Assembly: GCA_031288975.1 (NCBI GenBank)
Contig: JAITQK010000066.1
Location: 1 to 40,056, forward strand
Source of the DNA: Treponema sp.
GTDB taxonomy: Bacteria; Spirochaetota; Spirochaetia; Treponematales; Breznakiellaceae
Direction of reading: 5' to 3'
DNA: 40,056 nucleotides
Under the pieces are notes generated by a model. It did not search any database and had not been told where the DNA came from. It saw nothing but the letters and a program-made list of their open reading frames with translations. The translations under genes and the position numbers were made by a program. Of this stretch, positions 1-40,056 are shown in pieces. Positions within the stretch are counted from its first letter, which is position 1. Every line of letters starts with the position of its first letter.

Positions 1-246
1 GGGTTTCTGTTGCCATGGTTTTCTCCTTACTCTCAGTCTACTCCACTTTCTCTCCGCCTGTCAAACCCCTGCAAAAAAGACGCGTGGTCTGGGTGAACAC
101 GTTCGCCACAAACCACACGCCTTCTCTGTGCGCTGCCATAATGGTACGCTTTGCTTTCTCAAATACCTAAGACAAAAAGGTGTTAGCCCTCGATACCGTT
201 TTTTTGTCTTTCGACAATAGGTTAAGCGGTATGGTAAAGGAAGATT

Positions 247-340
247 AACCACTAAGTTACACGAAGTTGCACAAAGTATTCCTTTCTCTAGTTTACGTTG
301 CGATACTTTGAGGTGTTTTTTCTTCTTAATCGGTTGTCAT
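247..340. repeat. Direct repeat copy A (~75-90 bp). Head 'aaccactaagttacacgaagttgcacaaagt', tail '...gatactttgaggtg...ttcttaatcggTTGTCAttg'
   Basis: 31/32-nt identical head plus a similar tail recur at 3644-3715. The tail alone recurs at 1406-1456. Contains a -35-like TTGTCA (334-339) 16 nt before TAAAAA (356-361). Confidence 0.7.
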
Positions 341-384
341 TGCTTTATGTACGGGTAAAAACACTTTATTGAGGCCTGTGGATG

Positions 385-1001
385 CCTCATTGTCTTCTGA
401 GAATAGGTCATTGTCTTCTGAGAATGGGTCATTGTCTTCTAACAATGGGTCATTGTCTTCTAAGAATGGGTCATTGTCTTCTAAGAATGGGTCATTGTCT
501 TCTGAGAATGGGTCATTGTCTTCTAAGAATGGGTCATTGTCTTCTAAGAATGGGTCATTGTCTTCTAAGAATGGGTCATTGTCTCCAGACAACGGGTCAT
601 TGTCTTCTGAGAATAGGTCATTGTCTTCTGAGAATAGGTCATTGTCTTGAGACAATAGGTCATTGTCTTTAGACAATAGGTCATTGTCTTTAGACAATGG
701 GTCATTGTCTCCAGACAATAGGTCATTGTCTCCAGACAATGGGTCATTGTCTTTAGACAACGGGTCATTGTCTTTAGACAACGGGTCATTGTCTTTAGAC
801 AATGGGTCATTGTCTTTAGACAACGGGTCATTGTCTCCAGACAATGGGTCATTGTCTTTAGACAACGGGTCATTGTCTTTAGACAACGGGTCATTGTCTT
901 TAGACAACGGGTCATTGTCTTTAGACAACGGGTCATTGTCTTGAGACAATAGGTCATTGTCTTGAGACAATAGGTCATTGTCTTGAGACAATAGGTCATC
1001 C
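385..1001. repeat. Tandem repeat array: 21-bp unit 'RggtcattgtctNNagaNaaY', about 29 head-to-tail copies, in two subfamilies
   Basis: Read directly. Copies 1-12 are 'gggtcattgtcttctRAGAAT'; copies 13-29 are 'gggtcattgtctttagacaaY / ccagacaat / tgagacaat'. No spacers. Stop-free in several frames on both strands: the table ORF 326..1024(-) reads the 7-aa repeat 'DNDPLSK', and ORF 382..672(+) reads 'GHCLLRM'. Confidence 0.9.
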
Positions 1002-1048
1002 ATAGGTGTAAATGGGGCATCCACAGGTGTAAATGAAGCATCCAGAGG
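1001..1048. repeat. Short tandem repeat, ~20-bp unit 'catccayaggtgtaaatgrrg' x ~2.3, abutting the 21-bp array
   Basis: Read directly: 'cataggtgtaaatggggcat ccacaggtgtaaatgaagcat ccagagg'. Confidence 0.5.
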
Positions 1049-1405
1049 CCAATATACGGCGTCTTAGCCCAGTATGAGCATAAGAATGTATGGGATGGGA
1101 GTATTGTTCGTCGTGTGCAGACTGGCCACATACAGGTCCGCCTATTACTCACGCACCTTACACACAAGAAGAAGACAGTCCGCGAATTACGCGAATTAAC
1201 GCGAATTAACGCCAAGCAATCTTGTCTTATTCGTGAAAATTAGTGTAATTCGTGGTCTCTTTTCTTCGTCTTTCGGCATCATGCGTACCATGCTGAAACG
1301 TTGACGGGCAGGTGGCATAGGCTATGATTAGGGTGAACGGTGGAGTTCTTCCTGAATGACACCGGGGAAGAAATCTAGGTCTTGAGACAATGGGTCATTA
1401 TCCTT

Positions 1406-1456
1406 CGACTTTGTGCTACTTTGTGGTTGATTTTGTTCTTAATCTGTTGACATTGA
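1406..1456. repeat. Third, partial copy of the A-repeat tail. It is preceded by an orphan 21-bp repeat unit at 1379-1404 and carries TTGACA at 1446-1451
   Basis: 'cgactttgtgctactttgtggttgattttgttcttaatctgTTGACAttg' matches 'cgatactttgaggtgttttttcttcttaatcggTTGTCAttg' at 301-342. Confidence 0.55.
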
Positions 1457-1569
1457 TAGTCTAACGGTAATGGATACCGTGATTAGGGGATGAGGCAAGG
1501 ACCTGCTCACATAACGCAAGTCCTCGTTCCTCATTCCCCCTAAAACACCCCGTCCTCAAAGCGCTGTTT

Positions 1570-1609
1570 CTTTACATAAAAAAGCTTGGGGGGCTATAAG
1601 CCCCCCAAG
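1570..1609 (-). terminator. Rho-independent terminator downstream of the caspase-FGE gene
   Basis: The minus strand reads 'gcttgggggg-cttatag-ccccccaagc' (10-bp GC stem, 6-nt loop) followed by 'ttttttatg'. It sits about 110 nt past the stop at 1718. Confidence 0.7.
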
Positions 1610-1717
1610 CCTCCCGCCTCATGTTTATATGCCGGCCCTCCCGTGCTGCTGCTCCATGCCCCCTGCCGTCCCGGCTTGGTGGGGGCATGTTGCCGCAGCT
1701 ACTGTGCTGGGCCTAAC

Positions 1718-3586
1718 TCATAAACCGGGGCGGGCTAGGCGGAAACCGAGGCTGTTGTACCGGAGAGACGGGGTGCTGCTGTTCCGTAACGCCGAGCGCA
1801 GGTACTGGCCGCTGTTGTTCCAGCCCCCGCCGCGTTCAACGCGGTACGTGCCCGAGGACGCGCCCAAGGGATCAGTCTGAGCGCCGCTCGAATAACTCCC
1901 ATACCAATCCCAGCACCACTCCCAGACATTGCCGTGTAGGTCGTACAAGCCCCACGCATTCGCCGCAAAACTACCCACCGGCGCAGTATTTACATACCCA
2001 TCCCGTATATTGACGATAGTCCAGTCAGGATTTCTTTCTTTTGCAGTTAGATCCGCTACATTCGCTTTCCCTGCCAGCGATTCCGCCGTGGACCCGCTAT
2101 TATACGCCGTCGTTGTTCCCGCACGGCAGGCGTATTCCCATTCAGCTTCAGTGGGCAACCGGTAGCCATTGGTGTTCCGGTTCCACGTTACATTAGTGCC
2201 AGACACCGTATACGCAGGCGTCAAGCCTTCCTTGCGGCTCCGGGCGTTGCAGTATTCCACCGCCTCAAACCAGCTTACCTGCTCTACCGGCAGGTTGTCG
2301 CCCTTGAAAGAGCTGGGATTCTTCCCCATAAGCGCCGCGTATTCCTTCTGCGTTACCTCGTACTTCCCCATATAGAAAGAACTCACCGTTACCCGATGCT
2401 GAGTTTCATCACTATCCCGCCCCGTCTCCGACGCCAGACTTCCCATCATAAACGTCCCGCCGTTGATCCGCACCATGTCGTTGGGGACATTCGGCACAGC
2501 GGCGACAGTCAGTACCGTTACCACCGGCGACTTCCCGCTCTCCTCACTCCCCCTCACTGTAGACACCCAGAAGTAATAGGTTGTCCCGCTTGCCATACCC
2601 GTTACGTCCATGGATGTTCCGGTTGCCAGATTCCCCAAGGTACTCGCACGGGCTGGATCATTCTGCGTGTTGTAATAGACCTTGTAATTCACCCCAGACC
2701 CTGCGCTGTCCCAGTTCAGCGTTACACGGTCCGTGCCCGAGGTTCCCGCCCGCACATTCCGGGGAGCCTGGGGAGCTTGGGGCGCCATTACCACCCGCGC
2801 TGGCGCTGGTTGTGGAGCAGGCGCTGGCTGGGGCGCGGTCTCGCCCAGATACACGCTTCCAAAGAACTGGTTGTACACGGCGGGGATCTGTTCCCGGTTG
2901 CTGGCACTGGATACATCAGCGCCGGTACGTCGGAACACTTCGCTTACCTCAAGCCCAGGTGTTCCCAGATGCTTGAGCAGTTGGCTGGTAAACAGACCGT
3001 TCCGTCCGGTGCCGTCTGCAGCGGTTTTCCCTGCGCTGGTGGCATATACCACGATGCTGTCCGCTGGCTGACTCCCTATCACCTGTAAACCCCTCGTCCC
3101 GGTCCTGCCCCAGCTAAAGGGATTGTCCCGACACGCATCCAGCACCACGATGTTGAGGGCGTTCCCCGCGGCGTTCAGTTCGTCCAGCACCGCCTGTACG
3201 TGCAGCGCCTTGGTACGAAGGAACGACTCAGCTTTGATGTCCGCGTACACCGGGATCAGGTAGTTCTGCCCATTGGACTGCACCCCATGCCCGGCATAGA
3301 AGAAAAAGCCGTAGGCGCTGTTACTGGCGCTCAGGCGGTTCTTCATGCGGATTACCGCGTTTTCCATACGGTCAAGGTTGCCGTCCAGCACTTTGTCCAC
3401 CTGAAACCCCAGCCGCTGTAGGGTTGTGGCTATATCATTGGCGTCATTCACCGGGTTATTGAGCCGGGTAACGCTGGTATATGCCGCGTTCCCGATAACC
3501 AGGGCATATTTCTGCTGCGCCGATAGCACCCAGAGGGGGAAACATGCCAGGGCCAGGAAAACCAAAAAAGTCTTGAGTGAAGTCAT
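1718..3586 (-). CDS. Secreted multidomain protein. Signal peptide, caspase-like (peptidase C14) domain, Pro/Ala-rich linker, fibronectin type III domain, and a C-terminal formylglycine-generating-enzyme (FGE)-sulfatase / SUMF1-type domain
   Basis: Start trimmed to the ATG at 3586, which has AAGGAG 7 nt upstream. N-terminus 'MTSLKTFLVFLALACFPLWVLSAQQ' is a signal peptide. Caspase His/Cys dyad motifs 'YAGHG' and 'LDACRDNP'. Linker 'APQPAPAPQPAPA'. FN3-like 'TLNWDSAGSGVNYKVYYN...YYFWVSTV'. FGE-sulfatase motifs 'RINGGTFMMGS', 'YEVTQKEY', 'GYRLPTEAEWEYACRAG', 'GNVWEWCWDWY', 'RGGGWN'. Confidence 0.8.
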   Translation of the reverse strand: MTSLKTFLVFLALACFPLWVLSAQQKYALVIGNAAYTSVTRLNNPVNDANDIATTLQRLGFQVDKVLDGNLDRMENAVIRMKNRLSASNSAYGFFFYAGHGVQSNGQNYLIPVYADIKAESFLRTKALHVQAVLDELNAAGNALNIVVLDACRDNPFSWGRTGTRGLQVIGSQPADSIVVYATSAGKTAADGTGRNGLFTSQLLKHLGTPGLEVSEVFRRTGADVSSASNREQIPAVYNQFFGSVYLGETAPQPAPAPQPAPARVVMAPQAPQAPRNVRAGTSGTDRVTLNWDSAGSGVNYKVYYNTQNDPARASTLGNLATGTSMDVTGMASGTTYYFWVSTVRGSEESGKSPVVTVLTVAAVPNVPNDMVRINGGTFMMGSLASETGRDSDETQHRVTVSSFYMGKYEVTQKEYAALMGKNPSSFKGDNLPVEQVSWFEAVEYCNARSRKEGLTPAYTVSGTNVTWNRNTNGYRLPTEAEWEYACRAGTTTAYNSGSTAESLAGKANVADLTAKERNPDWTIVNIRDGYVNTAPVGSFAANAWGLYDLHGNVWEWCWDWYGSYSSGAQTDPLGASSGTYRVERGGGWNNSGQYLRSALRNSSTPSLRYNSLGFRLARPGL

Positions 3587-3613
3587 AGAATACTCCTTCT
3601 TAGTATGATAATT

Positions 3614-3627
3614 CCAGTATACCACAG
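3614..3627 (-). promoter_or_regulatory. Extended -10 promoter element (TGgTATACT) about 30 nt upstream of the caspase-FGE start
   Basis: Minus strand reads '...gctgTGgTATACTgg...aagaaggagtattctATG'. Confidence 0.4.
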
Positions 3628-3643
3628 CAATTCAGAAGAAGAA

Positions 3644-3715
3644 AACCACTAAGTTACACGAAGTCGCACAAAGTTTTTTTTTCCTTTGTGAAACTTAGTG
3701 ATACTTTGTGGTTTA
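3644..3715. repeat. Direct repeat copy A' ('aaccactaagttacacgaagtcgcacaaagt ... gatactttgtggt'), matching 247-340
   Basis: Side-by-side reading of both regions. Together the two copies bracket about 3.4 kb holding the tandem array and the caspase-FGE gene. Confidence 0.7.
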
Positions 3716-3831
3716 TTATTCGCTTTCAGAGTAAATGCCGCCGCCCTGCACCTTCCCCATGGTGGACTTGTCAAAGCTACGGACTTGGGGCACAATACCT
3801 GAAAAATCGAAAATACCCGAAAAGAGGAACC

Positions 3832-4386
3832 ATGCATCGTACGTTGACGCTTGAAGAACAAAAGACCCTCCTGGCCAGTGCGCGGGAGACTATCGCCGCC
3901 AGGCTGGAAGGGCGGCAGCCCGTATACCCCCAGGAAGGCGTTGGCCTGGCCCAGCCCTGCGGGGCCTTTGTCACCCTCCATATTGGAACAAAGCTCAGGG
4001 GCTGTATCGGCAGGATGAGTGCCCCCTGGGGCTTGGAAAAAACAGTACGCCTCATGGCAGCGGCAGCGGCCTTTGAAGACCCCCGGTTTCCTCCCCTCAC
4101 CGCTGAGGAGTTGGGCCGCTGTCATATCGAAATATCCGCCCTGTCTCCCATGGAACCCTGCGCTGATCCCCGGTCCGTGGAAGTCGGGGTCCACGGTCTC
4201 TACCTCACCCACCAGGGCAGGTCCGGGGTGCTGCTCCCCCAGGTCCCGGTTGAACAAGGCTGGGAGCTGGATGCGTACCTGGATTATATCTGTGTTAAAG
4301 CCGGGCTGCCGCCCCAGGCTTACGATGAACCAGGGGCACAGCTCTACACCTTTACGGCTACGGTCTTTGGGGAGGATGCGCCATGA
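3832..4386 (+). CDS. AMMECR1-domain protein (AmmeMemoRadiSam system protein A-like)
   Basis: Start trimmed to the ATG at 3832 (AGAGGA RBS). Conserved 'CGAFVTLH...LRGCIG' AMMECR1 core. Its stop overlaps the next start (ATGA at 4383-4386). Confidence 0.75.
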   Translation: MHRTLTLEEQKTLLASARETIAARLEGRQPVYPQEGVGLAQPCGAFVTLHIGTKLRGCIGRMSAPWGLEKTVRLMAAAAAFEDPRFPPLTAEELGRCHIEISALSPMEPCADPRSVEVGVHGLYLTHQGRSGVLLPQVPVEQGWELDAYLDYICVKAGLPPQAYDEPGAQLYTFTATVFGEDAP

Positions 4387-6596
4387 ACACGGTCCTTACC
4401 GAATCTGCGGGCCGTTACGGCTACGACTTCATCACGACTCCCTATCTTCCCCCTGGGGAGGATGAATACTACCTCCGCAACCGCCAACTAGCAACGCTTT
4501 ACTCACCCACGCGGCAGGAGGGATACCGGCACCTCACTGCTGATGAAATCAAAGTCCTGGAAACTAACCGCAACTCCTGCGCCGCGTGGGAGCATGTCTG
4601 GGTGCGGGAGCGTTTTAATCCCCAGTTGATCCAGGATTGTCTCTTTGCAGGACTGGTGAGGATCGGCAACCTGGGCGGGGGCATACTGAGGTATCACGAT
4701 TACACCCTTCCGGTGGGCATCACCCGCAGCCGCGTCATATCCTGCGACATTGGGGACAATCCCGCGCTCCATGATTGTCATTACCTTTCCCATTACATCA
4801 TTGGCGACCAGGTCATCCTCAGTTCGATAGATGAAATGGATACCACGAATCATTCAAAGTTCGGCGCCGGGGTCATCAAGGAAGGGGAAGATGAGAGCCT
4901 GCGGGTGTGGATTGAGCCGCTGAACGAGGCGGGCGGACGGGGTATCCTGCCCTTTTACGATCTTATCTGTGCTGATGCCTATCTCTGGACTGTGTACCGT
5001 GAGGATCGGGAACTCATGGCGGCTTTTAAGGACCTTACCCAGCGTTCAGTTGATGCGCGCCGGGGGTATTACGGGGTGATTGGCCACGGGACCGTGATCA
5101 AGCACTGCCTCACCATCAAGGATGTGCAGGTCGGCGACGCGGCCTATATCAAGGGTGCCGGTAAGCTGAAGAACCTCACCATCAAGTCGGACCTTAAAGA
5201 CCCTACCCAGATTGGTGAAGGGGTAGAACTGGTGAACGGCATTGTCGGGTACGGGTGCCGGGTGTTTTACGGGTGCAAAGCCGTGCGCTTTGTGCTGGGT
5301 AATAACTGTAACTTGAAATACGGCGCACGGGTGATTCATTCGATTCTGGGGGATAATTCAACGGTTTCCTGTTGTGAGGTCCTCAATAACCTGGTGTTTC
5401 CTGCCCATGAACAGCACCACAACAACTCCTTTCTCATTGCCACCATGATCATGGGCCAATCCAACATGGCTGCCGGCGCCACTGTGGGTTCCAATCACAA
5501 CAGCCGGGGCAATGACGGGGAAATCATCGCTGGCCGGGGCTTCTGGCCTGGTTTGTCGAGCACGCTGAAACACAACTGCCGCTTCGCCAGTTATACGCTG
5601 ATTGCCAAGGGAAACTACCCTGCGGAACTGCATATCCCCCTGCCCTTCAGCCTGGTTACCAACAATGCGGATACTACCCGCCGGGAAGTGATGCCTGCTT
5701 ACTGGTGGCTGCACAACATGTATGCCCTTGAACGGAACAGTTGGAAATTCCGTAACCGCGATAAACGGATCTTCAGGAAACAGCATATTGAAATGGCCTA
5801 CCTTGCCCCGGATACCGTGGCTGAAATCATCCATGCCCTGGGTTTGCTTGAGGAATGGGCAGGCAGGGTCCAGCTCCCCGCCTGTACTGATGCTGAGGAA
5901 TTACGCCGCGTGGGGCGGGTCATGCTGGAGGATGAATCCGTTTCCCTCATGGTGGGGAATCGCACGCTGGAACGTTCTGTCCATAAGGTTCGCATCATCA
6001 AACCGGCCCAGGGGTACCGGGCCTACCGCGAAATGCTCTGTTACTACGGGGTGAAGACACTGCTGGAATTTCTTGCCCCTCCTGATACAGGGGATTTTAA
6101 CCGTTTCCAGGAAGCGTACCCCGAACCCATTGCCCTGGGCTGGGTTAATCTCGGAGGGCAGCTCGTGCCTGAAGCAAAGGCCGATGCCCTGCGCGGGGCA
6201 ATCTGCGATGGAAGGCTTGCCTCATGGGAGGCGATTCATGCTGAATATGAAAGACTGTGGCAGGAATATCCGCTGGACAAGGCCCTCAACGCGCTGCAGG
6301 TACTCCGTTTCCTGGAGGCTCCTCACCAGGATAAGGCGACAAACAGCGCCCTGGTGATCAACACCGGGCAATGGAACCGCCTTATCGAGCGCAGCATCAG
6401 TATCCGCCGCACTATTGAAGCCCAGGTCTATAAAACCAAACTCAAGGATTACATGGATCCGTTCCGGGGGATTACGTACCGGAACCAGGATGAACAAGCC
6501 GCGGTGCTGGGCAACATCGACGATAATCCTTTTGTCATAACAGCGCAGGAAGAAAGCGCACGGTTTTTTGCCCTTGCAGAACAGGGTAAAGGTTAG
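4383..6596 (+). CDS. Large conserved hypothetical protein (737 aa) with hexapeptide / left-handed beta-helix-like repeats. Possibly DUF4954-like
   Basis: Long ORF translationally coupled to the AMMECR1 gene. Repetitive 'GxVIxxxxxI/V' segments such as 'GHGTVIKHCLTIKDVQVGDAAYIKGAGKLKNLTIKSD' and 'VLGNNCNLKYGARVIHSILGDNSTV'. The family assignment is from memory only. Confidence 0.55.
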   Translation: MNTVLTESAGRYGYDFITTPYLPPGEDEYYLRNRQLATLYSPTRQEGYRHLTADEIKVLETNRNSCAAWEHVWVRERFNPQLIQDCLFAGLVRIGNLGGGILRYHDYTLPVGITRSRVISCDIGDNPALHDCHYLSHYIIGDQVILSSIDEMDTTNHSKFGAGVIKEGEDESLRVWIEPLNEAGGRGILPFYDLICADAYLWTVYREDRELMAAFKDLTQRSVDARRGYYGVIGHGTVIKHCLTIKDVQVGDAAYIKGAGKLKNLTIKSDLKDPTQIGEGVELVNGIVGYGCRVFYGCKAVRFVLGNNCNLKYGARVIHSILGDNSTVSCCEVLNNLVFPAHEQHHNNSFLIATMIMGQSNMAAGATVGSNHNSRGNDGEIIAGRGFWPGLSSTLKHNCRFASYTLIAKGNYPAELHIPLPFSLVTNNADTTRREVMPAYWWLHNMYALERNSWKFRNRDKRIFRKQHIEMAYLAPDTVAEIIHALGLLEEWAGRVQLPACTDAEELRRVGRVMLEDESVSLMVGNRTLERSVHKVRIIKPAQGYRAYREMLCYYGVKTLLEFLAPPDTGDFNRFQEAYPEPIALGWVNLGGQLVPEAKADALRGAICDGRLASWEAIHAEYERLWQEYPLDKALNALQVLRFLEAPHQDKATNSALVINTGQWNRLIERSISIRRTIEAQVYKTKLKDYMDPFRGITYRNQDEQAAVLGNIDDNPFVITAQEESARFFALAEQGKG

Positions 6597-6844
6597 AGGT
6601 TAGCCGTGCTGCGTTTCTTACGATAACGCTCATAGCGTTCTTCACCGACACATTGTTTTGCATAGGCACACCAACTAATGCAGGACTGCATATTATTGTA
6701 GGCGATGAATCCACAGGTACAGGGGACCTGCATATCGCAAGAAAACAGGTCAATCTCTGCGCCGCACTGGGGACAGATTCTGGTTTCCAGGGTGGGCGTT
6801 CCCCGTATGGATGCTGCGCCGGGGCATTGGTAGGCCGTCAGCAT
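6593..6844 (-). CDS. Small cysteine-rich (zinc-ribbon-like) protein
   Basis: 83 aa with 'CPQCGAEIDLFSCDMQVPCTCG' and further Cys pairs. Overlaps the ferredoxin gene end by 7 nt (same operon). Its stop overlaps the convergent 737-aa gene stop. Confidence 0.5.
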   Translation of the reverse strand: MLTAYQCPGAASIRGTPTLETRICPQCGAEIDLFSCDMQVPCTCGFIAYNNMQSCISWCAYAKQCVGEERYERYRKKRSTANL

Positions 6845-7416
6845 GGGATGTTTTCCGTGCTGTTCTTTTTATCAATGATAGTTCCCTCAATCGAAAGTAC
6901 CGTTATCTGGCAGGGGATTTTTTTCCCTGAGTTGTGCAGCGCACTTGTAACGGCGTATTCGAGACCACCGCAGCAGGGAACCTCCATTCTAACCACGGTG
7001 ATGGACGCGATGGGGTGAGCGCTGAAAATCGCGGTGAGTTTTTCATGATACGCCGTATTATCAAGTTTAGGACAGCCGATGAGGGTTATTCTGTTGTCTA
7101 TAAAATCCCGGTGGAAATGAGTATAGGTGTATGCGCAGCAATCGGCGCTCACTAAGAGGTGGGCATTGGTAAAATAGGGCGCTGCTATTGGTACCAGTTT
7201 GAGTTGTATGGGCCACTGCCCCGGACTCTGGGTGGTTTCCATCCTGATGGCCCCAACCGGACAGACCGGCAGGCAGTTACCCAGTCCATCACACTGCTCC
7301 GTTTGGAGCAGCACCGCTTTGCCCTCCTGGATCCCGATTGCCCCTTCATGACAGGCGGTGACGCATAAGCCGCAGCCGTTACACTGGTCCTGGTCTATGG
7401 TGATTATTCGTTTCAT
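6838..7416 (-). CDS. 4Fe-4S dicluster ferredoxin-domain protein with a Cys-rich C-terminal domain
   Basis: Two CxxCxxCxxxC(P/H) motifs: 'CNGCGLCVTACHEG' and 'CDGLGNCLPVCPVG'. C-terminal domain has 'CCAY', 'GCPKL', 'PCCGG'. RBS AAGGAGA lies before the ATG at 7416. Confidence 0.7.
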   Translation of the reverse strand: MKRIITIDQDQCNGCGLCVTACHEGAIGIQEGKAVLLQTEQCDGLGNCLPVCPVGAIRMETTQSPGQWPIQLKLVPIAAPYFTNAHLLVSADCCAYTYTHFHRDFIDNRITLIGCPKLDNTAYHEKLTAIFSAHPIASITVVRMEVPCCGGLEYAVTSALHNSGKKIPCQITVLSIEGTIIDKKNSTENIPC

Positions 7417-7430
7417 ATTGAATGTTCTCC

Positions 7431-7444
7431 TTGATCAGTATCAT
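7431..7444. promoter_or_regulatory. FNR/Crp-type half-site palindrome TTGAT-N4-ATCAt, immediately upstream of the ferredoxin gene RBS and downstream of the crp/fnr gene
   Basis: 'ttgatcagtatcat' matches the FNR consensus TTGAT-N4-ATCAA at 9/10 positions. Confidence 0.4.
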
Positions 7445-7491
7445 ACGTCATATCACGGTCTGTGTATGTTGCAACGGCAACACCTGCGGTA

Positions 7492-8157
7492 TTATTTGTC
7501 CAGAGCATAGAGGGTGTAGGTGTTTTTCTGATAGTCCAGCAGTCCTTCCCCTTTCATACGGGCAAGTTCCCTGGTCAGGGCGCTTCGGTCAACACCAAGA
7601 TAAGCTGCCAGATCCACTCTTCCCAGGGCAAGGGTAATGGTCGTGGTTCCCGCGGCCTGGGCTTCCTGGGACAAAAAGGTCAGGAGCTTCTCCCGAATCG
7701 ACTTCTTTGAACTGATATCCAGTTTCTCAATAAAGCGGATGTTTTTCAGTGCAATGAGGGTCACCATGTTTTCAATCATCCGCTGGTGAAAGGTACAGGT
7801 TTTTGAGCAGGACCGCAGCACCCGGTTGAAGGGGAGAAAGAGAATAGTCGAATCAGCGGCAGCCTGAAAGGACACATTTGCCGCAAAGGTCTGGCTGCAA
7901 ATAAAGGATTCGCCGAAAAGCTCTCCCTGGCGCAGCACCATGAGGATCGATTTCCCTCCCCAGAGGTCCTCTTTTATCATGTGTACACAACCGGTTTCTA
8001 TGACCCCGATACAACGCAGGGTATCCCCGGAAAGGGAAATAAAACTGCCCTTATCATAAACAGCGTGCCGGGCGCCCAGACAGGTCAATACCCCGTGCAG
8101 CTCGGATTCATTGATGTGTTCAAACAGGGGAAATCCGCGTAAGCGCAAAAGATTCAT
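7492..8157 (-). CDS. Crp/Fnr-family transcriptional regulator (cNMP-binding domain plus C-terminal HTH)
   Basis: C-terminal '[34 protein letters not shown]' HTH and an N-terminal cNMP-binding beta-roll. Its start overlaps the mnmG stop (ATGA). Confidence 0.8.
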
Positions 8158-10037
8158 GATTTCTTCACCAGTACCATGAGGAGGGCGATGTCCCCCTGGC
8201 GTACCCCTGGTATCCGGGCGGCCTGTCCCACGGTGAGGGGTTTGACCACCTGGAGCTTTTCCTTCGCCTCTGCTGAAAGGCCGGCGATGGCCCCATAGTC
8301 CAGAGCAGGGTCCAGCTTGACCGCATCCATCTTGGCGGTTCTGAGGGCTGCCCGCTGTTCCTTTTCAATGTACCCTGCGTACTTCACATCCAGCACTGCC
8401 CGCTCAAACCACTCCCTCGGGTACGCCCCTAATTCCGGGGCATAGGGGAAGATGTCCTCCACTCGTACTGTGGAATCCGTCAGGGTATGCTCCAGAGTAT
8501 CCCCTGTGTGGGGACCGAGGGCCGCTGCCGCCCTGGTCCGTTCCTGTTCTAGTCTGCCCGGAACCTTCCGGGTGCGGAGGAGTTCGACAATTCCCTCCAG
8601 GGTCTGGGTCTTCTTCTGAAACCGTTCCCAGCGCTGCTCATCCACAAGCCCCAGCGCCCGGGCCTTGGGACTGAGCCGGGTATCTGCCGTGTCATGGCGC
8701 AGCACCAGGCGGTGTTCAGCCCGGCTCGTGAACATCCGGTAGGGTTCCTTGGTTCCCAGGGTGGTGAGGTCATCCACCAGCACCCCGATGTACGCCTCGG
8801 CCCGGCCCAGGATCAGGGGCGGATCCCCTCGCAGCAGCAGGGCCGCGTTGATCCCCGCCATGATGCCCTGGGCTGCCGCTTCCTCATAGCCAGAACTGCC
8901 GTTGGTCTGGCCTGCCACAAACAGTCCGGCAAGGCGTTTGGATTCCAAGGTGGGGTAGAGGTCCAGGGGGTCCAGGTAATCGTACTCCACCGCGTAAGCA
9001 GGCCGCACGATCCGGGCCTTTTCCAGACCTGGTATACTGTGGATGAAATCCTCTTGCACATCTTCAGGCAGGGAACTGGAGGCCCCGTTGAGGTACATTT
9101 CATTGGTGGCGCATCCTTCAGGCTCGATGAAGAGGTGGTGATGGTCCCGTTCAGGGAATCGGACCACCTTATCCTCGATAGACGGACAGTACCGAGGCCC
9201 AACGCCCACGATTTTTCCGCCGTACAGGGGAGAGCGGTGGATATTTGCCCTGATGATTTCGTGGGTCTTGGGGGTGGTGCAGGTGATCCAGCAGGGAACC
9301 GAGGGGCGCTCCAGGGAGCTGTTCCGCTCCGGGGCGCCTTGGGGTTCCACGTCAAAGGAAAAGGGGACCGGAGCTTCCCCATCCTGCCGTTCCAGTTGGG
9401 AGTAATCAATAGAATCCCCGGCGATTCGGGCAGGGGTGCCGGTCTTGAGCCGTCCCACCGGGAAGCCCCGTGCTCTGAGGCGCGTTCCCAGCCCCAGAGC
9501 GGCCGTTTCTCCCAGCCGTCCCTGGGGAGCATCGTACTCACCGATGAAGACCTTCCCCTCCATGAACGTGCCGGTAGCCAGAATCACCGTTCGGGCGGCT
9601 ATACGGTGTCCCCGTTCGGTAAGGACCCCCAGAACCTGTCCTCCATCCTGATCCCCGGACACCATGAGGTCAACCACCGTATCCATGAACAGCGAAAGCC
9701 CTTGCTGTCCCTCCACAGCGGCACGAGCCGCTGCCTGGTAAGCCCACTTATCCGCCTGGGCACGGGGAGCCTGGACCGCAGGACCACGGGAGCGGTTGAG
9801 GACCCGGTACTGGATCATGGTCTTATCAATGAGCTTTCCCATTTCACCGCCCAGGGCATCCACTTCCCGGACCAGGTTCCCCTTGGAAAGGCCCCCCACT
9901 GCGGGATTGCAGGAGAGGGCGCCGATCCGGTCGGGGTTTTGGGTGATGAGCAGAATTCTGAAACCGAGCCGGGCAACCGCCAGGGATGCCTCGATGCCGG
10001 CATGTCCTCCGCCTACTACAATACAGTCATAATCCAT
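8154..10037 (-). CDS. mnmG: tRNA uridine-5-carboxymethylaminomethyl modification enzyme MnmG (GidA)
   Basis: '[24 protein letters not shown]' FAD-binding N-terminus and conserved '[21 protein letters not shown]'. Start trimmed to 'MDYDC...' (table ORF 10118 minus 27 codons). Confidence 0.9.
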
Positions 10038-10111
10038 GCTTTCTATAATACCGCATCGTAGCATCGTTACCACAAGCCCCGTAAATTTTTTTCTATTTTT
10101 GCAAATTTTTA

Positions 10112-10159
10112 TTGACATATTGTACTAGTTCATATACATTTGTATTAGATGAATAGTAC
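10112..10159 (+). promoter_or_regulatory. Promoter TTGACA-17-TACATT with a ~38-bp near-palindrome 'gtactagTTCATaTACAtttgTATtagATGAAtagtac' overlapping the -10 and the ATG of the YtrA/GntR gene. Leaderless start and putative autoregulatory operator
   Basis: Read directly. The palindrome arms 'gtacta...tagtac', 'ttcat...atgaa' and 'ataca..tgtat' enclose the start codon at 10149. No SD sequence precedes the ATG. Confidence 0.55.
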
Positions 10160-10544
10160 AAGTGAGGAACGATGTATACGTTTTTCTCTGGACCCGGTCA
10201 ATGGGGTACCGATATACCGGCAGATAATCCAACAGATAGAATATGCCATCCTATCTGAACGGATGCAGCCTGGGGACCGGCTGCCTACTATCCGGTCTTT
10301 GGCCGTGGAGCTGAAGATCAACCCTAACACCATTGCCAAGGCATACGGTGAACTGGAAATCAGGGGCATCCTGACGACCCAGGTGGGGAGCGGCACCTAT
10401 ATTTCGGATAAAAAACCCCTGCCTGAAGAGGACGGGAGAAAGCGGAAAATACAGGAAGTTCTTGGACGCTTTATCCAGGAGCTGGAAAAGCTGGGAGTGG
10501 ATAAAACGGAGCTTATCAGCCTCATTCAGGATTATGCCGGTTGA
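10149..10544 (+). CDS. GntR-family transcriptional regulator, short YtrA subfamily
   Basis: 131 aa. 'PIYRQIIQQIEYAILSERMQPGDRLPTIRSLAVELKINPNTIAKAYGELEIRGIL' winged-HTH with a short C-terminal helical tail. Confidence 0.85.
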   Translation: MNSTSEERCIRFSLDPVNGVPIYRQIIQQIEYAILSERMQPGDRLPTIRSLAVELKINPNTIAKAYGELEIRGILTTQVGSGTYISDKKPLPEEDGRKRKIQEVLGRFIQELEKLGVDKTELISLIQDYAG

Positions 10545-11653
10545 AACGGTTTGGTTATAAGGAGCATGCTGTGGGATTTGCGAAAGAGAAACAAGACAAG
10601 AAAGGGCTGATAAAAAAACTTCGGTTTGAAAAACGGCGGCGGGATTTTACCCTTAACGCGGTGGGGATAGGCTTCCTGGTTATTGGTATCCTCTTTGTCT
10701 TGGCGGTTTTATTTCTGAGGGGCGCTATGCCTTCCCTCATGGAATTAGGGCTTCTGGGAGGGGTTCCCTTGGGGGTCATAGTCATGATGCTGTTCTTTCC
10801 CCGATGGAGCGCAGGAATAAAAATGTATCTGTTGGTTCTGTGTATCGCGGGATTTGTAGGGCTTCCCCAATTCGGTTTAACCATCCTCTTTGCTTCCCTG
10901 GCAGTAATCATCGCCCCGTCAATACAAAAGTTGGACGAGTGGGAACGGGCCATTGTGCTGCGCTTTGGCCGGTTCAAGACTGTCCGGGGGCCAGGTCTCT
11001 TCACCCTCATTCCCCTGATGGACCGGGTTGCCAAGACCGTGGACATCCGTATTCGGGTCACGGATTTTTCCGCCCAGGAAACCCTCACCCTGGATTCGGT
11101 AACCGTTACGGTGGATGCATTCTGTTTCTGGCTGGTTTGGGACCCGCAAAAAGCGGTGCTGGAAGTGGAGGACTATCAGGAGGCGGTGGTTTTGGCATCC
11201 AAGGCAGCTCTGCGGAACGCGGTGAGCAGTAATACTCTTTCCACCTTCCTTGAGCATGGCGACATTATCGAAAACCAGATACAAGCTGAGGTTGACAAGC
11301 AGACCACCGAGTGGGGCATCACGGTTCAATACATCGAGATTACCGATATCCAAATCCCAGAAGCCTTGCAAGATTCCCTGTCCCGGCTTGCCCAGGCGGA
11401 ACGGGAAAAGAAGGGCCGCATTCTCCTGGCAGAAGCGGAGGTCGAGATTGCCCGGAAACTGGAAGAGGCGGTGCAGATTTACGCCAAAACCGAACCGGCA
11501 ATGAAGCTGAAGATTCTTTCCATATTAAACGAGGGTCTCAAGGCGGGGAACTCCATGATGCTGGTCCCCAATTCCATCACCGAGGAACTCAAGGCCGGGG
11601 GGATTTTCGGCTTAGAAGCACTGAATGAGGTGAAGAAAGGTACTAGGGAATAG
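10541..11653 (+). CDS. SPFH/band-7 (stomatin/HflK-like) protein with an extra N-terminal multi-TM region
   Basis: 'ERAIVLRFGRFKTVRGPGLFTLIPLMD...VDIRIRVTDF' SPFH core and a coiled-coil 'AQAEREKKGRILLAEAEVEIARKLEEA'. Three to four hydrophobic segments lie N-terminal. ATGA overlap with the GntR stop. Confidence 0.8.
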   Translation: MKRFGYKEHAVGFAKEKQDKKGLIKKLRFEKRRRDFTLNAVGIGFLVIGILFVLAVLFLRGAMPSLMELGLLGGVPLGVIVMMLFFPRWSAGIKMYLLVLCIAGFVGLPQFGLTILFASLAVIIAPSIQKLDEWERAIVLRFGRFKTVRGPGLFTLIPLMDRVAKTVDIRIRVTDFSAQETLTLDSVTVTVDAFCFWLVWDPQKAVLEVEDYQEAVVLASKAALRNAVSSNTLSTFLEHGDIIENQIQAEVDKQTTEWGITVQYIEITDIQIPEALQDSLSRLAQAEREKKGRILLAEAEVEIARKLEEAVQIYAKTEPAMKLKILSILNEGLKAGNSMMLVPNSITEELKAGGIFGLEALNEVKKGTRE

Positions 11654-11698
11654 TTGGAAGAAAAAAGGAAAAAAAAAGGAAAAAAATGGAGGTTTTGT

Positions 11699-12382
11699 AT
11701 GACCGTAGTAAAAGCGGTTAATGTGGTTAAGGATTATTCCTTAAACGGGATCGAGGTACATGCCCTGCGAGGGGTGAACCTCTCATTCGAGGGCGGGGAG
11801 TTTACCGCCATTGCCGGGCCGTCGGGAAGCGGCAAGTCAACCTTCCTGCACCTGACCGGGTGTTTGGATACCATCACTGCCGGGGAGATCAGCATCGCCG
11901 GTTCCAATACCGCGGCACTGTCGAAAAAGCAGCTCGCCCTTCTGCGGCGGAATAGCATCGGCTTCATCTTTCAGGCTTATAACCTTATCCCAGTGCTTTC
12001 CTGCCTCGAAAACGTGTCCTTCCCCCTCACCCTCCTGGGGGTGAACAAACGAGAGGCCCGGGAACGTTCCCTGGAGGCCTTGCAGGATGTGGGACTGGTA
12101 GGTATGGAGAACCGCAGACCCAAGGAGATGTCCGGTGGCCAGCAGCAACGGGTGGCCATTGCCCGTGCGCTGGTGAAGCAGCCCGCCCTGATCCTCGCAG
12201 ACGAGCCAACGGCGAATCTGGATTCAAAAACCGGGAAGGAAATCCTCGAACTCATGGTTAAGCTCAACAAAAGTGTGGGGACCACCTTCATCTTCTCAAC
12301 CCACGACGACATGGTCATGGACTATGCCCGCAGGATCATCATGCTCCGGGACGGGCAGATTGAAAAGGAAACGGTAAAATAA
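11699..12382 (+). CDS. ABC transporter ATP-binding protein (MacB/LolD-like)
   Basis: Walker A 'GPSGSGKST', signature 'LSGGQQQRVAIARAL', Walker B 'ILADEPTANLD'. Start trimmed to the ATG at 11699 (GGAGG RBS). Confidence 0.9.
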   Translation: MTVVKAVNVVKDYSLNGIEVHALRGVNLSFEGGEFTAIAGPSGSGKSTFLHLTGCLDTITAGEISIAGSNTAALSKKQLALLRRNSIGFIFQAYNLIPVLSCLENVSFPLTLLGVNKREARERSLEALQDVGLVGMENRRPKEMSGGQQQRVAIARALVKQPALILADEPTANLDSKTGKEILELMVKLNKSVGTTFIFSTHDDMVMDYARRIIMLRDGQIEKETVK

Positions 12383-14130
12383 TGGCAAACTTCGATATAA
12401 ATAATGCGGTTGAACTGAAACGCATCGCCTTCAGGAACCTGGCTCGGCACAAGGTGAAAACCATCCTGACCGTGCTGGGGATCATGATCAGCGTTACCCT
12501 GTACATCTTCATGGACGGCTGGATCACCGGGGCCAGCGCTGAATCCCGGCGGAACATCGTCAACTACGAGCAAGGGGCGGCAAAACTCCAGACCAAACGG
12601 TACTTCGAGAAGAAGGACGAGTTACCCATGTACGAGAATTTCGATAATTGGGAATCCTACGCCGCGGTGCTGGACAAAGCAGGCTATGACAGCGCCCCTC
12701 GCTTCGTTTTTTCCGGGACCCTCTATTCGATGACCGGTTCGGCACCCATCATGTTCAACGGCGTGGACCCTGCATCGGAAAGCCGGCTCCTCCGGTACAC
12801 GCCGTACTTGGAATCAGGCCGGTACATCCGGGATGGCACCTTTGAGCTTGCCCTGGGAGCCATGGTAGCGGAGAAGCTCAAGGTCGGCATCCCCCAGCGC
12901 CTCACCTGGAGGGAACTGGAACAGGACATTCTCCCACTGGCCCCTCTTCAAAACGACCAGGACTTCATCCGCTCCCTCTATGAGCCGGTGGAGAAGAAGA
13001 AAAGCGGGTTTATGAATCCCATGACCGAAGAGGCAATAGCGGCCCAGGAAGACCGGCTGATCCTTAAAAAAGAGATACCCCCAGCGGAGCTTGCCCGGTA
13101 CTGGGACCTCCTGGACGCCACAGGCCGCAACGATGTGCGGCTCTCTACGGTGATCGACATAAAGGCCGCCCCCGATGCGGTAAGCAAGACCAAATTCGAG
13201 GTGGATCTCGCTCCATTCCTGGACGCTTCTGAGCTGGCCCTCTTTAACCAAGCCTACGAATACGACGAACTCACCGAAGCCTACTACCTGGCCTCGGATG
13301 ATCCGGTCCTCTCGAATCAAATCCTCAGCGCCATGGTGCGGGTGGATTATGCTGGGGCAATCCGCCACGTGAATCAGCTTATGAGCGCCGTAGTGGTAGG
13401 GGTGATCAATTCCCCGGATCCGATGACCAACGCCAATATCGCCTATATGCCCCTGGATGTGCTTCAGGATGAGGCGGGACTTATGCTGGAGGGCCATGTT
13501 ACGGAACTGCTGATCCGCCAAAAGAACGCCTCCGACGCGGAACTTCCCGGCAAAAACGAAGGGGCCCCACGTATCCAGGCTGCCCTGGAATCGGGACTTG
13601 CGGAACAGGGAGCAGCCCTGCCGGAAGATCTGGCGGTCTTTTTCTGGTTGGACTACATAGCGGACTACCTTGGGTATGAAAACACGGAAAACATGAGCAG
13701 CCGGATCATGGCGCTCCTGCTTTTCATCCTGGCTTTCATGGGAATTGCCAACACCATGCTCCTGGCGATTCTGGAGCGGACCAAGGAAATCGGCATGATG
13801 CGGGCCATGGGCATGACCGACGGGCAGTTGATCGTTACCTACATGGTGGAAGCGGGCTTTGTGGGGCTTATCGGTTCCCTTTTGGGTATCTTCGCCGGCT
13901 GCTGTATCAACTTCCCCATGGTGAAGTACGGCATGGACTTCTCAGCCATGGCGGAACAGATGGGGGGGAACATCGGCTACCGGGTTACCTCCCAGATGCG
14001 CTCCATGTGGAACCTGCCGGTGATCATCGGTTCCGGCGTGGTGGCAACCCTCCTGGCCTCCCTTATGGCGATTTTCCCGACCCGTAGGGCGGTTAAGATG
14101 CCGGTTACGGAAAGCCTGCGGTTTGAGTGA
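12382..14130 (+). CDS. ABC transporter permease, FtsX/MacB-like, with a large periplasmic domain
   Basis: N-terminal 'AFRNLARHKVKTILTVLGIMISVTL' TM1, a periplasmic insert of about 380 aa, then a C-terminal FtsX 4-TM bundle 'ILERTKEIGMMRAMGMTDGQL'. Confidence 0.8.
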   Translation: MANFDINNAVELKRIAFRNLARHKVKTILTVLGIMISVTLYIFMDGWITGASAESRRNIVNYEQGAAKLQTKRYFEKKDELPMYENFDNWESYAAVLDKAGYDSAPRFVFSGTLYSMTGSAPIMFNGVDPASESRLLRYTPYLESGRYIRDGTFELALGAMVAEKLKVGIPQRLTWRELEQDILPLAPLQNDQDFIRSLYEPVEKKKSGFMNPMTEEAIAAQEDRLILKKEIPPAELARYWDLLDATGRNDVRLSTVIDIKAAPDAVSKTKFEVDLAPFLDASELALFNQAYEYDELTEAYYLASDDPVLSNQILSAMVRVDYAGAIRHVNQLMSAVVVGVINSPDPMTNANIAYMPLDVLQDEAGLMLEGHVTELLIRQKNASDAELPGKNEGAPRIQAALESGLAEQGAALPEDLAVFFWLDYIADYLGYENTENMSSRIMALLLFILAFMGIANTMLLAILERTKEIGMMRAMGMTDGQLIVTYMVEAGFVGLIGSLLGIFAGCCINFPMVKYGMDFSAMAEQMGGNIGYRVTSQMRSMWNLPVIIGSGVVATLLASLMAIFPTRRAVKMPVTESLRFE

Positions 14131-14157
14131 GGAGTGAAAGGAATGAGGAGTGCACAG

Positions 14158-14844
14158 ATGGATTTTACGGATAAATACGCACTTAGGCGGGAGCAGAGTT
14201 TATTTCTGGCTAAGAAGAAATGGGACGAGAACATTTATTGCGGGATGCGGATGGAAAACAGGAATGTTACTTTTCCTGACACCCAGACCATCCTCTCTGG
14301 CGTGAATGTAGGACATATTTCACTGGATGACATACAGGCAATCCTCAATATGCGGGATGCGTGGAAGTATCTGTTGAATACCATTGATGAGGACCTGTCT
14401 CTGGGGTATCTGTGTACCCTGAATGGGTATGTTTCCCGTAACGAGTCCCTTGCCTGGGGGGTGCTGCGCAGCGGCGCAGTAGGTATCGGCGGCGTTAACT
14501 ACCAGCCCCCCATTCCTGATGGGGAAGGGGCGGCCCGGGAACTTGGACTCATACTGACTCAGGAGGGAATGGCCACGGAAAAGGCCCTGGACCTCTTCCT
14601 CTGGGGAACCAGGAGCCAATTGTTCTGGGATGGTAACAAGCGTACCAGCCTGCTGGGGGCGAACAAAATCTTGGTAGCCTCTGGCTGCGGTATGCTGACC
14701 ATTGCCGAGAGGAACATTGCGGCGTTTAACCGGCTTTTATCGGCCTATTACGAATCCGGCGATGGGCAAGAACTCAAGGGATTTCTCTATGAGAAGACCA
14801 TTACAGGAATCGAATTCCCGCATAAGGCGCTCAGTGAGCAATGA
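14158..14844 (+). CDS. Fic/Doc-family-like protein with a degenerate active-site motif ('QLFWDGNKRTS' in place of HPFx[D/E]GNGR)
   Basis: 'LFWDGNKRTSLLGANKIL' resembles the Fic core motif, but the catalytic His is Gln and the second Gly is Lys. GAGGAG RBS 7 nt before the ATG at 14158. The family call is tentative. Confidence 0.4.
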   Translation: MDFTDKYALRREQSLFLAKKKWDENIYCGMRMENRNVTFPDTQTILSGVNVGHISLDDIQAILNMRDAWKYLLNTIDEDLSLGYLCTLNGYVSRNESLAWGVLRSGAVGIGGVNYQPPIPDGEGAARELGLILTQEGMATEKALDLFLWGTRSQLFWDGNKRTSLLGANKILVASGCGMLTIAERNIAAFNRLLSAYYESGDGQELKGFLYEKTITGIEFPHKALSEQ

Positions 14845-14855
14845 AAGGAGTACCT

Positions 14856-16130
14856 ATGGTTTACGAAGTAAGAAAACGAGGTGGTTTTGGGACCCTGATG
14901 ACGATTGCCTTCAGGAATATCGGGCGTAACATCAGACGGACCATTTTCTGTGTGGTGGCGGTTGCCTTCGCCGTGTTCTTCAGCATCTTCATGCAGTCCT
15001 GGCTTGCGGGGATGACCGACAATATCGCCAGAGTGGTGCAGGTGTTTGATGTGGGACACGTCAACGCGGTTTCATCAGGATACGAGGCGGAAAAGGAATA
15101 CTACCCCGTTCAGTATCCTGTGGGGGAAGGCCGGAGCCGCTCTGCATTAACCGGGGAGATCAAAGCCATTCCCGGGGTAAAGGCGGTGTTTCCCCGGATA
15201 AGCGCCTACGCCACCTTGCAGGAAAGTACCCTCAAACACGCCATCCTCTGGGGGCTTGAGGTTGAAGAAGAAATGAAGGTCAACCACTTCAACGTATCCG
15301 AGCGCAGTAACGGACTCAAAGAAGGCCGCTACCCTCGGGAGGGCAGCAATGAATGTGCCATTGGCCTGGCTATGGCAAACAAAGTGGGCTTCAAAATCGG
15401 AGACCGGATCCCCTTAAAAACGGTTTCCGCCCAGTTTTCCGATAAGATGTGGAGCCCTGAAATAGTCGGCTTCTTTGAGTTCGATTACCTGAAATACGAC
15501 GAGGACGTCATTGTGGTGCCCTTTGACCGGCTCCAGCGGCTCCTCGTGCTGGGGGACGGAACTCAGCAACTCTTTATCTTTGCCCAGGACAACACCAAAA
15601 GCAAGGCCATTGCCAAAGAGGTGCAAAAGCTCCTCGGTGAGGGGAATGTGGTACGGGAATGGCAGGACAATTACTGGGTCGCTATCATGCAGCAAAGTCA
15701 GGCTATCTATGTGGTGGTGTACCTGGTCTTTATGATTGTGGCGAGTTTTCTCATTGTGAACACCGTGGTGATGATCATCCACGAGCGGATCAAGGAAATC
15801 GGCATGATGGGTTCCCTGGGTATGACCCGCCGTGAAATCGTGGAGGTCTTCTTCTTCGAGGCCCTCTTCCTAAGCATCATCGGGTCTTTGACCGGAGTCT
15901 TTGTAGGCGGTGTTTTAACCGGCATACTCCAGTTCTTCCCCATGGATTTTGGTTCCATCTACGGCAGTACCTTTAAGGAATTCCCCATGTCAGGAACGCT
16001 GTTCACCCAGTTCTCGGTGAAGGCGCTTCTGCAGGGCTTTATCCTGGGGGTGGTGATCGCGTCGGTCTGTACCCTGATTCCCTCGCTCAAGAGCGCCTTT
16101 GTCGAACCGGTAGAAGCGCTGCGGAGATAG
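14856..16130 (+). CDS. Second ABC transporter permease, FtsX/MacB-like
   Basis: 'IAFRNIGRNIRRTIFCVVAVAFAV' TM1, a periplasmic domain, and a C-terminal 'IHERIKEIGMMGSLGMTRREI' FtsX motif. AAAGGAG RBS. Confidence 0.8.
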   Translation: MVYEVRKRGGFGTLMTIAFRNIGRNIRRTIFCVVAVAFAVFFSIFMQSWLAGMTDNIARVVQVFDVGHVNAVSSGYEAEKEYYPVQYPVGEGRSRSALTGEIKAIPGVKAVFPRISAYATLQESTLKHAILWGLEVEEEMKVNHFNVSERSNGLKEGRYPREGSNECAIGLAMANKVGFKIGDRIPLKTVSAQFSDKMWSPEIVGFFEFDYLKYDEDVIVVPFDRLQRLLVLGDGTQQLFIFAQDNTKSKAIAKEVQKLLGEGNVVREWQDNYWVAIMQQSQAIYVVVYLVFMIVASFLIVNTVVMIIHERIKEIGMMGSLGMTRREIVEVFFFEALFLSIIGSLTGVFVGGVLTGILQFFPMDFGSIYGSTFKEFPMSGTLFTQFSVKALLQGFILGVVIASVCTLIPSLKSAFVEPVEALRR

Positions 16131-16141
16131 TGAGGAACTAT

Positions 16142-16435
16142 ATGGAACCACGTTTTATCAATACTAAATTGACGGCCCTCTTCTTTCGGGAAGATGAGGA
16201 TACCATTATCGCATCATGTCCTACGCTGGACATCGCTACCTGTGGAAGCACCCTGGAAGAGGCCCGCAAAAACTTTACGGAGATGGTTGAGCTGTTTCTG
16301 GAGGAAGCCCACCGCATGGGAACCCTGGAACAAGTTCTCGCCGAGTGCGGTTGGAAGAAAGTAAAGGACCAGTACATCCAGCCAACCCTTATTGCCACCG
16401 GGATGGAGGATATCAGAATTCCATGCAGCCCTTAA
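16142..16435 (+). CDS. hicB: Type II toxin-antitoxin system HicB-family antitoxin
   Basis: 'FFREDEDTIIASCPTLDIATCGSTLEEARKNFTEMVELFLEE' matches the HicB N-terminal (partial RNase H-like) domain pattern. GAGGA RBS. Overlaps the hicA start by 13 nt. Confidence 0.6.
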   Translation: MEPRFINTKLTALFFREDEDTIIASCPTLDIATCGSTLEEARKNFTEMVELFLEEAHRMGTLEQVLAECGWKKVKDQYIQPTLIATGMEDIRIPCSP

Positions 16436-16653
16436 AGCCGGTTCCCTTCACCACCTTTGAGAAGTTTTTGACTTACGCAGGCTGTGTATTGGTGCGGCAG
16501 AAGGGAAGTCATCGTTCTTATCAGCGGCCGGGTTTAATCCGCCCGATCATTGTTCCTTACCGGAACGAGATTCCGGTCTACATCATTAAAAATACGTTGC
16601 GTAATCTGGGAATGGATACTGATACGTTTCGGGCCATTCTTGGGCAGCTATAA
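16423..16653 (+). CDS. hicA: Type II toxin-antitoxin system HicA-family toxin (mRNA interferase)
   Basis: 'FEKFLTYAGCVLVRQKGSHRSYQRPGLIRPIIVPYRNEIPVYIIKNTLRNLGM' matches the HicA dsRBD-like pattern (GxxxxxxKGSHxxY...PxH). Confidence 0.7.
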   Translation: MQPLKPVPFTTFEKFLTYAGCVLVRQKGSHRSYQRPGLIRPIIVPYRNEIPVYIIKNTLRNLGMDTDTFRAILGQL

Positions 16654-16673
16654 ATGATACTTTGGAGGTTTTT

Positions 16674-17426
16674 ATGAAAACGACCGTATGTATGGTTACA
16701 TGGTTATTGACGGTATCGGCCTTGGTTATGCCGGTATATGCACAGATGCCCTCGGCACTGGAACTGTTGCAGCGGGTGGACAACAACGAGGTCTACGACA
16801 CCATTGAGTACGAAGGGGAGATGATCATCGATTATCAGAACCGGCGCTATGTGAAGACCATGAAGGCTTATGCGCGAAGCAATAACGATAGCTTCATCGA
16901 ATTTCTCAATCCCGAAGACCGGGGAACCAAGTACCTCAAGCAAAAGGGCCGCCTGTACGTGTATTCCCCGGACACCGAAGAGGTGATGCTCATCTCCGGG
17001 CACATGCTCAAGGAATCCATGATGGGGTCAGACCTCTCCTACGAGGATACCATTGACAACGAGAAGCTGTCGGTCCGCTATGCCCCGGTACTTGCCGGTT
17101 CCGAGACCTACAACGGCAGACCGGCCTGGGTACTGTATCTCACCGCCAAGAACCTTAAGCGGGAAAGCTATCCCAAGCAGAAGCTTTGGATCGACCAGGA
17201 AAACGGCGATATGCTCCATTCCGAGCTGTTCGCCCTTTCAGGGTCCAAGCTCAAGGAATCTACCCTCATTCGGGTTGAAACCATAGGGGGACGCCGGTTC
17301 CCTGTGGAATTGGAAATGCGGGACCTCCTGCGGCGGGGAAGCAAGACCACCTTTGTGATGCGTAATGTGGTTCTGGACAAGCCCATCCCGGATTCGGTGT
17401 TTAGTCAGCGGAACCTGGGACGGTGA
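16674..17426 (+). CDS. LolA-like outer-membrane lipoprotein-sorting (carrier) protein family
   Basis: Signal peptide 'MKTTVCMVTWLLTVSALVMPVYA', size about 250 aa, and a 'YSPDTEEVMLISGHMLKESMMGSDLSYEDT' region typical of LolA_like/DUF1571-type proteins found beside FtsX transporters. GGAGG RBS. Confidence 0.6.
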   Translation: MKTTVCMVTWLLTVSALVMPVYAQMPSALELLQRVDNNEVYDTIEYEGEMIIDYQNRRYVKTMKAYARSNNDSFIEFLNPEDRGTKYLKQKGRLYVYSPDTEEVMLISGHMLKESMMGSDLSYEDTIDNEKLSVRYAPVLAGSETYNGRPAWVLYLTAKNLKRESYPKQKLWIDQENGDMLHSELFALSGSKLKESTLIRVETIGGRRFPVELEMRDLLRRGSKTTFVMRNVVLDKPIPDSVFSQRNLGR

Positions 17427-17506
17427 AGTTCGGTAAATAGTTAATAGTGAGTAGGTGATAGCACATCACTCCTGTTCACTATTCTCTATAATAAGGGAGA
17501 AATGGA

Positions 17507-18688
17507 ATGATACGGTTGTTGATTGTGGTTTTGTTTATCGTAACAGCGGCTTTTCCAGCACTTGCCGCTGATGGGCCGGTGCTTTCCGGTCTCTTGGATA
17601 CCATCGTGAACCTCGGCGCCGGCGCTGGGGAAGCAGATGACTTTTCTTATGGCATAGAAGAGGTGGCCAATCTACGGATGCAGACGAAAATCAAGGATAA
17701 GGGGGTGTTTTACGGGGCCTTCAACCTCATCGCTGTCTCCGGGACTGCCCTGGGGGGCATGAACGCTGGTACGTATCCAGGGCTATCCACCTCAGCCTTA
17801 GTAGCCGGTGAAAACTACGCCGCTGCCCTGGAACTGGAACGGCTCTATTTCCGGGTTACCGGTGAATACCTCGATGTGGATACCGGACTCATGCGCCTGG
17901 CCTTTGGTTATGGGCAGGTCTTCGGCTCCTCCGACTTCCTCAACCCCAGAAACCCCCTGTTCCCCGACGCCCGGCCACGGGGGATCCTGGGAAGCGCCGT
18001 TTCGGTCTATCCTACGGATACGGCCAAGGTACTTGCCTTTGCCACGGCCCCGAAAAATCCCTTCAACAGCAACGGTAACGGGTTCCTGTTCGGGCTTTCC
18101 GGGGACAAGCATTGGGATAAGGTGAGCCTGCAGGTCCTCTATGCCTTTGAGACACCCCAGGAAGCTTCCTCCTTTGGGATTCACCGGGGAGGACTGTCCC
18201 TGAAGGCGGACGTTGAAGTGGGGCTTGTGGCGGATATGCTCTACACCTACAACCACGAAACCACCGAGGGCATTGACGGGCTTTCTGTTGGTGCGGGGTT
18301 TGACTACTCCTTTTACGACGGGAATTTTTATGTGCTTGCGGAATACCTGTTTAACGGTTCCACCTCAGCCACTGCCCGGAGCGCCGGCAATCCAACCGGG
18401 TTTGCCAACCAGCATTACCTCTACGCCATGCTTCGCTACGCTTTTAACGACTATACCAGTACAAGCCTTGCCTGTATCGTCTCTTTTGAGGATATTTCCT
18501 TTGCCCCTATCCTCAGTGTGGAACACGAGCTGTTTCAGGGCCTGACCCTGAGTTTCTCAGGCCGGCTGCCCCTGGACCGGGACGTATTTTCCGGGAATGG
18601 CGAGTGGGGAGAGCTAGGCCCGATTCCACCAGGCGTGGAAGCCGGGACCCGTTTTCTGTTTACCGCCAAGGCGCGGCTGCGGTTTTAG
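17507..18688 (+). CDS. Predicted outer-membrane beta-barrel protein (signal peptide, C-terminal Phe)
   Basis: 'MIRLLIVVLFIVTAAFPALA' signal peptide. Alternating aromatic/hydrophobic strands. C-terminal '...FLFTAKARLRF' ends in Phe, as OMP beta-barrels do. Confidence 0.6.
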   Translation: MIRLLIVVLFIVTAAFPALAADGPVLSGLLDTIVNLGAGAGEADDFSYGIEEVANLRMQTKIKDKGVFYGAFNLIAVSGTALGGMNAGTYPGLSTSALVAGENYAAALELERLYFRVTGEYLDVDTGLMRLAFGYGQVFGSSDFLNPRNPLFPDARPRGILGSAVSVYPTDTAKVLAFATAPKNPFNSNGNGFLFGLSGDKHWDKVSLQVLYAFETPQEASSFGIHRGGLSLKADVEVGLVADMLYTYNHETTEGIDGLSVGAGFDYSFYDGNFYVLAEYLFNGSTSATARSAGNPTGFANQHYLYAMLRYAFNDYTSTSLACIVSFEDISFAPILSVEHELFQGLTLSFSGRLPLDRDVFSGNGEWGELGPIPPGVEAGTRFLFTAKARLRF

Positions 18689-18924
18689 AGGTTTGAGGAT
18701 GGGCCAATAAATGTACCTGATGTTTATTGCTTTGTGTAAGGTCTCCTGTCAAAGGTTTTGAAAGAAGCTCGCTTGCAAAAAAAAGTATGTTCTGAATTGA
18801 AGTTAATCGTAATACCGCTTAACATGGTGTAAAATCTTGTTTAATAGTCAAGCTCTTTCAAAAGAGGCTCAAGAGTTAGTAGTTTGTTTCAAATGAATAT
18901 AGAAAATTAAGGAAGTATCCTTAA

Positions 18925-18958
18925 ATGTTGACTTTCTGTTCATGTTTGGTTATATTCA
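18925..18958 (+). promoter_or_regulatory. Sigma70-like promoter TTGACT-17-TATATT in an AT-rich spacer
   Basis: Read directly as 'TTGACTttctgttcatgtttggtTATATT'. It lies about 140 bp upstream of the IS-remnant ORF. Confidence 0.4.
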
Positions 18959-19094
18959 ACTTGAGAGTGGCAAATGCTCGAATTTATCCGTATTGTAACG
19001 CTCTGTAGGCACTGTATAGAGCAATACGTTTTAAAAAAAAATACACTAATAGAGTGTATTGTAAAGAATTTGCGACTCACAACTATTTAAATAT

Positions 19095-20096
19095 ATGATT
19101 AGATACAAGATTGCAGAGTTTGCGTTTCGTTTAGGGATTTTCGCTGCCACTGTTCGTCGTTGGGAGCGCGCAGGAAATTTACTATATGCAGCTATGCAGG
19201 CTTATGGTTACACACGTATACAAAACTTGAACCGAGCGCATAAGGTTGAGTTTATACTCAACAACGAACAGCGCACGCTTCTCAACAAACACTTTGGTTC
19301 AGCTCTTAACGCTCACGTTACCTCTTGTGAAGTAATCCGCCACTTTGGTACCTCTTTTAAATCGTTCTTCACAGGAAAGACCAAGCACCCCCGCTTTCAC
19401 ACTAAAAAATCCGGTGTCGAAGACAATCGCTCTGTTGAGAACCAAGACGAGGTGATTGGCATAGACCTTGGGATAAAAGAAATGGCTACTTGTTCGGATG
19501 GACCTGTGATAGAAAATCCCAGAATAAGTAATCGATTTGCTTCTCAACTTCGCCGCTATAATAAACGCCTTGCACAGCGTACACAGGGTTCACACCGTTG
19601 GTGGAGGACCGTATATGCCCTGCGAGAGCTACATTATAGCATCGCCTGTTGCCGTAACGGCTACATCCATAAGTTCACTCCTGCTTTCACCGGACAATAC
19701 GGTGTTATAGGTTCAGAGGACTTGAACGTACAAGGCATGGCTCAAAACCATCACCTTGCTCGTTCAATCTTGGATGTATCTTTTTACGAGATTGGTAGGC
19801 AGTTGAGTTACAAAGCAAAAGAACTGCGTTTGGTTGGGCATTTCGCTCCATCTTCAAAGACGTGCAGTTCCTGTGGTCATGTTAAGCATGATTTAACACT
19901 CAAGGATCGTATTTACGTCTGTCCTGATTGTGGCCTAGCAATAGACCGTGATTTGAACGGGGCGATAAATATTTCCCGGTGGGCTACACCGGTTCCGGAC
20001 GTGGACAAGAAAGCTCTGGTCTGTGATACGATTAGCGTCGTATCACGTGGGAAACTATGCTTGGATGAAGCGTCAAGTGGACTTCAATGTGCGTAA
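19095..20096 (+). mobile_element. tnpB: IS607/IS605-family remnant: a single ORF in which an IS607 TnpA MerR-type HTH N-terminus is fused in frame to a shortened TnpB (OrfB) with intact RuvC-I/II/III and zinc-finger motifs
   Basis: 'KIAEFAFRLGIFAATVRRWERAGNL...GYTRI' resembles the MerR HTH and GHRRY box of IS607 serine-recombinase TnpA. TnpB N-terminal motif 'VEFILNNEQRTLLNKHFG'. RuvC-I 'IGIDLGIK'. RuvC-II 'GSEDLNVQGM'. Zn finger 'CSSCGHV...CPDCG'. RuvC-III 'DRDLNGAINI'. The sequence is AT-rich relative to its neighbours. The TnpA catalytic domain and part of the TnpB middle are missing. Confidence 0.75.
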
Positions 20097-20130
20097 GCAG
20101 ATTGGTATAAGTTCCACATAGCAGGTAAAA

Positions 20131-22332
20131 ATGAAACTCAAATTCAAGTTGAGCATTATTGTTATCATGATTCTGGTGGCTGTTGTGGGTGGACTGTCCA
20201 CCCTGATCCTTACCCAAGCGGCATCAATGGTCTTGAACCTTTCAAGAGCAAGTATGGTTCGTCTCACGGAGAAGGAGGCTGCGTATCTCCAGGGCCGAGA
20301 AGAGGGCTACCTCCGGGTGGCCCATGTGATGGCAGGCTTTATGGGCAACTTTGAACTGATCGAACCGGAGCAGCGGCGGGACCAGTTTGACCAGTTCATG
20401 CAAGCCACCCTGTCCTCGGAGCCGAACCTGGTGGGGATATTCGCGATCTTCAAGCCCAATGCCCTGGACGGTTTGGACGCCCAGTACCGGGGAGCACCGG
20501 GTTCGACTGCCGAAGGGATCTATGCTCCCTTGTTTTCCCGGACTTCCGGGCAGGTAGAACGCCAGACCTACGATGCTGTTCCCACCGCCCTGGAATTGAT
20601 CAATGGGCCTAATAACCGGCAGTCGGTCATAAGGGACCCAGTACCCCAGGTGGTGAAGGGCAAGAATACCTATACGATCCGCTTTGGCGTACCAATAATC
20701 AACAACAGCAATAATCAGGTAATTGGTTTGGCGGGGATCAATCTTCAGATCGATGCCATGCAGCCCCTTATTGAGAAAACCCTCAGAGAAAATAAGGACA
20801 TCAGCACTATGGCGGTTTATGCCGGTGACGGTACCATCATCGGCAGTTATAAGGCGGACCGGGTAGGCAAAAATGTCCGGCAAGCGGACGCCAGACTCTA
20901 CGAACACTACCTTGACAAAGCGGTTGACACGATAATGGCGCCTGATAAAACCACTCAATTACAGGTATATTCGGATGACCTGAAAACCAACCTGGAGCTA
21001 GTTCTGGTATCCTTTCCCATAGCAGAGGCTGGCTCCTGGACCGTCATGATTGGCACCCCGGAGAATGTAATCCTTCAAAATGTCCATAATTTAACCCGTA
21101 TTGTTATAATTATCTCGGTACTTATGGCTGTTGTGGTAGCGGGAATCATTTCCTTCGTCCTCAGTTCCACCGTCAAACCCATTATCAATGTGGTGGAGAC
21201 CTTAAAGGACATTTCCGAAGGAGAAGGGGACCTGACCAGAACCGTGGATGTCCATTCCCAGGATGAAATAGGCGATTTGGCCCGGTACTTCAACAAAACG
21301 CTGGCGAAGATCAAAAATCTGGTTGTTACCATTAAACATCAGGCAGTGGCCCTCTTTGACATCGGCAACGAGCTTGTTAGCAACATGACTGAAACCGCCA
21401 CAGTCATCCATGAGATCACCACCCATATCCAGAATATCAAGGGCCGGGTCATCAACCAGAGCGCATCGGTGACCGAGACCAACGCCACTATGGAGCAGAT
21501 AACCGGCAATATCGACAAGCTCAACGACCATATTGAAAACCAGACCTCCAGCGTGTCCAAGTCTTCCAGCGCTATCGAAGAGATGATCGCCAACATTAAT
21601 GCGGTCACCCAGACCCTGGTCAGGAACGCCCAGAGCGTCCAGGACCTTCTGGAATCCAGCGATGTGGGCCGTACGGGCCTTCAGGAAGTGGCGACCGACA
21701 TTCAGGAAATCGCCCGTGAATCCGAAGGACTTTTGGAAATCAACGCGGTGATGGAAAATATCGCGAGCCAAACCAATCTGCTTTCGATGAACGCCGCCAT
21801 TGAGGCTGCCCACGCCGGAGAAGCTGGGAAAGGCTTTGCCGTAGTAGCCGACGAAATTCGCAAACTCGCAGAAAATTCCAGTGAGCAGAGCAAGACTATC
21901 AGTACGGTACTGAAGAAGATCAAAGAATCTATCGATAAGATCATCAAATCTACCGATGCGGTACTGAACAAGTTTGAAGCCATTGACGGCGGAGTAAAGA
22001 TGGTTTCCGAACAGACGGAGAATATTCGTAACGCCATGGAAGAACAGAGCGTGGGTAGTAAACAGATTCTGGAAGTTATGGGCCAGCTCAGCCAAATCAC
22101 CCAGATGGTCAAGGGAGGTTCCGAAGAGATGCTTGAAGGCAGTAAAGAGGTTATTCTGGAAGCGAAGAACCTGGAAATGGCGACCCAGGAGATCACCAAC
22201 GGGATGAACGAAATGGCGACCGGCGCGGACCAGATGAATATCGCGGTCAAGCGGGTGAACGAGATCTGCGGTGAGAACAAGGAAAGCATCAATGTCCTGG
22301 TCAAGGAAGTTTCCCGGTTTAAGGTCGAATGA
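20131..22332 (+). CDS. Methyl-accepting chemotaxis protein (TM, periplasmic dCache_1-like domain, TM, HAMP, MCP signalling domain)
   Basis: N-terminal TM '[20 protein letters not shown]', second TM '[21 protein letters not shown]', HAMP '[31 protein letters not shown]', and the highly conserved '[32 protein letters not shown]'. Confidence 0.9.
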
Positions 22333-22432
22333 AACCAGGGCCTCTAACCAAAAAAGGGTGCTTTTTCCCGTTCCTGGTCTAGACTATCCACCCAGGAAAT
22401 CGGTATACTATGCTTAATTGGAGGGTTATCGA

Positions 22433-22807
22433 ATGGCTGAAAACAATCAGGGACCCGCTACCGATGATGGAGTTATCTATGTAAATCAGGCGGAAGGTTT
22501 GCAGCGGGTACTGAATAACATGAAGCTGTATGTAAAATTATTAACAAAGTTTAAGGTGGATATTAATCTCAATGAACTTATTACCCTGGTACAAGTGGAG
22601 GATTATGAGAATGCCCAGGTTAAAGCCCATACCATCAAGGGGATTGCCGCGAATTTGTCATTAATCGAGCTTTTTAAGCAGACCAGGGCATTGGAAGAGC
22701 AGATTAAAAATAAAGCGGCGATTGAGGAGGCAGTATTGGAAACCTTGCAGGCATGTTATCGTGAAACTATCAGAAGTATTGATACCCTCATAGCGCACCA
22801 TGGCTGA
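22433..22807 (+). CDS. Hpt (histidine phosphotransfer) domain protein
   Basis: 'AHTIKGIAANLSL' matches the HxxKG Hpt signature. Start trimmed to the ATG at 22433 (GGAGGG RBS). Confidence 0.65.
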   Translation: MAENNQGPATDDGVIYVNQAEGLQRVLNNMKLYVKLLTKFKVDINLNELITLVQVEDYENAQVKAHTIKGIAANLSLIELFKQTRALEEQIKNKAAIEEAVLETLQACYRETIRSIDTLIAHHG

Positions 22808-23861
22808 TGGTAACAATGCAATCCCCATAGTCCTGGTGGTTGATGATATGGCCATAAATAGTATGATCCTCGCAGAAATATTGAAGGATGATTATACTAT
22901 TATTACCGCTGAGAATGGGGTGGAAGCCCTGGGAATCTTGCATAACGCCGAGGTGCTTCCCAAGATCATCCTCCTTGATGTGTTCATGCCCGAAATGAAC
23001 GGGTACGAGATGCTTGCAATCATGAAGGCCGATAAGGTACTCAGTCGTATTCCGGTCATTTTTATTACCACCTCGGATTCGGAAAGCGAGGCCTTAGCCG
23101 CCGGGGCGGTGGATTTTATTTCCAAGCCCTTCCTGCCGGACATCGTAAAGCTCCGGGTACGGAATCAGATCAAGTTAAAGAATTACAGCGACAGCCTGGA
23201 AGCAATGGTAGCCGAAAAAGCCGCTGAAATCACCTCAAATTTAGATAATATGCTCCAAACCATGGCAAACATCATAGAATACCGCAATCTTGAATCTGGA
23301 AGCCATGTAAAGCGGACCCAGTTTTTCTCAAAGGCCCTGATTGACTATCTGCTGAAATCCTCCTCGGTCTATGCAGAGGAACTCCGCTGCCTTGAACCGG
23401 ATATCATCGTCAAATCCATGGCCCTCCACGATGTCGGGAAAATCGGTATTCCCGATAAGATACTCTTAAAGCCGGGTAAGCTTGACCACGATGAATTTGA
23501 GATCATGAAGACCCATACAACCATCGGTAAAAATATTATCGAATCCACGTTAACCCACAGCGATACCCTCTACTTAAAACATTGCCGGGATATTTGTTAC
23601 TGCCACCATGAACGGTTCGACGGAAAGGGGTATCCCCAGGGACTGTCCGGTTCCGATATACCCCTTTCCGCCCGGATAGCCTCCCTCGCCGACGTATACG
23701 ACGCCCTGGTATGTACCCGGGTGTATAAGCCGGCATTCTCATATAACGAAACCGTCAAGATAATCCACGAAGGCCGGGGAACCATGTTTGATCCCATCCT
23801 CACCGATGCCGTCCTTATAATCCAGGACACCTTTGAGGCAATATCCCGGCAAAACACATAA
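22800..23861 (+). CDS. Response regulator with a receiver domain and an HD-GYP c-di-GMP phosphodiesterase domain
   Basis: REC: 'IVLVVDD...LLDVFMPEMNGYEMLA...PVIFITT'. HD-GYP: 'HDVGKIGIPDKILLKPGKL' and 'HHERFDGKGYPQGL'. Overlaps the Hpt gene by 8 nt. Confidence 0.85.
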   Translation: MADGNNAIPIVLVVDDMAINSMILAEILKDDYTIITAENGVEALGILHNAEVLPKIILLDVFMPEMNGYEMLAIMKADKVLSRIPVIFITTSDSESEALAAGAVDFISKPFLPDIVKLRVRNQIKLKNYSDSLEAMVAEKAAEITSNLDNMLQTMANIIEYRNLESGSHVKRTQFFSKALIDYLLKSSSVYAEELRCLEPDIIVKSMALHDVGKIGIPDKILLKPGKLDHDEFEIMKTHTTIGKNIIESTLTHSDTLYLKHCRDICYCHHERFDGKGYPQGLSGSDIPLSARIASLADVYDALVCTRVYKPAFSYNETVKIIHEGRGTMFDPILTDAVLIIQDTFEAISRQNT

Positions 23862-23873
23862 CCATTCACTACG

Positions 23874-24221
23874 TTGGAGGTGGCGGGAGTCGAACCCGCG
23901 TCCTAATACGCGAAATACACGCCTCTACAGGTTTATCCGTACATTACATTGTCGGGACGGGCTTAACTGCACGGCATGTGGCCCATCCGTATTCCGGAGT
24001 TGTCTCGTCGCCCCCCGTCCGGAAACAGAGCTTGACCAGCCTTGATTGCGACGGAAATTCGGCTCCTCAAGGCGGCGGAGCCGGTTCCCGCGCTCTACTG
24101 CTTACGCAGCGAGAGCGTAACTGTCATAGTCGGCAGTTAAATTGTTGCCGAATGTTAGGAGATCGGCACTCCACCTGCAGCCTGCACCCCGAATCGTACC
24201 AGTCGAAACCGGTGCACCCCC
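23874..24221 (-). ncRNA. ssrA: tmRNA (ssrA), ~348 nt
   Basis: Minus strand 5' 'GGGGGTGCACCGGTTTCGACTGG...' and 3' tRNA-like '...GGACGCGGGTTCGACTCCCGCCACCTCCA'. The acceptor stem GGGGGTG/CACCTCC pairs. Internal tag ORF '...GCC GAC TAT GAC AGT TAC GCT CTC GCT GCG TAA' reads (GNNLT)ADYDSYALAA*, ending in the canonical ALAA. CCA is not encoded. Confidence 0.85.
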
Positions 24222-24348
24222 GAATGCGCTTTATTATGCAGTATATTCTGATGAACCGACTTGGTCAATAGGGTCTAATGCTCAAAAATAATGGAAAAAT
24301 GGGAAAATTGCCTTGATTTCTCATTCCAAGAACAATAGGGTTATAGAT

Positions 24349-25341
24349 ATGGTTCTTTCAATACCGACCATGCCTGCAATCCCCCAAAAAACATCAGCTT
24401 TGATTGTTCTCAAAGAACATGAAATACGCCTGATTGATGAGATTGCGGCATATCTTGATACGAAATTCCCCGAAGAAAGCGACCTCGTACGGAAACGGTT
24501 TCAGTGCCTGCAGCAGATGGGAGACGCGATTTCCCACTATCCTTTGGTACGGGAAACCCAAATTATGCAGGGGAAACAACAAGGGGAGGAACGTCTGATT
24601 GCGTCCCTCTGCGAGCCGGCCTCCGCTTCCCCCCTGCTCCCCAGGGTTGTGGCGGTCCGCAGCTTCCTGGTGGCCAAATTTCACGCCTTTTCCCTGGTTT
24701 CCATGCTGGTCCAGGATATCCATGAGTTCCATACACCGCTGCACCGCATTATCTTTACCCTTATTTGTACCCTTATCGTCGAGGAGGTCTATATTTCCTG
24801 CCTGGGGGACCCGCTCTTTTCCCATGATACCAAGATACGGCTCGCCAATGACCTGATTTCCCTCTGGGATAGCGGCCAGGACTCCCCGATCATCCACCAT
24901 TTCCCGGCCCTGGAGTCCCTCTGGATAGCCCGGGACACGGCGCCCCCCAGTTTTGGAACCATGGACGGCACCAGTGAATTGTTCCGCATTTCAATGGATC
25001 TAGGGCAGGATTGGCAGGAATTTCTGGTAGCCAAGATCAATCATAATGAAACCCGATGGGCCTTGGAAGAATTTCTGTTCGGCCTTTCCTATGAAGATAT
25101 CCTCAATGTACGTTCCCAACTGGCCCGCTTTGGCATCTCCGCCGTGGGGTATGATGAGGTCCGCTCCTTCCTGGAGAACCAGCCCGCCTATGGGATGATA
25201 AGCAGCACGAACCCCCGGACCATTTATGATTTTTATGTTAATCGCCGGGACGCCGCCCAGTTCCGTAAACAGAGCGCAGCTCCAGGGCCTCAGCAAACCC
25301 TGGAAGCAATTTACCTTAAATACCGCCTCACCCTGGAGTAG
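24349..25341 (+). CDS. Hypothetical protein
   Basis: Long ORF with no recognisable motifs. The start is uncertain: ATG at 24349 (weak RBS), alternatives at 24313 (TTG) and 24370. Confidence 0.45.
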   Translation: MVLSIPTMPAIPQKTSALIVLKEHEIRLIDEIAAYLDTKFPEESDLVRKRFQCLQQMGDAISHYPLVRETQIMQGKQQGEERLIASLCEPASASPLLPRVVAVRSFLVAKFHAFSLVSMLVQDIHEFHTPLHRIIFTLICTLIVEEVYISCLGDPLFSHDTKIRLANDLISLWDSGQDSPIIHHFPALESLWIARDTAPPSFGTMDGTSELFRISMDLGQDWQEFLVAKINHNETRWALEEFLFGLSYEDILNVRSQLARFGISAVGYDEVRSFLENQPAYGMISSTNPRTIYDFYVNRRDAAQFRKQSAAPGPQQTLEAIYLKYRLTLE

Positions 25342-25362
25342 GAATAAGGGACCGCAAGCCCT

Positions 25363-25848
25363 CTATTGATGTGCATACTCCTCGATCTCATTGTGGATAT
25401 ATTCAAGGATGATGCCAGCTTTTTCAAGCATGGCCTCTGAATCACCGGCGACATGGTAACGCCGCTGGCAAACCACCCGGACAATGCCGCAGTTAATGAT
25501 GAGCATGGCACAGGTCCTGCACGGGGTCATCCGGCAGTACAAGGTGGCCCCTGCTATGGCAATGCCCCGTTTCGCCGCCTGGCAGAGGGCGTTTTGTTCT
25601 GCATGGACCGTGCGCACGCAATGGGTGGTAATACTCCCATCCTCATGGAGCATTTTTTTAAGCTGATGTCCCACTTCGTCGCAATGGGGCAGTCCTGCAG
25701 GAGCACCCACATAGCCGGTTACGAGAATCTGATTGTCCTTGGCAATGACGCAGCCCGAACGCCCCCGGTCGCAGGTCGCCCGTTTAGAAATGGCATCGCA
25801 GACCTCCATAAAATATTCATCCCAGCTTGGTCTTGTGTACCCCGCCAT
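25363..25848 (-). CDS. comEB: dCMP (deoxycytidylate) deaminase, ComEB family
   Basis: Cytidine/dCMP deaminase zinc motifs 'VHAEQNAL' and 'PCRTCA'. Size 161 aa. Confidence 0.85.
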   Translation of the reverse strand: MAGYTRPSWDEYFMEVCDAISKRATCDRGRSGCVIAKDNQILVTGYVGAPAGLPHCDEVGHQLKKMLHEDGSITTHCVRTVHAEQNALCQAAKRGIAIAGATLYCRMTPCRTCAMLIINCGIVRVVCQRRYHVAGDSEAMLEKAGIILEYIHNEIEEYAHQ

Positions 25849-25882
25849 TATTCACTCCTCTCCCCTATTGTACCATAACTGC

Positions 25883-25894
25883 CTTGTATATACA
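25883..25894. promoter_or_regulatory. Perfect 12-bp palindrome TTGTATATACAA in the divergent comEB/pfkB intergenic region
   Basis: Read directly. It lies 18 bp upstream of the pfkB-like start. Confidence 0.35.
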
Positions 25895-25911
25895 ATATAA
25901 GCAGAATTGAT

Positions 25912-26859
25912 ATGCGTATATCCACCTTTCTTACGGTTTGTATGAACCCAACCCTGCAAAAAACCCTGCGCTTTTCCGCCCTGATACCGGATACGGTGAA
26001 CCGGACCGGCACCCATCAGGTGGATGCCTCTGGTAAAGGGGTGAATGTGAGCCGGGTTTTGACCCAACTGGGGAAACCCTGTCTCCACCTGACCCAGCTT
26101 GGCGGCACGCTGCGGCCCCTGTTTCTGGACCTCTGTAAACAGGATGGGGTGGCCCTTGAATGGGTAGAGAGCGGGAGTCCCATCCGTTTTTGTTATACCC
26201 TGATCAACGACGCGGATGCAAGCGTTACCGAACTGGTTGAGGAAGCCGAGCCCGTGGAGGGTGAAACCGAAGCGCGGATCCTCGAAGCCTATACGCGACT
26301 CCTCCCTGGGTATGAGGGGGTCATCATTTCCGGAACCATGGCCGCAGGCTTTTCCCCCTCCCTGATACCCTCCATGGTCCGCCAGGCAAAGGAAACAGGA
26401 CACGCCGTAATCCTCGACCTCCGGGGCAGGGACCTGGTAAACAGCCTTGCATTCAGCCCTGATATCATTAAACCCAACCTCTTTGAATTTGCCGGAACCT
26501 TTGCCCCAGAGCTTGTTATTGGTAACCGGCTTATCACGATGAATCTTGATGCTATAAAAAAACGTATCCAGGAACTATGCCTTGACCTGTGCGAAAAATA
26601 CCACTTCCGCATCGTCTTGACCAGGGGCAGCGATTCGGTGTGGTACGCCGAACCAGGTAATTTCGGGGAATATGCCTTTGAACGGGTCAAACCGGTCAAT
26701 ACCACCGGTTCCGGGGATGCCTTTACCGCAGGATTTGCCGCTGCCCTGGGGGAGGGAGCTGCGCTCCAGGACGCGATTGCCTGGGGGGGCCGCTGCGGGG
26801 GGCTTAACGCGGGGTTTCTCAAGGTCGGGACGATTAATTCGGGGGGTGATGCAAGGTGA
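25912..26859 (+). CDS. PfkB-family sugar kinase (1-phosphofructokinase / tagatose-6-P kinase-like)
   Basis: N-terminal 'TVCMNPTLQKT' (cf. TVTLNPxxD), 'DASGKGVNVSRVL', and C-terminal 'NTTGSGDAFTAGF' (DTxGAGD motif). Confidence 0.75.
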   Translation: MRISTFLTVCMNPTLQKTLRFSALIPDTVNRTGTHQVDASGKGVNVSRVLTQLGKPCLHLTQLGGTLRPLFLDLCKQDGVALEWVESGSPIRFCYTLINDADASVTELVEEAEPVEGETEARILEAYTRLLPGYEGVIISGTMAAGFSPSLIPSMVRQAKETGHAVILDLRGRDLVNSLAFSPDIIKPNLFEFAGTFAPELVIGNRLITMNLDAIKKRIQELCLDLCEKYHFRIVLTRGSDSVWYAEPGNFGEYAFERVKPVNTTGSGDAFTAGFAAALGEGAALQDAIAWGGRCGGLNAGFLKVGTINSGGDAR

Positions 26860-26885
26860 CGATCTGCGGATCGAGTATTAGGTGC

Positions 26886-28235
26886 CTACTTCCCTTCCTC
26901 CAAGGTGGCTAGTTTCCGTTGCAGGGTTTTGCGGCCGATGCCAAGTACCGCAGCGGTCCTGCTCTTATTCCCCTTGAGCATGGACAAGGTATCCCGTAGG
27001 ATGATCTGCTCTCCTTCCGCCAGGGTGGCGCCCAGGGGGATGCGTATCCAACCCTCCTCGTGCTGGGTCCGCAGGGTGGGGGGTAGGTCCGCCTCGGTGA
27101 TGACCTGCCCCTTGGCCATGACCACGGCGCTTTCCATGCAGTTCCGCAGTTCCCGGACGTTGCCGGGCCAGTCGTAGGCATACAGGGCAGCACGGGCCTT
27201 GTCATCGATGCTGTCCACGGGCTTGCTGTTTTCCTGGGCAAACTCCTTTAAAAACGAGGTGATGAGCAGCGGGAGGTCATCTTTCCGTTCCCGCAAGGGG
27301 GGGACGAGGATACTCACGACGTTGAGCCGAAAATAGAGATCCTCCCGGAAATTCCCCTGCTCTATCTCCGCTTTTAAGTCCTTGTTCGTAGCCGCCACTA
27401 TCCGCACGTCGGTCTCTATGGATTCTTCCCCACCCACCCGCTCGAAGCGCTTTTCCTGGAGGACCCGCAGGAGTTTTATTTGGAGGTTCTGGTCGATTTC
27501 CCCGATTTCATCCAGGAACAGGGTTCCCTCGTGGGCAAGCTCAAAGCGGCCCCGCTTCCGGCTGGTGGCGCCGGTAAAGCTGCCTTTCTCATGGCCAAAA
27601 AGTTCACTTTCCAGGAGGCTGGCGGCCAGGGCTGCGCAGTGGACTTTGATGAGGGGTTTGCCCTTGCGGGGGGACAGCTCATGCAAGGCATCGGCCACCA
27701 GTTCTTTGCCTACGCCGGATTCACCGGTGATGAGGACTGAGGCTTTGGCGGGGGCCACACGACTGATAGTGTCAAAGACGCGGCGCATGGGTGCGCTGGT
27801 GCCGATGATGGTTTCAAAGGGTTTGTGCTTGGCAAGTTCCTCTTCCATGCGGCGGTGCTGCAGTTCCAGCTCCCGGCTCTTGAGTGCCCGCTTCACCAAG
27901 AGGGAGAGACGGTCCAGGTTGAGGGGTTTGGTGAGGAAATCGTAGGCCCCCTGGCGCATAGCTTCTACGGCGGTCTCCACGGTACCGTGGCCGGTGAGGA
28001 CGATGACAGGGATGCCCGGGGTTTCGGCGTTGATGCGTTTGAGCAGCTCGGTACCGTTAAGCCCGGTCATGCGAAGGTCGGTGATGACTAGGTCAATGTC
28101 CCCTTTCTGAAAGCGTTTCCACGCGGCGTCTCCAGCGGCTGCGGTTTCCACGGTGTAGCCGTCCAGTTCCAGGGCGGCAGCGAGTCCTTCCCTGATGTTC
28201 TTTTCATCATCTACCACGAGGAGTTTAATGCCCAT
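26886..28235 (-). CDS. Sigma-54-dependent response regulator (NtrC family: REC, AAA+ sigma54-activator domain, Fis-type HTH)
   Basis: Start trimmed to 'MGIKLLVVDDE' (GGAGG RBS). Motifs 'GESGVGKELVADALHE', 'GAFTGA', 'ELFGHEKGSFTGA'. C-terminal 'RTAAVLGIGRKTLQRKL'. Confidence 0.9.
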   Translation of the reverse strand: MGIKLLVVDDEKNIREGLAAALELDGYTVETAAAGDAAWKRFQKGDIDLVITDLRMTGLNGTELLKRINAETPGIPVIVLTGHGTVETAVEAMRQGAYDFLTKPLNLDRLSLLVKRALKSRELELQHRRMEEELAKHKPFETIIGTSAPMRRVFDTISRVAPAKASVLITGESGVGKELVADALHELSPRKGKPLIKVHCAALAASLLESELFGHEKGSFTGATSRKRGRFELAHEGTLFLDEIGEIDQNLQIKLLRVLQEKRFERVGGEESIETDVRIVAATNKDLKAEIEQGNFREDLYFRLNVVSILVPPLRERKDDLPLLITSFLKEFAQENSKPVDSIDDKARAALYAYDWPGNVRELRNCMESAVVMAKGQVITEADLPPTLRTQHEEGWIRIPLGATLAEGEQIILRDTLSMLKGNKSRTAAVLGIGRKTLQRKLATLEEGK

Positions 28236-29394
28236 GGGGGCCTCCGTAGCTGATAAGGCGCCGTTCTTTCTGGGGGATGGGCAGGAGGATGCGGAAGCAG
28301 GCACCGGTTCCTTCCCGGGATTTCACGGTGATTTCCCCCTGGTGTTCCCGGATGATCTTGTAGACCAGGGTGAGGCCGAGGCCTGAACCGGTTTCAGTGG
28401 TGGTAAAATACGGCTCGAATATTTTGGACAGGTGGGCTTCAGGGATGCCTGAGCCAGTATCGGTGATGCTGATGCTGAGGGTGGTGTCCTGGGCTTCGGT
28501 TTTGATGTTCAGGGCGCCGCCTTGGGGCATGGCAGTGATGGCGTTTTTGATGAGGTTGAGGAGGGCTTGTTTCATGCACCGTTCATCAAACTCGATGAGG
28601 GGGAGCTGTGCTGCCAGGTCCAGAGTGCAGATGATGTGGGCTGCTTCCAGCTCGAAAGAGACAAAGCCGACGAGTTCCTCTATCAGGGTGTTGAGGTTCC
28701 CTTCATGGAGGTCCATGTTCATGGGCCGGACGGCAAAGAGGAAATCCACCACGATGTGGTTGAGGCGGTCGATTTCTTCGTTCACCACGCCGAGGTAGGT
28801 GTCCAGGATGGCGTGCCCTGGTCCTTGGGCGGCCAGGGTTTTCTGAATCAACTGGATGTGGATGGACAGAGAACCCAGGGGATTCTTGATTTCATGGGCT
28901 ACGCCGGCGGCGAGGGTGGTGAGACTGGCCAGGCTTTCCATGCGCCGCAACTGAGCTGCTTTGCTTCGTTTTTCGGTGATATCTTCGATATAGATGAGGG
29001 ACCCTGAGACCTGGTGGTCCCGGACCAGGGGCAGGACACTGATGCTCAGGAGTCGTTCGATACCCTTTACCTCCACGGCAAACTCCCGGTCTTCGACGCG
29101 GTCGCCGGTGAGGAGGGTGGTTTCAAGAAAGGCTGCTACCCCTTCTTCCCGAACCACAGACCAGAGGGGTTCATCCCCCTGGTCATAGTGGGTGATGGGG
29201 AAGAAACGTTCGGCGTATTTATTGGCCAGGACGAGGTTATGATTCGGGTCGCACACGAGTATCCCCTGGGCCAGGGAATCCAACACGGTTTCCAGGCGGT
29301 CTATTTCAGTGGCCGCTGAGATGAGGAGGTCCTGGGTCTGTTCCGCCGTCATCTTGGGGAGTTTTTTTAAGGCCCGTTTGATAAAGTCTCGCAT
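28225..29394 (-). CDS. Sensor histidine kinase (PAS, HisKA, HATPase_c; no TM, so cytoplasmic)
   Basis: H-box 'LAAGVAHEIKNPL'. N/G boxes 'LLNLIKNAI', 'DTGSGIP', 'GSGLGLT'. Overlaps the response-regulator start by 11 nt. Confidence 0.85.
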   Translation of the reverse strand: MRDFIKRALKKLPKMTAEQTQDLLISAATEIDRLETVLDSLAQGILVCDPNHNLVLANKYAERFFPITHYDQGDEPLWSVVREEGVAAFLETTLLTGDRVEDREFAVEVKGIERLLSISVLPLVRDHQVSGSLIYIEDITEKRSKAAQLRRMESLASLTTLAAGVAHEIKNPLGSLSIHIQLIQKTLAAQGPGHAILDTYLGVVNEEIDRLNHIVVDFLFAVRPMNMDLHEGNLNTLIEELVGFVSFELEAAHIICTLDLAAQLPLIEFDERCMKQALLNLIKNAITAMPQGGALNIKTEAQDTTLSISITDTGSGIPEAHLSKIFEPYFTTTETGSGLGLTLVYKIIREHQGEITVKSREGTGACFRILLPIPQKERRLISYGGPHGH

Positions 29395-29413
29395 GGGGGT
29401 ATACTCCTACTGC

Positions 29414-30022
29414 CTAGCTGTTCTCCGCTTCCATGCCGGGGACGGCTGGAGGTACCCTGTAGGGCGCGGTTCCTAGGGGGTCTGGCGCTCCCTGCCCTAC
29501 TGTTGGCATGGGTAATAACGCTGGCGCCGGTATACTTGGCAAGGTTCCTGGGGCTGGCGTAAGTGGTACTATTCCAGTCGGTGGTCCTCCTATCGTGTCT
29601 GGCAGCGTTCCTGCCGATGCTCCCCATATCGGGTCTGGTACTATTCCCGCAGGCGCTCCTCCTATTGTGTCTGGTAGTGTTCCTGCAGACGCTCCCGCTG
29701 TTGAAAGCGGTACGCTTACCGGTGCAGGGACCTTCACCGGAGGTGCTTCACGCAGACAGAAGAGCTTAATCCCCTCATCAGGGAAACGCTGCTTTACCGC
29801 GGCTATGGCCCGCTCAATGCCGCGGGCCTCCTCTTCCTCACACCAGACCACCAAGGAGAAGTTCTCTTCAGGCCATATCGCATCCCCCATGTGGGGACCG
29901 GCGGAACCGACCCCGAACACGGTGGGATATTTGGTATAAAACTTCCCCACCCCCTCATCCCGAAAGGCATCCAGGATGTTCTCCTCCACCGAATGGTTGG
30001 CCATAAGTTCAAGGCGCATCAT
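29414..30022 (-). CDS. P-II-like small protein (possibly DUF3240-type, associated with CzcA/RND pumps) with a Pro/Gly/Thr-rich repetitive C-terminal tail
   Basis: ATGA overlap with the RND stop. The N-terminal ~95 aa are compact ('HSVEENILDAFRDEGVGKFYT...VVWCEEEEARGIERAIAAVKQRF'). The C-terminal ~100 aa are low complexity with a 24-aa repeat 'SAGTLPDTIGGxPxGIVP'. Family assignment tentative. Confidence 0.5.
   Translation of the reverse strand: MMRLELMANHSVEENILDAFRDEGVGKFYTKYPTVFGVGSAGPHMGDAIWPEENFSLVVWCEEEEARGIERAIAAVKQRFPDEGIKLFCLREAPPVKVPAPVSVPLSTAGASAGTLPDTIGGAPAGIVPDPIWGASAGTLPDTIGGPPTGIVPLTPAPGTLPSIPAPALLPMPTVGQGAPDPLGTAPYRVPPAVPGMEAENS
29530..29708. repeat. 72-bp tandem duplication (x2, plus a partial copy) encoding the Pro-rich tail
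   Basis: 'ggtactattccagtcggtggtcctcctatcgtgtctggcagcgttcctgccgatgctccccatatcgggtct' is followed by a near-identical 72-mer. Confidence 0.6.
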
Positions 30023-33000
30023 ATCTCGACCTCTTGCAATTGGACCCCTCCCCCAAGACGCGCCACTTTGGGTGGCTGCTCAGGACTGAGGCCCCCCTGG
30101 GTCTTGGCCTGCTTCTTGGAAATACCTGCTGCAATGCGCTGTCGCCGTGCCTCAGCCTTAGCCCGCCGCTCATCAGAACGCTTGTTCATGATGGAGTATA
30201 TTGTGGGCATGAGGAACAGGGTCATCAGGGTGCCGAAGGAAAGGCCCCCCAGCACGGTCTTGCCGATAGGCGCCACCATTTCCGACCCTTCCCCGGGGAA
30301 GAAGGCCATGGGCACGAGGCCCAGGATGGTGGTGAGGGTGGACATGAGTATGGGCCGCAAGCGGTTCCCCCCTGCTTCCACACACGCATCGTGGAGGCTA
30401 TACCCCCGCTTGCGGAGGAGGTTCGTGTAGTCCACCAGCACGATGCCGTTGTTCACGATAACCCCCACCAACACCAGCAGTCCCACTGCGGTGAGCACGT
30501 TGAAGGTCGTCCCGGTGATGAGGTAAATCGCCACAATGCCAATGAGGGACAGGGGAATGGTCATCAGGATGATGAAGGGGTCCTTAAAGGATTCAAAGAG
30601 ACTGGCCATCACCCCAAACACCAGGAAGATTGCCACAATGATGATGAGCACGAAGTTCCCCATCATCTTCATCATCTCCGCATTGTCCCCGCTCATTTCG
30701 ATGATCACATCGTCCTCTGCAGGAATCTCCGCGCTTATCAGGCCCCGGACCAGCACCTCCAGATCGTTGAGCTTGGTCCCCGGCACTACGCCTGCAGTAA
30801 CGTGAATGACCCGACTCTGGTTCTCCCGCGAGATGGTCATGGGACCGGTGCTCTGTTTGTAAGAGGCAAAACTGGAAAGAGGCACCCTGCCTGCCAGTTG
30901 GCTGTTCACAAAGATGTGGTCCAAGGCAGGCCGGGTACTCCGGTCCGCCTCTGCCAGGATGAGTACCACATCGTAGTCGTGACTCCCAGACTTATACCGC
31001 GTAGCCGTGATGCCGTCCACTGCGGCCTTTATCTCGTTCCCCACGGTGTAGGTGCTCAGGCCCAGGGCGTAGAGCCGTTCCCGGTCAAGCTCAATCTCGA
31101 TTTGGGGCAGCCCATCCTTGAGGTCCACCTGCGGCTCAGTAATCGCGGGAATCCGTTCCTTGAGAAGCAGGGCAATCCGTTCCCCAATGGCCTTACCCTT
31201 CACCAGGTCTTCGGTTCTGATGATGATGTCCACTGGATTCCCGTTACCCATGCCCATGCCGCTGCTGCCAAAGGCAATGGAGACCCCAGGGAATTCCCGG
31301 AAATGGGTACGCATCTTGGCCTTTATATCCTCGGCACTATCAATACGCTCTGCAAAGTCAGGCAGGTTTATCCGCACCGAACCGGTGTTGCTGGACCCGC
31401 TGTTAAAAAAGCCCCCACCCCCGCCGGCGTTCAGCACTATCCGCTTGTAGCCCTGGACTTCCCGCTCCACAACGGCCTGGATCTGTTGCAAGATCGCCTC
31501 TGTCTCTGCCAGGGGTGTGCCCATCGGTAAAGTCGCGTTAATCGTCACCGAATCCGCCGCCTGCTGGGGCATGAATTCCCATCCTACCTTGGGTATCATC
31601 ACAATACTCCCCGCCAGGAGCGCAACCAGGACCAGAATAACCCAGACCTTGTGGCGCAGCACCCCGTCAATGCCCCGGCGGTAGCTCCCGTCAAGCCAGG
31701 AGAAAAAGCGCTCGAAGCCATCGTTGATACCAACCAGCGGACCCCGCAGGGGTTTCTGTTTCCGGGTAACCAAGGGGAGGTAATGGCTGGACAATACCGG
31801 CACCAGCACAATGGCCACAAACAGGGAAATCCCCAGGGAGATAACCACCGTAAAGGCCAGGCCCGCAAAGAGTTCCCCTGCCATCTCAAGCAGGCCCTGG
31901 AACATCACCAGGGGCGCAAACACGCAAATAGTGGTGAGGGTGGAGGCAACAATAGCGATGATCATCTCCGAGGTCCCCAGTATCGCCGCAGCCCCCAGCT
32001 TCGCCCCCTTCTCGCGGTACCGGTAGATATTCTCCAGAATCACAATGGAGTTATCCACCAGCATCCCAATCCCCAGTACCAGGCCCGCCAGGGTCATGAG
32101 GTTCAGGGTTAAGCCTGCAAAGTACATCACCATCAGCGTCAGTATCAGGGAAACCGGAATACTCAAGCCGATAATCAGCGTCGGCTTTACCGACCGGAGG
32201 AAGATGAACAGGATGAGCACCGCCAGCAGCGCCCCGGAAATGGCCGTGGAACTCACCTGGTTCAGGGAGTTCTCTATCTGGTCCGTGCTGTTGTAGATCT
32301 CCGTAATCTTGATATCTTGGGGAAGCTCCTGGGTCATCCGGGTCAGCCGGGCCCGCAGTTCCTTGGCAGTTTGCACCGAATTCTTCCCACTCTGCTTCTG
32401 CACCGACATCTGTACCGCCGCTACCCCGTTCACATAGACCGTATTCGTTTCATCCCGAAAGCCCTCGTACACATCCGCAATATCCCGCAGGAACACGCTT
32501 CGGGGCAGCTCTGCCTCCCCATTCACCACGCCCCCGCCTTTGTAGGAAATCACCGTGTTCTTAATCTGCTCCAGCGACGTATATTCACCCATGGTATTAA
32601 GCAGATAGGACAGCCCCCCTTCGGTGATGGTCCCCGCTGCAACCTGCATATTCTGCGCCGCCAGCATCGTCTGCACCGCCGTTACGGTCAGCCCGTAGGC
32701 CTCAAGCCTGCTCTGGGGAATCTCCACCCGGATGATCTTCTCCCGTCCTCCGTTGACCGAGGCAGTCGCCACCCCCGGGGTCTGTTCAATCCGGGGGACA
32801 ATCGTGTCCTCCGCAATCTCCCGTAACTCCTCGGGAGTACGGTTCCCCGTTACCATCAGCCCCATAATCGGCATCATGGAAGGGTCAAACTTAAAGAGCA
32901 TGGGGGAATCCGCCCCATCAGGCATATAGTTCCGTGTCCGTTCCAGCGCATCCCGTACCGAATTGGACGCATCTGCCAGGTCTGTGCCGTAGGTAAACTC

Positions 33001-33279
33001 CAGCACCACCAGACTGGAACCCTTGGAAGACGTGGACGTTACCTTCTCAAGACTCGACACACTGGACAGCGCCGCCTCCAGTACCCGCGTCACATTGCGC
33101 TCCACTTCCTCCGGCCCCGCTCCCGTATAGGTGGTCATTACCGCCAGGTAGGGAGGGTTAATCTCAGGAAACAGGTCAATAGGCAGGTTTACCAGGGCAA
33201 AAACCCCCAGTCCGATAAGCAACGCGAAAATGATCAACATAGTCGTGGGCCGTGAAACCACGGTTTTGGCTACACTCAT
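30019..33279 (-). CDS. RND-family efflux transporter permease (AcrB/CzcA-like)
   Basis: 1086 aa, 12-TM architecture. The N-terminus 'MSVAKTVVSRPTTMLIIFALLIGLGVFALVNLPIDLFPEINPP' is typical of AcrB/HAE1. Confidence 0.9.
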   Translation of the reverse strand: MSVAKTVVSRPTTMLIIFALLIGLGVFALVNLPIDLFPEINPPYLAVMTTYTGAGPEEVERNVTRVLEAALSSVSSLEKVTSTSSKGSSLVVLEFTYGTDLADASNSVRDALERTRNYMPDGADSPMLFKFDPSMMPIMGLMVTGNRTPEELREIAEDTIVPRIEQTPGVATASVNGGREKIIRVEIPQSRLEAYGLTVTAVQTMLAAQNMQVAAGTITEGGLSYLLNTMGEYTSLEQIKNTVISYKGGGVVNGEAELPRSVFLRDIADVYEGFRDETNTVYVNGVAAVQMSVQKQSGKNSVQTAKELRARLTRMTQELPQDIKITEIYNSTDQIENSLNQVSSTAISGALLAVLILFIFLRSVKPTLIIGLSIPVSLILTLMVMYFAGLTLNLMTLAGLVLGIGMLVDNSIVILENIYRYREKGAKLGAAAILGTSEMIIAIVASTLTTICVFAPLVMFQGLLEMAGELFAGLAFTVVISLGISLFVAIVLVPVLSSHYLPLVTRKQKPLRGPLVGINDGFERFFSWLDGSYRRGIDGVLRHKVWVILVLVALLAGSIVMIPKVGWEFMPQQAADSVTINATLPMGTPLAETEAILQQIQAVVEREVQGYKRIVLNAGGGGGFFNSGSSNTGSVRINLPDFAERIDSAEDIKAKMRTHFREFPGVSIAFGSSGMGMGNGNPVDIIIRTEDLVKGKAIGERIALLLKERIPAITEPQVDLKDGLPQIEIELDRERLYALGLSTYTVGNEIKAAVDGITATRYKSGSHDYDVVLILAEADRSTRPALDHIFVNSQLAGRVPLSSFASYKQSTGPMTISRENQSRVIHVTAGVVPGTKLNDLEVLVRGLISAEIPAEDDVIIEMSGDNAEMMKMMGNFVLIIIVAIFLVFGVMASLFESFKDPFIILMTIPLSLIGIVAIYLITGTTFNVLTAVGLLVLVGVIVNNGIVLVDYTNLLRKRGYSLHDACVEAGGNRLRPILMSTLTTILGLVPMAFFPGEGSEMVAPIGKTVLGGLSFGTLMTLFLMPTIYSIMNKRSDERRAKAEARRQRIAAGISKKQAKTQGGLSPEQPPKVARLGGGVQLQEVEI

Positions 33280-33302
33280 AATGACTCCCTTAAAAATACC
33301 CT

Positions 33303-34295
33303 TTAGTTGGCGCTCAACGGCGCCACACGGTCAATCACATTAATCCGGGCGCCATCCTCAAGCAGCGTCTGGCCCCGAATCACAATTTCTTCATCCGGGG
33401 AAAGCCCGTCCTGAACTTCCAGCACCCCATCGATGAGGATACCCGGCGTGATACCTTTCCGCCGGGCAACCCTGAACGCCGGGTCCCGGGGATCCGTTTC
33501 CAGGCTGAACACATAGGGTTCCCCAAAGCGCTGGATCATCGCCGCAGCGGGAATCTTCACGATGTGGTCTTTCCGCTCAGTAATCACCTTGACCTTGGCA
33601 AACATCCCCGCCTTGAGCCGGGATCCCGGATTATCCACATTGACCGTTATCTCCATGGTCCTGGACGCAGGGTCAACCACCGGACTTATCTCAGAGACGC
33701 TCCCTCGGAACACTTCCCCTGGATAGGCATCAAGGGTAATCTCGCAGCGCTGGTTCAGCGTTATCCGGGAAATGAACCGCTCCGCCACATAGAGCTTGAT
33801 TTCCAAGCCCTGCTCACCGGTAATCCGGGCCAGGGACATGGCCTGGCTGATGGTCATGCCCACCTTGGCGGGGAGCGCCACCACAATCCCCGCTATTGGA
33901 GACCGTGCTATGCCGGGAACGTAGGTCACCCCCGGTTTTGAAGGGTCCACCTGGGCAATAGGGGCATTTTTGGCAACCCGGCTGCCCACGGTAACATAGA
34001 GGCGGGTAATCTTGCCCGCCACATCGGAATAGGTATCCACGGTGGAACCAGCCACAATGTCCCCGGCAAGGGCGAGGTAGTCCTGGATCTGCCCGCTAAT
34101 GGCGGTGGTCGTATTCACCGCAAAGACCGGCACGTCCGGAGCCGCTCCACCCGCTCCTGACCCGGCCTTGGCTTTATTGCCCCCGAGCTGGTCGCAGCCG
34201 GCTATGAGCAGTACCCCCAGGACAAGTCCCAGGATACTTAACCCGGTGTGCACCTCATGGTACCCCTGGGCATCGTTTGTATATATCTTTTTCAT
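33303..34295 (-). CDS. RND efflux periplasmic adaptor (membrane-fusion protein), lipoprotein
   Basis: Lipobox 'LLIAGC'. HlyD/MFP beta-barrel and lipoyl-like regions. Confidence 0.8.
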   Translation of the reverse strand: MKKIYTNDAQGYHEVHTGLSILGLVLGVLLIAGCDQLGGNKAKAGSGAGGAAPDVPVFAVNTTTAISGQIQDYLALAGDIVAGSTVDTYSDVAGKITRLYVTVGSRVAKNAPIAQVDPSKPGVTYVPGIARSPIAGIVVALPAKVGMTISQAMSLARITGEQGLEIKLYVAERFISRITLNQRCEITLDAYPGEVFRGSVSEISPVVDPASRTMEITVNVDNPGSRLKAGMFAKVKVITERKDHIVKIPAAAMIQRFGEPYVFSLETDPRDPAFRVARRKGITPGILIDGVLEVQDGLSPDEEIVIRGQTLLEDGARINVIDRVAPLSAN

Positions 34296-34306
34296 ATTGC
34301 TTCCTT

Positions 34307-35722
34307 TTATCGTATACTCCCTGACAGCGTTTTGAAAGGAACCCCGATGGTATATTCCAGATCGATAAGATTCATCATATAATTATACTCTTCCTGTACC
34401 ACAGCAAAGCGTGCGTTGGTAAGCTCCGATTGGCTGGCCTGGAGGGTGAGGAGGTCCTGTAAACCTGCCCGGTAAGCCTGCTCGGTTAATGAGGCGGAAC
34501 GTTCGGCCAGGTTCGCGTTTTGCCGCAGCACCTCAAGGCTTGTCTGGGATTTTTCTAATTTGAGAATCGTGGAGTATATCTCCACCTCCGTTCCCCGGAT
34601 GGTCTGGGCCAAGGCGATATTGAGGCTCCGCAGGTTATCATCCATGTCCGCAAGCCCCTGCCGGGCGCTCCCAAAGGGGAAGAGGTTGTTCAGACTGTAG
34701 CTGAGGGTAACCCTGAACAGCCCTGAACTGGACCATACCCCATTAGACCAGCCATCCCCTGTCCAGGGGTTACGCACCGTGGGGTCCATATTCCACCCTA
34801 GAGAAAGATTCGGGGTAAAGGCCTGATAGAACCTGGCTTTCCGGGCGCTTTGGATTACCAGGATATTCTGCCTGAGTTCCTCAATATCGGGCTTCTCCGA
34901 GGCGGCTCGGGAAATGAGGGCCGCCGCGTCAAGCTCTACCACCCCGGGCATCTGTGCAGGTTCAAGCTCGATTTCTGTCCCTGAAGGCAACCCCAGATTC
35001 ATGGCAAAGACGGCGATGCTCGACTTAATCCCGTTTTCCAGCTCCACCATGTTGGGCTTTATGTTGGCCAGAGAAACCTGGGCCTGCAGCAGGGTCAGTT
35101 CCGGGACAAGCCCGGCCCGGTAATTTGCCTGGGCAGTCTCGACCCGCCGTTCCGCCATGGTGATCTGATCCTGCAAGAGGCCCCGCTGGTCCTGAAGAAG
35201 CAAGAGCTGAAAGTAGGTTTTACGGATATCCCGCTCAAGCTGAACCCGGGCCTTTTCAAAAGAGATAAGCCCAGCCTGATAATTCAGTTTGAGATTTTTC
35301 ATAGACTCAAAGAGGGCGAAGTTGAAGTTAAAGGAAATCGCAAGGTTCCCTGAGAGACTCCAGTGGTTTCCTTCATCAGTCTCAATGGTCATGAACTGGG
35401 GCGCTCCGCCAAACCAGGTCGTTACGGTCGCATCGCCGATCCGGTTCATCCTGCCCAAGGTGGCCGAAAGGTCCACCGTCGGGATGAAGACATTCCATGC
35501 CGTATCAGCAGCACGTTTTTTAGTGCTGCTCGCAACTCGTGCAGATTCCAGGCTGAGGTTGTTCTTGATGGCCAGGTCCACCGCCTCATCAAGGGAAAGT
35601 TTCCTCGTTTCAGCGAAGACAGCCCCCGGGACGGCGCACAACAAGGCGCATAGGAACAGGATGATTGCCGGACTGGGCAAATGGAATCGCCCCCCTCCGG
35701 CACCACGAATAATTTGGATCAT
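34307..35722 (-). CDS. TolC-family outer-membrane efflux protein
   Basis: Start trimmed to 'MIQII...' (AAGGAG RBS). Signal peptide, then two OEP repeats with 'LSLDEAVDLAIKNNLSLESA'. Confidence 0.8.
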   Translation of the reverse strand: MIQIIRGAGGGRFHLPSPAIILFLCALLCAVPGAVFAETRKLSLDEAVDLAIKNNLSLESARVASSTKKRAADTAWNVFIPTVDLSATLGRMNRIGDATVTTWFGGAPQFMTIETDEGNHWSLSGNLAISFNFNFALFESMKNLKLNYQAGLISFEKARVQLERDIRKTYFQLLLLQDQRGLLQDQITMAERRVETAQANYRAGLVPELTLLQAQVSLANIKPNMVELENGIKSSIAVFAMNLGLPSGTEIELEPAQMPGVVELDAAALISRAASEKPDIEELRQNILVIQSARKARFYQAFTPNLSLGWNMDPTVRNPWTGDGWSNGVWSSSGLFRVTLSYSLNNLFPFGSARQGLADMDDNLRSLNIALAQTIRGTEVEIYSTILKLEKSQTSLEVLRQNANLAERSASLTEQAYRAGLQDLLTLQASQSELTNARFAVVQEEYNYMMNLIDLEYTIGVPFKTLSGSIR

Positions 35723-35740
35723 AAATGAGACTCCTTTGAC

Positions 35741-35787
35741 CTGGGGAAACGTGTTTAACCACCGAATACCCCTGGTCAACCTGTAAT
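35741..35787. promoter_or_regulatory. Inverted repeat TTGACCTGGGG-N25-CCCCTGGTCAA between the TetR gene and the tolC-like gene. Candidate operator
   Basis: Read directly; the arms match 10/11. Confidence 0.35.
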
Positions 35788-35864
35788 ATAAGGCCCGCAT
35801 AGTGCGCGGCCATTTACGGCTTCTTGCCGTTTATCACCATATATTTGAGTATACCGCATACCCA

Positions 35865-37079
35865 TCATATAGTACATCCTTTTATACCTGAAACAATAAA
35901 CTTAAACAAGACCCTGATACTGCTGTTGGGCAGTTCCGAAAAGGCCATTCCTGCGGGACGGTGCATCAAGGTATTGACGATCAGGAAGAGTATCCATTGG
36001 GGAGTCAACTCTGAGGTGGTGCCGGAAGTATCCTGCTCCCCGGTGCTCCCCAGGCCCTGGATATCTGAAATGACCTGGTATACCCGGGAAGAAGCCGCTA
36101 TATGACCCAGGTCGAGCCGCCGGGTTCTGATCCAGTCAATTGCCACGAGAATTTCCGGCCGGGATCGGAGATAGTCAGCCATGGATATGATAACCAGATA
36201 CAACTGCTCTTCCGGCACCGCGGAGTGTTGTTTGCCAAGCTCCGCAAAGCGCACAATCCGGTCAAATTCGGTCAAAAAGAGCTGCCTCAGCATATCCTGC
36301 TTATTCTTAAAGTGGGAATAGAGGCTGCTTTTGGACAAACCCGAACGGCGGGCAACCATTTCCATGGAGGCGTTCCAGGGACCTGCCTCTGCCACCGCGC
36401 CGGCCACCGCCCGGAGCAGGCAATCCTCTTCAAAGTCATGGATGGTCCCGGAGATACGGTTTTCCAAGCCTTCATAATCTATGGCCTCTATCAGCTCTTT
36501 CTTAAACCCCAAACCAGTAGCCACTTTTTCTTCGGTCAAGGCAATGACGTACTGGATACGTTCCTCAGAAGGATGCTCGTCCAGGGTATGCTCGTGTTTA
36601 TGGAAATGGGCCATTATAAAGGTCAAGGTTGCCAGGATCAACTGAACCATCGACGGGTAGGTTTGTGTATCCGTTTTAAAACGGGCGAAACTGCTCAGGT
36701 CCACGCCCCGGCGCTTCAAATGGGCCGCCATATCCCTGCCTCCCACGACGGGATCACCGTATACCTGGATAAGGGAAAAGATAAAGGCATCCACGTTCCG
36801 GGCGTAATAATCAACAATGGTCCGCATCATGATAAAAAGGCTTTCCACCGCGTCCTGAGCGGCATGGGCTTTTTCGTACCAGGGCTTTATAAAAGCCGTG
36901 TATTCATCAAAGAAGGTTTCATACATGGCATTGAGGAGGGCCTGTTTATCTTGAAAATGCCGGTATATCGCGGGCTTACTGACCCCTAATTCCCGTGCAA
37001 GCGTGGTGAGACTGGTAGACTGATACAATTCCCGTCCCCATACCCTGAAGGCGGCCTTGATAATATCGTTCTTTGTCAT
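35865..37079 (-). CDS. Tandem (duplicated) TetR/AcrR-family transcriptional regulator with two HTH-plus-ligand modules in one polypeptide
   Basis: Two TetR N-terminal HTH signatures: 'IIKAAFRVWGRELYQSTSLTTLARELGVSKPAIYRHFQDKQALL' and 'LLRAVAGAVAEAGPWNASMEMVARRSGLSKSSLYSHFKNKQDML'. Start trimmed to 'MTKND' (my line-count places the ATG at 37078-37080, so ±1 nt). Confidence 0.75.
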   Translation of the reverse strand: MTKNDIIKAAFRVWGRELYQSTSLTTLARELGVSKPAIYRHFQDKQALLNAMYETFFDEYTAFIKPWYEKAHAAQDAVESLFIMMRTIVDYYARNVDAFIFSLIQVYGDPVVGGRDMAAHLKRRGVDLSSFARFKTDTQTYPSMVQLILATLTFIMAHFHKHEHTLDEHPSEERIQYVIALTEEKVATGLGFKKELIEAIDYEGLENRISGTIHDFEEDCLLRAVAGAVAEAGPWNASMEMVARRSGLSKSSLYSHFKNKQDMLRQLFLTEFDRIVRFAELGKQHSAVPEEQLYLVIISMADYLRSRPEILVAIDWIRTRRLDLGHIAASSRVYQVISDIQGLGSTGEQDTSGTTSELTPQWILFLIVNTLMHRPAGMAFSELPNSSIRVLFKFIVSGIKGCTI

Positions 37080-37287
37080 ATATATTCCGGTACCGAGCCG
37101 GCAGGTCTCCATCACAAGTTACCGAACGGTCGTTAACATATACTATAACCATTTCATCGTGATTTGGCAACATTATTTTTACCGATTTTCCGCTATTTGA
37201 CCTAGATACTTGTCTATAATTGGTAGCTCCTTTTTGCTGCGTAGCCACCGCCTTTTCTTTTGCAATACGGCGGCTCGCCTCCGGTAT

Positions 37288-38253
37288 TTACGGGTTTACA
37301 ATGTTGATTGGTTTTCCCACGATAAAGGCTTTCAGATCCTCAACGGCAATGTCCATAAGGCGCCGGCGGCTTTCTTTGGGGGCCCAGGAAATGTGCGGCG
37401 TGATGATACAGTTCTTCGCCTTGAGGAGCGGATTGTTCCCCGTAATAGGCTCGGTTGAAACAACGTCCAATCCCGCCGCGTATACCTTGCCGGAATTCAG
37501 GGCATCGGCCAAATCCTGTTCGACAACAAGAGGTCCGCGGGAGTTGTTGAGTATGATGACGCCGTTTTTCATTTTCGCTATGTTACTTTTGTTTATGATG
37601 CCCTGCGTGGACGGCAGAAGCGGACAATGCAGGGCGATAACATCCGATTCCGCGAGCAGCTTGTCCAGCGGCACATAGGGGGCAAGGGCCTTGCCCACGT
37701 CGCTTTCAAACTCGTCGTGGGCGATGACGTTCATTCCCAGAGCCTTGGCGATTGTGCCGGTCGCCTGACCAATACGGCCAAAGCCGATGATGCCCATTGT
37801 TTTGCCCGCCAGTTCGATAAGCGGATAGTCCCAGAAACACCAGTCGGCGTTCTTTTCCCAGCGGCCTTCGTGGACGGCCTTGTCATGGTGGCCGGCATGG
37901 TGGCAGATTTCCAGAAGCAGGGCGATGGCAAACTGGCCCACGGCGGCTGTACCGTAGGTGGGAATATTGCACACAGGAATGCCTTTCTCCTTTGCGGCTC
38001 CCACGTCCACCACATTGTAGCCCGTAGCCAGAACCCCGATGTATTTGATACCGGGACAGGCGTCCAGGGTTTCTTTCGAGACAGGCGTTTTGTTGACGAT
38101 GACAGCCTCAGCATTGCCAATTCTTTCTATAATTGTTTTGGTCTCGTTTACGGGCGTGCGGTCGTAGACCTTCAGTTCGCCCAGAGCTTCAAAGCTGCCC
38201 CAGCTTAAATCGCCGGGATTTTCAGTGTACCCGTCAAGTATAACGATTTTCAT
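37288..38253 (-). CDS. D-isomer-specific 2-hydroxyacid dehydrogenase (glycerate/hydroxypyruvate reductase-like)
   Basis: NAD-binding 'GIIGFGRIGQATGTIAKALGM'. Catalytic region 'NNSRGPLVVEQDLADAL'. 321 aa. Confidence 0.85.
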   Translation of the reverse strand: MKIVILDGYTENPGDLSWGSFEALGELKVYDRTPVNETKTIIERIGNAEAVIVNKTPVSKETLDACPGIKYIGVLATGYNVVDVGAAKEKGIPVCNIPTYGTAAVGQFAIALLLEICHHAGHHDKAVHEGRWEKNADWCFWDYPLIELAGKTMGIIGFGRIGQATGTIAKALGMNVIAHDEFESDVGKALAPYVPLDKLLAESDVIALHCPLLPSTQGIINKSNIAKMKNGVIILNNSRGPLVVEQDLADALNSGKVYAAGLDVVSTEPITGNNPLLKAKNCIITPHISWAPKESRRRLMDIAVEDLKAFIVGKPINIVNP

Positions 38254-38436
38254 GTTTGCTCCTTTTTGACTAAGGCGCTGCGCGTCCTAGAGGACTCACA
38301 TATCCTAACGGCGCTGCGCCATCTCGCTTCGCCACCGGCGTATCTGTTCCACCGTCGGCTTCTCCCCATTTTGAATCGCTTTGCGGCAAGGTTCAAGTAC
38401 GAACAGCTCCGCCTGGTCAGATAGGATTCGGCGCGG

Positions 38437-38657
38437 GCTACCATAATATCGGTTGAAAAAAAGTAGAACCCCAAAGGCCCCACTTCGGTGATGTCCCGCA
38501 CCCCGCCGTGGGTCAGGGTTCCTATCGCACCCAGGCTCTTACAGGTGCTTGCCTGCACCTCGCCCCAAAACGAGCCGATGGGCCGCTCGTCGGTATCTTC
38601 TATCACGGCGATAACAGGAACATCCATTTTTCTGATGTCTTCAAAAAAGGCGAACAT
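38437..38657 (-). pseudogene. RraA-family (RraA / 4-hydroxy-4-methyl-2-oxoglutarate aldolase-like) gene fragment
   Basis: 'PVIAVIEDTDERPIGSFWGEVQASTCKSLGAIGTLTHGGVRDITEV' resembles the RraA core. Only about 75 aa are alignable; the ORF is truncated at the N-terminus and runs into unrelated sequence. Confidence 0.3.
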
Positions 38658-38715
38658 CAGTTCCTTTTGTTCAGCGGTGGGCGGTATTGTCCCCGAAACT
38701 CTGGCTGAAGCGGCT

Positions 38716-38762
38716 TGACCTCCAGATAGTTAAGTGCTATTATATAAATATGCTTAACTATC
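38716..38762 (+). promoter_or_regulatory. marR promoter (TTGACC-16-TATTAT) flanked by the inverted repeat GATAGTTAAGtGC / GCTTAACTATC. Probable MarR operator
   Basis: Read directly; the arms match 11/12 and straddle the -10. Confidence 0.5.
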
Positions 38763-38772
38763 TGGAAGATCT

Positions 38773-39207
38773 ATGAGCTTTATCGCGGCCTGGAACTACT
38801 TCTATTGCCGAACGTCCCTGAACGAGTTGCGGTGGATGCACCGGGAGGAATTCCCCGCCGGGTTGTCGTACCACGACATGCTGTACATGAACATCATTGC
38901 CATCACGCCGGACTGCACGGTGAGCGGCTTGGCGGAGATGCTGGGGGTTTCGACACCCGGCGTGACGGAGAAGGTGAACGGCCTGGTACGAAAGGGGCTT
39001 GTCGAGAAGGTTCGGGACAGCGTGGACCGGCGCGTCTTTCGGCTGTGTCTCAAGCCGGAGATTGCGGCGGTATACGAAAGCTGGGGCCGCTTTTCCGGCG
39101 AAATGGAAACACAGTTGCTTCAAAAGTATTCAAAAAACGATCTTGCGCTTTTCACCAGGATTTTGAAAGATGCCGCCGACTACGACCGGACCAGTGAGGC
39201 CAAGTGA
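38773..39207 (+). CDS. MarR-family transcriptional regulator
   Basis: Winged-helix 'SYHDMLYMNIIAITPDCTVSGLAEMLGVSTPGVTEKVNGLVRKGLVEKVRDSVDRRVFRLCL'. Confidence 0.8.
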   Translation: MSFIAAWNYFYCRTSLNELRWMHREEFPAGLSYHDMLYMNIIAITPDCTVSGLAEMLGVSTPGVTEKVNGLVRKGLVEKVRDSVDRRVFRLCLKPEIAAVYESWGRFSGEMETQLLQKYSKNDLALFTRILKDAADYDRTSEAK

Positions 39208-39215
39208 GGTTGATG

Positions 39216-40056
39216 TGAACAAGAAAACAGCGCTTTTTGAAACCGCGCCTATTCCCCGGGCTGTATTGAGCTTCGGCCTTCCCATGATGCTTGGGATGCT
39301 GGTGACGATGGTATACATTATTGTGGACACTTTTTTCGTCGCCCGCACGGGGGACCCGAACCAGGTCGCGGCGGTAACGGTCTGCATGCCCATGTTCATG
39401 CTTTGCATGGGGATGGGGAATATTTTTGGTGTGGGCGGCGCATCCTATATGTCGCGGCTCTTGGGGGAAAAGGATTTTGGACGCATCAAAAAAACCTCCT
39501 CCTTTGTGTTTTATTCCAGCCTTACTTTTGCCCTGGTGGGAATGACGGTGATCTTTCTTTTTATGCCGCGGATACTGCGACTGATCGGCACGTCCCCTTT
39601 TACGGAAGGTTTTTCACGCCGTTACCTGTCCTGGATAGCGGCGGGGGCTCCGGCTATCGTCTTGAGCTTTGCCCTGGGTCAGATAGTGCGCTCCACCGGC
39701 GCCGCCCGCGAAGCCATGACCGGCATGATAATCGGGACGGCCCTCAATATCATACTGGACCCGGTTATGATCCTGGGGATGAACATGGGTGTCGTGGGCG
39801 CCGCCGTGGCGACAGTCATTTCCAATGTGGTTTCGACAGGGTATTACATCATCCTGATTTTCAGGAAGGATTCGGTGTTGTCGATTAACCCCAAGGATTA
39901 TTCGCTTGAGGGAAAAATTGTCCGCAGCGTGCTTGCCATCGGGATACCCACAACTTTAAGTGAATTGCTGATGAGCGCCTCCCAGATGCTGCTCAACAAT
40001 TTTGCTTCCGCCCATGGGGACGGTTTTCTCGCGGCAATCGGCATCGCCTGGACCGT
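39216..40056 (+). CDS. MATE-family multidrug efflux transporter, 5' partial (continues beyond the window)
   Basis: GTG start with a GAGG RBS. Not in the ORF table because no stop falls within the window. TM-rich translation 'VLSFGLPMMLGMLVTMVYIIVDTFFVARTGDPNQVAAVTV...GIPTTLSELLMSASQMLLNNFASAHG' is typical of the NorM/DinF N-terminal half. Confidence 0.75.

Follow-up and report, generated by a model that had tools for sequence, protein, structure and literature searches.

The window (the whole 40,056-nucleotide stretch of Treponema sp. DNA analyzed here) contains a single tandem array of 21-bp units, located near its left end at 385-993. To the left of the array, a gene with its start at position 16 extends beyond the window edge, and it is served by a sigma-70-like promoter (TTGACA-18-TAGACT, 35-64, minus strand, 10/12 matches) that lies between the gene and the array. 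Only the first five codons of this gene (MATET) are inside the window. To the right, a terminator-like hairpin with a T-run (1588-1606, minus strand) follows a caspase/FGE-sulfatase gene (1718-3586, minus strand), which places the array downstream of the caspase/FGE-sulfatase transcription unit. Positioned between this terminator and the 35-64 promoter, the array is outside any obvious transcription unit. The flanks carry repeats of their own. Flank module B (295-342, plus strand) is a direct repeat, at 79% identity, of module B' (1408-1455, plus strand), the second copy, which contains TTGACA. The CACNAAGT boxes of module B and of 247-286 are also arranged as an imperfect inverted repeat. An orphan unit reported at 1379-1404 (GTCTTGAGACAATGGGTCATTATCC) was confirmed and adjoins module B', and we found a second orphan on the left at 204-222 (TTGTCTTTCGACAATAGGT).

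The original prediction gave the array its own promoter-like module. All of the parts are present on the plus strand, where TTGTCA (334-339), a 16-nt spacer, and TAAAAA (356-361) point into the array and are followed by GAGG at 371-374 and an ATG at 382. However, the TTGTCA-16-TAAAAA pair (334-361) is weak and was rejected by the promoter scan because its second hexamer lacks the final T, and both GAGG and ATG fall inside a hairpin with a 6-bp stem (TGAGGC-N8-GCCTCA, 370-389, plus strand) that abuts unit 1. Neither tblastn nor a profile HMM run on six-frame translations found a remnant of an FN3-family gene (see below) in positions 1-1800. No Y1 transposase was present among the 28 largest window open reading frames (ORFs) compared with Pfam, which yielded only a TnpB (19095-20096), and no Rep or Par gene was present among the scanned window ORFs. 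The sole Rfam match to the window at the gathering threshold was the tmRNA, and at E values up to 1 the additional matches were all to generic long hairpins (miRNA precursors) and scored far below threshold.

Unit structure of the window array

The prediction of 29 uninterrupted 21-bp copies was confirmed via Tandem Repeats Finder (387-999, period 21, 29.2 copies, 93% matches, 0% indels, score 792). In a register taken from 385, the 29 units run head to tail without gaps and follow the pattern GGTCATTGTCT NNNN A N AA NN. Unit positions 3-11 (TCATTGTCT) were identical in 29/29 units, with variation confined to positions 12-15, 17, 20, and 21. The core pattern, allowing two or fewer mismatches, occurred 42 times, always within 387-994, compared to 0.04 occurrences expected from shuffles. 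About three degenerate terminal units (GGKCATCCAYAGGTGTAAATG) continue the array at 994-1056 (the end being approximate). These retain GGTCAT..AATG and have lost the dyad, and Tandem Repeats Finder placed this degenerate 21-bp tail in a separate row at 990-1048. The main array, its two blocks, and both orphan units were annotated without a strand.

The units had been sorted into two subfamilies, copies 1-12 and copies 13-29, and both subfamilies do exist, but the split is inexact. Every type-B unit (unit 10 and units 13-29) reads GGTCA + TTGTCT-NN-AGACAA + YR and thus comprises a 14-bp palindrome (6+2+6) and a 7-bp spacer, YRGGTCA. The centers of units 13-29 come in three variants, TT, CC, and TG. 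Type-A units (1-9 and 11-12; TCTTCTRAGAAT, with unit 3 reading AACAAT) have the derived form TTGTCT-TC-TRAGAA, in which the dyad is broken. Block B (637-993) consists of units 13-29, and block A (385-636, units 1-12) holds 11 derived units together with an intact type-B unit, unit 10, at 574-594. The blocks also differed in predicted folding, given that block A was no better than shuffles (z of about -1), whereas block B reached z = -9 on the plus strand and -13.7 on the minus strand.

Expansion from two ancestral units, as originally suggested, is not the reading that we prefer. Type B is common to other genomes (L001-L013), and one window unit is identical to an L011 unit, whereas type A was absent from all 22 related loci. 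We therefore regard type A as a local, dyad-less derivative, and one ancestral unit type (B) plus one window-specific derivative (A) is the better reading. The array in the window is apparently a solo representative of its repeat family and half decayed. Since its left 40% (block A) is made of a locally derived unit type without a dyad, this copy is probably drifting rather than fully functional.

A dispersed repeat family in termite-gut Treponema

Related arrays were detected at six genome loci, all titled Treponema and four of them contigs of one metagenome-assembled genome (MAG), and five metagenome contigs matched as well. The lineage of the window itself was placed in termite-gut Treponema/Breznakiellaceae. 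Viral contigs and plasmids contained no relatives of the array, and a phage or plasmid origin was rejected on this basis. The repeat family is dispersed, with at least four arrays on separate contigs of one MAG, and among the collections searched it was found only in termite-gut Treponema. Every examined array is intergenic, lying between called ORFs or genes in the window and at each of the 20 distinct loci whose arrays were read as DNA. The flanking genes are convergent at L001, L002, and L008/L011 and on the same strand in the window, L005, L012, and L013. No conserved end modules were present, and the flanks differed among loci. Our search of the full-text literature found no description of these 21-bp repeats and no interspersed repeat family of termite-gut treponemes. 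Within the scope of that literature, the array most likely belongs to a repeat family of termite-gut Treponema that has not been described before.

Slipped-strand changes in length had been anticipated for this array, and a related locus bears this out. L017 and L018 represent one locus in two metagenomes and differ by exactly one 21-bp unit, demonstrating that the copy number of the related array family changes in whole units, as in MIRU loci. Substitutions at this locus were more frequent within the array than in its flanks. Two other pairs, L008 and L011 as well as L015 and L016, were identical.

The dyad is the conserved feature of the family. Across 95 distinct units, 95.8% of the cells in the covariation analysis were paired, compared to 34-65% in slid controls. 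Double-sided changes affected 4/6 arm pairs and amounted to 21 cells versus 1.5 in shuffles, and 0/500 shuffles reached 21. Compensated arms include TTATCT/AGATAA (L013), TTGTCC/GGACAA (L014), and TTCGCT/AGCGAA (L015), and the arms of L004 read TAGTCT/AGACTG, with one uncompensated intermediate unit. The arms of these units, block A of the window excepted, thus evolve via compensatory changes, which can also arise mutationally, by hairpin-templated correction without selection.

We looked for a strand on which the dyad might act. Among 10 gene-linked arrays, a set that counts one locus twice (L017 and L018), folding was more stable in the sense direction in four and in the antisense direction in three, with three near ties. 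The asymmetric spacer was oriented plus relative to the downstream gene in L009 and L010 and minus in L003 and L006. Neither the lack of a consistent sense bias nor the flipped spacer is expected of an element that works as sense RNA. G.T mismatches outnumbered A.C mismatches (42 versus 13 cells), but this excess is not independent evidence, given that it rests mostly on one recurrent variant, AGACAG. Strand assignment by G.U wobble or folding energy was rejected for these reasons. The strict 21-bp period, kept through total sequence turnover, is more naturally explained by a DNA-level constraint.

The arrays are also associated with a family of ~217-aa proteins that combine three helices with an FN3 domain. 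All 10 loci of this family available as DNA carry a 21-bp-period dyad array upstream, and the array ends 16-100 nt before the start codon in all ten, even though the unit sequences are wholly different among them. At L009, L010, L017, and L019 the gap between array and ATG is only 16-36 nt, Shine-Dalgarno sequence included, and at L015 the array begins 2 nt past the upstream stop codon and leaves 20 nt free ahead of the next ATG, placements that would put these arrays within transcripts. Four further members have heptad N-terminal extensions, which are consistent with the same 21-bp array. The family comprises 3,575 representatives at 50% identity, all organism-named members are from Treponema, and the members have diverged down to 38% identity. 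The adjacent protein was modeled as a helical bundle plus FN3, with structure matches limited to FN3. P0015 and P0031 have near-identical N-terminal halves, yet their array types are TTGTCC-AC-GGACAA and CATGGCGCATG, respectively. Autoregulation by the adjacent FN3 protein was rejected, given that N-terminal similarity does not track the units and that the fold is a helical bundle plus FN3. Two other candidates fared no better. A perfect sigma-54 promoter (TGGCACGGTTCTTGCA) preceded the array in L020 only and is not general, and a CsrA-type GGA-loop sponge does not fit units that lack GGA in the window and spacers in which GGA is unconserved.

Coding potential of the array

The two open frames on which a repeat-protein reading was based are present as described, a 96-aa (GHCLLRM)n ORF at 382-672 on the plus strand and a 232-aa (DNDPLSK)n ORF at 326-1024 on the minus strand. 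A translated repeat on either strand, or an upstream ORF that merely stays in frame (slippage would be harmless to it because 21 nt equals 7 codons), is nevertheless very improbable. Several observations do favor translation. The minus-strand frame is open across all 29 units, the period is in every case divisible by three, the frame of the downstream gene has only 0-2 stops in gene-linked arrays, and in L015 and L019 that frame closes 3-12 nt short of the ATG, which would permit translational coupling. Five FN3-family members (P0098, P0271, P0308, P0350, and P0370) have in fact been called across the array.

The comparison with homologous arrays argues against this reading. At 12 other termite-gut Treponema loci, no open frame was common to all. 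The DNDPLSK frame had no stops in the window and L003 and one each in L005 and L006, compared to 8 in L001 (which has 8 units), 8 in L002, and 15 in L004. L001 and L004 are stopped in every unit on both strands because a TA center yields TAA both ways. The plus-strand ORF, for its part, meets a TAG in every TT-centered type-B unit. Moreover, a solo array flanked by convergent genes could not serve as a leader ORF. The substitution pattern gave no sign of coding either. The variable unit positions of the window fall on three third, three second, and one first codon position, with no third-position enrichment, and in nine other arrays, synonymous variants made up 28% in the gene frame versus 20% and 33% in the remaining frames (synonymous to nonsynonymous, 60:152 versus 43:169 and 71:141). 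The 232-aa ORF is almost wholly repeats and has no Shine-Dalgarno sequence, and the GAGG and ATG of the 96-aa ORF lie within the hairpin described above. We judged the former a repeat by-product and neither one a gene.

The database matches are also explained by the repeats themselves. A search of 5.8 billion proteins gave just four matches, each a call across homologous arrays; two are on contigs of homologous array DNA, and two were revealed by look-up to be array-spanning calls. The ORF product matched the Pfam model LbR_Ice_bind at 36 bits, but the homologous L006 ORF reached merely 13 bits, and other frames of the array DNA matched the coiled-coil models Cep57, bZIP, and ZapB. We rejected this identity as an artifact of heptad periodicity. 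The array is most likely a noncoding tandem of small palindromes and not a repeat-protein gene.

Known repeat systems and candidate roles

REP/BIME elements act in mRNA stabilization and in the binding of proteins (IHF, gyrase, and Pol I) (PMC3184786). Like the enterobacterial REP/BIME, the Treponema elements are short, imperfect extragenic palindromes that would fold into stem-loops, are dispersed (on at least four contigs of one MAG, compared to the tens to hundreds of copies per genome typical of REP/BIME), and are often clustered, frequently between convergent genes or cistrons. Their location is strictly extragenic and, block A excepted, pairing in the imperfect palindrome is maintained. 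REP/BIME are ~35 bp and GC-rich and come as pairs of alternating orientation with linker motifs, whereas the Treponema unit measures 21 bp, has arms of 6 bp, and is repeated at an exact period, strictly head to tail, in as many as 29 copies. The units also show no 5' motif of the GTAG type, a RAYT (IS200/IS605 TnpA-like) transposase is not known here and did not turn up among the scanned window ORFs, and the host belongs to a spirochete lineage. The mycobacterial MIRU are tandem-repeat loci scattered over the chromosome, intergenic and often within operons, with units of 40-100 bp that are not built on a short palindrome. The Treponema arrays resemble MIRU in copy number variation by whole units and in the small ORFs that traverse the repeats and abut flanking genes, and they differ in pairing with one gene family and in their exact two-turn period. 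The BOX element of Streptococcus pneumoniae has a tandem 45-bp boxB module between distinct terminal boxA and boxC and can affect the expression of neighboring genes (PMC3184786). Intergenic location, a variable internal tandem module, and stable predicted secondary structure are common to BOX and the Treponema arrays, which, unlike BOX, have no conserved end modules. A CRISPR array was rejected given that the units abut head to tail and the 7-bp "spacer" is itself repeated.

Collectively, our findings favor, with a probability of about 65%, a noncoding minisatellite of dyad units that belongs to a termite-gut Treponema repeat family and has a putative stem-loop role in cis where the arrays are transcribed. 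That putative role is most likely that of a REP/BIME-like or MIRU-like cis element. We propose that the arrays expand and contract by slipped-strand mispairing or unequal exchange, which hairpin-prone units would favor. Arrays inside transcription units, either between cistrons or between promoter and ribosome-binding site, would act in cis by folding into either a series of stem-loops or a single long fold-back. As with REP/BIME in enterobacteria, this would adjust how stable the flanking message is, how it is processed, or how well it is translated, with copy number as the variable setting.

A more specific extension of this proposal is possible, though we regard it as improbable on balance. 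The arrays would be a new class of cis-regulatory leaders conserved in architecture and not in sequence, with copy number setting the expression of FN3 paralogues. The architecture would consist of the period of 21, one small hairpin per unit, and an end just before the ribosome-binding site. Slippage by whole units would then provide a heritable, reversible "rheostat," unlike classical on/off phase variation, and solo arrays such as the window copy would either have become detached, be in decay, or have other genes as their targets.

Protein binding and the absence of any function were weighed against the cis-acting minisatellite. Plasmid iterons are 19-22 bp and F sopC has 43-bp repeats with an internal inverted repeat, and iteron, centromere, and tandem-operator arrays all work as phased protein-binding arrays. 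A similar phased array on double-stranded DNA, in which each palindrome would be a dimer site and the 21-bp spacing would put the dimers on one face, seems unlikely to us. The resulting nucleoprotein filament would silence, block, or activate a neighboring promoter or gene. In agreement with such binding, the period was exactly 21 bp, or two helical turns, in every array read as DNA, even with unrelated unit sequences, so that all arrays keep helix phasing (~10.5 x n bp), and the heptad extensions of the four further family proteins fit the same period. The 6-bp dyad arms flank a free 2-bp center, neither folding energy nor orientation showed a strand preference, and the best promoter-like site ahead of the gene draws its -35-like hexamer from the last unit or an orphan unit in L009 and L006. 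Further likenesses to iteron and centromere arrays are a direct-repeat phasing of about two helical turns, in some cases a dyad in each unit, and a place immediately upstream of a gene. However, unit sequence was replaced completely between close relatives (P0015 versus P0031), and one sequence-specific binder therefore cannot serve all arrays. The adjacent protein, a predicted helical bundle plus FN3, does not track the array in sequence. Several arrays lie between convergent gene ends with no promoter there to control, and the 40-kb window held no isolated palindromes elsewhere, which gave no sign of a regulon and led us to reject a regulon operator. Unlike iterons, the arrays are chromosomal, occupy several loci per genome, adjoin no Rep or Par gene, are not conserved among close relatives, and have no plasmid or phage matches. 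Also counting against the iteron, centromere, or tandem-operator class, the site is not conserved with a binder and no cognate gene is adjacent.

Less probable still is a neutral or selfish minisatellite, functionless everywhere, which would expand by slippage, keep its palindromes by hairpin-templated correction, and be copied along with the FN3-family gene. The dyad-less block A unit still expanded to 11 copies, sequence and copy number turn over fast, arrays occupy all kinds of intergenic context, and there is no strand bias, all of which would suit neutrality. Over a divergence down to 38% identity, though, loss or a change of period would be expected often, and a period-21 dyad array was nonetheless present in 10/10 FN3-family DNA loci, with its end invariably 16-100 nt before the start codon. 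The four additional members with heptad N-terminal extensions count against neutrality as well.

For the cis-acting minisatellite that we prefer, the puzzle is that an FN3 family with thousands of members keeps a copy-variable array of two-turn period before the ribosome-binding site despite sequence turnover. If the array tunes expression, it would represent a regulatory principle set by architecture rather than sequence and would also provide a system of VNTR markers with which to type strains of the termite-gut community, whose treponemes are mostly uncultured. The arrays also matter for annotation and assembly. Gene callers turn them into hypothetical "proteins" and false N-terminal extensions (P0001-P0004, P0098, P0271, P0350, and P0370), and arrays coincide with MAG contig ends, with the contigs of L004, L007, and L009 each opening at or within an array. 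Exact matches to two window proteins were absent from the collections. For the gene neighboring the window array, the best homologue is 77% identical, and a syntenic MAG contig (L022) stops 100 nt past its homologue of this gene.

Unit structure and reading frames of the array

The 21-bp tandem array predicted in the window is real and far beyond chance. Tandem Repeats Finder delimited it at 387-999, scoring 792 for 29.2 copies that match at 93% and contain no indels. A register from 385 gives 29 units, in which positions 3-11 (TCATTGTCT) are invariant and variation is confined to seven positions; 42 occurrences of the core were counted within 387-994, against a chance expectation of 0.04. Some three degenerate units of the same length prolong the array to about 1056, and the predicted orphan unit at 1379-1404 is joined by a second at 204-222. 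The two unit types of the original prediction both exist, but its split into units 1-12 (block A) and 13-29 (block B) is inexact: units 1-9 and 11-12 are of type A (TCTTCTRAGAAT), and type B (TCT-NN-AGACAAYR) accounts for units 13-29 and also for unit 10, amid type A. In every type-B unit the palindrome TTGTCT-NN-AGACAA (14 bp) precedes the spacer YRGGTCA (7 bp), so that arms of 6-8 bp alternate in orientation along the array. Right-arm substitutions separate the types and break 2 of the 6 pairs in type A. Single-strand folding of block B was far better than that of shuffled controls, with z values of -9 (+ strand) and -13.7 (- strand); block A showed no gain over its controls (z about -1). 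Expansion from two ancestral units was not borne out. Type B is shared with relatives, and type A was found in none of the 22 related loci, which makes type B the inherited form and type A one derived locally; the related locus L011 shares an identical unit with the window. The promoter-like pair TTGTCA-16-TAAAAA is present but weak, falling below promoter-scan detection, and the GAGG and ATG preceding the array are there but both lie within a hairpin at 370-389.

The open frames that had been described do exist, as a 232-aa ORF on the - strand (326-1024, the DNDPLSK frame) and a 96-aa ORF on the + strand (382-672, (GHCLLRM)n), but their reading as a repeat protein is unsupported, given that no frame was open in every homologous array when frames were compared relative to the palindrome. 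The window and L003 keep the DNDPLSK frame open, and L005 and L006 nearly so. In L002 the frame meets 8 stops, and in L001 and L004 each unit has one, the centre TA there making TAA on both strands. In this frame the variable positions of the window units comprise three at the third, three at the second and one at the first position of a codon, and in nine gene-linked arrays 28% of unit variants were synonymous in the frame of the downstream gene, compared to 20% and 33% in the other two. The 232-aa ORF is without a Shine-Dalgarno sequence and is nearly all repeat, and its sole relatives in a protein database search were four calls across such arrays. Its Pfam match to LbR_Ice_bind (36 bits) was rejected as a heptad artefact, since other frames of the same DNA matched Cep57_CLD_2, bZIP and ZapB, and the L006 homologue of the ORF reached just 13 bits.

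A dispersed family of arrays with a common dyad

Scanning one genome per species for the exact pattern revealed six loci. All belong to Treponema MAGs, and a single MAG holds four of them on separate contigs. A metagenome scan added five contigs, and a protein search with look-ups added two loci; the viral contigs and plasmids scanned gave no array matches. Arrays of the window type all have a period of 21 and the core CATTGTCT-NN-AGACAAC, with a locus-dependent centre dinucleotide (TT, AA, TG, CA, TA, AT, CC or AC) and a variable spacer (CAGGT, CGGGT, CGAGG, CGGAG and others). No gene was interrupted by an array among the loci examined. Solo arrays lie between convergent genes in L001, in L002 (with the 3' end of a Ddl gene on one side, recognised by reading the C-terminal sequence) and in the identical pair L008/L011, where the array spans the interval from one stop codon to the other; they lie between same-strand genes in the window, L005, L012 and L013. 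L015 and L016 are also identical. L017 and L018, one locus in two samples with almost identical flanks, are exactly one 21-bp unit apart and differ by several substitutions within the array.

Among 95 distinct units, 95.8% of arm cells were paired, compared to just 34-65% in slid controls. Changes on both sides occurred in 4 of the 6 arm pairs, amounting to 21 cells versus 1.5 in shuffles (0 of 500 reached this number). Compensatory changes include TTATCT/AGATAA in L013, TTGTCC/GGACAA in L014, TTCGCT/AGCGAA in L015 and TAGTCT/AGACTG in L004, the last adjoining one uncompensated intermediate unit. On this comparative sequence evidence, the conserved property of the arrays is the dyad. The family is non-coding, dyad-constrained, dispersed, intergenic and variable in unit number.

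The array-bearing MAG contigs also hold other long tandem repeats, namely 17 copies of CTGTGAT (L003, 3476-3593), 20 copies of GCAA (L015, 4036-4114), a 20-bp repeat in 4 copies (L005, 6601-6683) and a 23-bp repeat in 7 (L006, 1298-1453); micro- and minisatellites seem to be unusually abundant in these Treponema genomes.

Partnership with the FN3-family gene and possible roles

The array lies just upstream of a gene for an approximately 217-aa protein in L006, L009, L010 and, as a pseudogene, L003. The product begins M-x(1-5)-DW(M/L)PG and belongs to a family, here called FN3, with 242 matches in a word-indexed search and 3,575 representatives at 50% identity in a profile search; all named members are hypothetical proteins of Treponema. 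The protein had no match in Pfam or PHROG, and its predicted structure (pLDDT 87.5) combines three long helices with an FN3-like sandwich. Our survey covered proteins P0005-P0124 and P0245-P0392 and loci L006, L009, L010 and L014-L021. Six further loci were read (8 records, with L015/L016 and L017/L018 each one locus sampled twice), and in all six an array with a period of 21 bp and 8-14 units stops 16-71 nt short of the start codon, with a strong Shine-Dalgarno sequence after it. Across all FN3-family loci read, the distance from array end to start codon is 16-100 nt, and unit sequences differ between loci: TTGTCCACGGACAA type in L014, ACCCAGCCGCTACAGCGAATG in L015/L016, GGGGGACACCCCGCAAGTCTC in L017/L018, CATGGCGCATGGGTCAGAGAA in L019, TTCCGCGAGACGGAGAAATGT in L020 and CTCCCGTTCATTCGGAGAGTA in L021. 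A small dyad is present in each unit of the L014-L021 arrays, and the local hairpins are predicted at -5 to -11 kcal per unit. The called proteins of four more distant members have heptad-repeat N-terminal extensions, which indicates read-through of further 21-nt arrays. The array thus accompanies the gene in 10 of 10 DNA loci and four inferred ones, and six loci have an in-frame stop between the two. Because the L015 array begins 2 nt past the stop codon of an upstream same-strand gene, it must be transcribed there, and at several loci the arrays are necessarily part of a transcript. L020 has a perfect sigma-54 promoter consensus (TGGCACGGTTCTTGCA, 290-305) 47 nt upstream of its array; none was seen at the remaining loci, and a sigma-54 activator is encoded in the window at 26886-28304.

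We ranked a nucleic-acid-level cis element, acting as RNA or DNA, first among the explanations. The tandem stem-loops could have a REP/BIME-like cis role in the stability, processing or translation of the message, with the copy number of units as a dial. REP/BIME sequences are extragenic palindromes with a role in mRNA stabilisation (PMC3184786) and, together with MIRU-type interspersed VNTRs and pneumococcal BOX elements, are the closest known kinds. In contrast to these, the Treponema arrays have a short unit, are strictly head-to-tail with an exact 21-bp period, lack end modules and a known transposase, and are conserved in architecture only, ahead of one gene family; our literature search found no description of them. 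A purely sense-RNA role is argued against by folding energies, which favour sense in four arrays and antisense in three with the rest near ties, by the asymmetric spacer, whose orientation flips relative to the gene, and by the G.T excess (42 cells versus 13 with A.C) coming mainly from one variant.

The strict two-turn period argues for constraint at the DNA level, and a phased protein-binding array on DNA was ranked second. However, a sequence-specific binder is disfavoured by the complete turnover of unit sequence between close paralogues, as for P0015 and P0031, which have near-identical N-terminal halves and unrelated units, and the modelled FN3-family protein bears no resemblance to a DNA binder. 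A purely neutral minisatellite, ranked third, is hard to reconcile with retention of the array in every DNA locus and the four inferred ones, in a set whose members go down to 38% identity (alignment A1). A translated repeat, for which the window's open frames speak and the interrupted frames of its relatives do not, was placed fourth.

The window copy and its neighbourhood

On the - strand, the window array follows a caspase/FN3/FGE-sulfatase gene (3586 to 1718), a terminator-like hairpin (1606 to 1588) and the right-hand orphan unit, and it precedes the other orphan unit, a sigma-70-like promoter (64 to 35) and a gene starting at position 16, with only five codons inside the window. L010 has the same order of FGE-sulfatase-domain gene and array, followed by the FN3-family gene. 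No trace of an FN3-family gene was seen within 1-1800, and the syntenic Treponema MAG contig (L022) stops 100 nt beyond the FGE-sulfatase gene. Given its dyad-less block A and its location outside an obvious transcription unit, the window copy is probably a detached or decaying member of the family.

A second repeat family consists of 10-bp-phased CACNAAGTNN boxes (7 matches in the window versus 0.13 expected), located at 250-277 (+), 1408-1425 (-), 3647-3674 (+) and 3683-3710 (-) and absent from all related loci. Copies flank the array at 247-342 and 1408-1455, and those at 3640-3722 form a hairpin with arms of about 28 nt in the promoter region from which the caspase/FGE-sulfatase and AMMECR1 genes diverge. 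The boxes resemble regulatory palindromes. The GC-rich inverted repeat at 1645-1699 (arms of 19 nt), directly past the stop codon of the caspase/FN3/FGE-sulfatase gene, is conserved in L022 (6780-6840) and resembles the hairpins that follow the variable regions of DGR target genes. Such targets in Treponema have an FGE-type C-lectin fold; neither a reverse transcriptase nor a template repeat was seen in the window. At 1484-1545 lies a strong isolated hairpin (GGGGATGAGG...CCTCATTCCCC; -34 kcal for the + strand, -43 kcal for the - strand), possibly a small RNA or attenuator, which is preceded by a TTGACA-containing module and followed by the gene terminator at 1588-1606. To the right of the array, the spacer leading to the orphan unit has a short tandem repeat, CGCGAATTA(A) in three copies (1181-1212), overlapping a terminator-like hairpin on the - strand (1195-1179). 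A TnpB-like ORF of 333 aa (19095-20096, +) has OrfB_IS605 and Cas12f1-like TNB domains, with no adjoining Y1 transposase among the ORFs scanned. The window also contains a tmRNA gene (23872-24221, -; tag peptide ADYDSYALAA), which together with gidA (8154-10118) shows it to be chromosomal.

Follow-up and report, generated by a model that had tools for sequence, protein, structure and literature searches.

A conserved, putatively self-repressed operon of termite-gut Treponema may encode a Lol-like trans-envelope shuttle

Gene content of the locus

The window analyzed here, a 40,056-nt stretch of DNA from a termite-gut Treponema MAG, contains a cluster of ten co-directional plus-strand open reading frames (Table 1). 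The ten frames are real and lie where an earlier note on this DNA had placed them, and its family assignments hold. For the ABC ATPase, Fic-like, short permease (FtsXS), HicB, HicA and carrier genes, Table 1 gives the likely true starts: the ABC frame is open from 11654, with a GGAGG Shine-Dalgarno site before the listed ATG, the FtsXS frame is open from 14841, and the Fic-like start is also the NCBI call. The likelier start of the SPFH gene is a GTG at 10571, behind an AAGGAG Shine-Dalgarno site. The one-base stop-start overlap (TAATG) between the ABC gene and the long permease gene (FtsXL) is as first described, but the GntR/SPFH junction is not ATGA; it reads TTGA, the TTG start and the TGA stop sharing bases, and the ATGA overlap is located instead at the Fic/FtsXS junction. 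The barrel gene is preceded by an 80-nt gap, and no strong terminator was found at the 3′ end of the operon; both points count against the operon proposed below.

Table 1. Features of the locus, with coordinates in the window
Feature	Position	Strand	Basis
Promoter/operator module	10112..10161	+	Promoter scan and inverted-repeat detection
YtrA-subfamily GntR repressor, 131 aa	10149..10544	+	PF00392, 60 bits
Stomatin-type SPFH protein	10541..11653	+	Band_7, 126 bits
LolD/MacB-type ABC ATPase, 227 aa	11699..12382	+	ABC_tran, 109 bits
Long FtsX/MacB_PCD permease (FtsXL), 582 aa	12382..14130	+	Pfam FtsX and split MacB_PCD
Mobile Fic/Doc-like gene, 228 aa	14158..14844	+	Homologues with PF02661
Short LolC/E-like FtsX/MacB_PCD permease (FtsXS)	14856..16130	+	FtsX 70 bits, MacB_PCD 51 bits
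hicBA insertion, 533 bp	16124..16656	+	Alignment to sister contig L006
HicB-like gene	16142-16435	+	UPF0150, 18 bits
HicA gene	16423-16653	+	HicA_toxin PF07927, 45-46 bits
LolA-superfamily carrier, TP_0789/LolA3/DUF1329 type, 250 aa	16674..17426	+	PF17131, 166 bits
Outer-membrane 18-strand beta-barrel, 393 aa	17507..18688	+	AlphaFold2; no Pfam match

A near-invariant promoter/operator precedes gntR

The 49-nt promoter/operator holds three TTGTACTA boxes. The −35 element (TTGACA) is followed by a 17-nt spacer containing box 1 (TTGTACTAG) and then by the −10 element (TACATT); next come box 2 (here TTGTATTAG), the ATG of gntR at 10149 and, inverted, box 3 (TAGTACAA). Column identity among 21 sequences was ~92% in the 49-nt block, compared to 51–54% in its flanks. 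In this near-invariant promoter, only 8 nt separate the gntR ATG from the −10 element; this spacing argues for a leaderless or near-leaderless start, as had been claimed, and for a self-repressed transcript. Operator DNA encodes the N-terminus of GntR, MNST, which accounts for its conservation. At one locus (L042), the same module lies directly 5′ of the ABC gene, and gntR and the SPFH gene are missing there.

GntR proved to be a short regulator of the YtrA subfamily, as previously assigned. It aligns over its full length with the short regulators Lmo0741 (4r1h), 3by6, Lmo2241 and CGL2947, and its best NCBIfam short-regulator matches are the Rv1152 family and PmtR. A GntR dimer would bind the three boxes, which overlap the −35/−10 spacer, the transcription start and the gntR start codon, and its release would yield a leaderless polycistronic mRNA.

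Conservation of the gene neighbourhood

Conservation was counted at informative loci, i.e., those with upstream sequence present, in termite-gut Treponema/Breznakiellaceae. The core consists of the ABC ATPase, FtsXL, FtsXS, the PF17131 carrier and the barrel, while the flanks differ between loci. The carrier is kept with the cluster in 58/59 loci, FtsXS in 46/47, FtsXL in 39/40 and the ATPase in 35/36. Recurrence in dozens of related genomes puts the arrangement far beyond chance, and in some MAGs the operon is present twice (L066/L079 and L050/L076). Four distant relatives were examined, Ca. Coatesbacteria among them, and every one has the five-gene cassette, headed each time by another repressor, of MarR/HTH type instead of GntR. 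At treponemal loci, GntR heads the operon in 21 of 29 cases and SPFH in 21 of 30 (about 70%); the two genes are a lineage-specific head outside the universal core. The neighbourhood comparison by which the earlier note was to stand or fall thus favours it, for the five-gene core and, in about 70% of cases, for the head. The SPFH protein does carry the N-terminal transmembrane bundle ascribed to it, with 3–4 segments at residues about 39–129 by hydropathy, and among solved structures it is closest to stomatin, PH stomatin and QmcA.

Mobile insertions: the Fic/Doc-like gene and hicBA

Both the Fic/Doc-like gene and hicBA, which had been suspected to be foreign, are mobile insertions, absent from nearly all related loci. 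Of the 80 loci in the genome scan, only L006, a sister contig 92–96% identical to this locus, has the Fic-like gene; hicBA, a clean segment whose counterpart in L006 is 12 nt, was absent from every other locus of the scan. At two loci found through a Fic homologue (L086 and L087), the Fic-like gene occupies a different junction, and elsewhere it occurs in integrase/HTH islands or alone. Its GC3 is 0.62, compared to 0.69–0.74 in the flanking genes; that of hicBA is 0.56–0.58.

The Fic-like gene itself gave no Pfam match, and most of its 5,423 homologues, which are 62–70% identical in Clostridia, have a precomputed PF02661 assignment. Its motif QLFWDGNKRTS is invariant across the family and degenerate: whereas Doc/Fic toxins have a catalytic His, Gln replaces it here. 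We take the DGNKR core to resemble the P1 Doc motif. The protein aligned weakly with FICD (E 0.15) and did not match SoFic in PADLOC, and no adjacent antitoxin gene was found in the window. As for HicAB pairs, HicA matches its family model, whereas HicB is only weakly recognisable, its UPF0150 score being under the cutoff. These toxin-type genes may have landed at permissive junctions and would ride on the operon transcript.

The ABC ATPase and two different permeases

The best NCBIfam model for the ATPase is LolD (225.6 bits, under its 307.75 cutoff). The two permeases are only about 27% identical, in agreement with the view that the second differs from the first, and each has a single N-terminal transmembrane segment and a MacB_PCD domain in the periplasm, followed by hydrophobic segments clustered towards the C-terminus. 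FtsXL has four transmembrane segments; its periplasmic domain contains a lineage-variable insertion of roughly 150 aa (residues about 172–325) that the L086 homologue lacks and that is half as large in L004, and its match to the PDB relatives YtrF, MacB and LolE is limited to the transmembrane domain. FtsXS covers nearly the whole TIGR02212 lolCE model (126.5 bits, under the 362 cutoff), and its closest relatives of solved structure are LolF, LolE and LolC. That the ATPase and both permeases score under the curated LolD and LolCE cutoffs speaks against a Lol-like shuttle.

The carrier and its proposed outer-membrane partner

The predicted periplasmic carrier possesses a Sec signal peptide and no lipobox. 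The best Foldseek matches of its AlphaFold2 model (pLDDT 85.8) were 4z48, 3buu and 9tp6 (P. gingivalis LolA3), with TM scores of 0.72–0.77, compared to 0.3–0.5 for canonical LolA, LolB and RseB. Its description as LolA-like therefore stands as far as the LolA-superfamily fold is concerned, but the protein is of the LolA3/DUF1329 type, closest to LolA3, DUF1329 and NE2245, and not a canonical LolA. This too speaks against a Lol-like shuttle, as does the finding that LolA3 of P. gingivalis is not paired with a LolB and is of no known function (PMC13103446).

The barrel protein has a signal peptide, and its AlphaFold2 model (pLDDT 80.9) shows 18 strands in a porin-like fold; with its C-terminal ...RLRF, it is the outer-membrane barrel ending in Phe that had been predicted. 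It resembles channels of the porin/AlgE/Wzi type, and also Occ and chitoporin. Such a substrate-channel type, unlike known lipoprotein or lipid insertases, is a further point against a Lol-like shuttle. With 363 representatives among 1.84 billion, the family is very small. The protein falls short of the DUF1302 Pfam model; it shares remote homology with the DUF1302-like barrel located 3′ of lolA3 in Bacteroidales, where the carrier-plus-barrel pair recurs around P. gingivalis lolA3 in 57/68 loci. The barrel is probably the cognate partner of the carrier.

Proposed function and comparison with known systems

We propose that this conserved locus is a self-repressed operon encoding an ATP-driven, Lol-like trans-envelope shuttle of lipidic cargo, a reading to which we assign a probability slightly above one half (roughly 0.55). 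Transport of this cargo probably runs outward, from the inner membrane to the outer one. A LolD-like ATPase dimer would drive a heterodimer of the two FtsX/MacB-type permeases, forming a type VII mechanotransmission ABC transporter that would pull amphipathic or lipidic cargo (a lipoprotein, glycolipid or other lipid) off the outer face of the inner membrane and pass it to the soluble carrier, which would bring it to the barrel for outer-membrane insertion or release there. For the stomatin-type SPFH oligomer, the probable role in this lineage is to organise or gate the complex in the inner membrane. Gene content, folds, linkage across genomes, conservation of the operator and the status of the insertions are shown by the analysis; repression, transcription as one unit, physical contacts, transport direction and cargo are inferred from it.

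With LolCDE–LolA(–LolB) of E. coli and relatives, including the LolDF variants, the locus shares a separate LolD-like ATPase, two different FtsX-type permeases with periplasmic domains, predicted here to form a heterodimer, and a soluble carrier of the LolA superfamily that has a Sec signal peptide. By contrast, it scores under all curated Lol cutoffs, its PF17131/LolA3-type carrier reaches a TM score of 0.4–0.5 to true LolA, its acceptor is an 18-strand barrel rather than the lipoprotein LolB, and it has an SPFH gene and would be controlled by a repressor. Modules of a LolA3/DUF1329 carrier and a DUF1302 barrel adjoin RND/MMPL pumps in P. gingivalis (PGN0947 region), Pseudomonas (PP_0765/0766) and T. 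pallidum (TP0789, beside the AcrB-like TP0790); they share with the present locus a homologous PF17131 carrier with, directly behind it, a remotely homologous barrel of 390–425 aa. The inner-membrane engine of these modules is MMPL/RND (PMC8407342 for TP0790), with ABC_membrane-type half-transporters in addition in Bacteroidales, whereas that of the present locus is a type VII FtsX ABC system, and its barrel does not score high enough for the DUF1302 Pfam model. The plasmid cluster BBJ23–BBJ29, reported in Borrelia only, has been proposed in silico to withdraw a non-polar ligand and carry it to the outer membrane, but its barrel is Omp85/TamA-like, its permease is homodimeric and it includes extra chaperone-like genes (PMC13078400).

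Alternatively, the operon could encode a pump of the MacB/Pmt/Ytr type, induced by stress and serving detoxification or efflux: the type VII ABC transporter would clear the membrane or periplasm of an amphipathic toxin, an antimicrobial peptide or a self-made peptide, with the carrier and the porin-like barrel standing in for the MacA–TolC exit duct. The regulator is of the YtrA type with similarity to PmtR and the Rv1152 family, and YtrA-type operons (B. subtilis ytrGABCDEF; S. aureus PmtR–pmtABCD) likewise begin with a short GntR regulator that represses its own operon and encode a MacB-class ATPase and an FtsX-family permease (YtrE/YtrF); in Firmicutes they respond to envelope-active antibiotics and are tied to antibiotic and cell-wall stress, not to lipid export (PMC12772383). 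The distant cassettes are headed by MarR/MmpR5-like repressors, as in efflux operons, the ATPase scores almost as high with darobactin/bacteriocin exporter models as with LolD, and the barrel is similar to the channels AlgE, Occ and chitoporin. The hosts of YtrA-type operons are Gram-positive, without an outer membrane, carrier or barrel, and neither an operator-embedded leaderless start nor an SPFH gene has been described for these operons. The FtsX/MacB_PCD architecture and MacB-class ATPase are shared with MacAB–TolC, but the fused nucleotide-binding domain, the MacA-type adaptor and the TolC/OEP factor are not: in domain searches none of the ten genes was a membrane-fusion protein or OEP/TolC, and a separate true RND–OEP pump lies within the window at 30019–35800. 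Moreover, the partner conserved here belongs to the LolA superfamily and has a hydrophobic groove, and FtsXS is nearer to LolC/E/F than to MacB. We therefore regard a pump as unlikely and uphold the earlier judgment that the system is more Lol-like.

The Lol-like shuttle presupposes transport, which, to our knowledge, some type VII ABC systems such as FtsEX do not perform. A transport-free, FtsEX-like mechanotransduction device, in which the FtsX periplasmic domains, moved by ATP, switch a periplasmic LolA/RseB-like partner on or off for envelope remodelling or envelope-stress signalling, would fit the FtsX membership of both permeases, the large variable periplasmic insertion of FtsXL and a secondary match of the carrier to the MucB/RseB N-terminal domain (E 6e-6). 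It is nevertheless improbable, as the cassette includes no hydrolase, anti-sigma factor or protease gene at any locus, and strict carrier–barrel pairing, also beside Bacteroidales RND/MMPL pumps, points to cargo traffic.

Against a purely outward direction stand the nutrient-type phenotypes of Pseudomonas DUF1302/DUF1329 mutants on fatty esters; to grow on Tween 20 and butyl stearate, Pseudomonas needs these genes (bioRxiv 10.1101/2020.07.04.188060). Given the remote relation to DUF1302-like barrels, the barrel might admit a hydrophobic nutrient (a fatty acid or ester) that the carrier would ferry across the periplasm, for uptake into or across the inner membrane by the ABC complex. The cassette, however, has no importer-type substrate-binding protein, and we know of no characterised type VII ABC transporter that is an importer, LolCDE, MacB and FtsEX being outward-acting or extractors, which makes uptake slightly more doubtful still. 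Least credible of all is the housekeeping LolCDE–LolA lipoprotein pathway of the organism, for although the top-scoring curated models are LolD and LolC/E and the nearest solved permeases LolF/E/C, every score is far under the equivalog cutoffs, the carrier is PF17131 with a fold closer to LolA3 than to LolA, the barrel family is tiny, and the operon sits behind a dedicated repressor, tolerates toxin-gene insertions and occurs in two copies in some MAGs.

Conservation of the ABC–permease–carrier–barrel cassette

All ten plus-strand genes described in the earlier note were present in the window. Pfam and NCBIfam models identified a GntR regulator, a Band_7/SPFH protein, an ABC ATPase, two FtsX/MacB_PCD permeases, HicA and PF17131, a family named LolA_like and now TP_0789-like. 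A genome scan with an alignment of the barrel, using one genome per species, yielded 80 loci, all from termite-gut Treponema/Breznakiellaceae, and the presence of each gene was counted by tblastn of the window proteins against them, loci with enough upstream DNA being informative. The barrel protein is identical to the hypothetical protein LBU17_03675 of a Treponema sp. MAG, and related proteins were found in termite-gut Treponema, Breznakiella and Brucepastera. Gene order was invariable across the treponemal loci, with median gaps of −41 to +52 nt, while the flanks varied by locus.

The barrel family is small (363 matches at E ≤ 1e-3 among 1.84 billion cluster representatives), and four highly distant full-length members could be placed in their genomic context. 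All four lay in an identical cassette, ABC_tran–FtsX–FtsX–TP_0789-like–barrel; three were preceded by a MarR/MmpR5-like or other HTH regulator, and the contig of the fourth, from Ca. Coatesbacteria, breaks off immediately 5′ of the ABC gene. The co-conservation anticipated in the earlier note was thus borne out, the core genes occurring together in 35/36 to 58/59 treponemal loci as well as in the four distant ones, and it is close to certain that the operon genes form one conserved unit. Since the cassette is kept in both the treponemal and the distant loci, this unit consists of the five genes ABC–FtsXL–FtsXS–carrier–barrel, where FtsXL and FtsXS are the long and short permeases, and gntR and the SPFH gene are a lineage-specific head.

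Two MAGs carried two carrier-barrel cassettes on separate contigs (L066 and L079 in Kf353_bin129; L050 and L076 in Pc512_bin78), pointing to paralogous systems that may differ in cargo.

Features of the window, with presence of the operon genes among informative treponemal loci
Feature	Coordinates	Strand	Description	Present/informative
Caspase fusion	1718-3625	−	635 aa; caspase (Peptidase_C14), fn3 and FGE-sulfatase domains
gntR		+	GntR regulator, 131 aa	21/29
SPFH gene	start candidate GTG 10571	+	Band_7/SPFH protein	21/30
ABC gene		+	ATPase	35/36
FtsXL	12382-14130	+	Long permease	39/40
FtsXL insertion	12895-13356	+	Lineage-variable, residues ~172-325
Fic-like gene	14158-14844	+	Inserted between the permeases
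FtsXS	14856-16130	+	Short permease	46/47
hicBA	16124-16656	+	Inserted before the carrier gene
Carrier	16674-17426	+	PF17131 protein	58/59
Barrel	17507-18688	+	Predicted outer-membrane protein
Intergenic region	18689-19094		AT-rich, between operon and TnpB gene
TnpB gene	19095-20096	+	TnpB/OrfB_IS605 (Cas12f-like)
tmRNA gene	23872-24221	−	Rfam RF00023, 149 bits
Efflux locus	30019-35800	−	Conventional efflux locus
Efflux: RND pump	30019-33279	−	AcrB-type
Efflux: ORF	33303-34295	−
Efflux: OEP factor	34307-35800	−	OEP

Gene junctions and features of the inner-membrane proteins

Inspection of the junctions showed a separate Shine-Dalgarno site for every operon gene apart from gntR. The ATGA previously proposed for the GntR/SPFH junction reads TTGA, an ATGA overlap being found at Fic/FtsXS instead, and AAGGAG precedes a better candidate start for the SPFH gene, a GTG. 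The proposed ABC/FtsX stop-start overlap is real, the two genes having one base in common (TAATG). Downstream of the barrel gene we found no convincing intrinsic terminator.

Hydropathy gave the SPFH protein three to four TM segments, in agreement with the N-terminal bundle assigned to it. Its Band_7 domain scored 125.8 bits in Pfam, its closest solved chains are stomatin and QmcA, and PADLOC returned no defence-system match for its gene. Both permeases matched PF02687 (FtsX) and PF12704 (MacB periplasmic core), and hydropathy placed one TM segment at the N-terminus of each and a cluster of hydrophobic segments at the C-terminus. They are indeed different, with ~27% identity over alignable stretches. 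The closest solved relatives of FtsXS are LolF, LolE and LolC, and the matches of FtsXL to YtrF/MacB/LolE are confined to the TM domain. The periplasmic domain of FtsXL contains a lineage-variable insertion of ~150 aa, which is missing from the homologue in locus L086 and half-size in L004.

A conserved, putative promoter-operator module at gntR

Upstream of gntR lies a 49-nt block with ~92% identity per column in 21 sequences, versus 51-54% in its flanks. Its consensus, TTGACAT-ATTGTACTAGT-nCATT-TAnnAT-TGTACTAG-ATG-AATAGTACAA, comprises a consensus −35 element, a 17-nt spacer, a −10 element and three copies of TTGTACTA, two direct and one inverted. These three conserved boxes overlap the promoter and the start codon, forming a putative operator, and the second and third copies make a palindrome centred on the gntR start codon. 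The ATG starts 8 nt past the −10 element, and the window gntR has no other in-frame start; such a layout favours a transcript with no leader or almost none, which would be self-repressed. The MNST N-terminus of GntR is kept and the residues after it are variable, probably because these codons double as operator DNA. Across 958 kb of related loci we counted 47 occurrences of TTGTACTAG, against ~7 expected for a random 9-mer by our own estimate, and 20 of the loci counted carry the module, each with two or three copies.

The regulator itself has PF00392 at residues 23-85, followed by a short (~45-aa) C-terminal extension, and gave full-length matches to the YtrA-type short regulators Lmo0741, 3by6, Lmo2241 and CGL2947. 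In 21 of the 29 loci, gntR heads the operon with the ABC ATPase and permease in this order. The ~92%-conserved putative operator, with a probably leaderless start embedded in it, could offer a clean model for YtrA-type control.

Some related loci lack gntR and the SPFH gene. One of them, L042 (4440-4530), has an intact module and a five-codon stub (MNSTI-stop) directly 5′ of the ABC gene, and three others (L047, L071 and L085) retain degenerate copies of the module. The L042-type arrangement suggests cassettes from which both head genes were deleted and which may be controlled in trans; some MAGs have two cassettes. A second GntR-less group, L059 (4640-4885), L065, L070 and L073, has its own, different conserved 5′ region, consisting of two TATTGACATA repeats and a GC-rich leader of ~100 nt with hairpins. 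In Rfam, this alternative 5′ region matched no family, and no riboswitch or leader RNA was recognized in the window region either.

The carrier and barrel as a two-gene module

Cleavable signal peptides were recognized in both the carrier and the barrel, and no lipobox was found in the carrier. The carrier passed PF17131 (166.5 bits against a cutoff of 30), no LolA-family Pfam model was returned for it, and the homologue search recovered close termite-gut homologues only. Its predicted structure (pLDDT 85.8) reached Foldseek TM scores of 0.72-0.77 to 4z48 (DUF1329), NE2245 and Porphyromonas gingivalis LolA3, versus 0.39-0.45 to solved LolA and 0.3-0.5 across canonical LolA, LolB and RseB. The carrier described as LolA-like in the earlier note is therefore kin to the LolA superfamily and not a canonical LolA, its fold being nearest to LolA3/DUF1329/NE2245. 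The outer-membrane β-barrel of that note was modelled as a monomeric 18-strand barrel. Pfam gave no match, DUF1302 (PF06980) included, for the window barrel or 36 relatives; two of the distant members had sub-threshold DUF1302 matches.

We recovered the P. gingivalis LolA3 sequence via the PDB alignment and sought its locus and Bacteroidales relatives in metagenomes. A barrel gene lies directly 3′ of the carrier gene in 58/59 treponemal loci, in the four distant cassettes and in 57 of 68 Bacteroidales lolA3 loci, where it encodes a DUF1302-like barrel of 413-425 aa. The usual company of the Bacteroidales pair is an MMPL/RND pump, two ABC_membrane half-transporters and a TetR regulator; the P. 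gingivalis lolA3 locus (L094:4359-13299) and ~60 Bacteroidales metagenome loci read TetR–MMPL–LolA3–DUF1302-like barrel–two ABC half-transporters. A narrow profile of treponemal barrels (36 sequences, Neff 2.5) failed to detect the Bacteroidales barrels. Once widened with distant representatives, and only then, the profile aligned with them end to end in hhalign, with probabilities of 82% in local (E 1e-5) and 97% in global mode (E 8e-11), versus at most 0.7% for reversed and block-shuffled controls. This match and the Bacteroidales linkage argue that carrier and barrel are probably a homologous two-gene module used by different inner-membrane engines.

According to two papers, the structure of LolA3 has been solved, the protein shows no binding to LolB and no function has been assigned to it (PMC13103446; PMC11885536); the F. 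johnsoniae paper makes no mention of "ABC transporter", and the LolA3 passages of the P. gingivalis paper give no gene neighbourhood. On Tween 20, the DUF1329/DUF1302 genes of Pseudomonas show cofitness with an RND pump (bioRxiv 10.1101/2020.07.04.188060). In T. pallidum, TP0790 is AcrB-like (PMC8407342), and TP0789, the source of the PF17131 name, is adjacent to it by locus numbering only. An FtsX ABC system at TP0786-TP0788, beside TP0789, was ruled out, the literature having TP0784-0786 as LptC/A/B. Literature searches on TP0789 and on LolA-like proteins with FtsX in Treponema found nothing relevant.

Proposed function and alternatives

We found no description in the literature of an operon of such composition. 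As in LolCDE, a separate ATPase is combined with two different four-TM FtsX permeases bearing periplasmic domains. We favour, with a probability of roughly 0.55, an inducible Lol-like shuttle, in which a type VII ABC extractor would pass lipidic or amphipathic cargo to the LolA3-type carrier, which would deliver it to its dedicated barrel. The PF17131 carrier travels with its own barrel, and the pair may be driven by RND/MMPL pumps or, here, by the Lol-like extractor.

Efflux or detoxification, the strongest competitor, is unlikely. No MacA/HlyD membrane-fusion domain was found in the ten window products or the related loci, and the window barrel had no OEP match in Pfam; because neither adaptor nor TolC is present, the operon is not a MacAB-TolC pump. 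The conventional efflux locus of the window shows that ordinary TolC-type pumps exist elsewhere in the organism. FtsEX-like mechanotransduction, to which the FtsX domains of both permeases could be referred, is a good deal less probable for a cassette that includes carrier and barrel, and uptake through the same components marginally less so again. The operon does not correspond to the Borrelia BBJ23-29-type cluster either (PMC13078400), because the window barrel is not Omp85-like and does not match the Omp85/TamA-like barrel of that cluster. A housekeeping Lol pathway is very improbable: LolD is still the best model for the ATPase, but the latter falls below the LolD equivalog TIGR02211 (225.6 bits against a cutoff of 307.75), the permeases fall below the lolCE equivalog TIGR02212 (126.5 bits for the short and 58.3 for the long, against 362.45), and, because these curated cutoffs are missed and the carrier family differs, the operon falls outside the LolCDE-LolA family.

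We know of no settled LolB-free route of lipoproteins or lipids to the outer membrane in spirochaetes and several other phyla, nor of a function for the LolA3/DUF1329 branch of the LolA superfamily, whose structures have been solved. A bolder extension of the shuttle, which we regard as speculative and rather doubtful, is that the PF17131 carrier and DUF1302-related barrel constitute a LolB-independent delivery and insertion device for acylated cargo and, with the LolCDE-like extractor, a second, self-contained pathway of Lol type whose acceptor is a β-barrel. If true, it would explain how certain lipoproteins or glycolipids come to lie in or on the outer membrane of LolB-less bacteria such as spirochaetes, and give the orphan LolA3 proteins of Bacteroidota a function. 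The compact five-gene cassette is present in the cultivable Breznakiella homolactica and Treponema primitia, where cargo and direction are testable.

Inserted genes and other features of the window

The view that the Fic-like gene and hicBA are foreign insertions was upheld. Among the 80 loci, the Fic-like gene occurred only in L006, a 92%-identical sister contig, at the same junction as in the window; hicBA is a 533-bp insertion relative to L006; and both inserted segments have a lower GC3 than the core genes. The HicA domain scored 46 bits against a cutoff of 27, and HicB matched UPF0150 weakly (18 bits against 27.3). The Fic-like protein had no Pfam match at E < 0.01 and a weak FICD alignment (E 0.15); its family (5,423 matches, 62-70% identical in Clostridia) mostly carries a precomputed PF02661. 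Its motif QLFWDGNKRTS has Gln at the catalytic His position of HxFx(D/E)GN(G/K)R, and the DGNKRTS core is shared by all 12 aligned members, in which the Gln is at least 90% conserved. In PADLOC, neither the Fic-like nor the HicAB genes matched SoFic or any other defence system.

Two loci reached via a Fic homologue (L086 and L087) have the Fic-like gene at another junction. Because it recurs at two junctions, we considered it as a functional partner of the transporter, and rejected this as the main reading, its homologues outside treponemes being found in integrase/HTH islands or as single genes amid housekeeping genes. L006 has an extra 190 nt (3990-4179) before the Fic gene and a 63-aa ORF (4865-5056) overlapping the Fic stop codon; the window has neither, so its copy appears to be a trimmed version of the insertion.

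Other genes were observed elsewhere at the two junctions that hold Fic and hicBA in the window: a VapC/PIN pair (L015:1757-2409) and, in opposite orientation, a HicAB-like pair (L082:2046-2410). Long tandem repeats occupy the junction regions of L070, L073 and L042. To judge from their gene content, the two junctions are probably permissive landing sites; toxin-type genes are repeatedly found there, so the operon could act as a natural assay for where mobile toxins settle. In a Brucepastera locus (L032:7542-9077), a co-oriented gene for a 511-aa cardiolipin-synthase-like PLD protein lies between short permease and carrier, a single-case hint of a phospholipid link.

Elsewhere in the window, the caspase protein is an unusual fusion. 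The TnpB gene follows the operon directly, and no TnpA gene is found in its vicinity. The OrfB domain of TnpB begins only at residue 108, which makes the N-terminus look truncated or replaced.

Follow-up and report, generated by a model that had tools for sequence, protein, structure and literature searches.

The analysed window, a 40,056-nt stretch of a Treponema MAG contig whose host replicon is a termite-gut-type Treponema chromosome, carries a 333-aa open reading frame (ORF) at 19095..20096 on the forward strand. The ORF is preceded by a porin-like gene (17507-18688) and followed by the gene for a 733-aa methyl-accepting chemotaxis protein (MCP; 20131..22332, +); the NCBI product name for the 333-aa protein is 'transposase' alone. 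The non-coding stretch 5' of the ORF, described as about 400 bp in a first-pass annotation made from the letters of the sequence, measures 406 nt (18689-19094), and the gap between the stop codon and the MCP ATG (20131), given there as 35 bp, is indeed short and measures 34 nt. The element to which the ORF belongs extends from approximately 18921 to 20124, limits that are set by the ends common to the window and a second relic, L002, described below; the MCP gene lies outside the element, with its ATG 6 nt past the right end. Relative to its flanks the element is AT-rich, as had been claimed, with a GC content of 0.31 in the leader (18921-19094) and 0.46 in the ORF, whereas the upstream gene is at 0.57 and the MCP gene at 0.51; the spacer that precedes the element (18689-18920) stands at 0.34. 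An independent Logan assembly is 100% identical to the window over 16997-21289, which rules out an assembly artefact. Elsewhere in the window, we recorded a full-length tmRNA gene at 23872-24221 (-; Rfam RF00023, 149 bits) and a 635-aa ORF at 1718-3625 (-; 634 aa scanned) that combines a caspase domain (Peptidase_C14) with fn3 and FGE-sulfatase domains.

The first 44 codons of the ORF (19095..19226, +) correspond, by profile and tblastn matches, to the MerR-like winged-helix of an IS607 serine recombinase, TnpA. The profile matches are weak, both for the Pfam MerR family (aa 5-30, E 0.008) and for the NCBIfam IS607 transposase model (aa 8-51, E 0.094). At the locus L005, whose TnpB is 56% identical to that of the window, a TnpA with MerR and Resolvase domains is encoded immediately upstream, and the window N-terminus aligns with it at LGIFAATVRRWERAGNL / LGVHSETLRRWERSGKI (9 of 17 residues identical, E 5e-6). 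Searched by tblastn against the six frames of the window, the L005 TnpA finds its best match at 19110-19181, in the frame of the ORF (E 0.007). Residues 1-45, used as a tblastn query against approximately 170 TnpB loci, returned approximately 20 matches, and those that were checked lie upstream of the tnpB match; the best of them, at L030 (56% over 27 aa, E 8.6e-6), opens a 207-aa ORF with the typical IS607 TnpA sequence MTYKTTEFAKRLGVSPDTLRRWDREGKLV..GGHRIY..YCRVSS. Since residues 1-50 of IS607-family TnpA constitute the winged-helix DNA-binding domain (PMC6188088), the window stub would be that domain alone. The ORF has no Pfam match to the Resolvase domain, and no recombinase gene or domain was found anywhere in the window, where intact TnpA matches by tblastn the N-terminal 24 residues only. 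The alignments with L005 and L030 thus bear out the earlier proposal of an IS607 TnpA-like N-terminus, which is fused in frame to tnpB with the recombinase catalytic domain deleted. With that domain absent, the element would be unable to move by itself.

The remaining 289 codons and the stop (19227..20096, +) are an internally deleted tnpB, as established by profile alignments and by alignments with relatives. Pfam detects HTH_OrfB_IS605 at aa 46-70, OrfB_IS605 at aa 108-218 and a Cas12f1-like TNB zinc ribbon at aa 230-293, and the NCBIfam TnpB models are matched by their C-terminal halves only (for example, positions 189-389 of 389). The RuvC triad is retained, with D124 in GIDLG (codon 19464-19466, +), E208 in SEDLN (19716-19718, +) and D286 in DRDLN (19950-19952, +), and so is the zinc finger, C257xxC260 plus C276xxC279 (19863-19874 and 19920-19931, +). 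The three residues align with D191, E278 and D361, the catalytic residues of the ISDra2 TnpB (PMC10097598), in an alignment of the RuvC and TNB domains with an E value of 3e-27. Every RuvC motif named by the first-pass annotation, RuvC-III included, is accordingly present on alignment, as is the CxxC..CxxC pair, and its description of the TnpB part as about 290 aa lacking some of the middle region was accurate.

The extent of this loss is apparent from a comparison with the closest intact relative, P0002, a phage-borne TnpB of 396 aa that is 73% identical to the relic and aligns end to end with the ISDra2 TnpB (residues 4-375). The first deletion corresponds to P0002 residues 27-69 (43 aa, 129 nt; junction 19304/19305) and the second to residues 107-166 (60 aa, net 180 nt; junction 19410-19415), for a total of 103 codons lost. 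In the numbering of ISDra2 TnpB, in which REC spans residues 13-116 and WED residues 1-12 plus 117-176 (PMC10097598), the deleted regions are approximately 29-73 (REC) and 116-175 (WED); by this mapping, the relic protein has lost essentially all of the WED β-barrel, along with the first half of REC. In ISDra2 the TAM is read by Y52, S56, K76, F77, Q80, T123 and N124, and the WED domain also holds stem 4 and the pseudoknot of the omega-RNA (PMC10097598). The equivalents of four of these seven residues (Y52, S56, T123 and N124) lie in the deleted parts of the relic. Binding of the omega-RNA scaffold, TAM recognition and the holding of the guide-target heteroduplex all fall to WED and REC; the ISDra2 structure therefore makes it very unlikely that the relic protein works as an RNA-guided nuclease despite its D-E-D triad and zinc finger, and the retained triad would not make it a compact nuclease. 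AlphaFold predictions, computed from the same shallow nine-sequence alignment, were uninformative, with the relic at a mean pLDDT of 50.6 and the intact control at 53.3.

The left-end-proximal segment, 18921..18959 (+), is the leftmost sequence in common with the L002 relic (L002 5884-5922, 87%), and the left terminus is placed at 18921 solely as the limit of this homology. The segment contains the promoter that had been noticed from the outset, a sigma70-like TTGACT-17-TATATT at 18928-18956 with 10 of 12 matches. It is followed by a 124-nt leader segment (18960..19083, +) that is missing from the L002 relic and that includes a terminator-like hairpin (19000-19022) plus a T/A run. A second hairpin in the leader, reported in the first-pass annotation as a 7-bp stem at 19039-19058, is present close to that position and has a stem of 8 bp (19040-19047/19053-19060). 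The right end at 20124 is where homology with L002 stops (...CATAGCAG). Elements of the IS607 family have no terminal inverted repeats and make no target duplication, and a GG dinucleotide is present at their termini and target (PMC6188088). No terminal inverted repeat was found in the element; at the junction of right end and flank, the window has a GG (20124-20125) and L002 has none. Within the right end, TGGTATAAG (20103-20111) resembles an extended -10 that faces the MCP start codon 20 nt downstream, and the same sequence belongs to the conserved 3' stem of the omega-RNA.

A 181-nt segment (19944..20124, +) holds both the omega-RNA scaffold and the right end; it is delimited by covariation and by the end of the L002 homology, and it covers the last 51 tnpB codons (stop included) and 28 nt beyond the stop. 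The fold is composed of a hairpin with the stem CCGGUG/CACCGG at 19976-19992 (in window coordinates taken from the alignment columns), a long-range stem, inside which lies a variable hairpin, and a 3' stem. In an alignment of seven sequences, compensatory changes were observed in 17 of 26 pairs, with 90.5% of cells paired versus 32-45% when the partners were slid. A covariance model derived from these seven sequences matched the tnpB 3' end in almost all of 99 other loci; in a 50-sequence alignment, itself fitted to the model, 94.6% of cells were paired versus 35-47% slid, and all 26 pairs covaried. Synonymous divergence drops sharply over the last 50 codons. A search of 18600-20300 against Rfam, at gathering thresholds and with a relaxed E-value cut-off, returned nothing beyond chance snoRNA matches. 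From the covariation, we predict that a cognate omega-RNA is encoded at the tnpB 3' end and right end of the relic, and the structure that the first-pass annotation had suggested looking for is thereby located. Its expectation that any right end or omega-RNA would have to overlap the MCP gene was mistaken, with both contained in 19944-20124, before the ATG. As the scaffold lies within the 3' end of the ORF and the following 28 nt, only the guide of a read-through transcript would touch the MCP gene. Judging from the TnpB/omega-RNA architecture in PMC10097598 and the position of the right end, this would-be guide segment of approximately 16 nt would fall in flanking DNA at 20125..20140 (+), include the MCP start codon at 20131 and reach the first MCP codons.

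Copies of the omega-RNA module were also observed apart from a tnpB gene. The phage-like contig L001 (1383-1561 and 6001-7205), on which the closest intact TnpB is flanked by portal and capsid genes, has in addition an intergenic solo module. This module carries the terminal ~175 nt of tnpB together with the right end, is approximately 95% identical to the contig's own copy and scores 176 bits with the omega-RNA model; it may be a guide-RNA locus that stands alone, or else all that remains of a second element. In two cyanobacterial loci, the omega-RNA model matched away from the main tnpB 3' end (L039 1453-1614; L059 5897-6121), and these additional matches may be further solo guide modules or neighbouring copies.

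The search for additional copies, suggested by the first-pass annotation, found no second copy of the element in the 40-kb window and one sister relic elsewhere. The sister, which encodes the 194-aa protein P0008 (L002 5884-6613), resides in another Treponema MAG and at another locus, where dciA and a radical-SAM gene flank it. The two relics have in common the left-end promoter segment (18921-18959), the start of tnpA (19084-19122), the start of tnpB and the 3' region up to 20124. The L002 copy has undergone three deletions, all unlike those of the window and one of which removes RuvC-I, and its omega-RNA/right-end module is intact. Both copies possess a short stub, and on the simplest reading tnpA was lost before they separated; the occurrence of the tnpA-less form at two loci in two genomes suggests that it spread after that loss. 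Scans of genome, viral and metagenome contigs for closer or intact copies yielded, among the matches listed, only distant relatives (at most 49% identity), none of them an intact copy of the relic's subclade with tnpA, and we therefore infer the ancestral element from L005 and L030.

The relic resides in a block that varies between strains. L167, a contig obtained from a sibling sample, matches the window at 92-94% identity on either side but has no counterpart of approximately 18735-22348 (L167 1268-1337), so that the AT-rich spacer, the relic and the complete MCP gene are all missing. In L167, 157 nt separate the porin-like gene from the Hpt gene, whose counterpart in the window is at 22424-22807. 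Since the relic and the MCP gene are absent together, L167 is no clean empty site, and none was found by way of the MCP homologues, for which homology ends at the ATG and the paralogues are at unrelated loci.

The five internal deletions in the two relics are all multiples of three, with lengths of 129 and 180 nt and, within L002 6001-6585, 24 nt, a large one and 54 nt. If the events were independent, the probability of all five being in frame by chance would be approximately 0.4%, and neither relic has accumulated a frameshift or stop codon. Two of the L002 deletions are flanked by in-phase direct repeats, which explains the in-frame pattern only in part; the pattern hints at some pressure for an open frame. 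By the Nei-Gojobori method, the window and L002 copies differ with a dS of 0.29 and a dN of 0.12 (dN/dS 0.40), while either relic against the intact phage copy gives a dN/dS of about 0.09-0.10 at saturated dS. Of 83 columns that are otherwise invariant, the window ORF deviates at 7 (D189G, L207S and R249H among them), as compared with 2-4 of about 95-99 invariant columns for six of seven full-length relatives. These substitution patterns would fit a partial relaxation of constraint, not full neutrality.

Taken as a whole, these data are best explained, with a probability that we put at roughly 80%, by a non-autonomous, decaying IS607-family element whose protein would be inactive as an RNA-guided nuclease. 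The relic is most probably the outcome of ordinary gene decay and not a new compact nuclease; of the two options that the first-pass annotation had offered, a domesticated or compact TnpB and a decaying insertion sequence, the latter is favoured and the former is disfavoured by the deletions and by the lesions of L002. What has been observed directly is the set of homologies, the map of the deletions, the covariation of the RNA and a sister relic whose lesions are different. The loss of activity and the order of events are our reconstruction, as follows. The ancestor would have possessed a left end with a promoter, a tnpA encoding winged-helix and serine-recombinase domains, tnpB, and an omega-RNA/right-end module overlapping the tnpB 3' end. 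One deletion would have taken tnpA beyond approximately codon 44, joining the stub in frame to tnpB, and two further deletions, of 129 nt and 180 nt, would then have removed part of REC and essentially all of WED. The product of the present ORF would consist of the TnpA winged-helix stub, REC fragments, RuvC, TNB and a C-terminal tail. The left-end promoter, the open frame and the omega-RNA scaffold would survive because the decay is recent and has proceeded mainly by deletion. Several observations sit less well with decay: there is no frameshift or stop, the five deletions are all in frame, the dN/dS of 0.40 is below neutral, and the catalytic triad is intact in the window copy. In addition, the left end is known solely as a homology limit, and the GG terminal dinucleotide expected of IS607 is not clearly present.

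The proximity of the MCP gene raises the alternative that the relic has been exapted as a leader, retained for transcription of the MCP gene and possibly for translation-coupled anti-polarity, in which case the frame would be held open by selection against premature termination and not for the protein. We consider this improbable. No sigma70-like site was found between 19100 and 20131, which leaves the strong one in the left end (18928-18956). MCP homologues, which all share the start and a length of approximately 733 aa, carry a GGAGGTG Shine-Dalgarno sequence and a promoter of their own, as seen in the closest one examined (L170), for which homology to the window starts exactly at the ATG; upstream of the window ATG there is just CAGG, at the right-end/flank junction. 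The gene downstream of the L002 relic is likewise co-oriented, 37 nt past the right end, and the in-frame character of all five deletions is in keeping with such a role. However, the terminator-like hairpin at 19000-19022 lies between the promoter and the ORF, and TGGTATAAG in the right end could itself act as an outward promoter. The in-phase repeats around two L002 deletions partly account for the preserved frame, and the pattern rests on two relics.

That the 333-aa protein has been domesticated, selected for an activity that depends on RuvC and the zinc finger and can dispense with WED, and possibly redirected by the TnpA winged-helix, is highly unlikely. The intact D124, E208 and D286, both CxxC pairs, the open frame with its in-frame winged-helix domain and a dN/dS of 0.40, less than 1, are what such a protein would display. 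Nevertheless, the protein has neither the WED barrel nor the part of REC that reads the TAM, and no other protein of this architecture was found among 759 homologues from a collection of 5.8 billion proteins. The sole sister copy has other lesions and is without RuvC-I, the changes at otherwise invariant positions are non-conservative, and the block is missing from a strain that is 92-94% identical.

Equally remote is the possibility that the relic persists because its omega-RNA is used in trans, as a guide, by an intact TnpB that belongs to the same clade and is encoded at another site, for instance on a phage such as L001. In both relics the scaffold has stayed intact and its hairpins are perfect, and the L001 contig has both an intact TnpB and a solo omega-RNA/right-end module; yet there is no intact TnpB within the 40-kb window, a benefit to the host is not apparent, and the 3' end may have been retained simply because of where the deletions fell and how relics are detected. 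A role as MCP expression leader, as omega-RNA donor to a phage-borne TnpB, or as both would explain the five frame-preserving deletions and the untouched guide-RNA module, and we regard it as doubtful. A TldR-like repressor was rejected, with the RuvC residues present and WED and REC deleted.

Read as a decaying element, the locus is a cautionary and well-resolved case: an ORF with every RuvC motif looks like an ultra-compact TnpB, yet is a deletion derivative without WED, and motif retention alone is insufficient to nominate miniature nucleases. It also offers a snapshot of how an IS607 element may decay, with tnpA lost first, in-frame tnpB deletions following and the omega-RNA/right-end module remaining last, in a clade whose closest intact relative is phage-borne. 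If preservation of the frame is truly selected, the relic would provide an example of an insertion sequence co-opted as a gene leader.

Members of the IS607 family, such as IS607 of H. pylori and IS1535 of M. tuberculosis, carry a tnpA encoding a serine recombinase together with tnpB. The relic resembles them in its gene order, in the MerR-like winged-helix TnpA N-terminus, in a TnpB with RuvC and zinc finger, in an omega-RNA that overlaps the tnpB 3' end and right end, and in that no terminal inverted repeats were seen, and a related intact tnpA-tnpB pair is present in L005. It differs in that the recombinase catalytic domain is absent, tnpA and tnpB form one frame, and tnpB is shorter by 103 codons. 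With the ISDra2 TnpB (PDB 8EXA/8BF8/8H1J), a structurally defined minimal RNA-guided nuclease, the relic aligns over RuvC and TNB and has equivalents of the triad, but it is without the regions ~29-73 (REC) and ~116-175 (WED), which ISDra2 needs for TAM reading and omega-RNA binding (PMC10097598). Like IS1341-type, TnpB-only non-autonomous elements, it possesses tnpB and an omega-RNA without a working transposase; unlike them, it retains a recognisable IS607 tnpA stub, and its tnpB is damaged. Finally, the TldR proteins, nuclease-dead TnpB-like repressors, invite comparison as the relic too is a TnpB derivative beside a host gene, but in TldRs it is the RuvC active site that is lost, with WED, REC and guide binding retained, whereas the relic displays the reverse.
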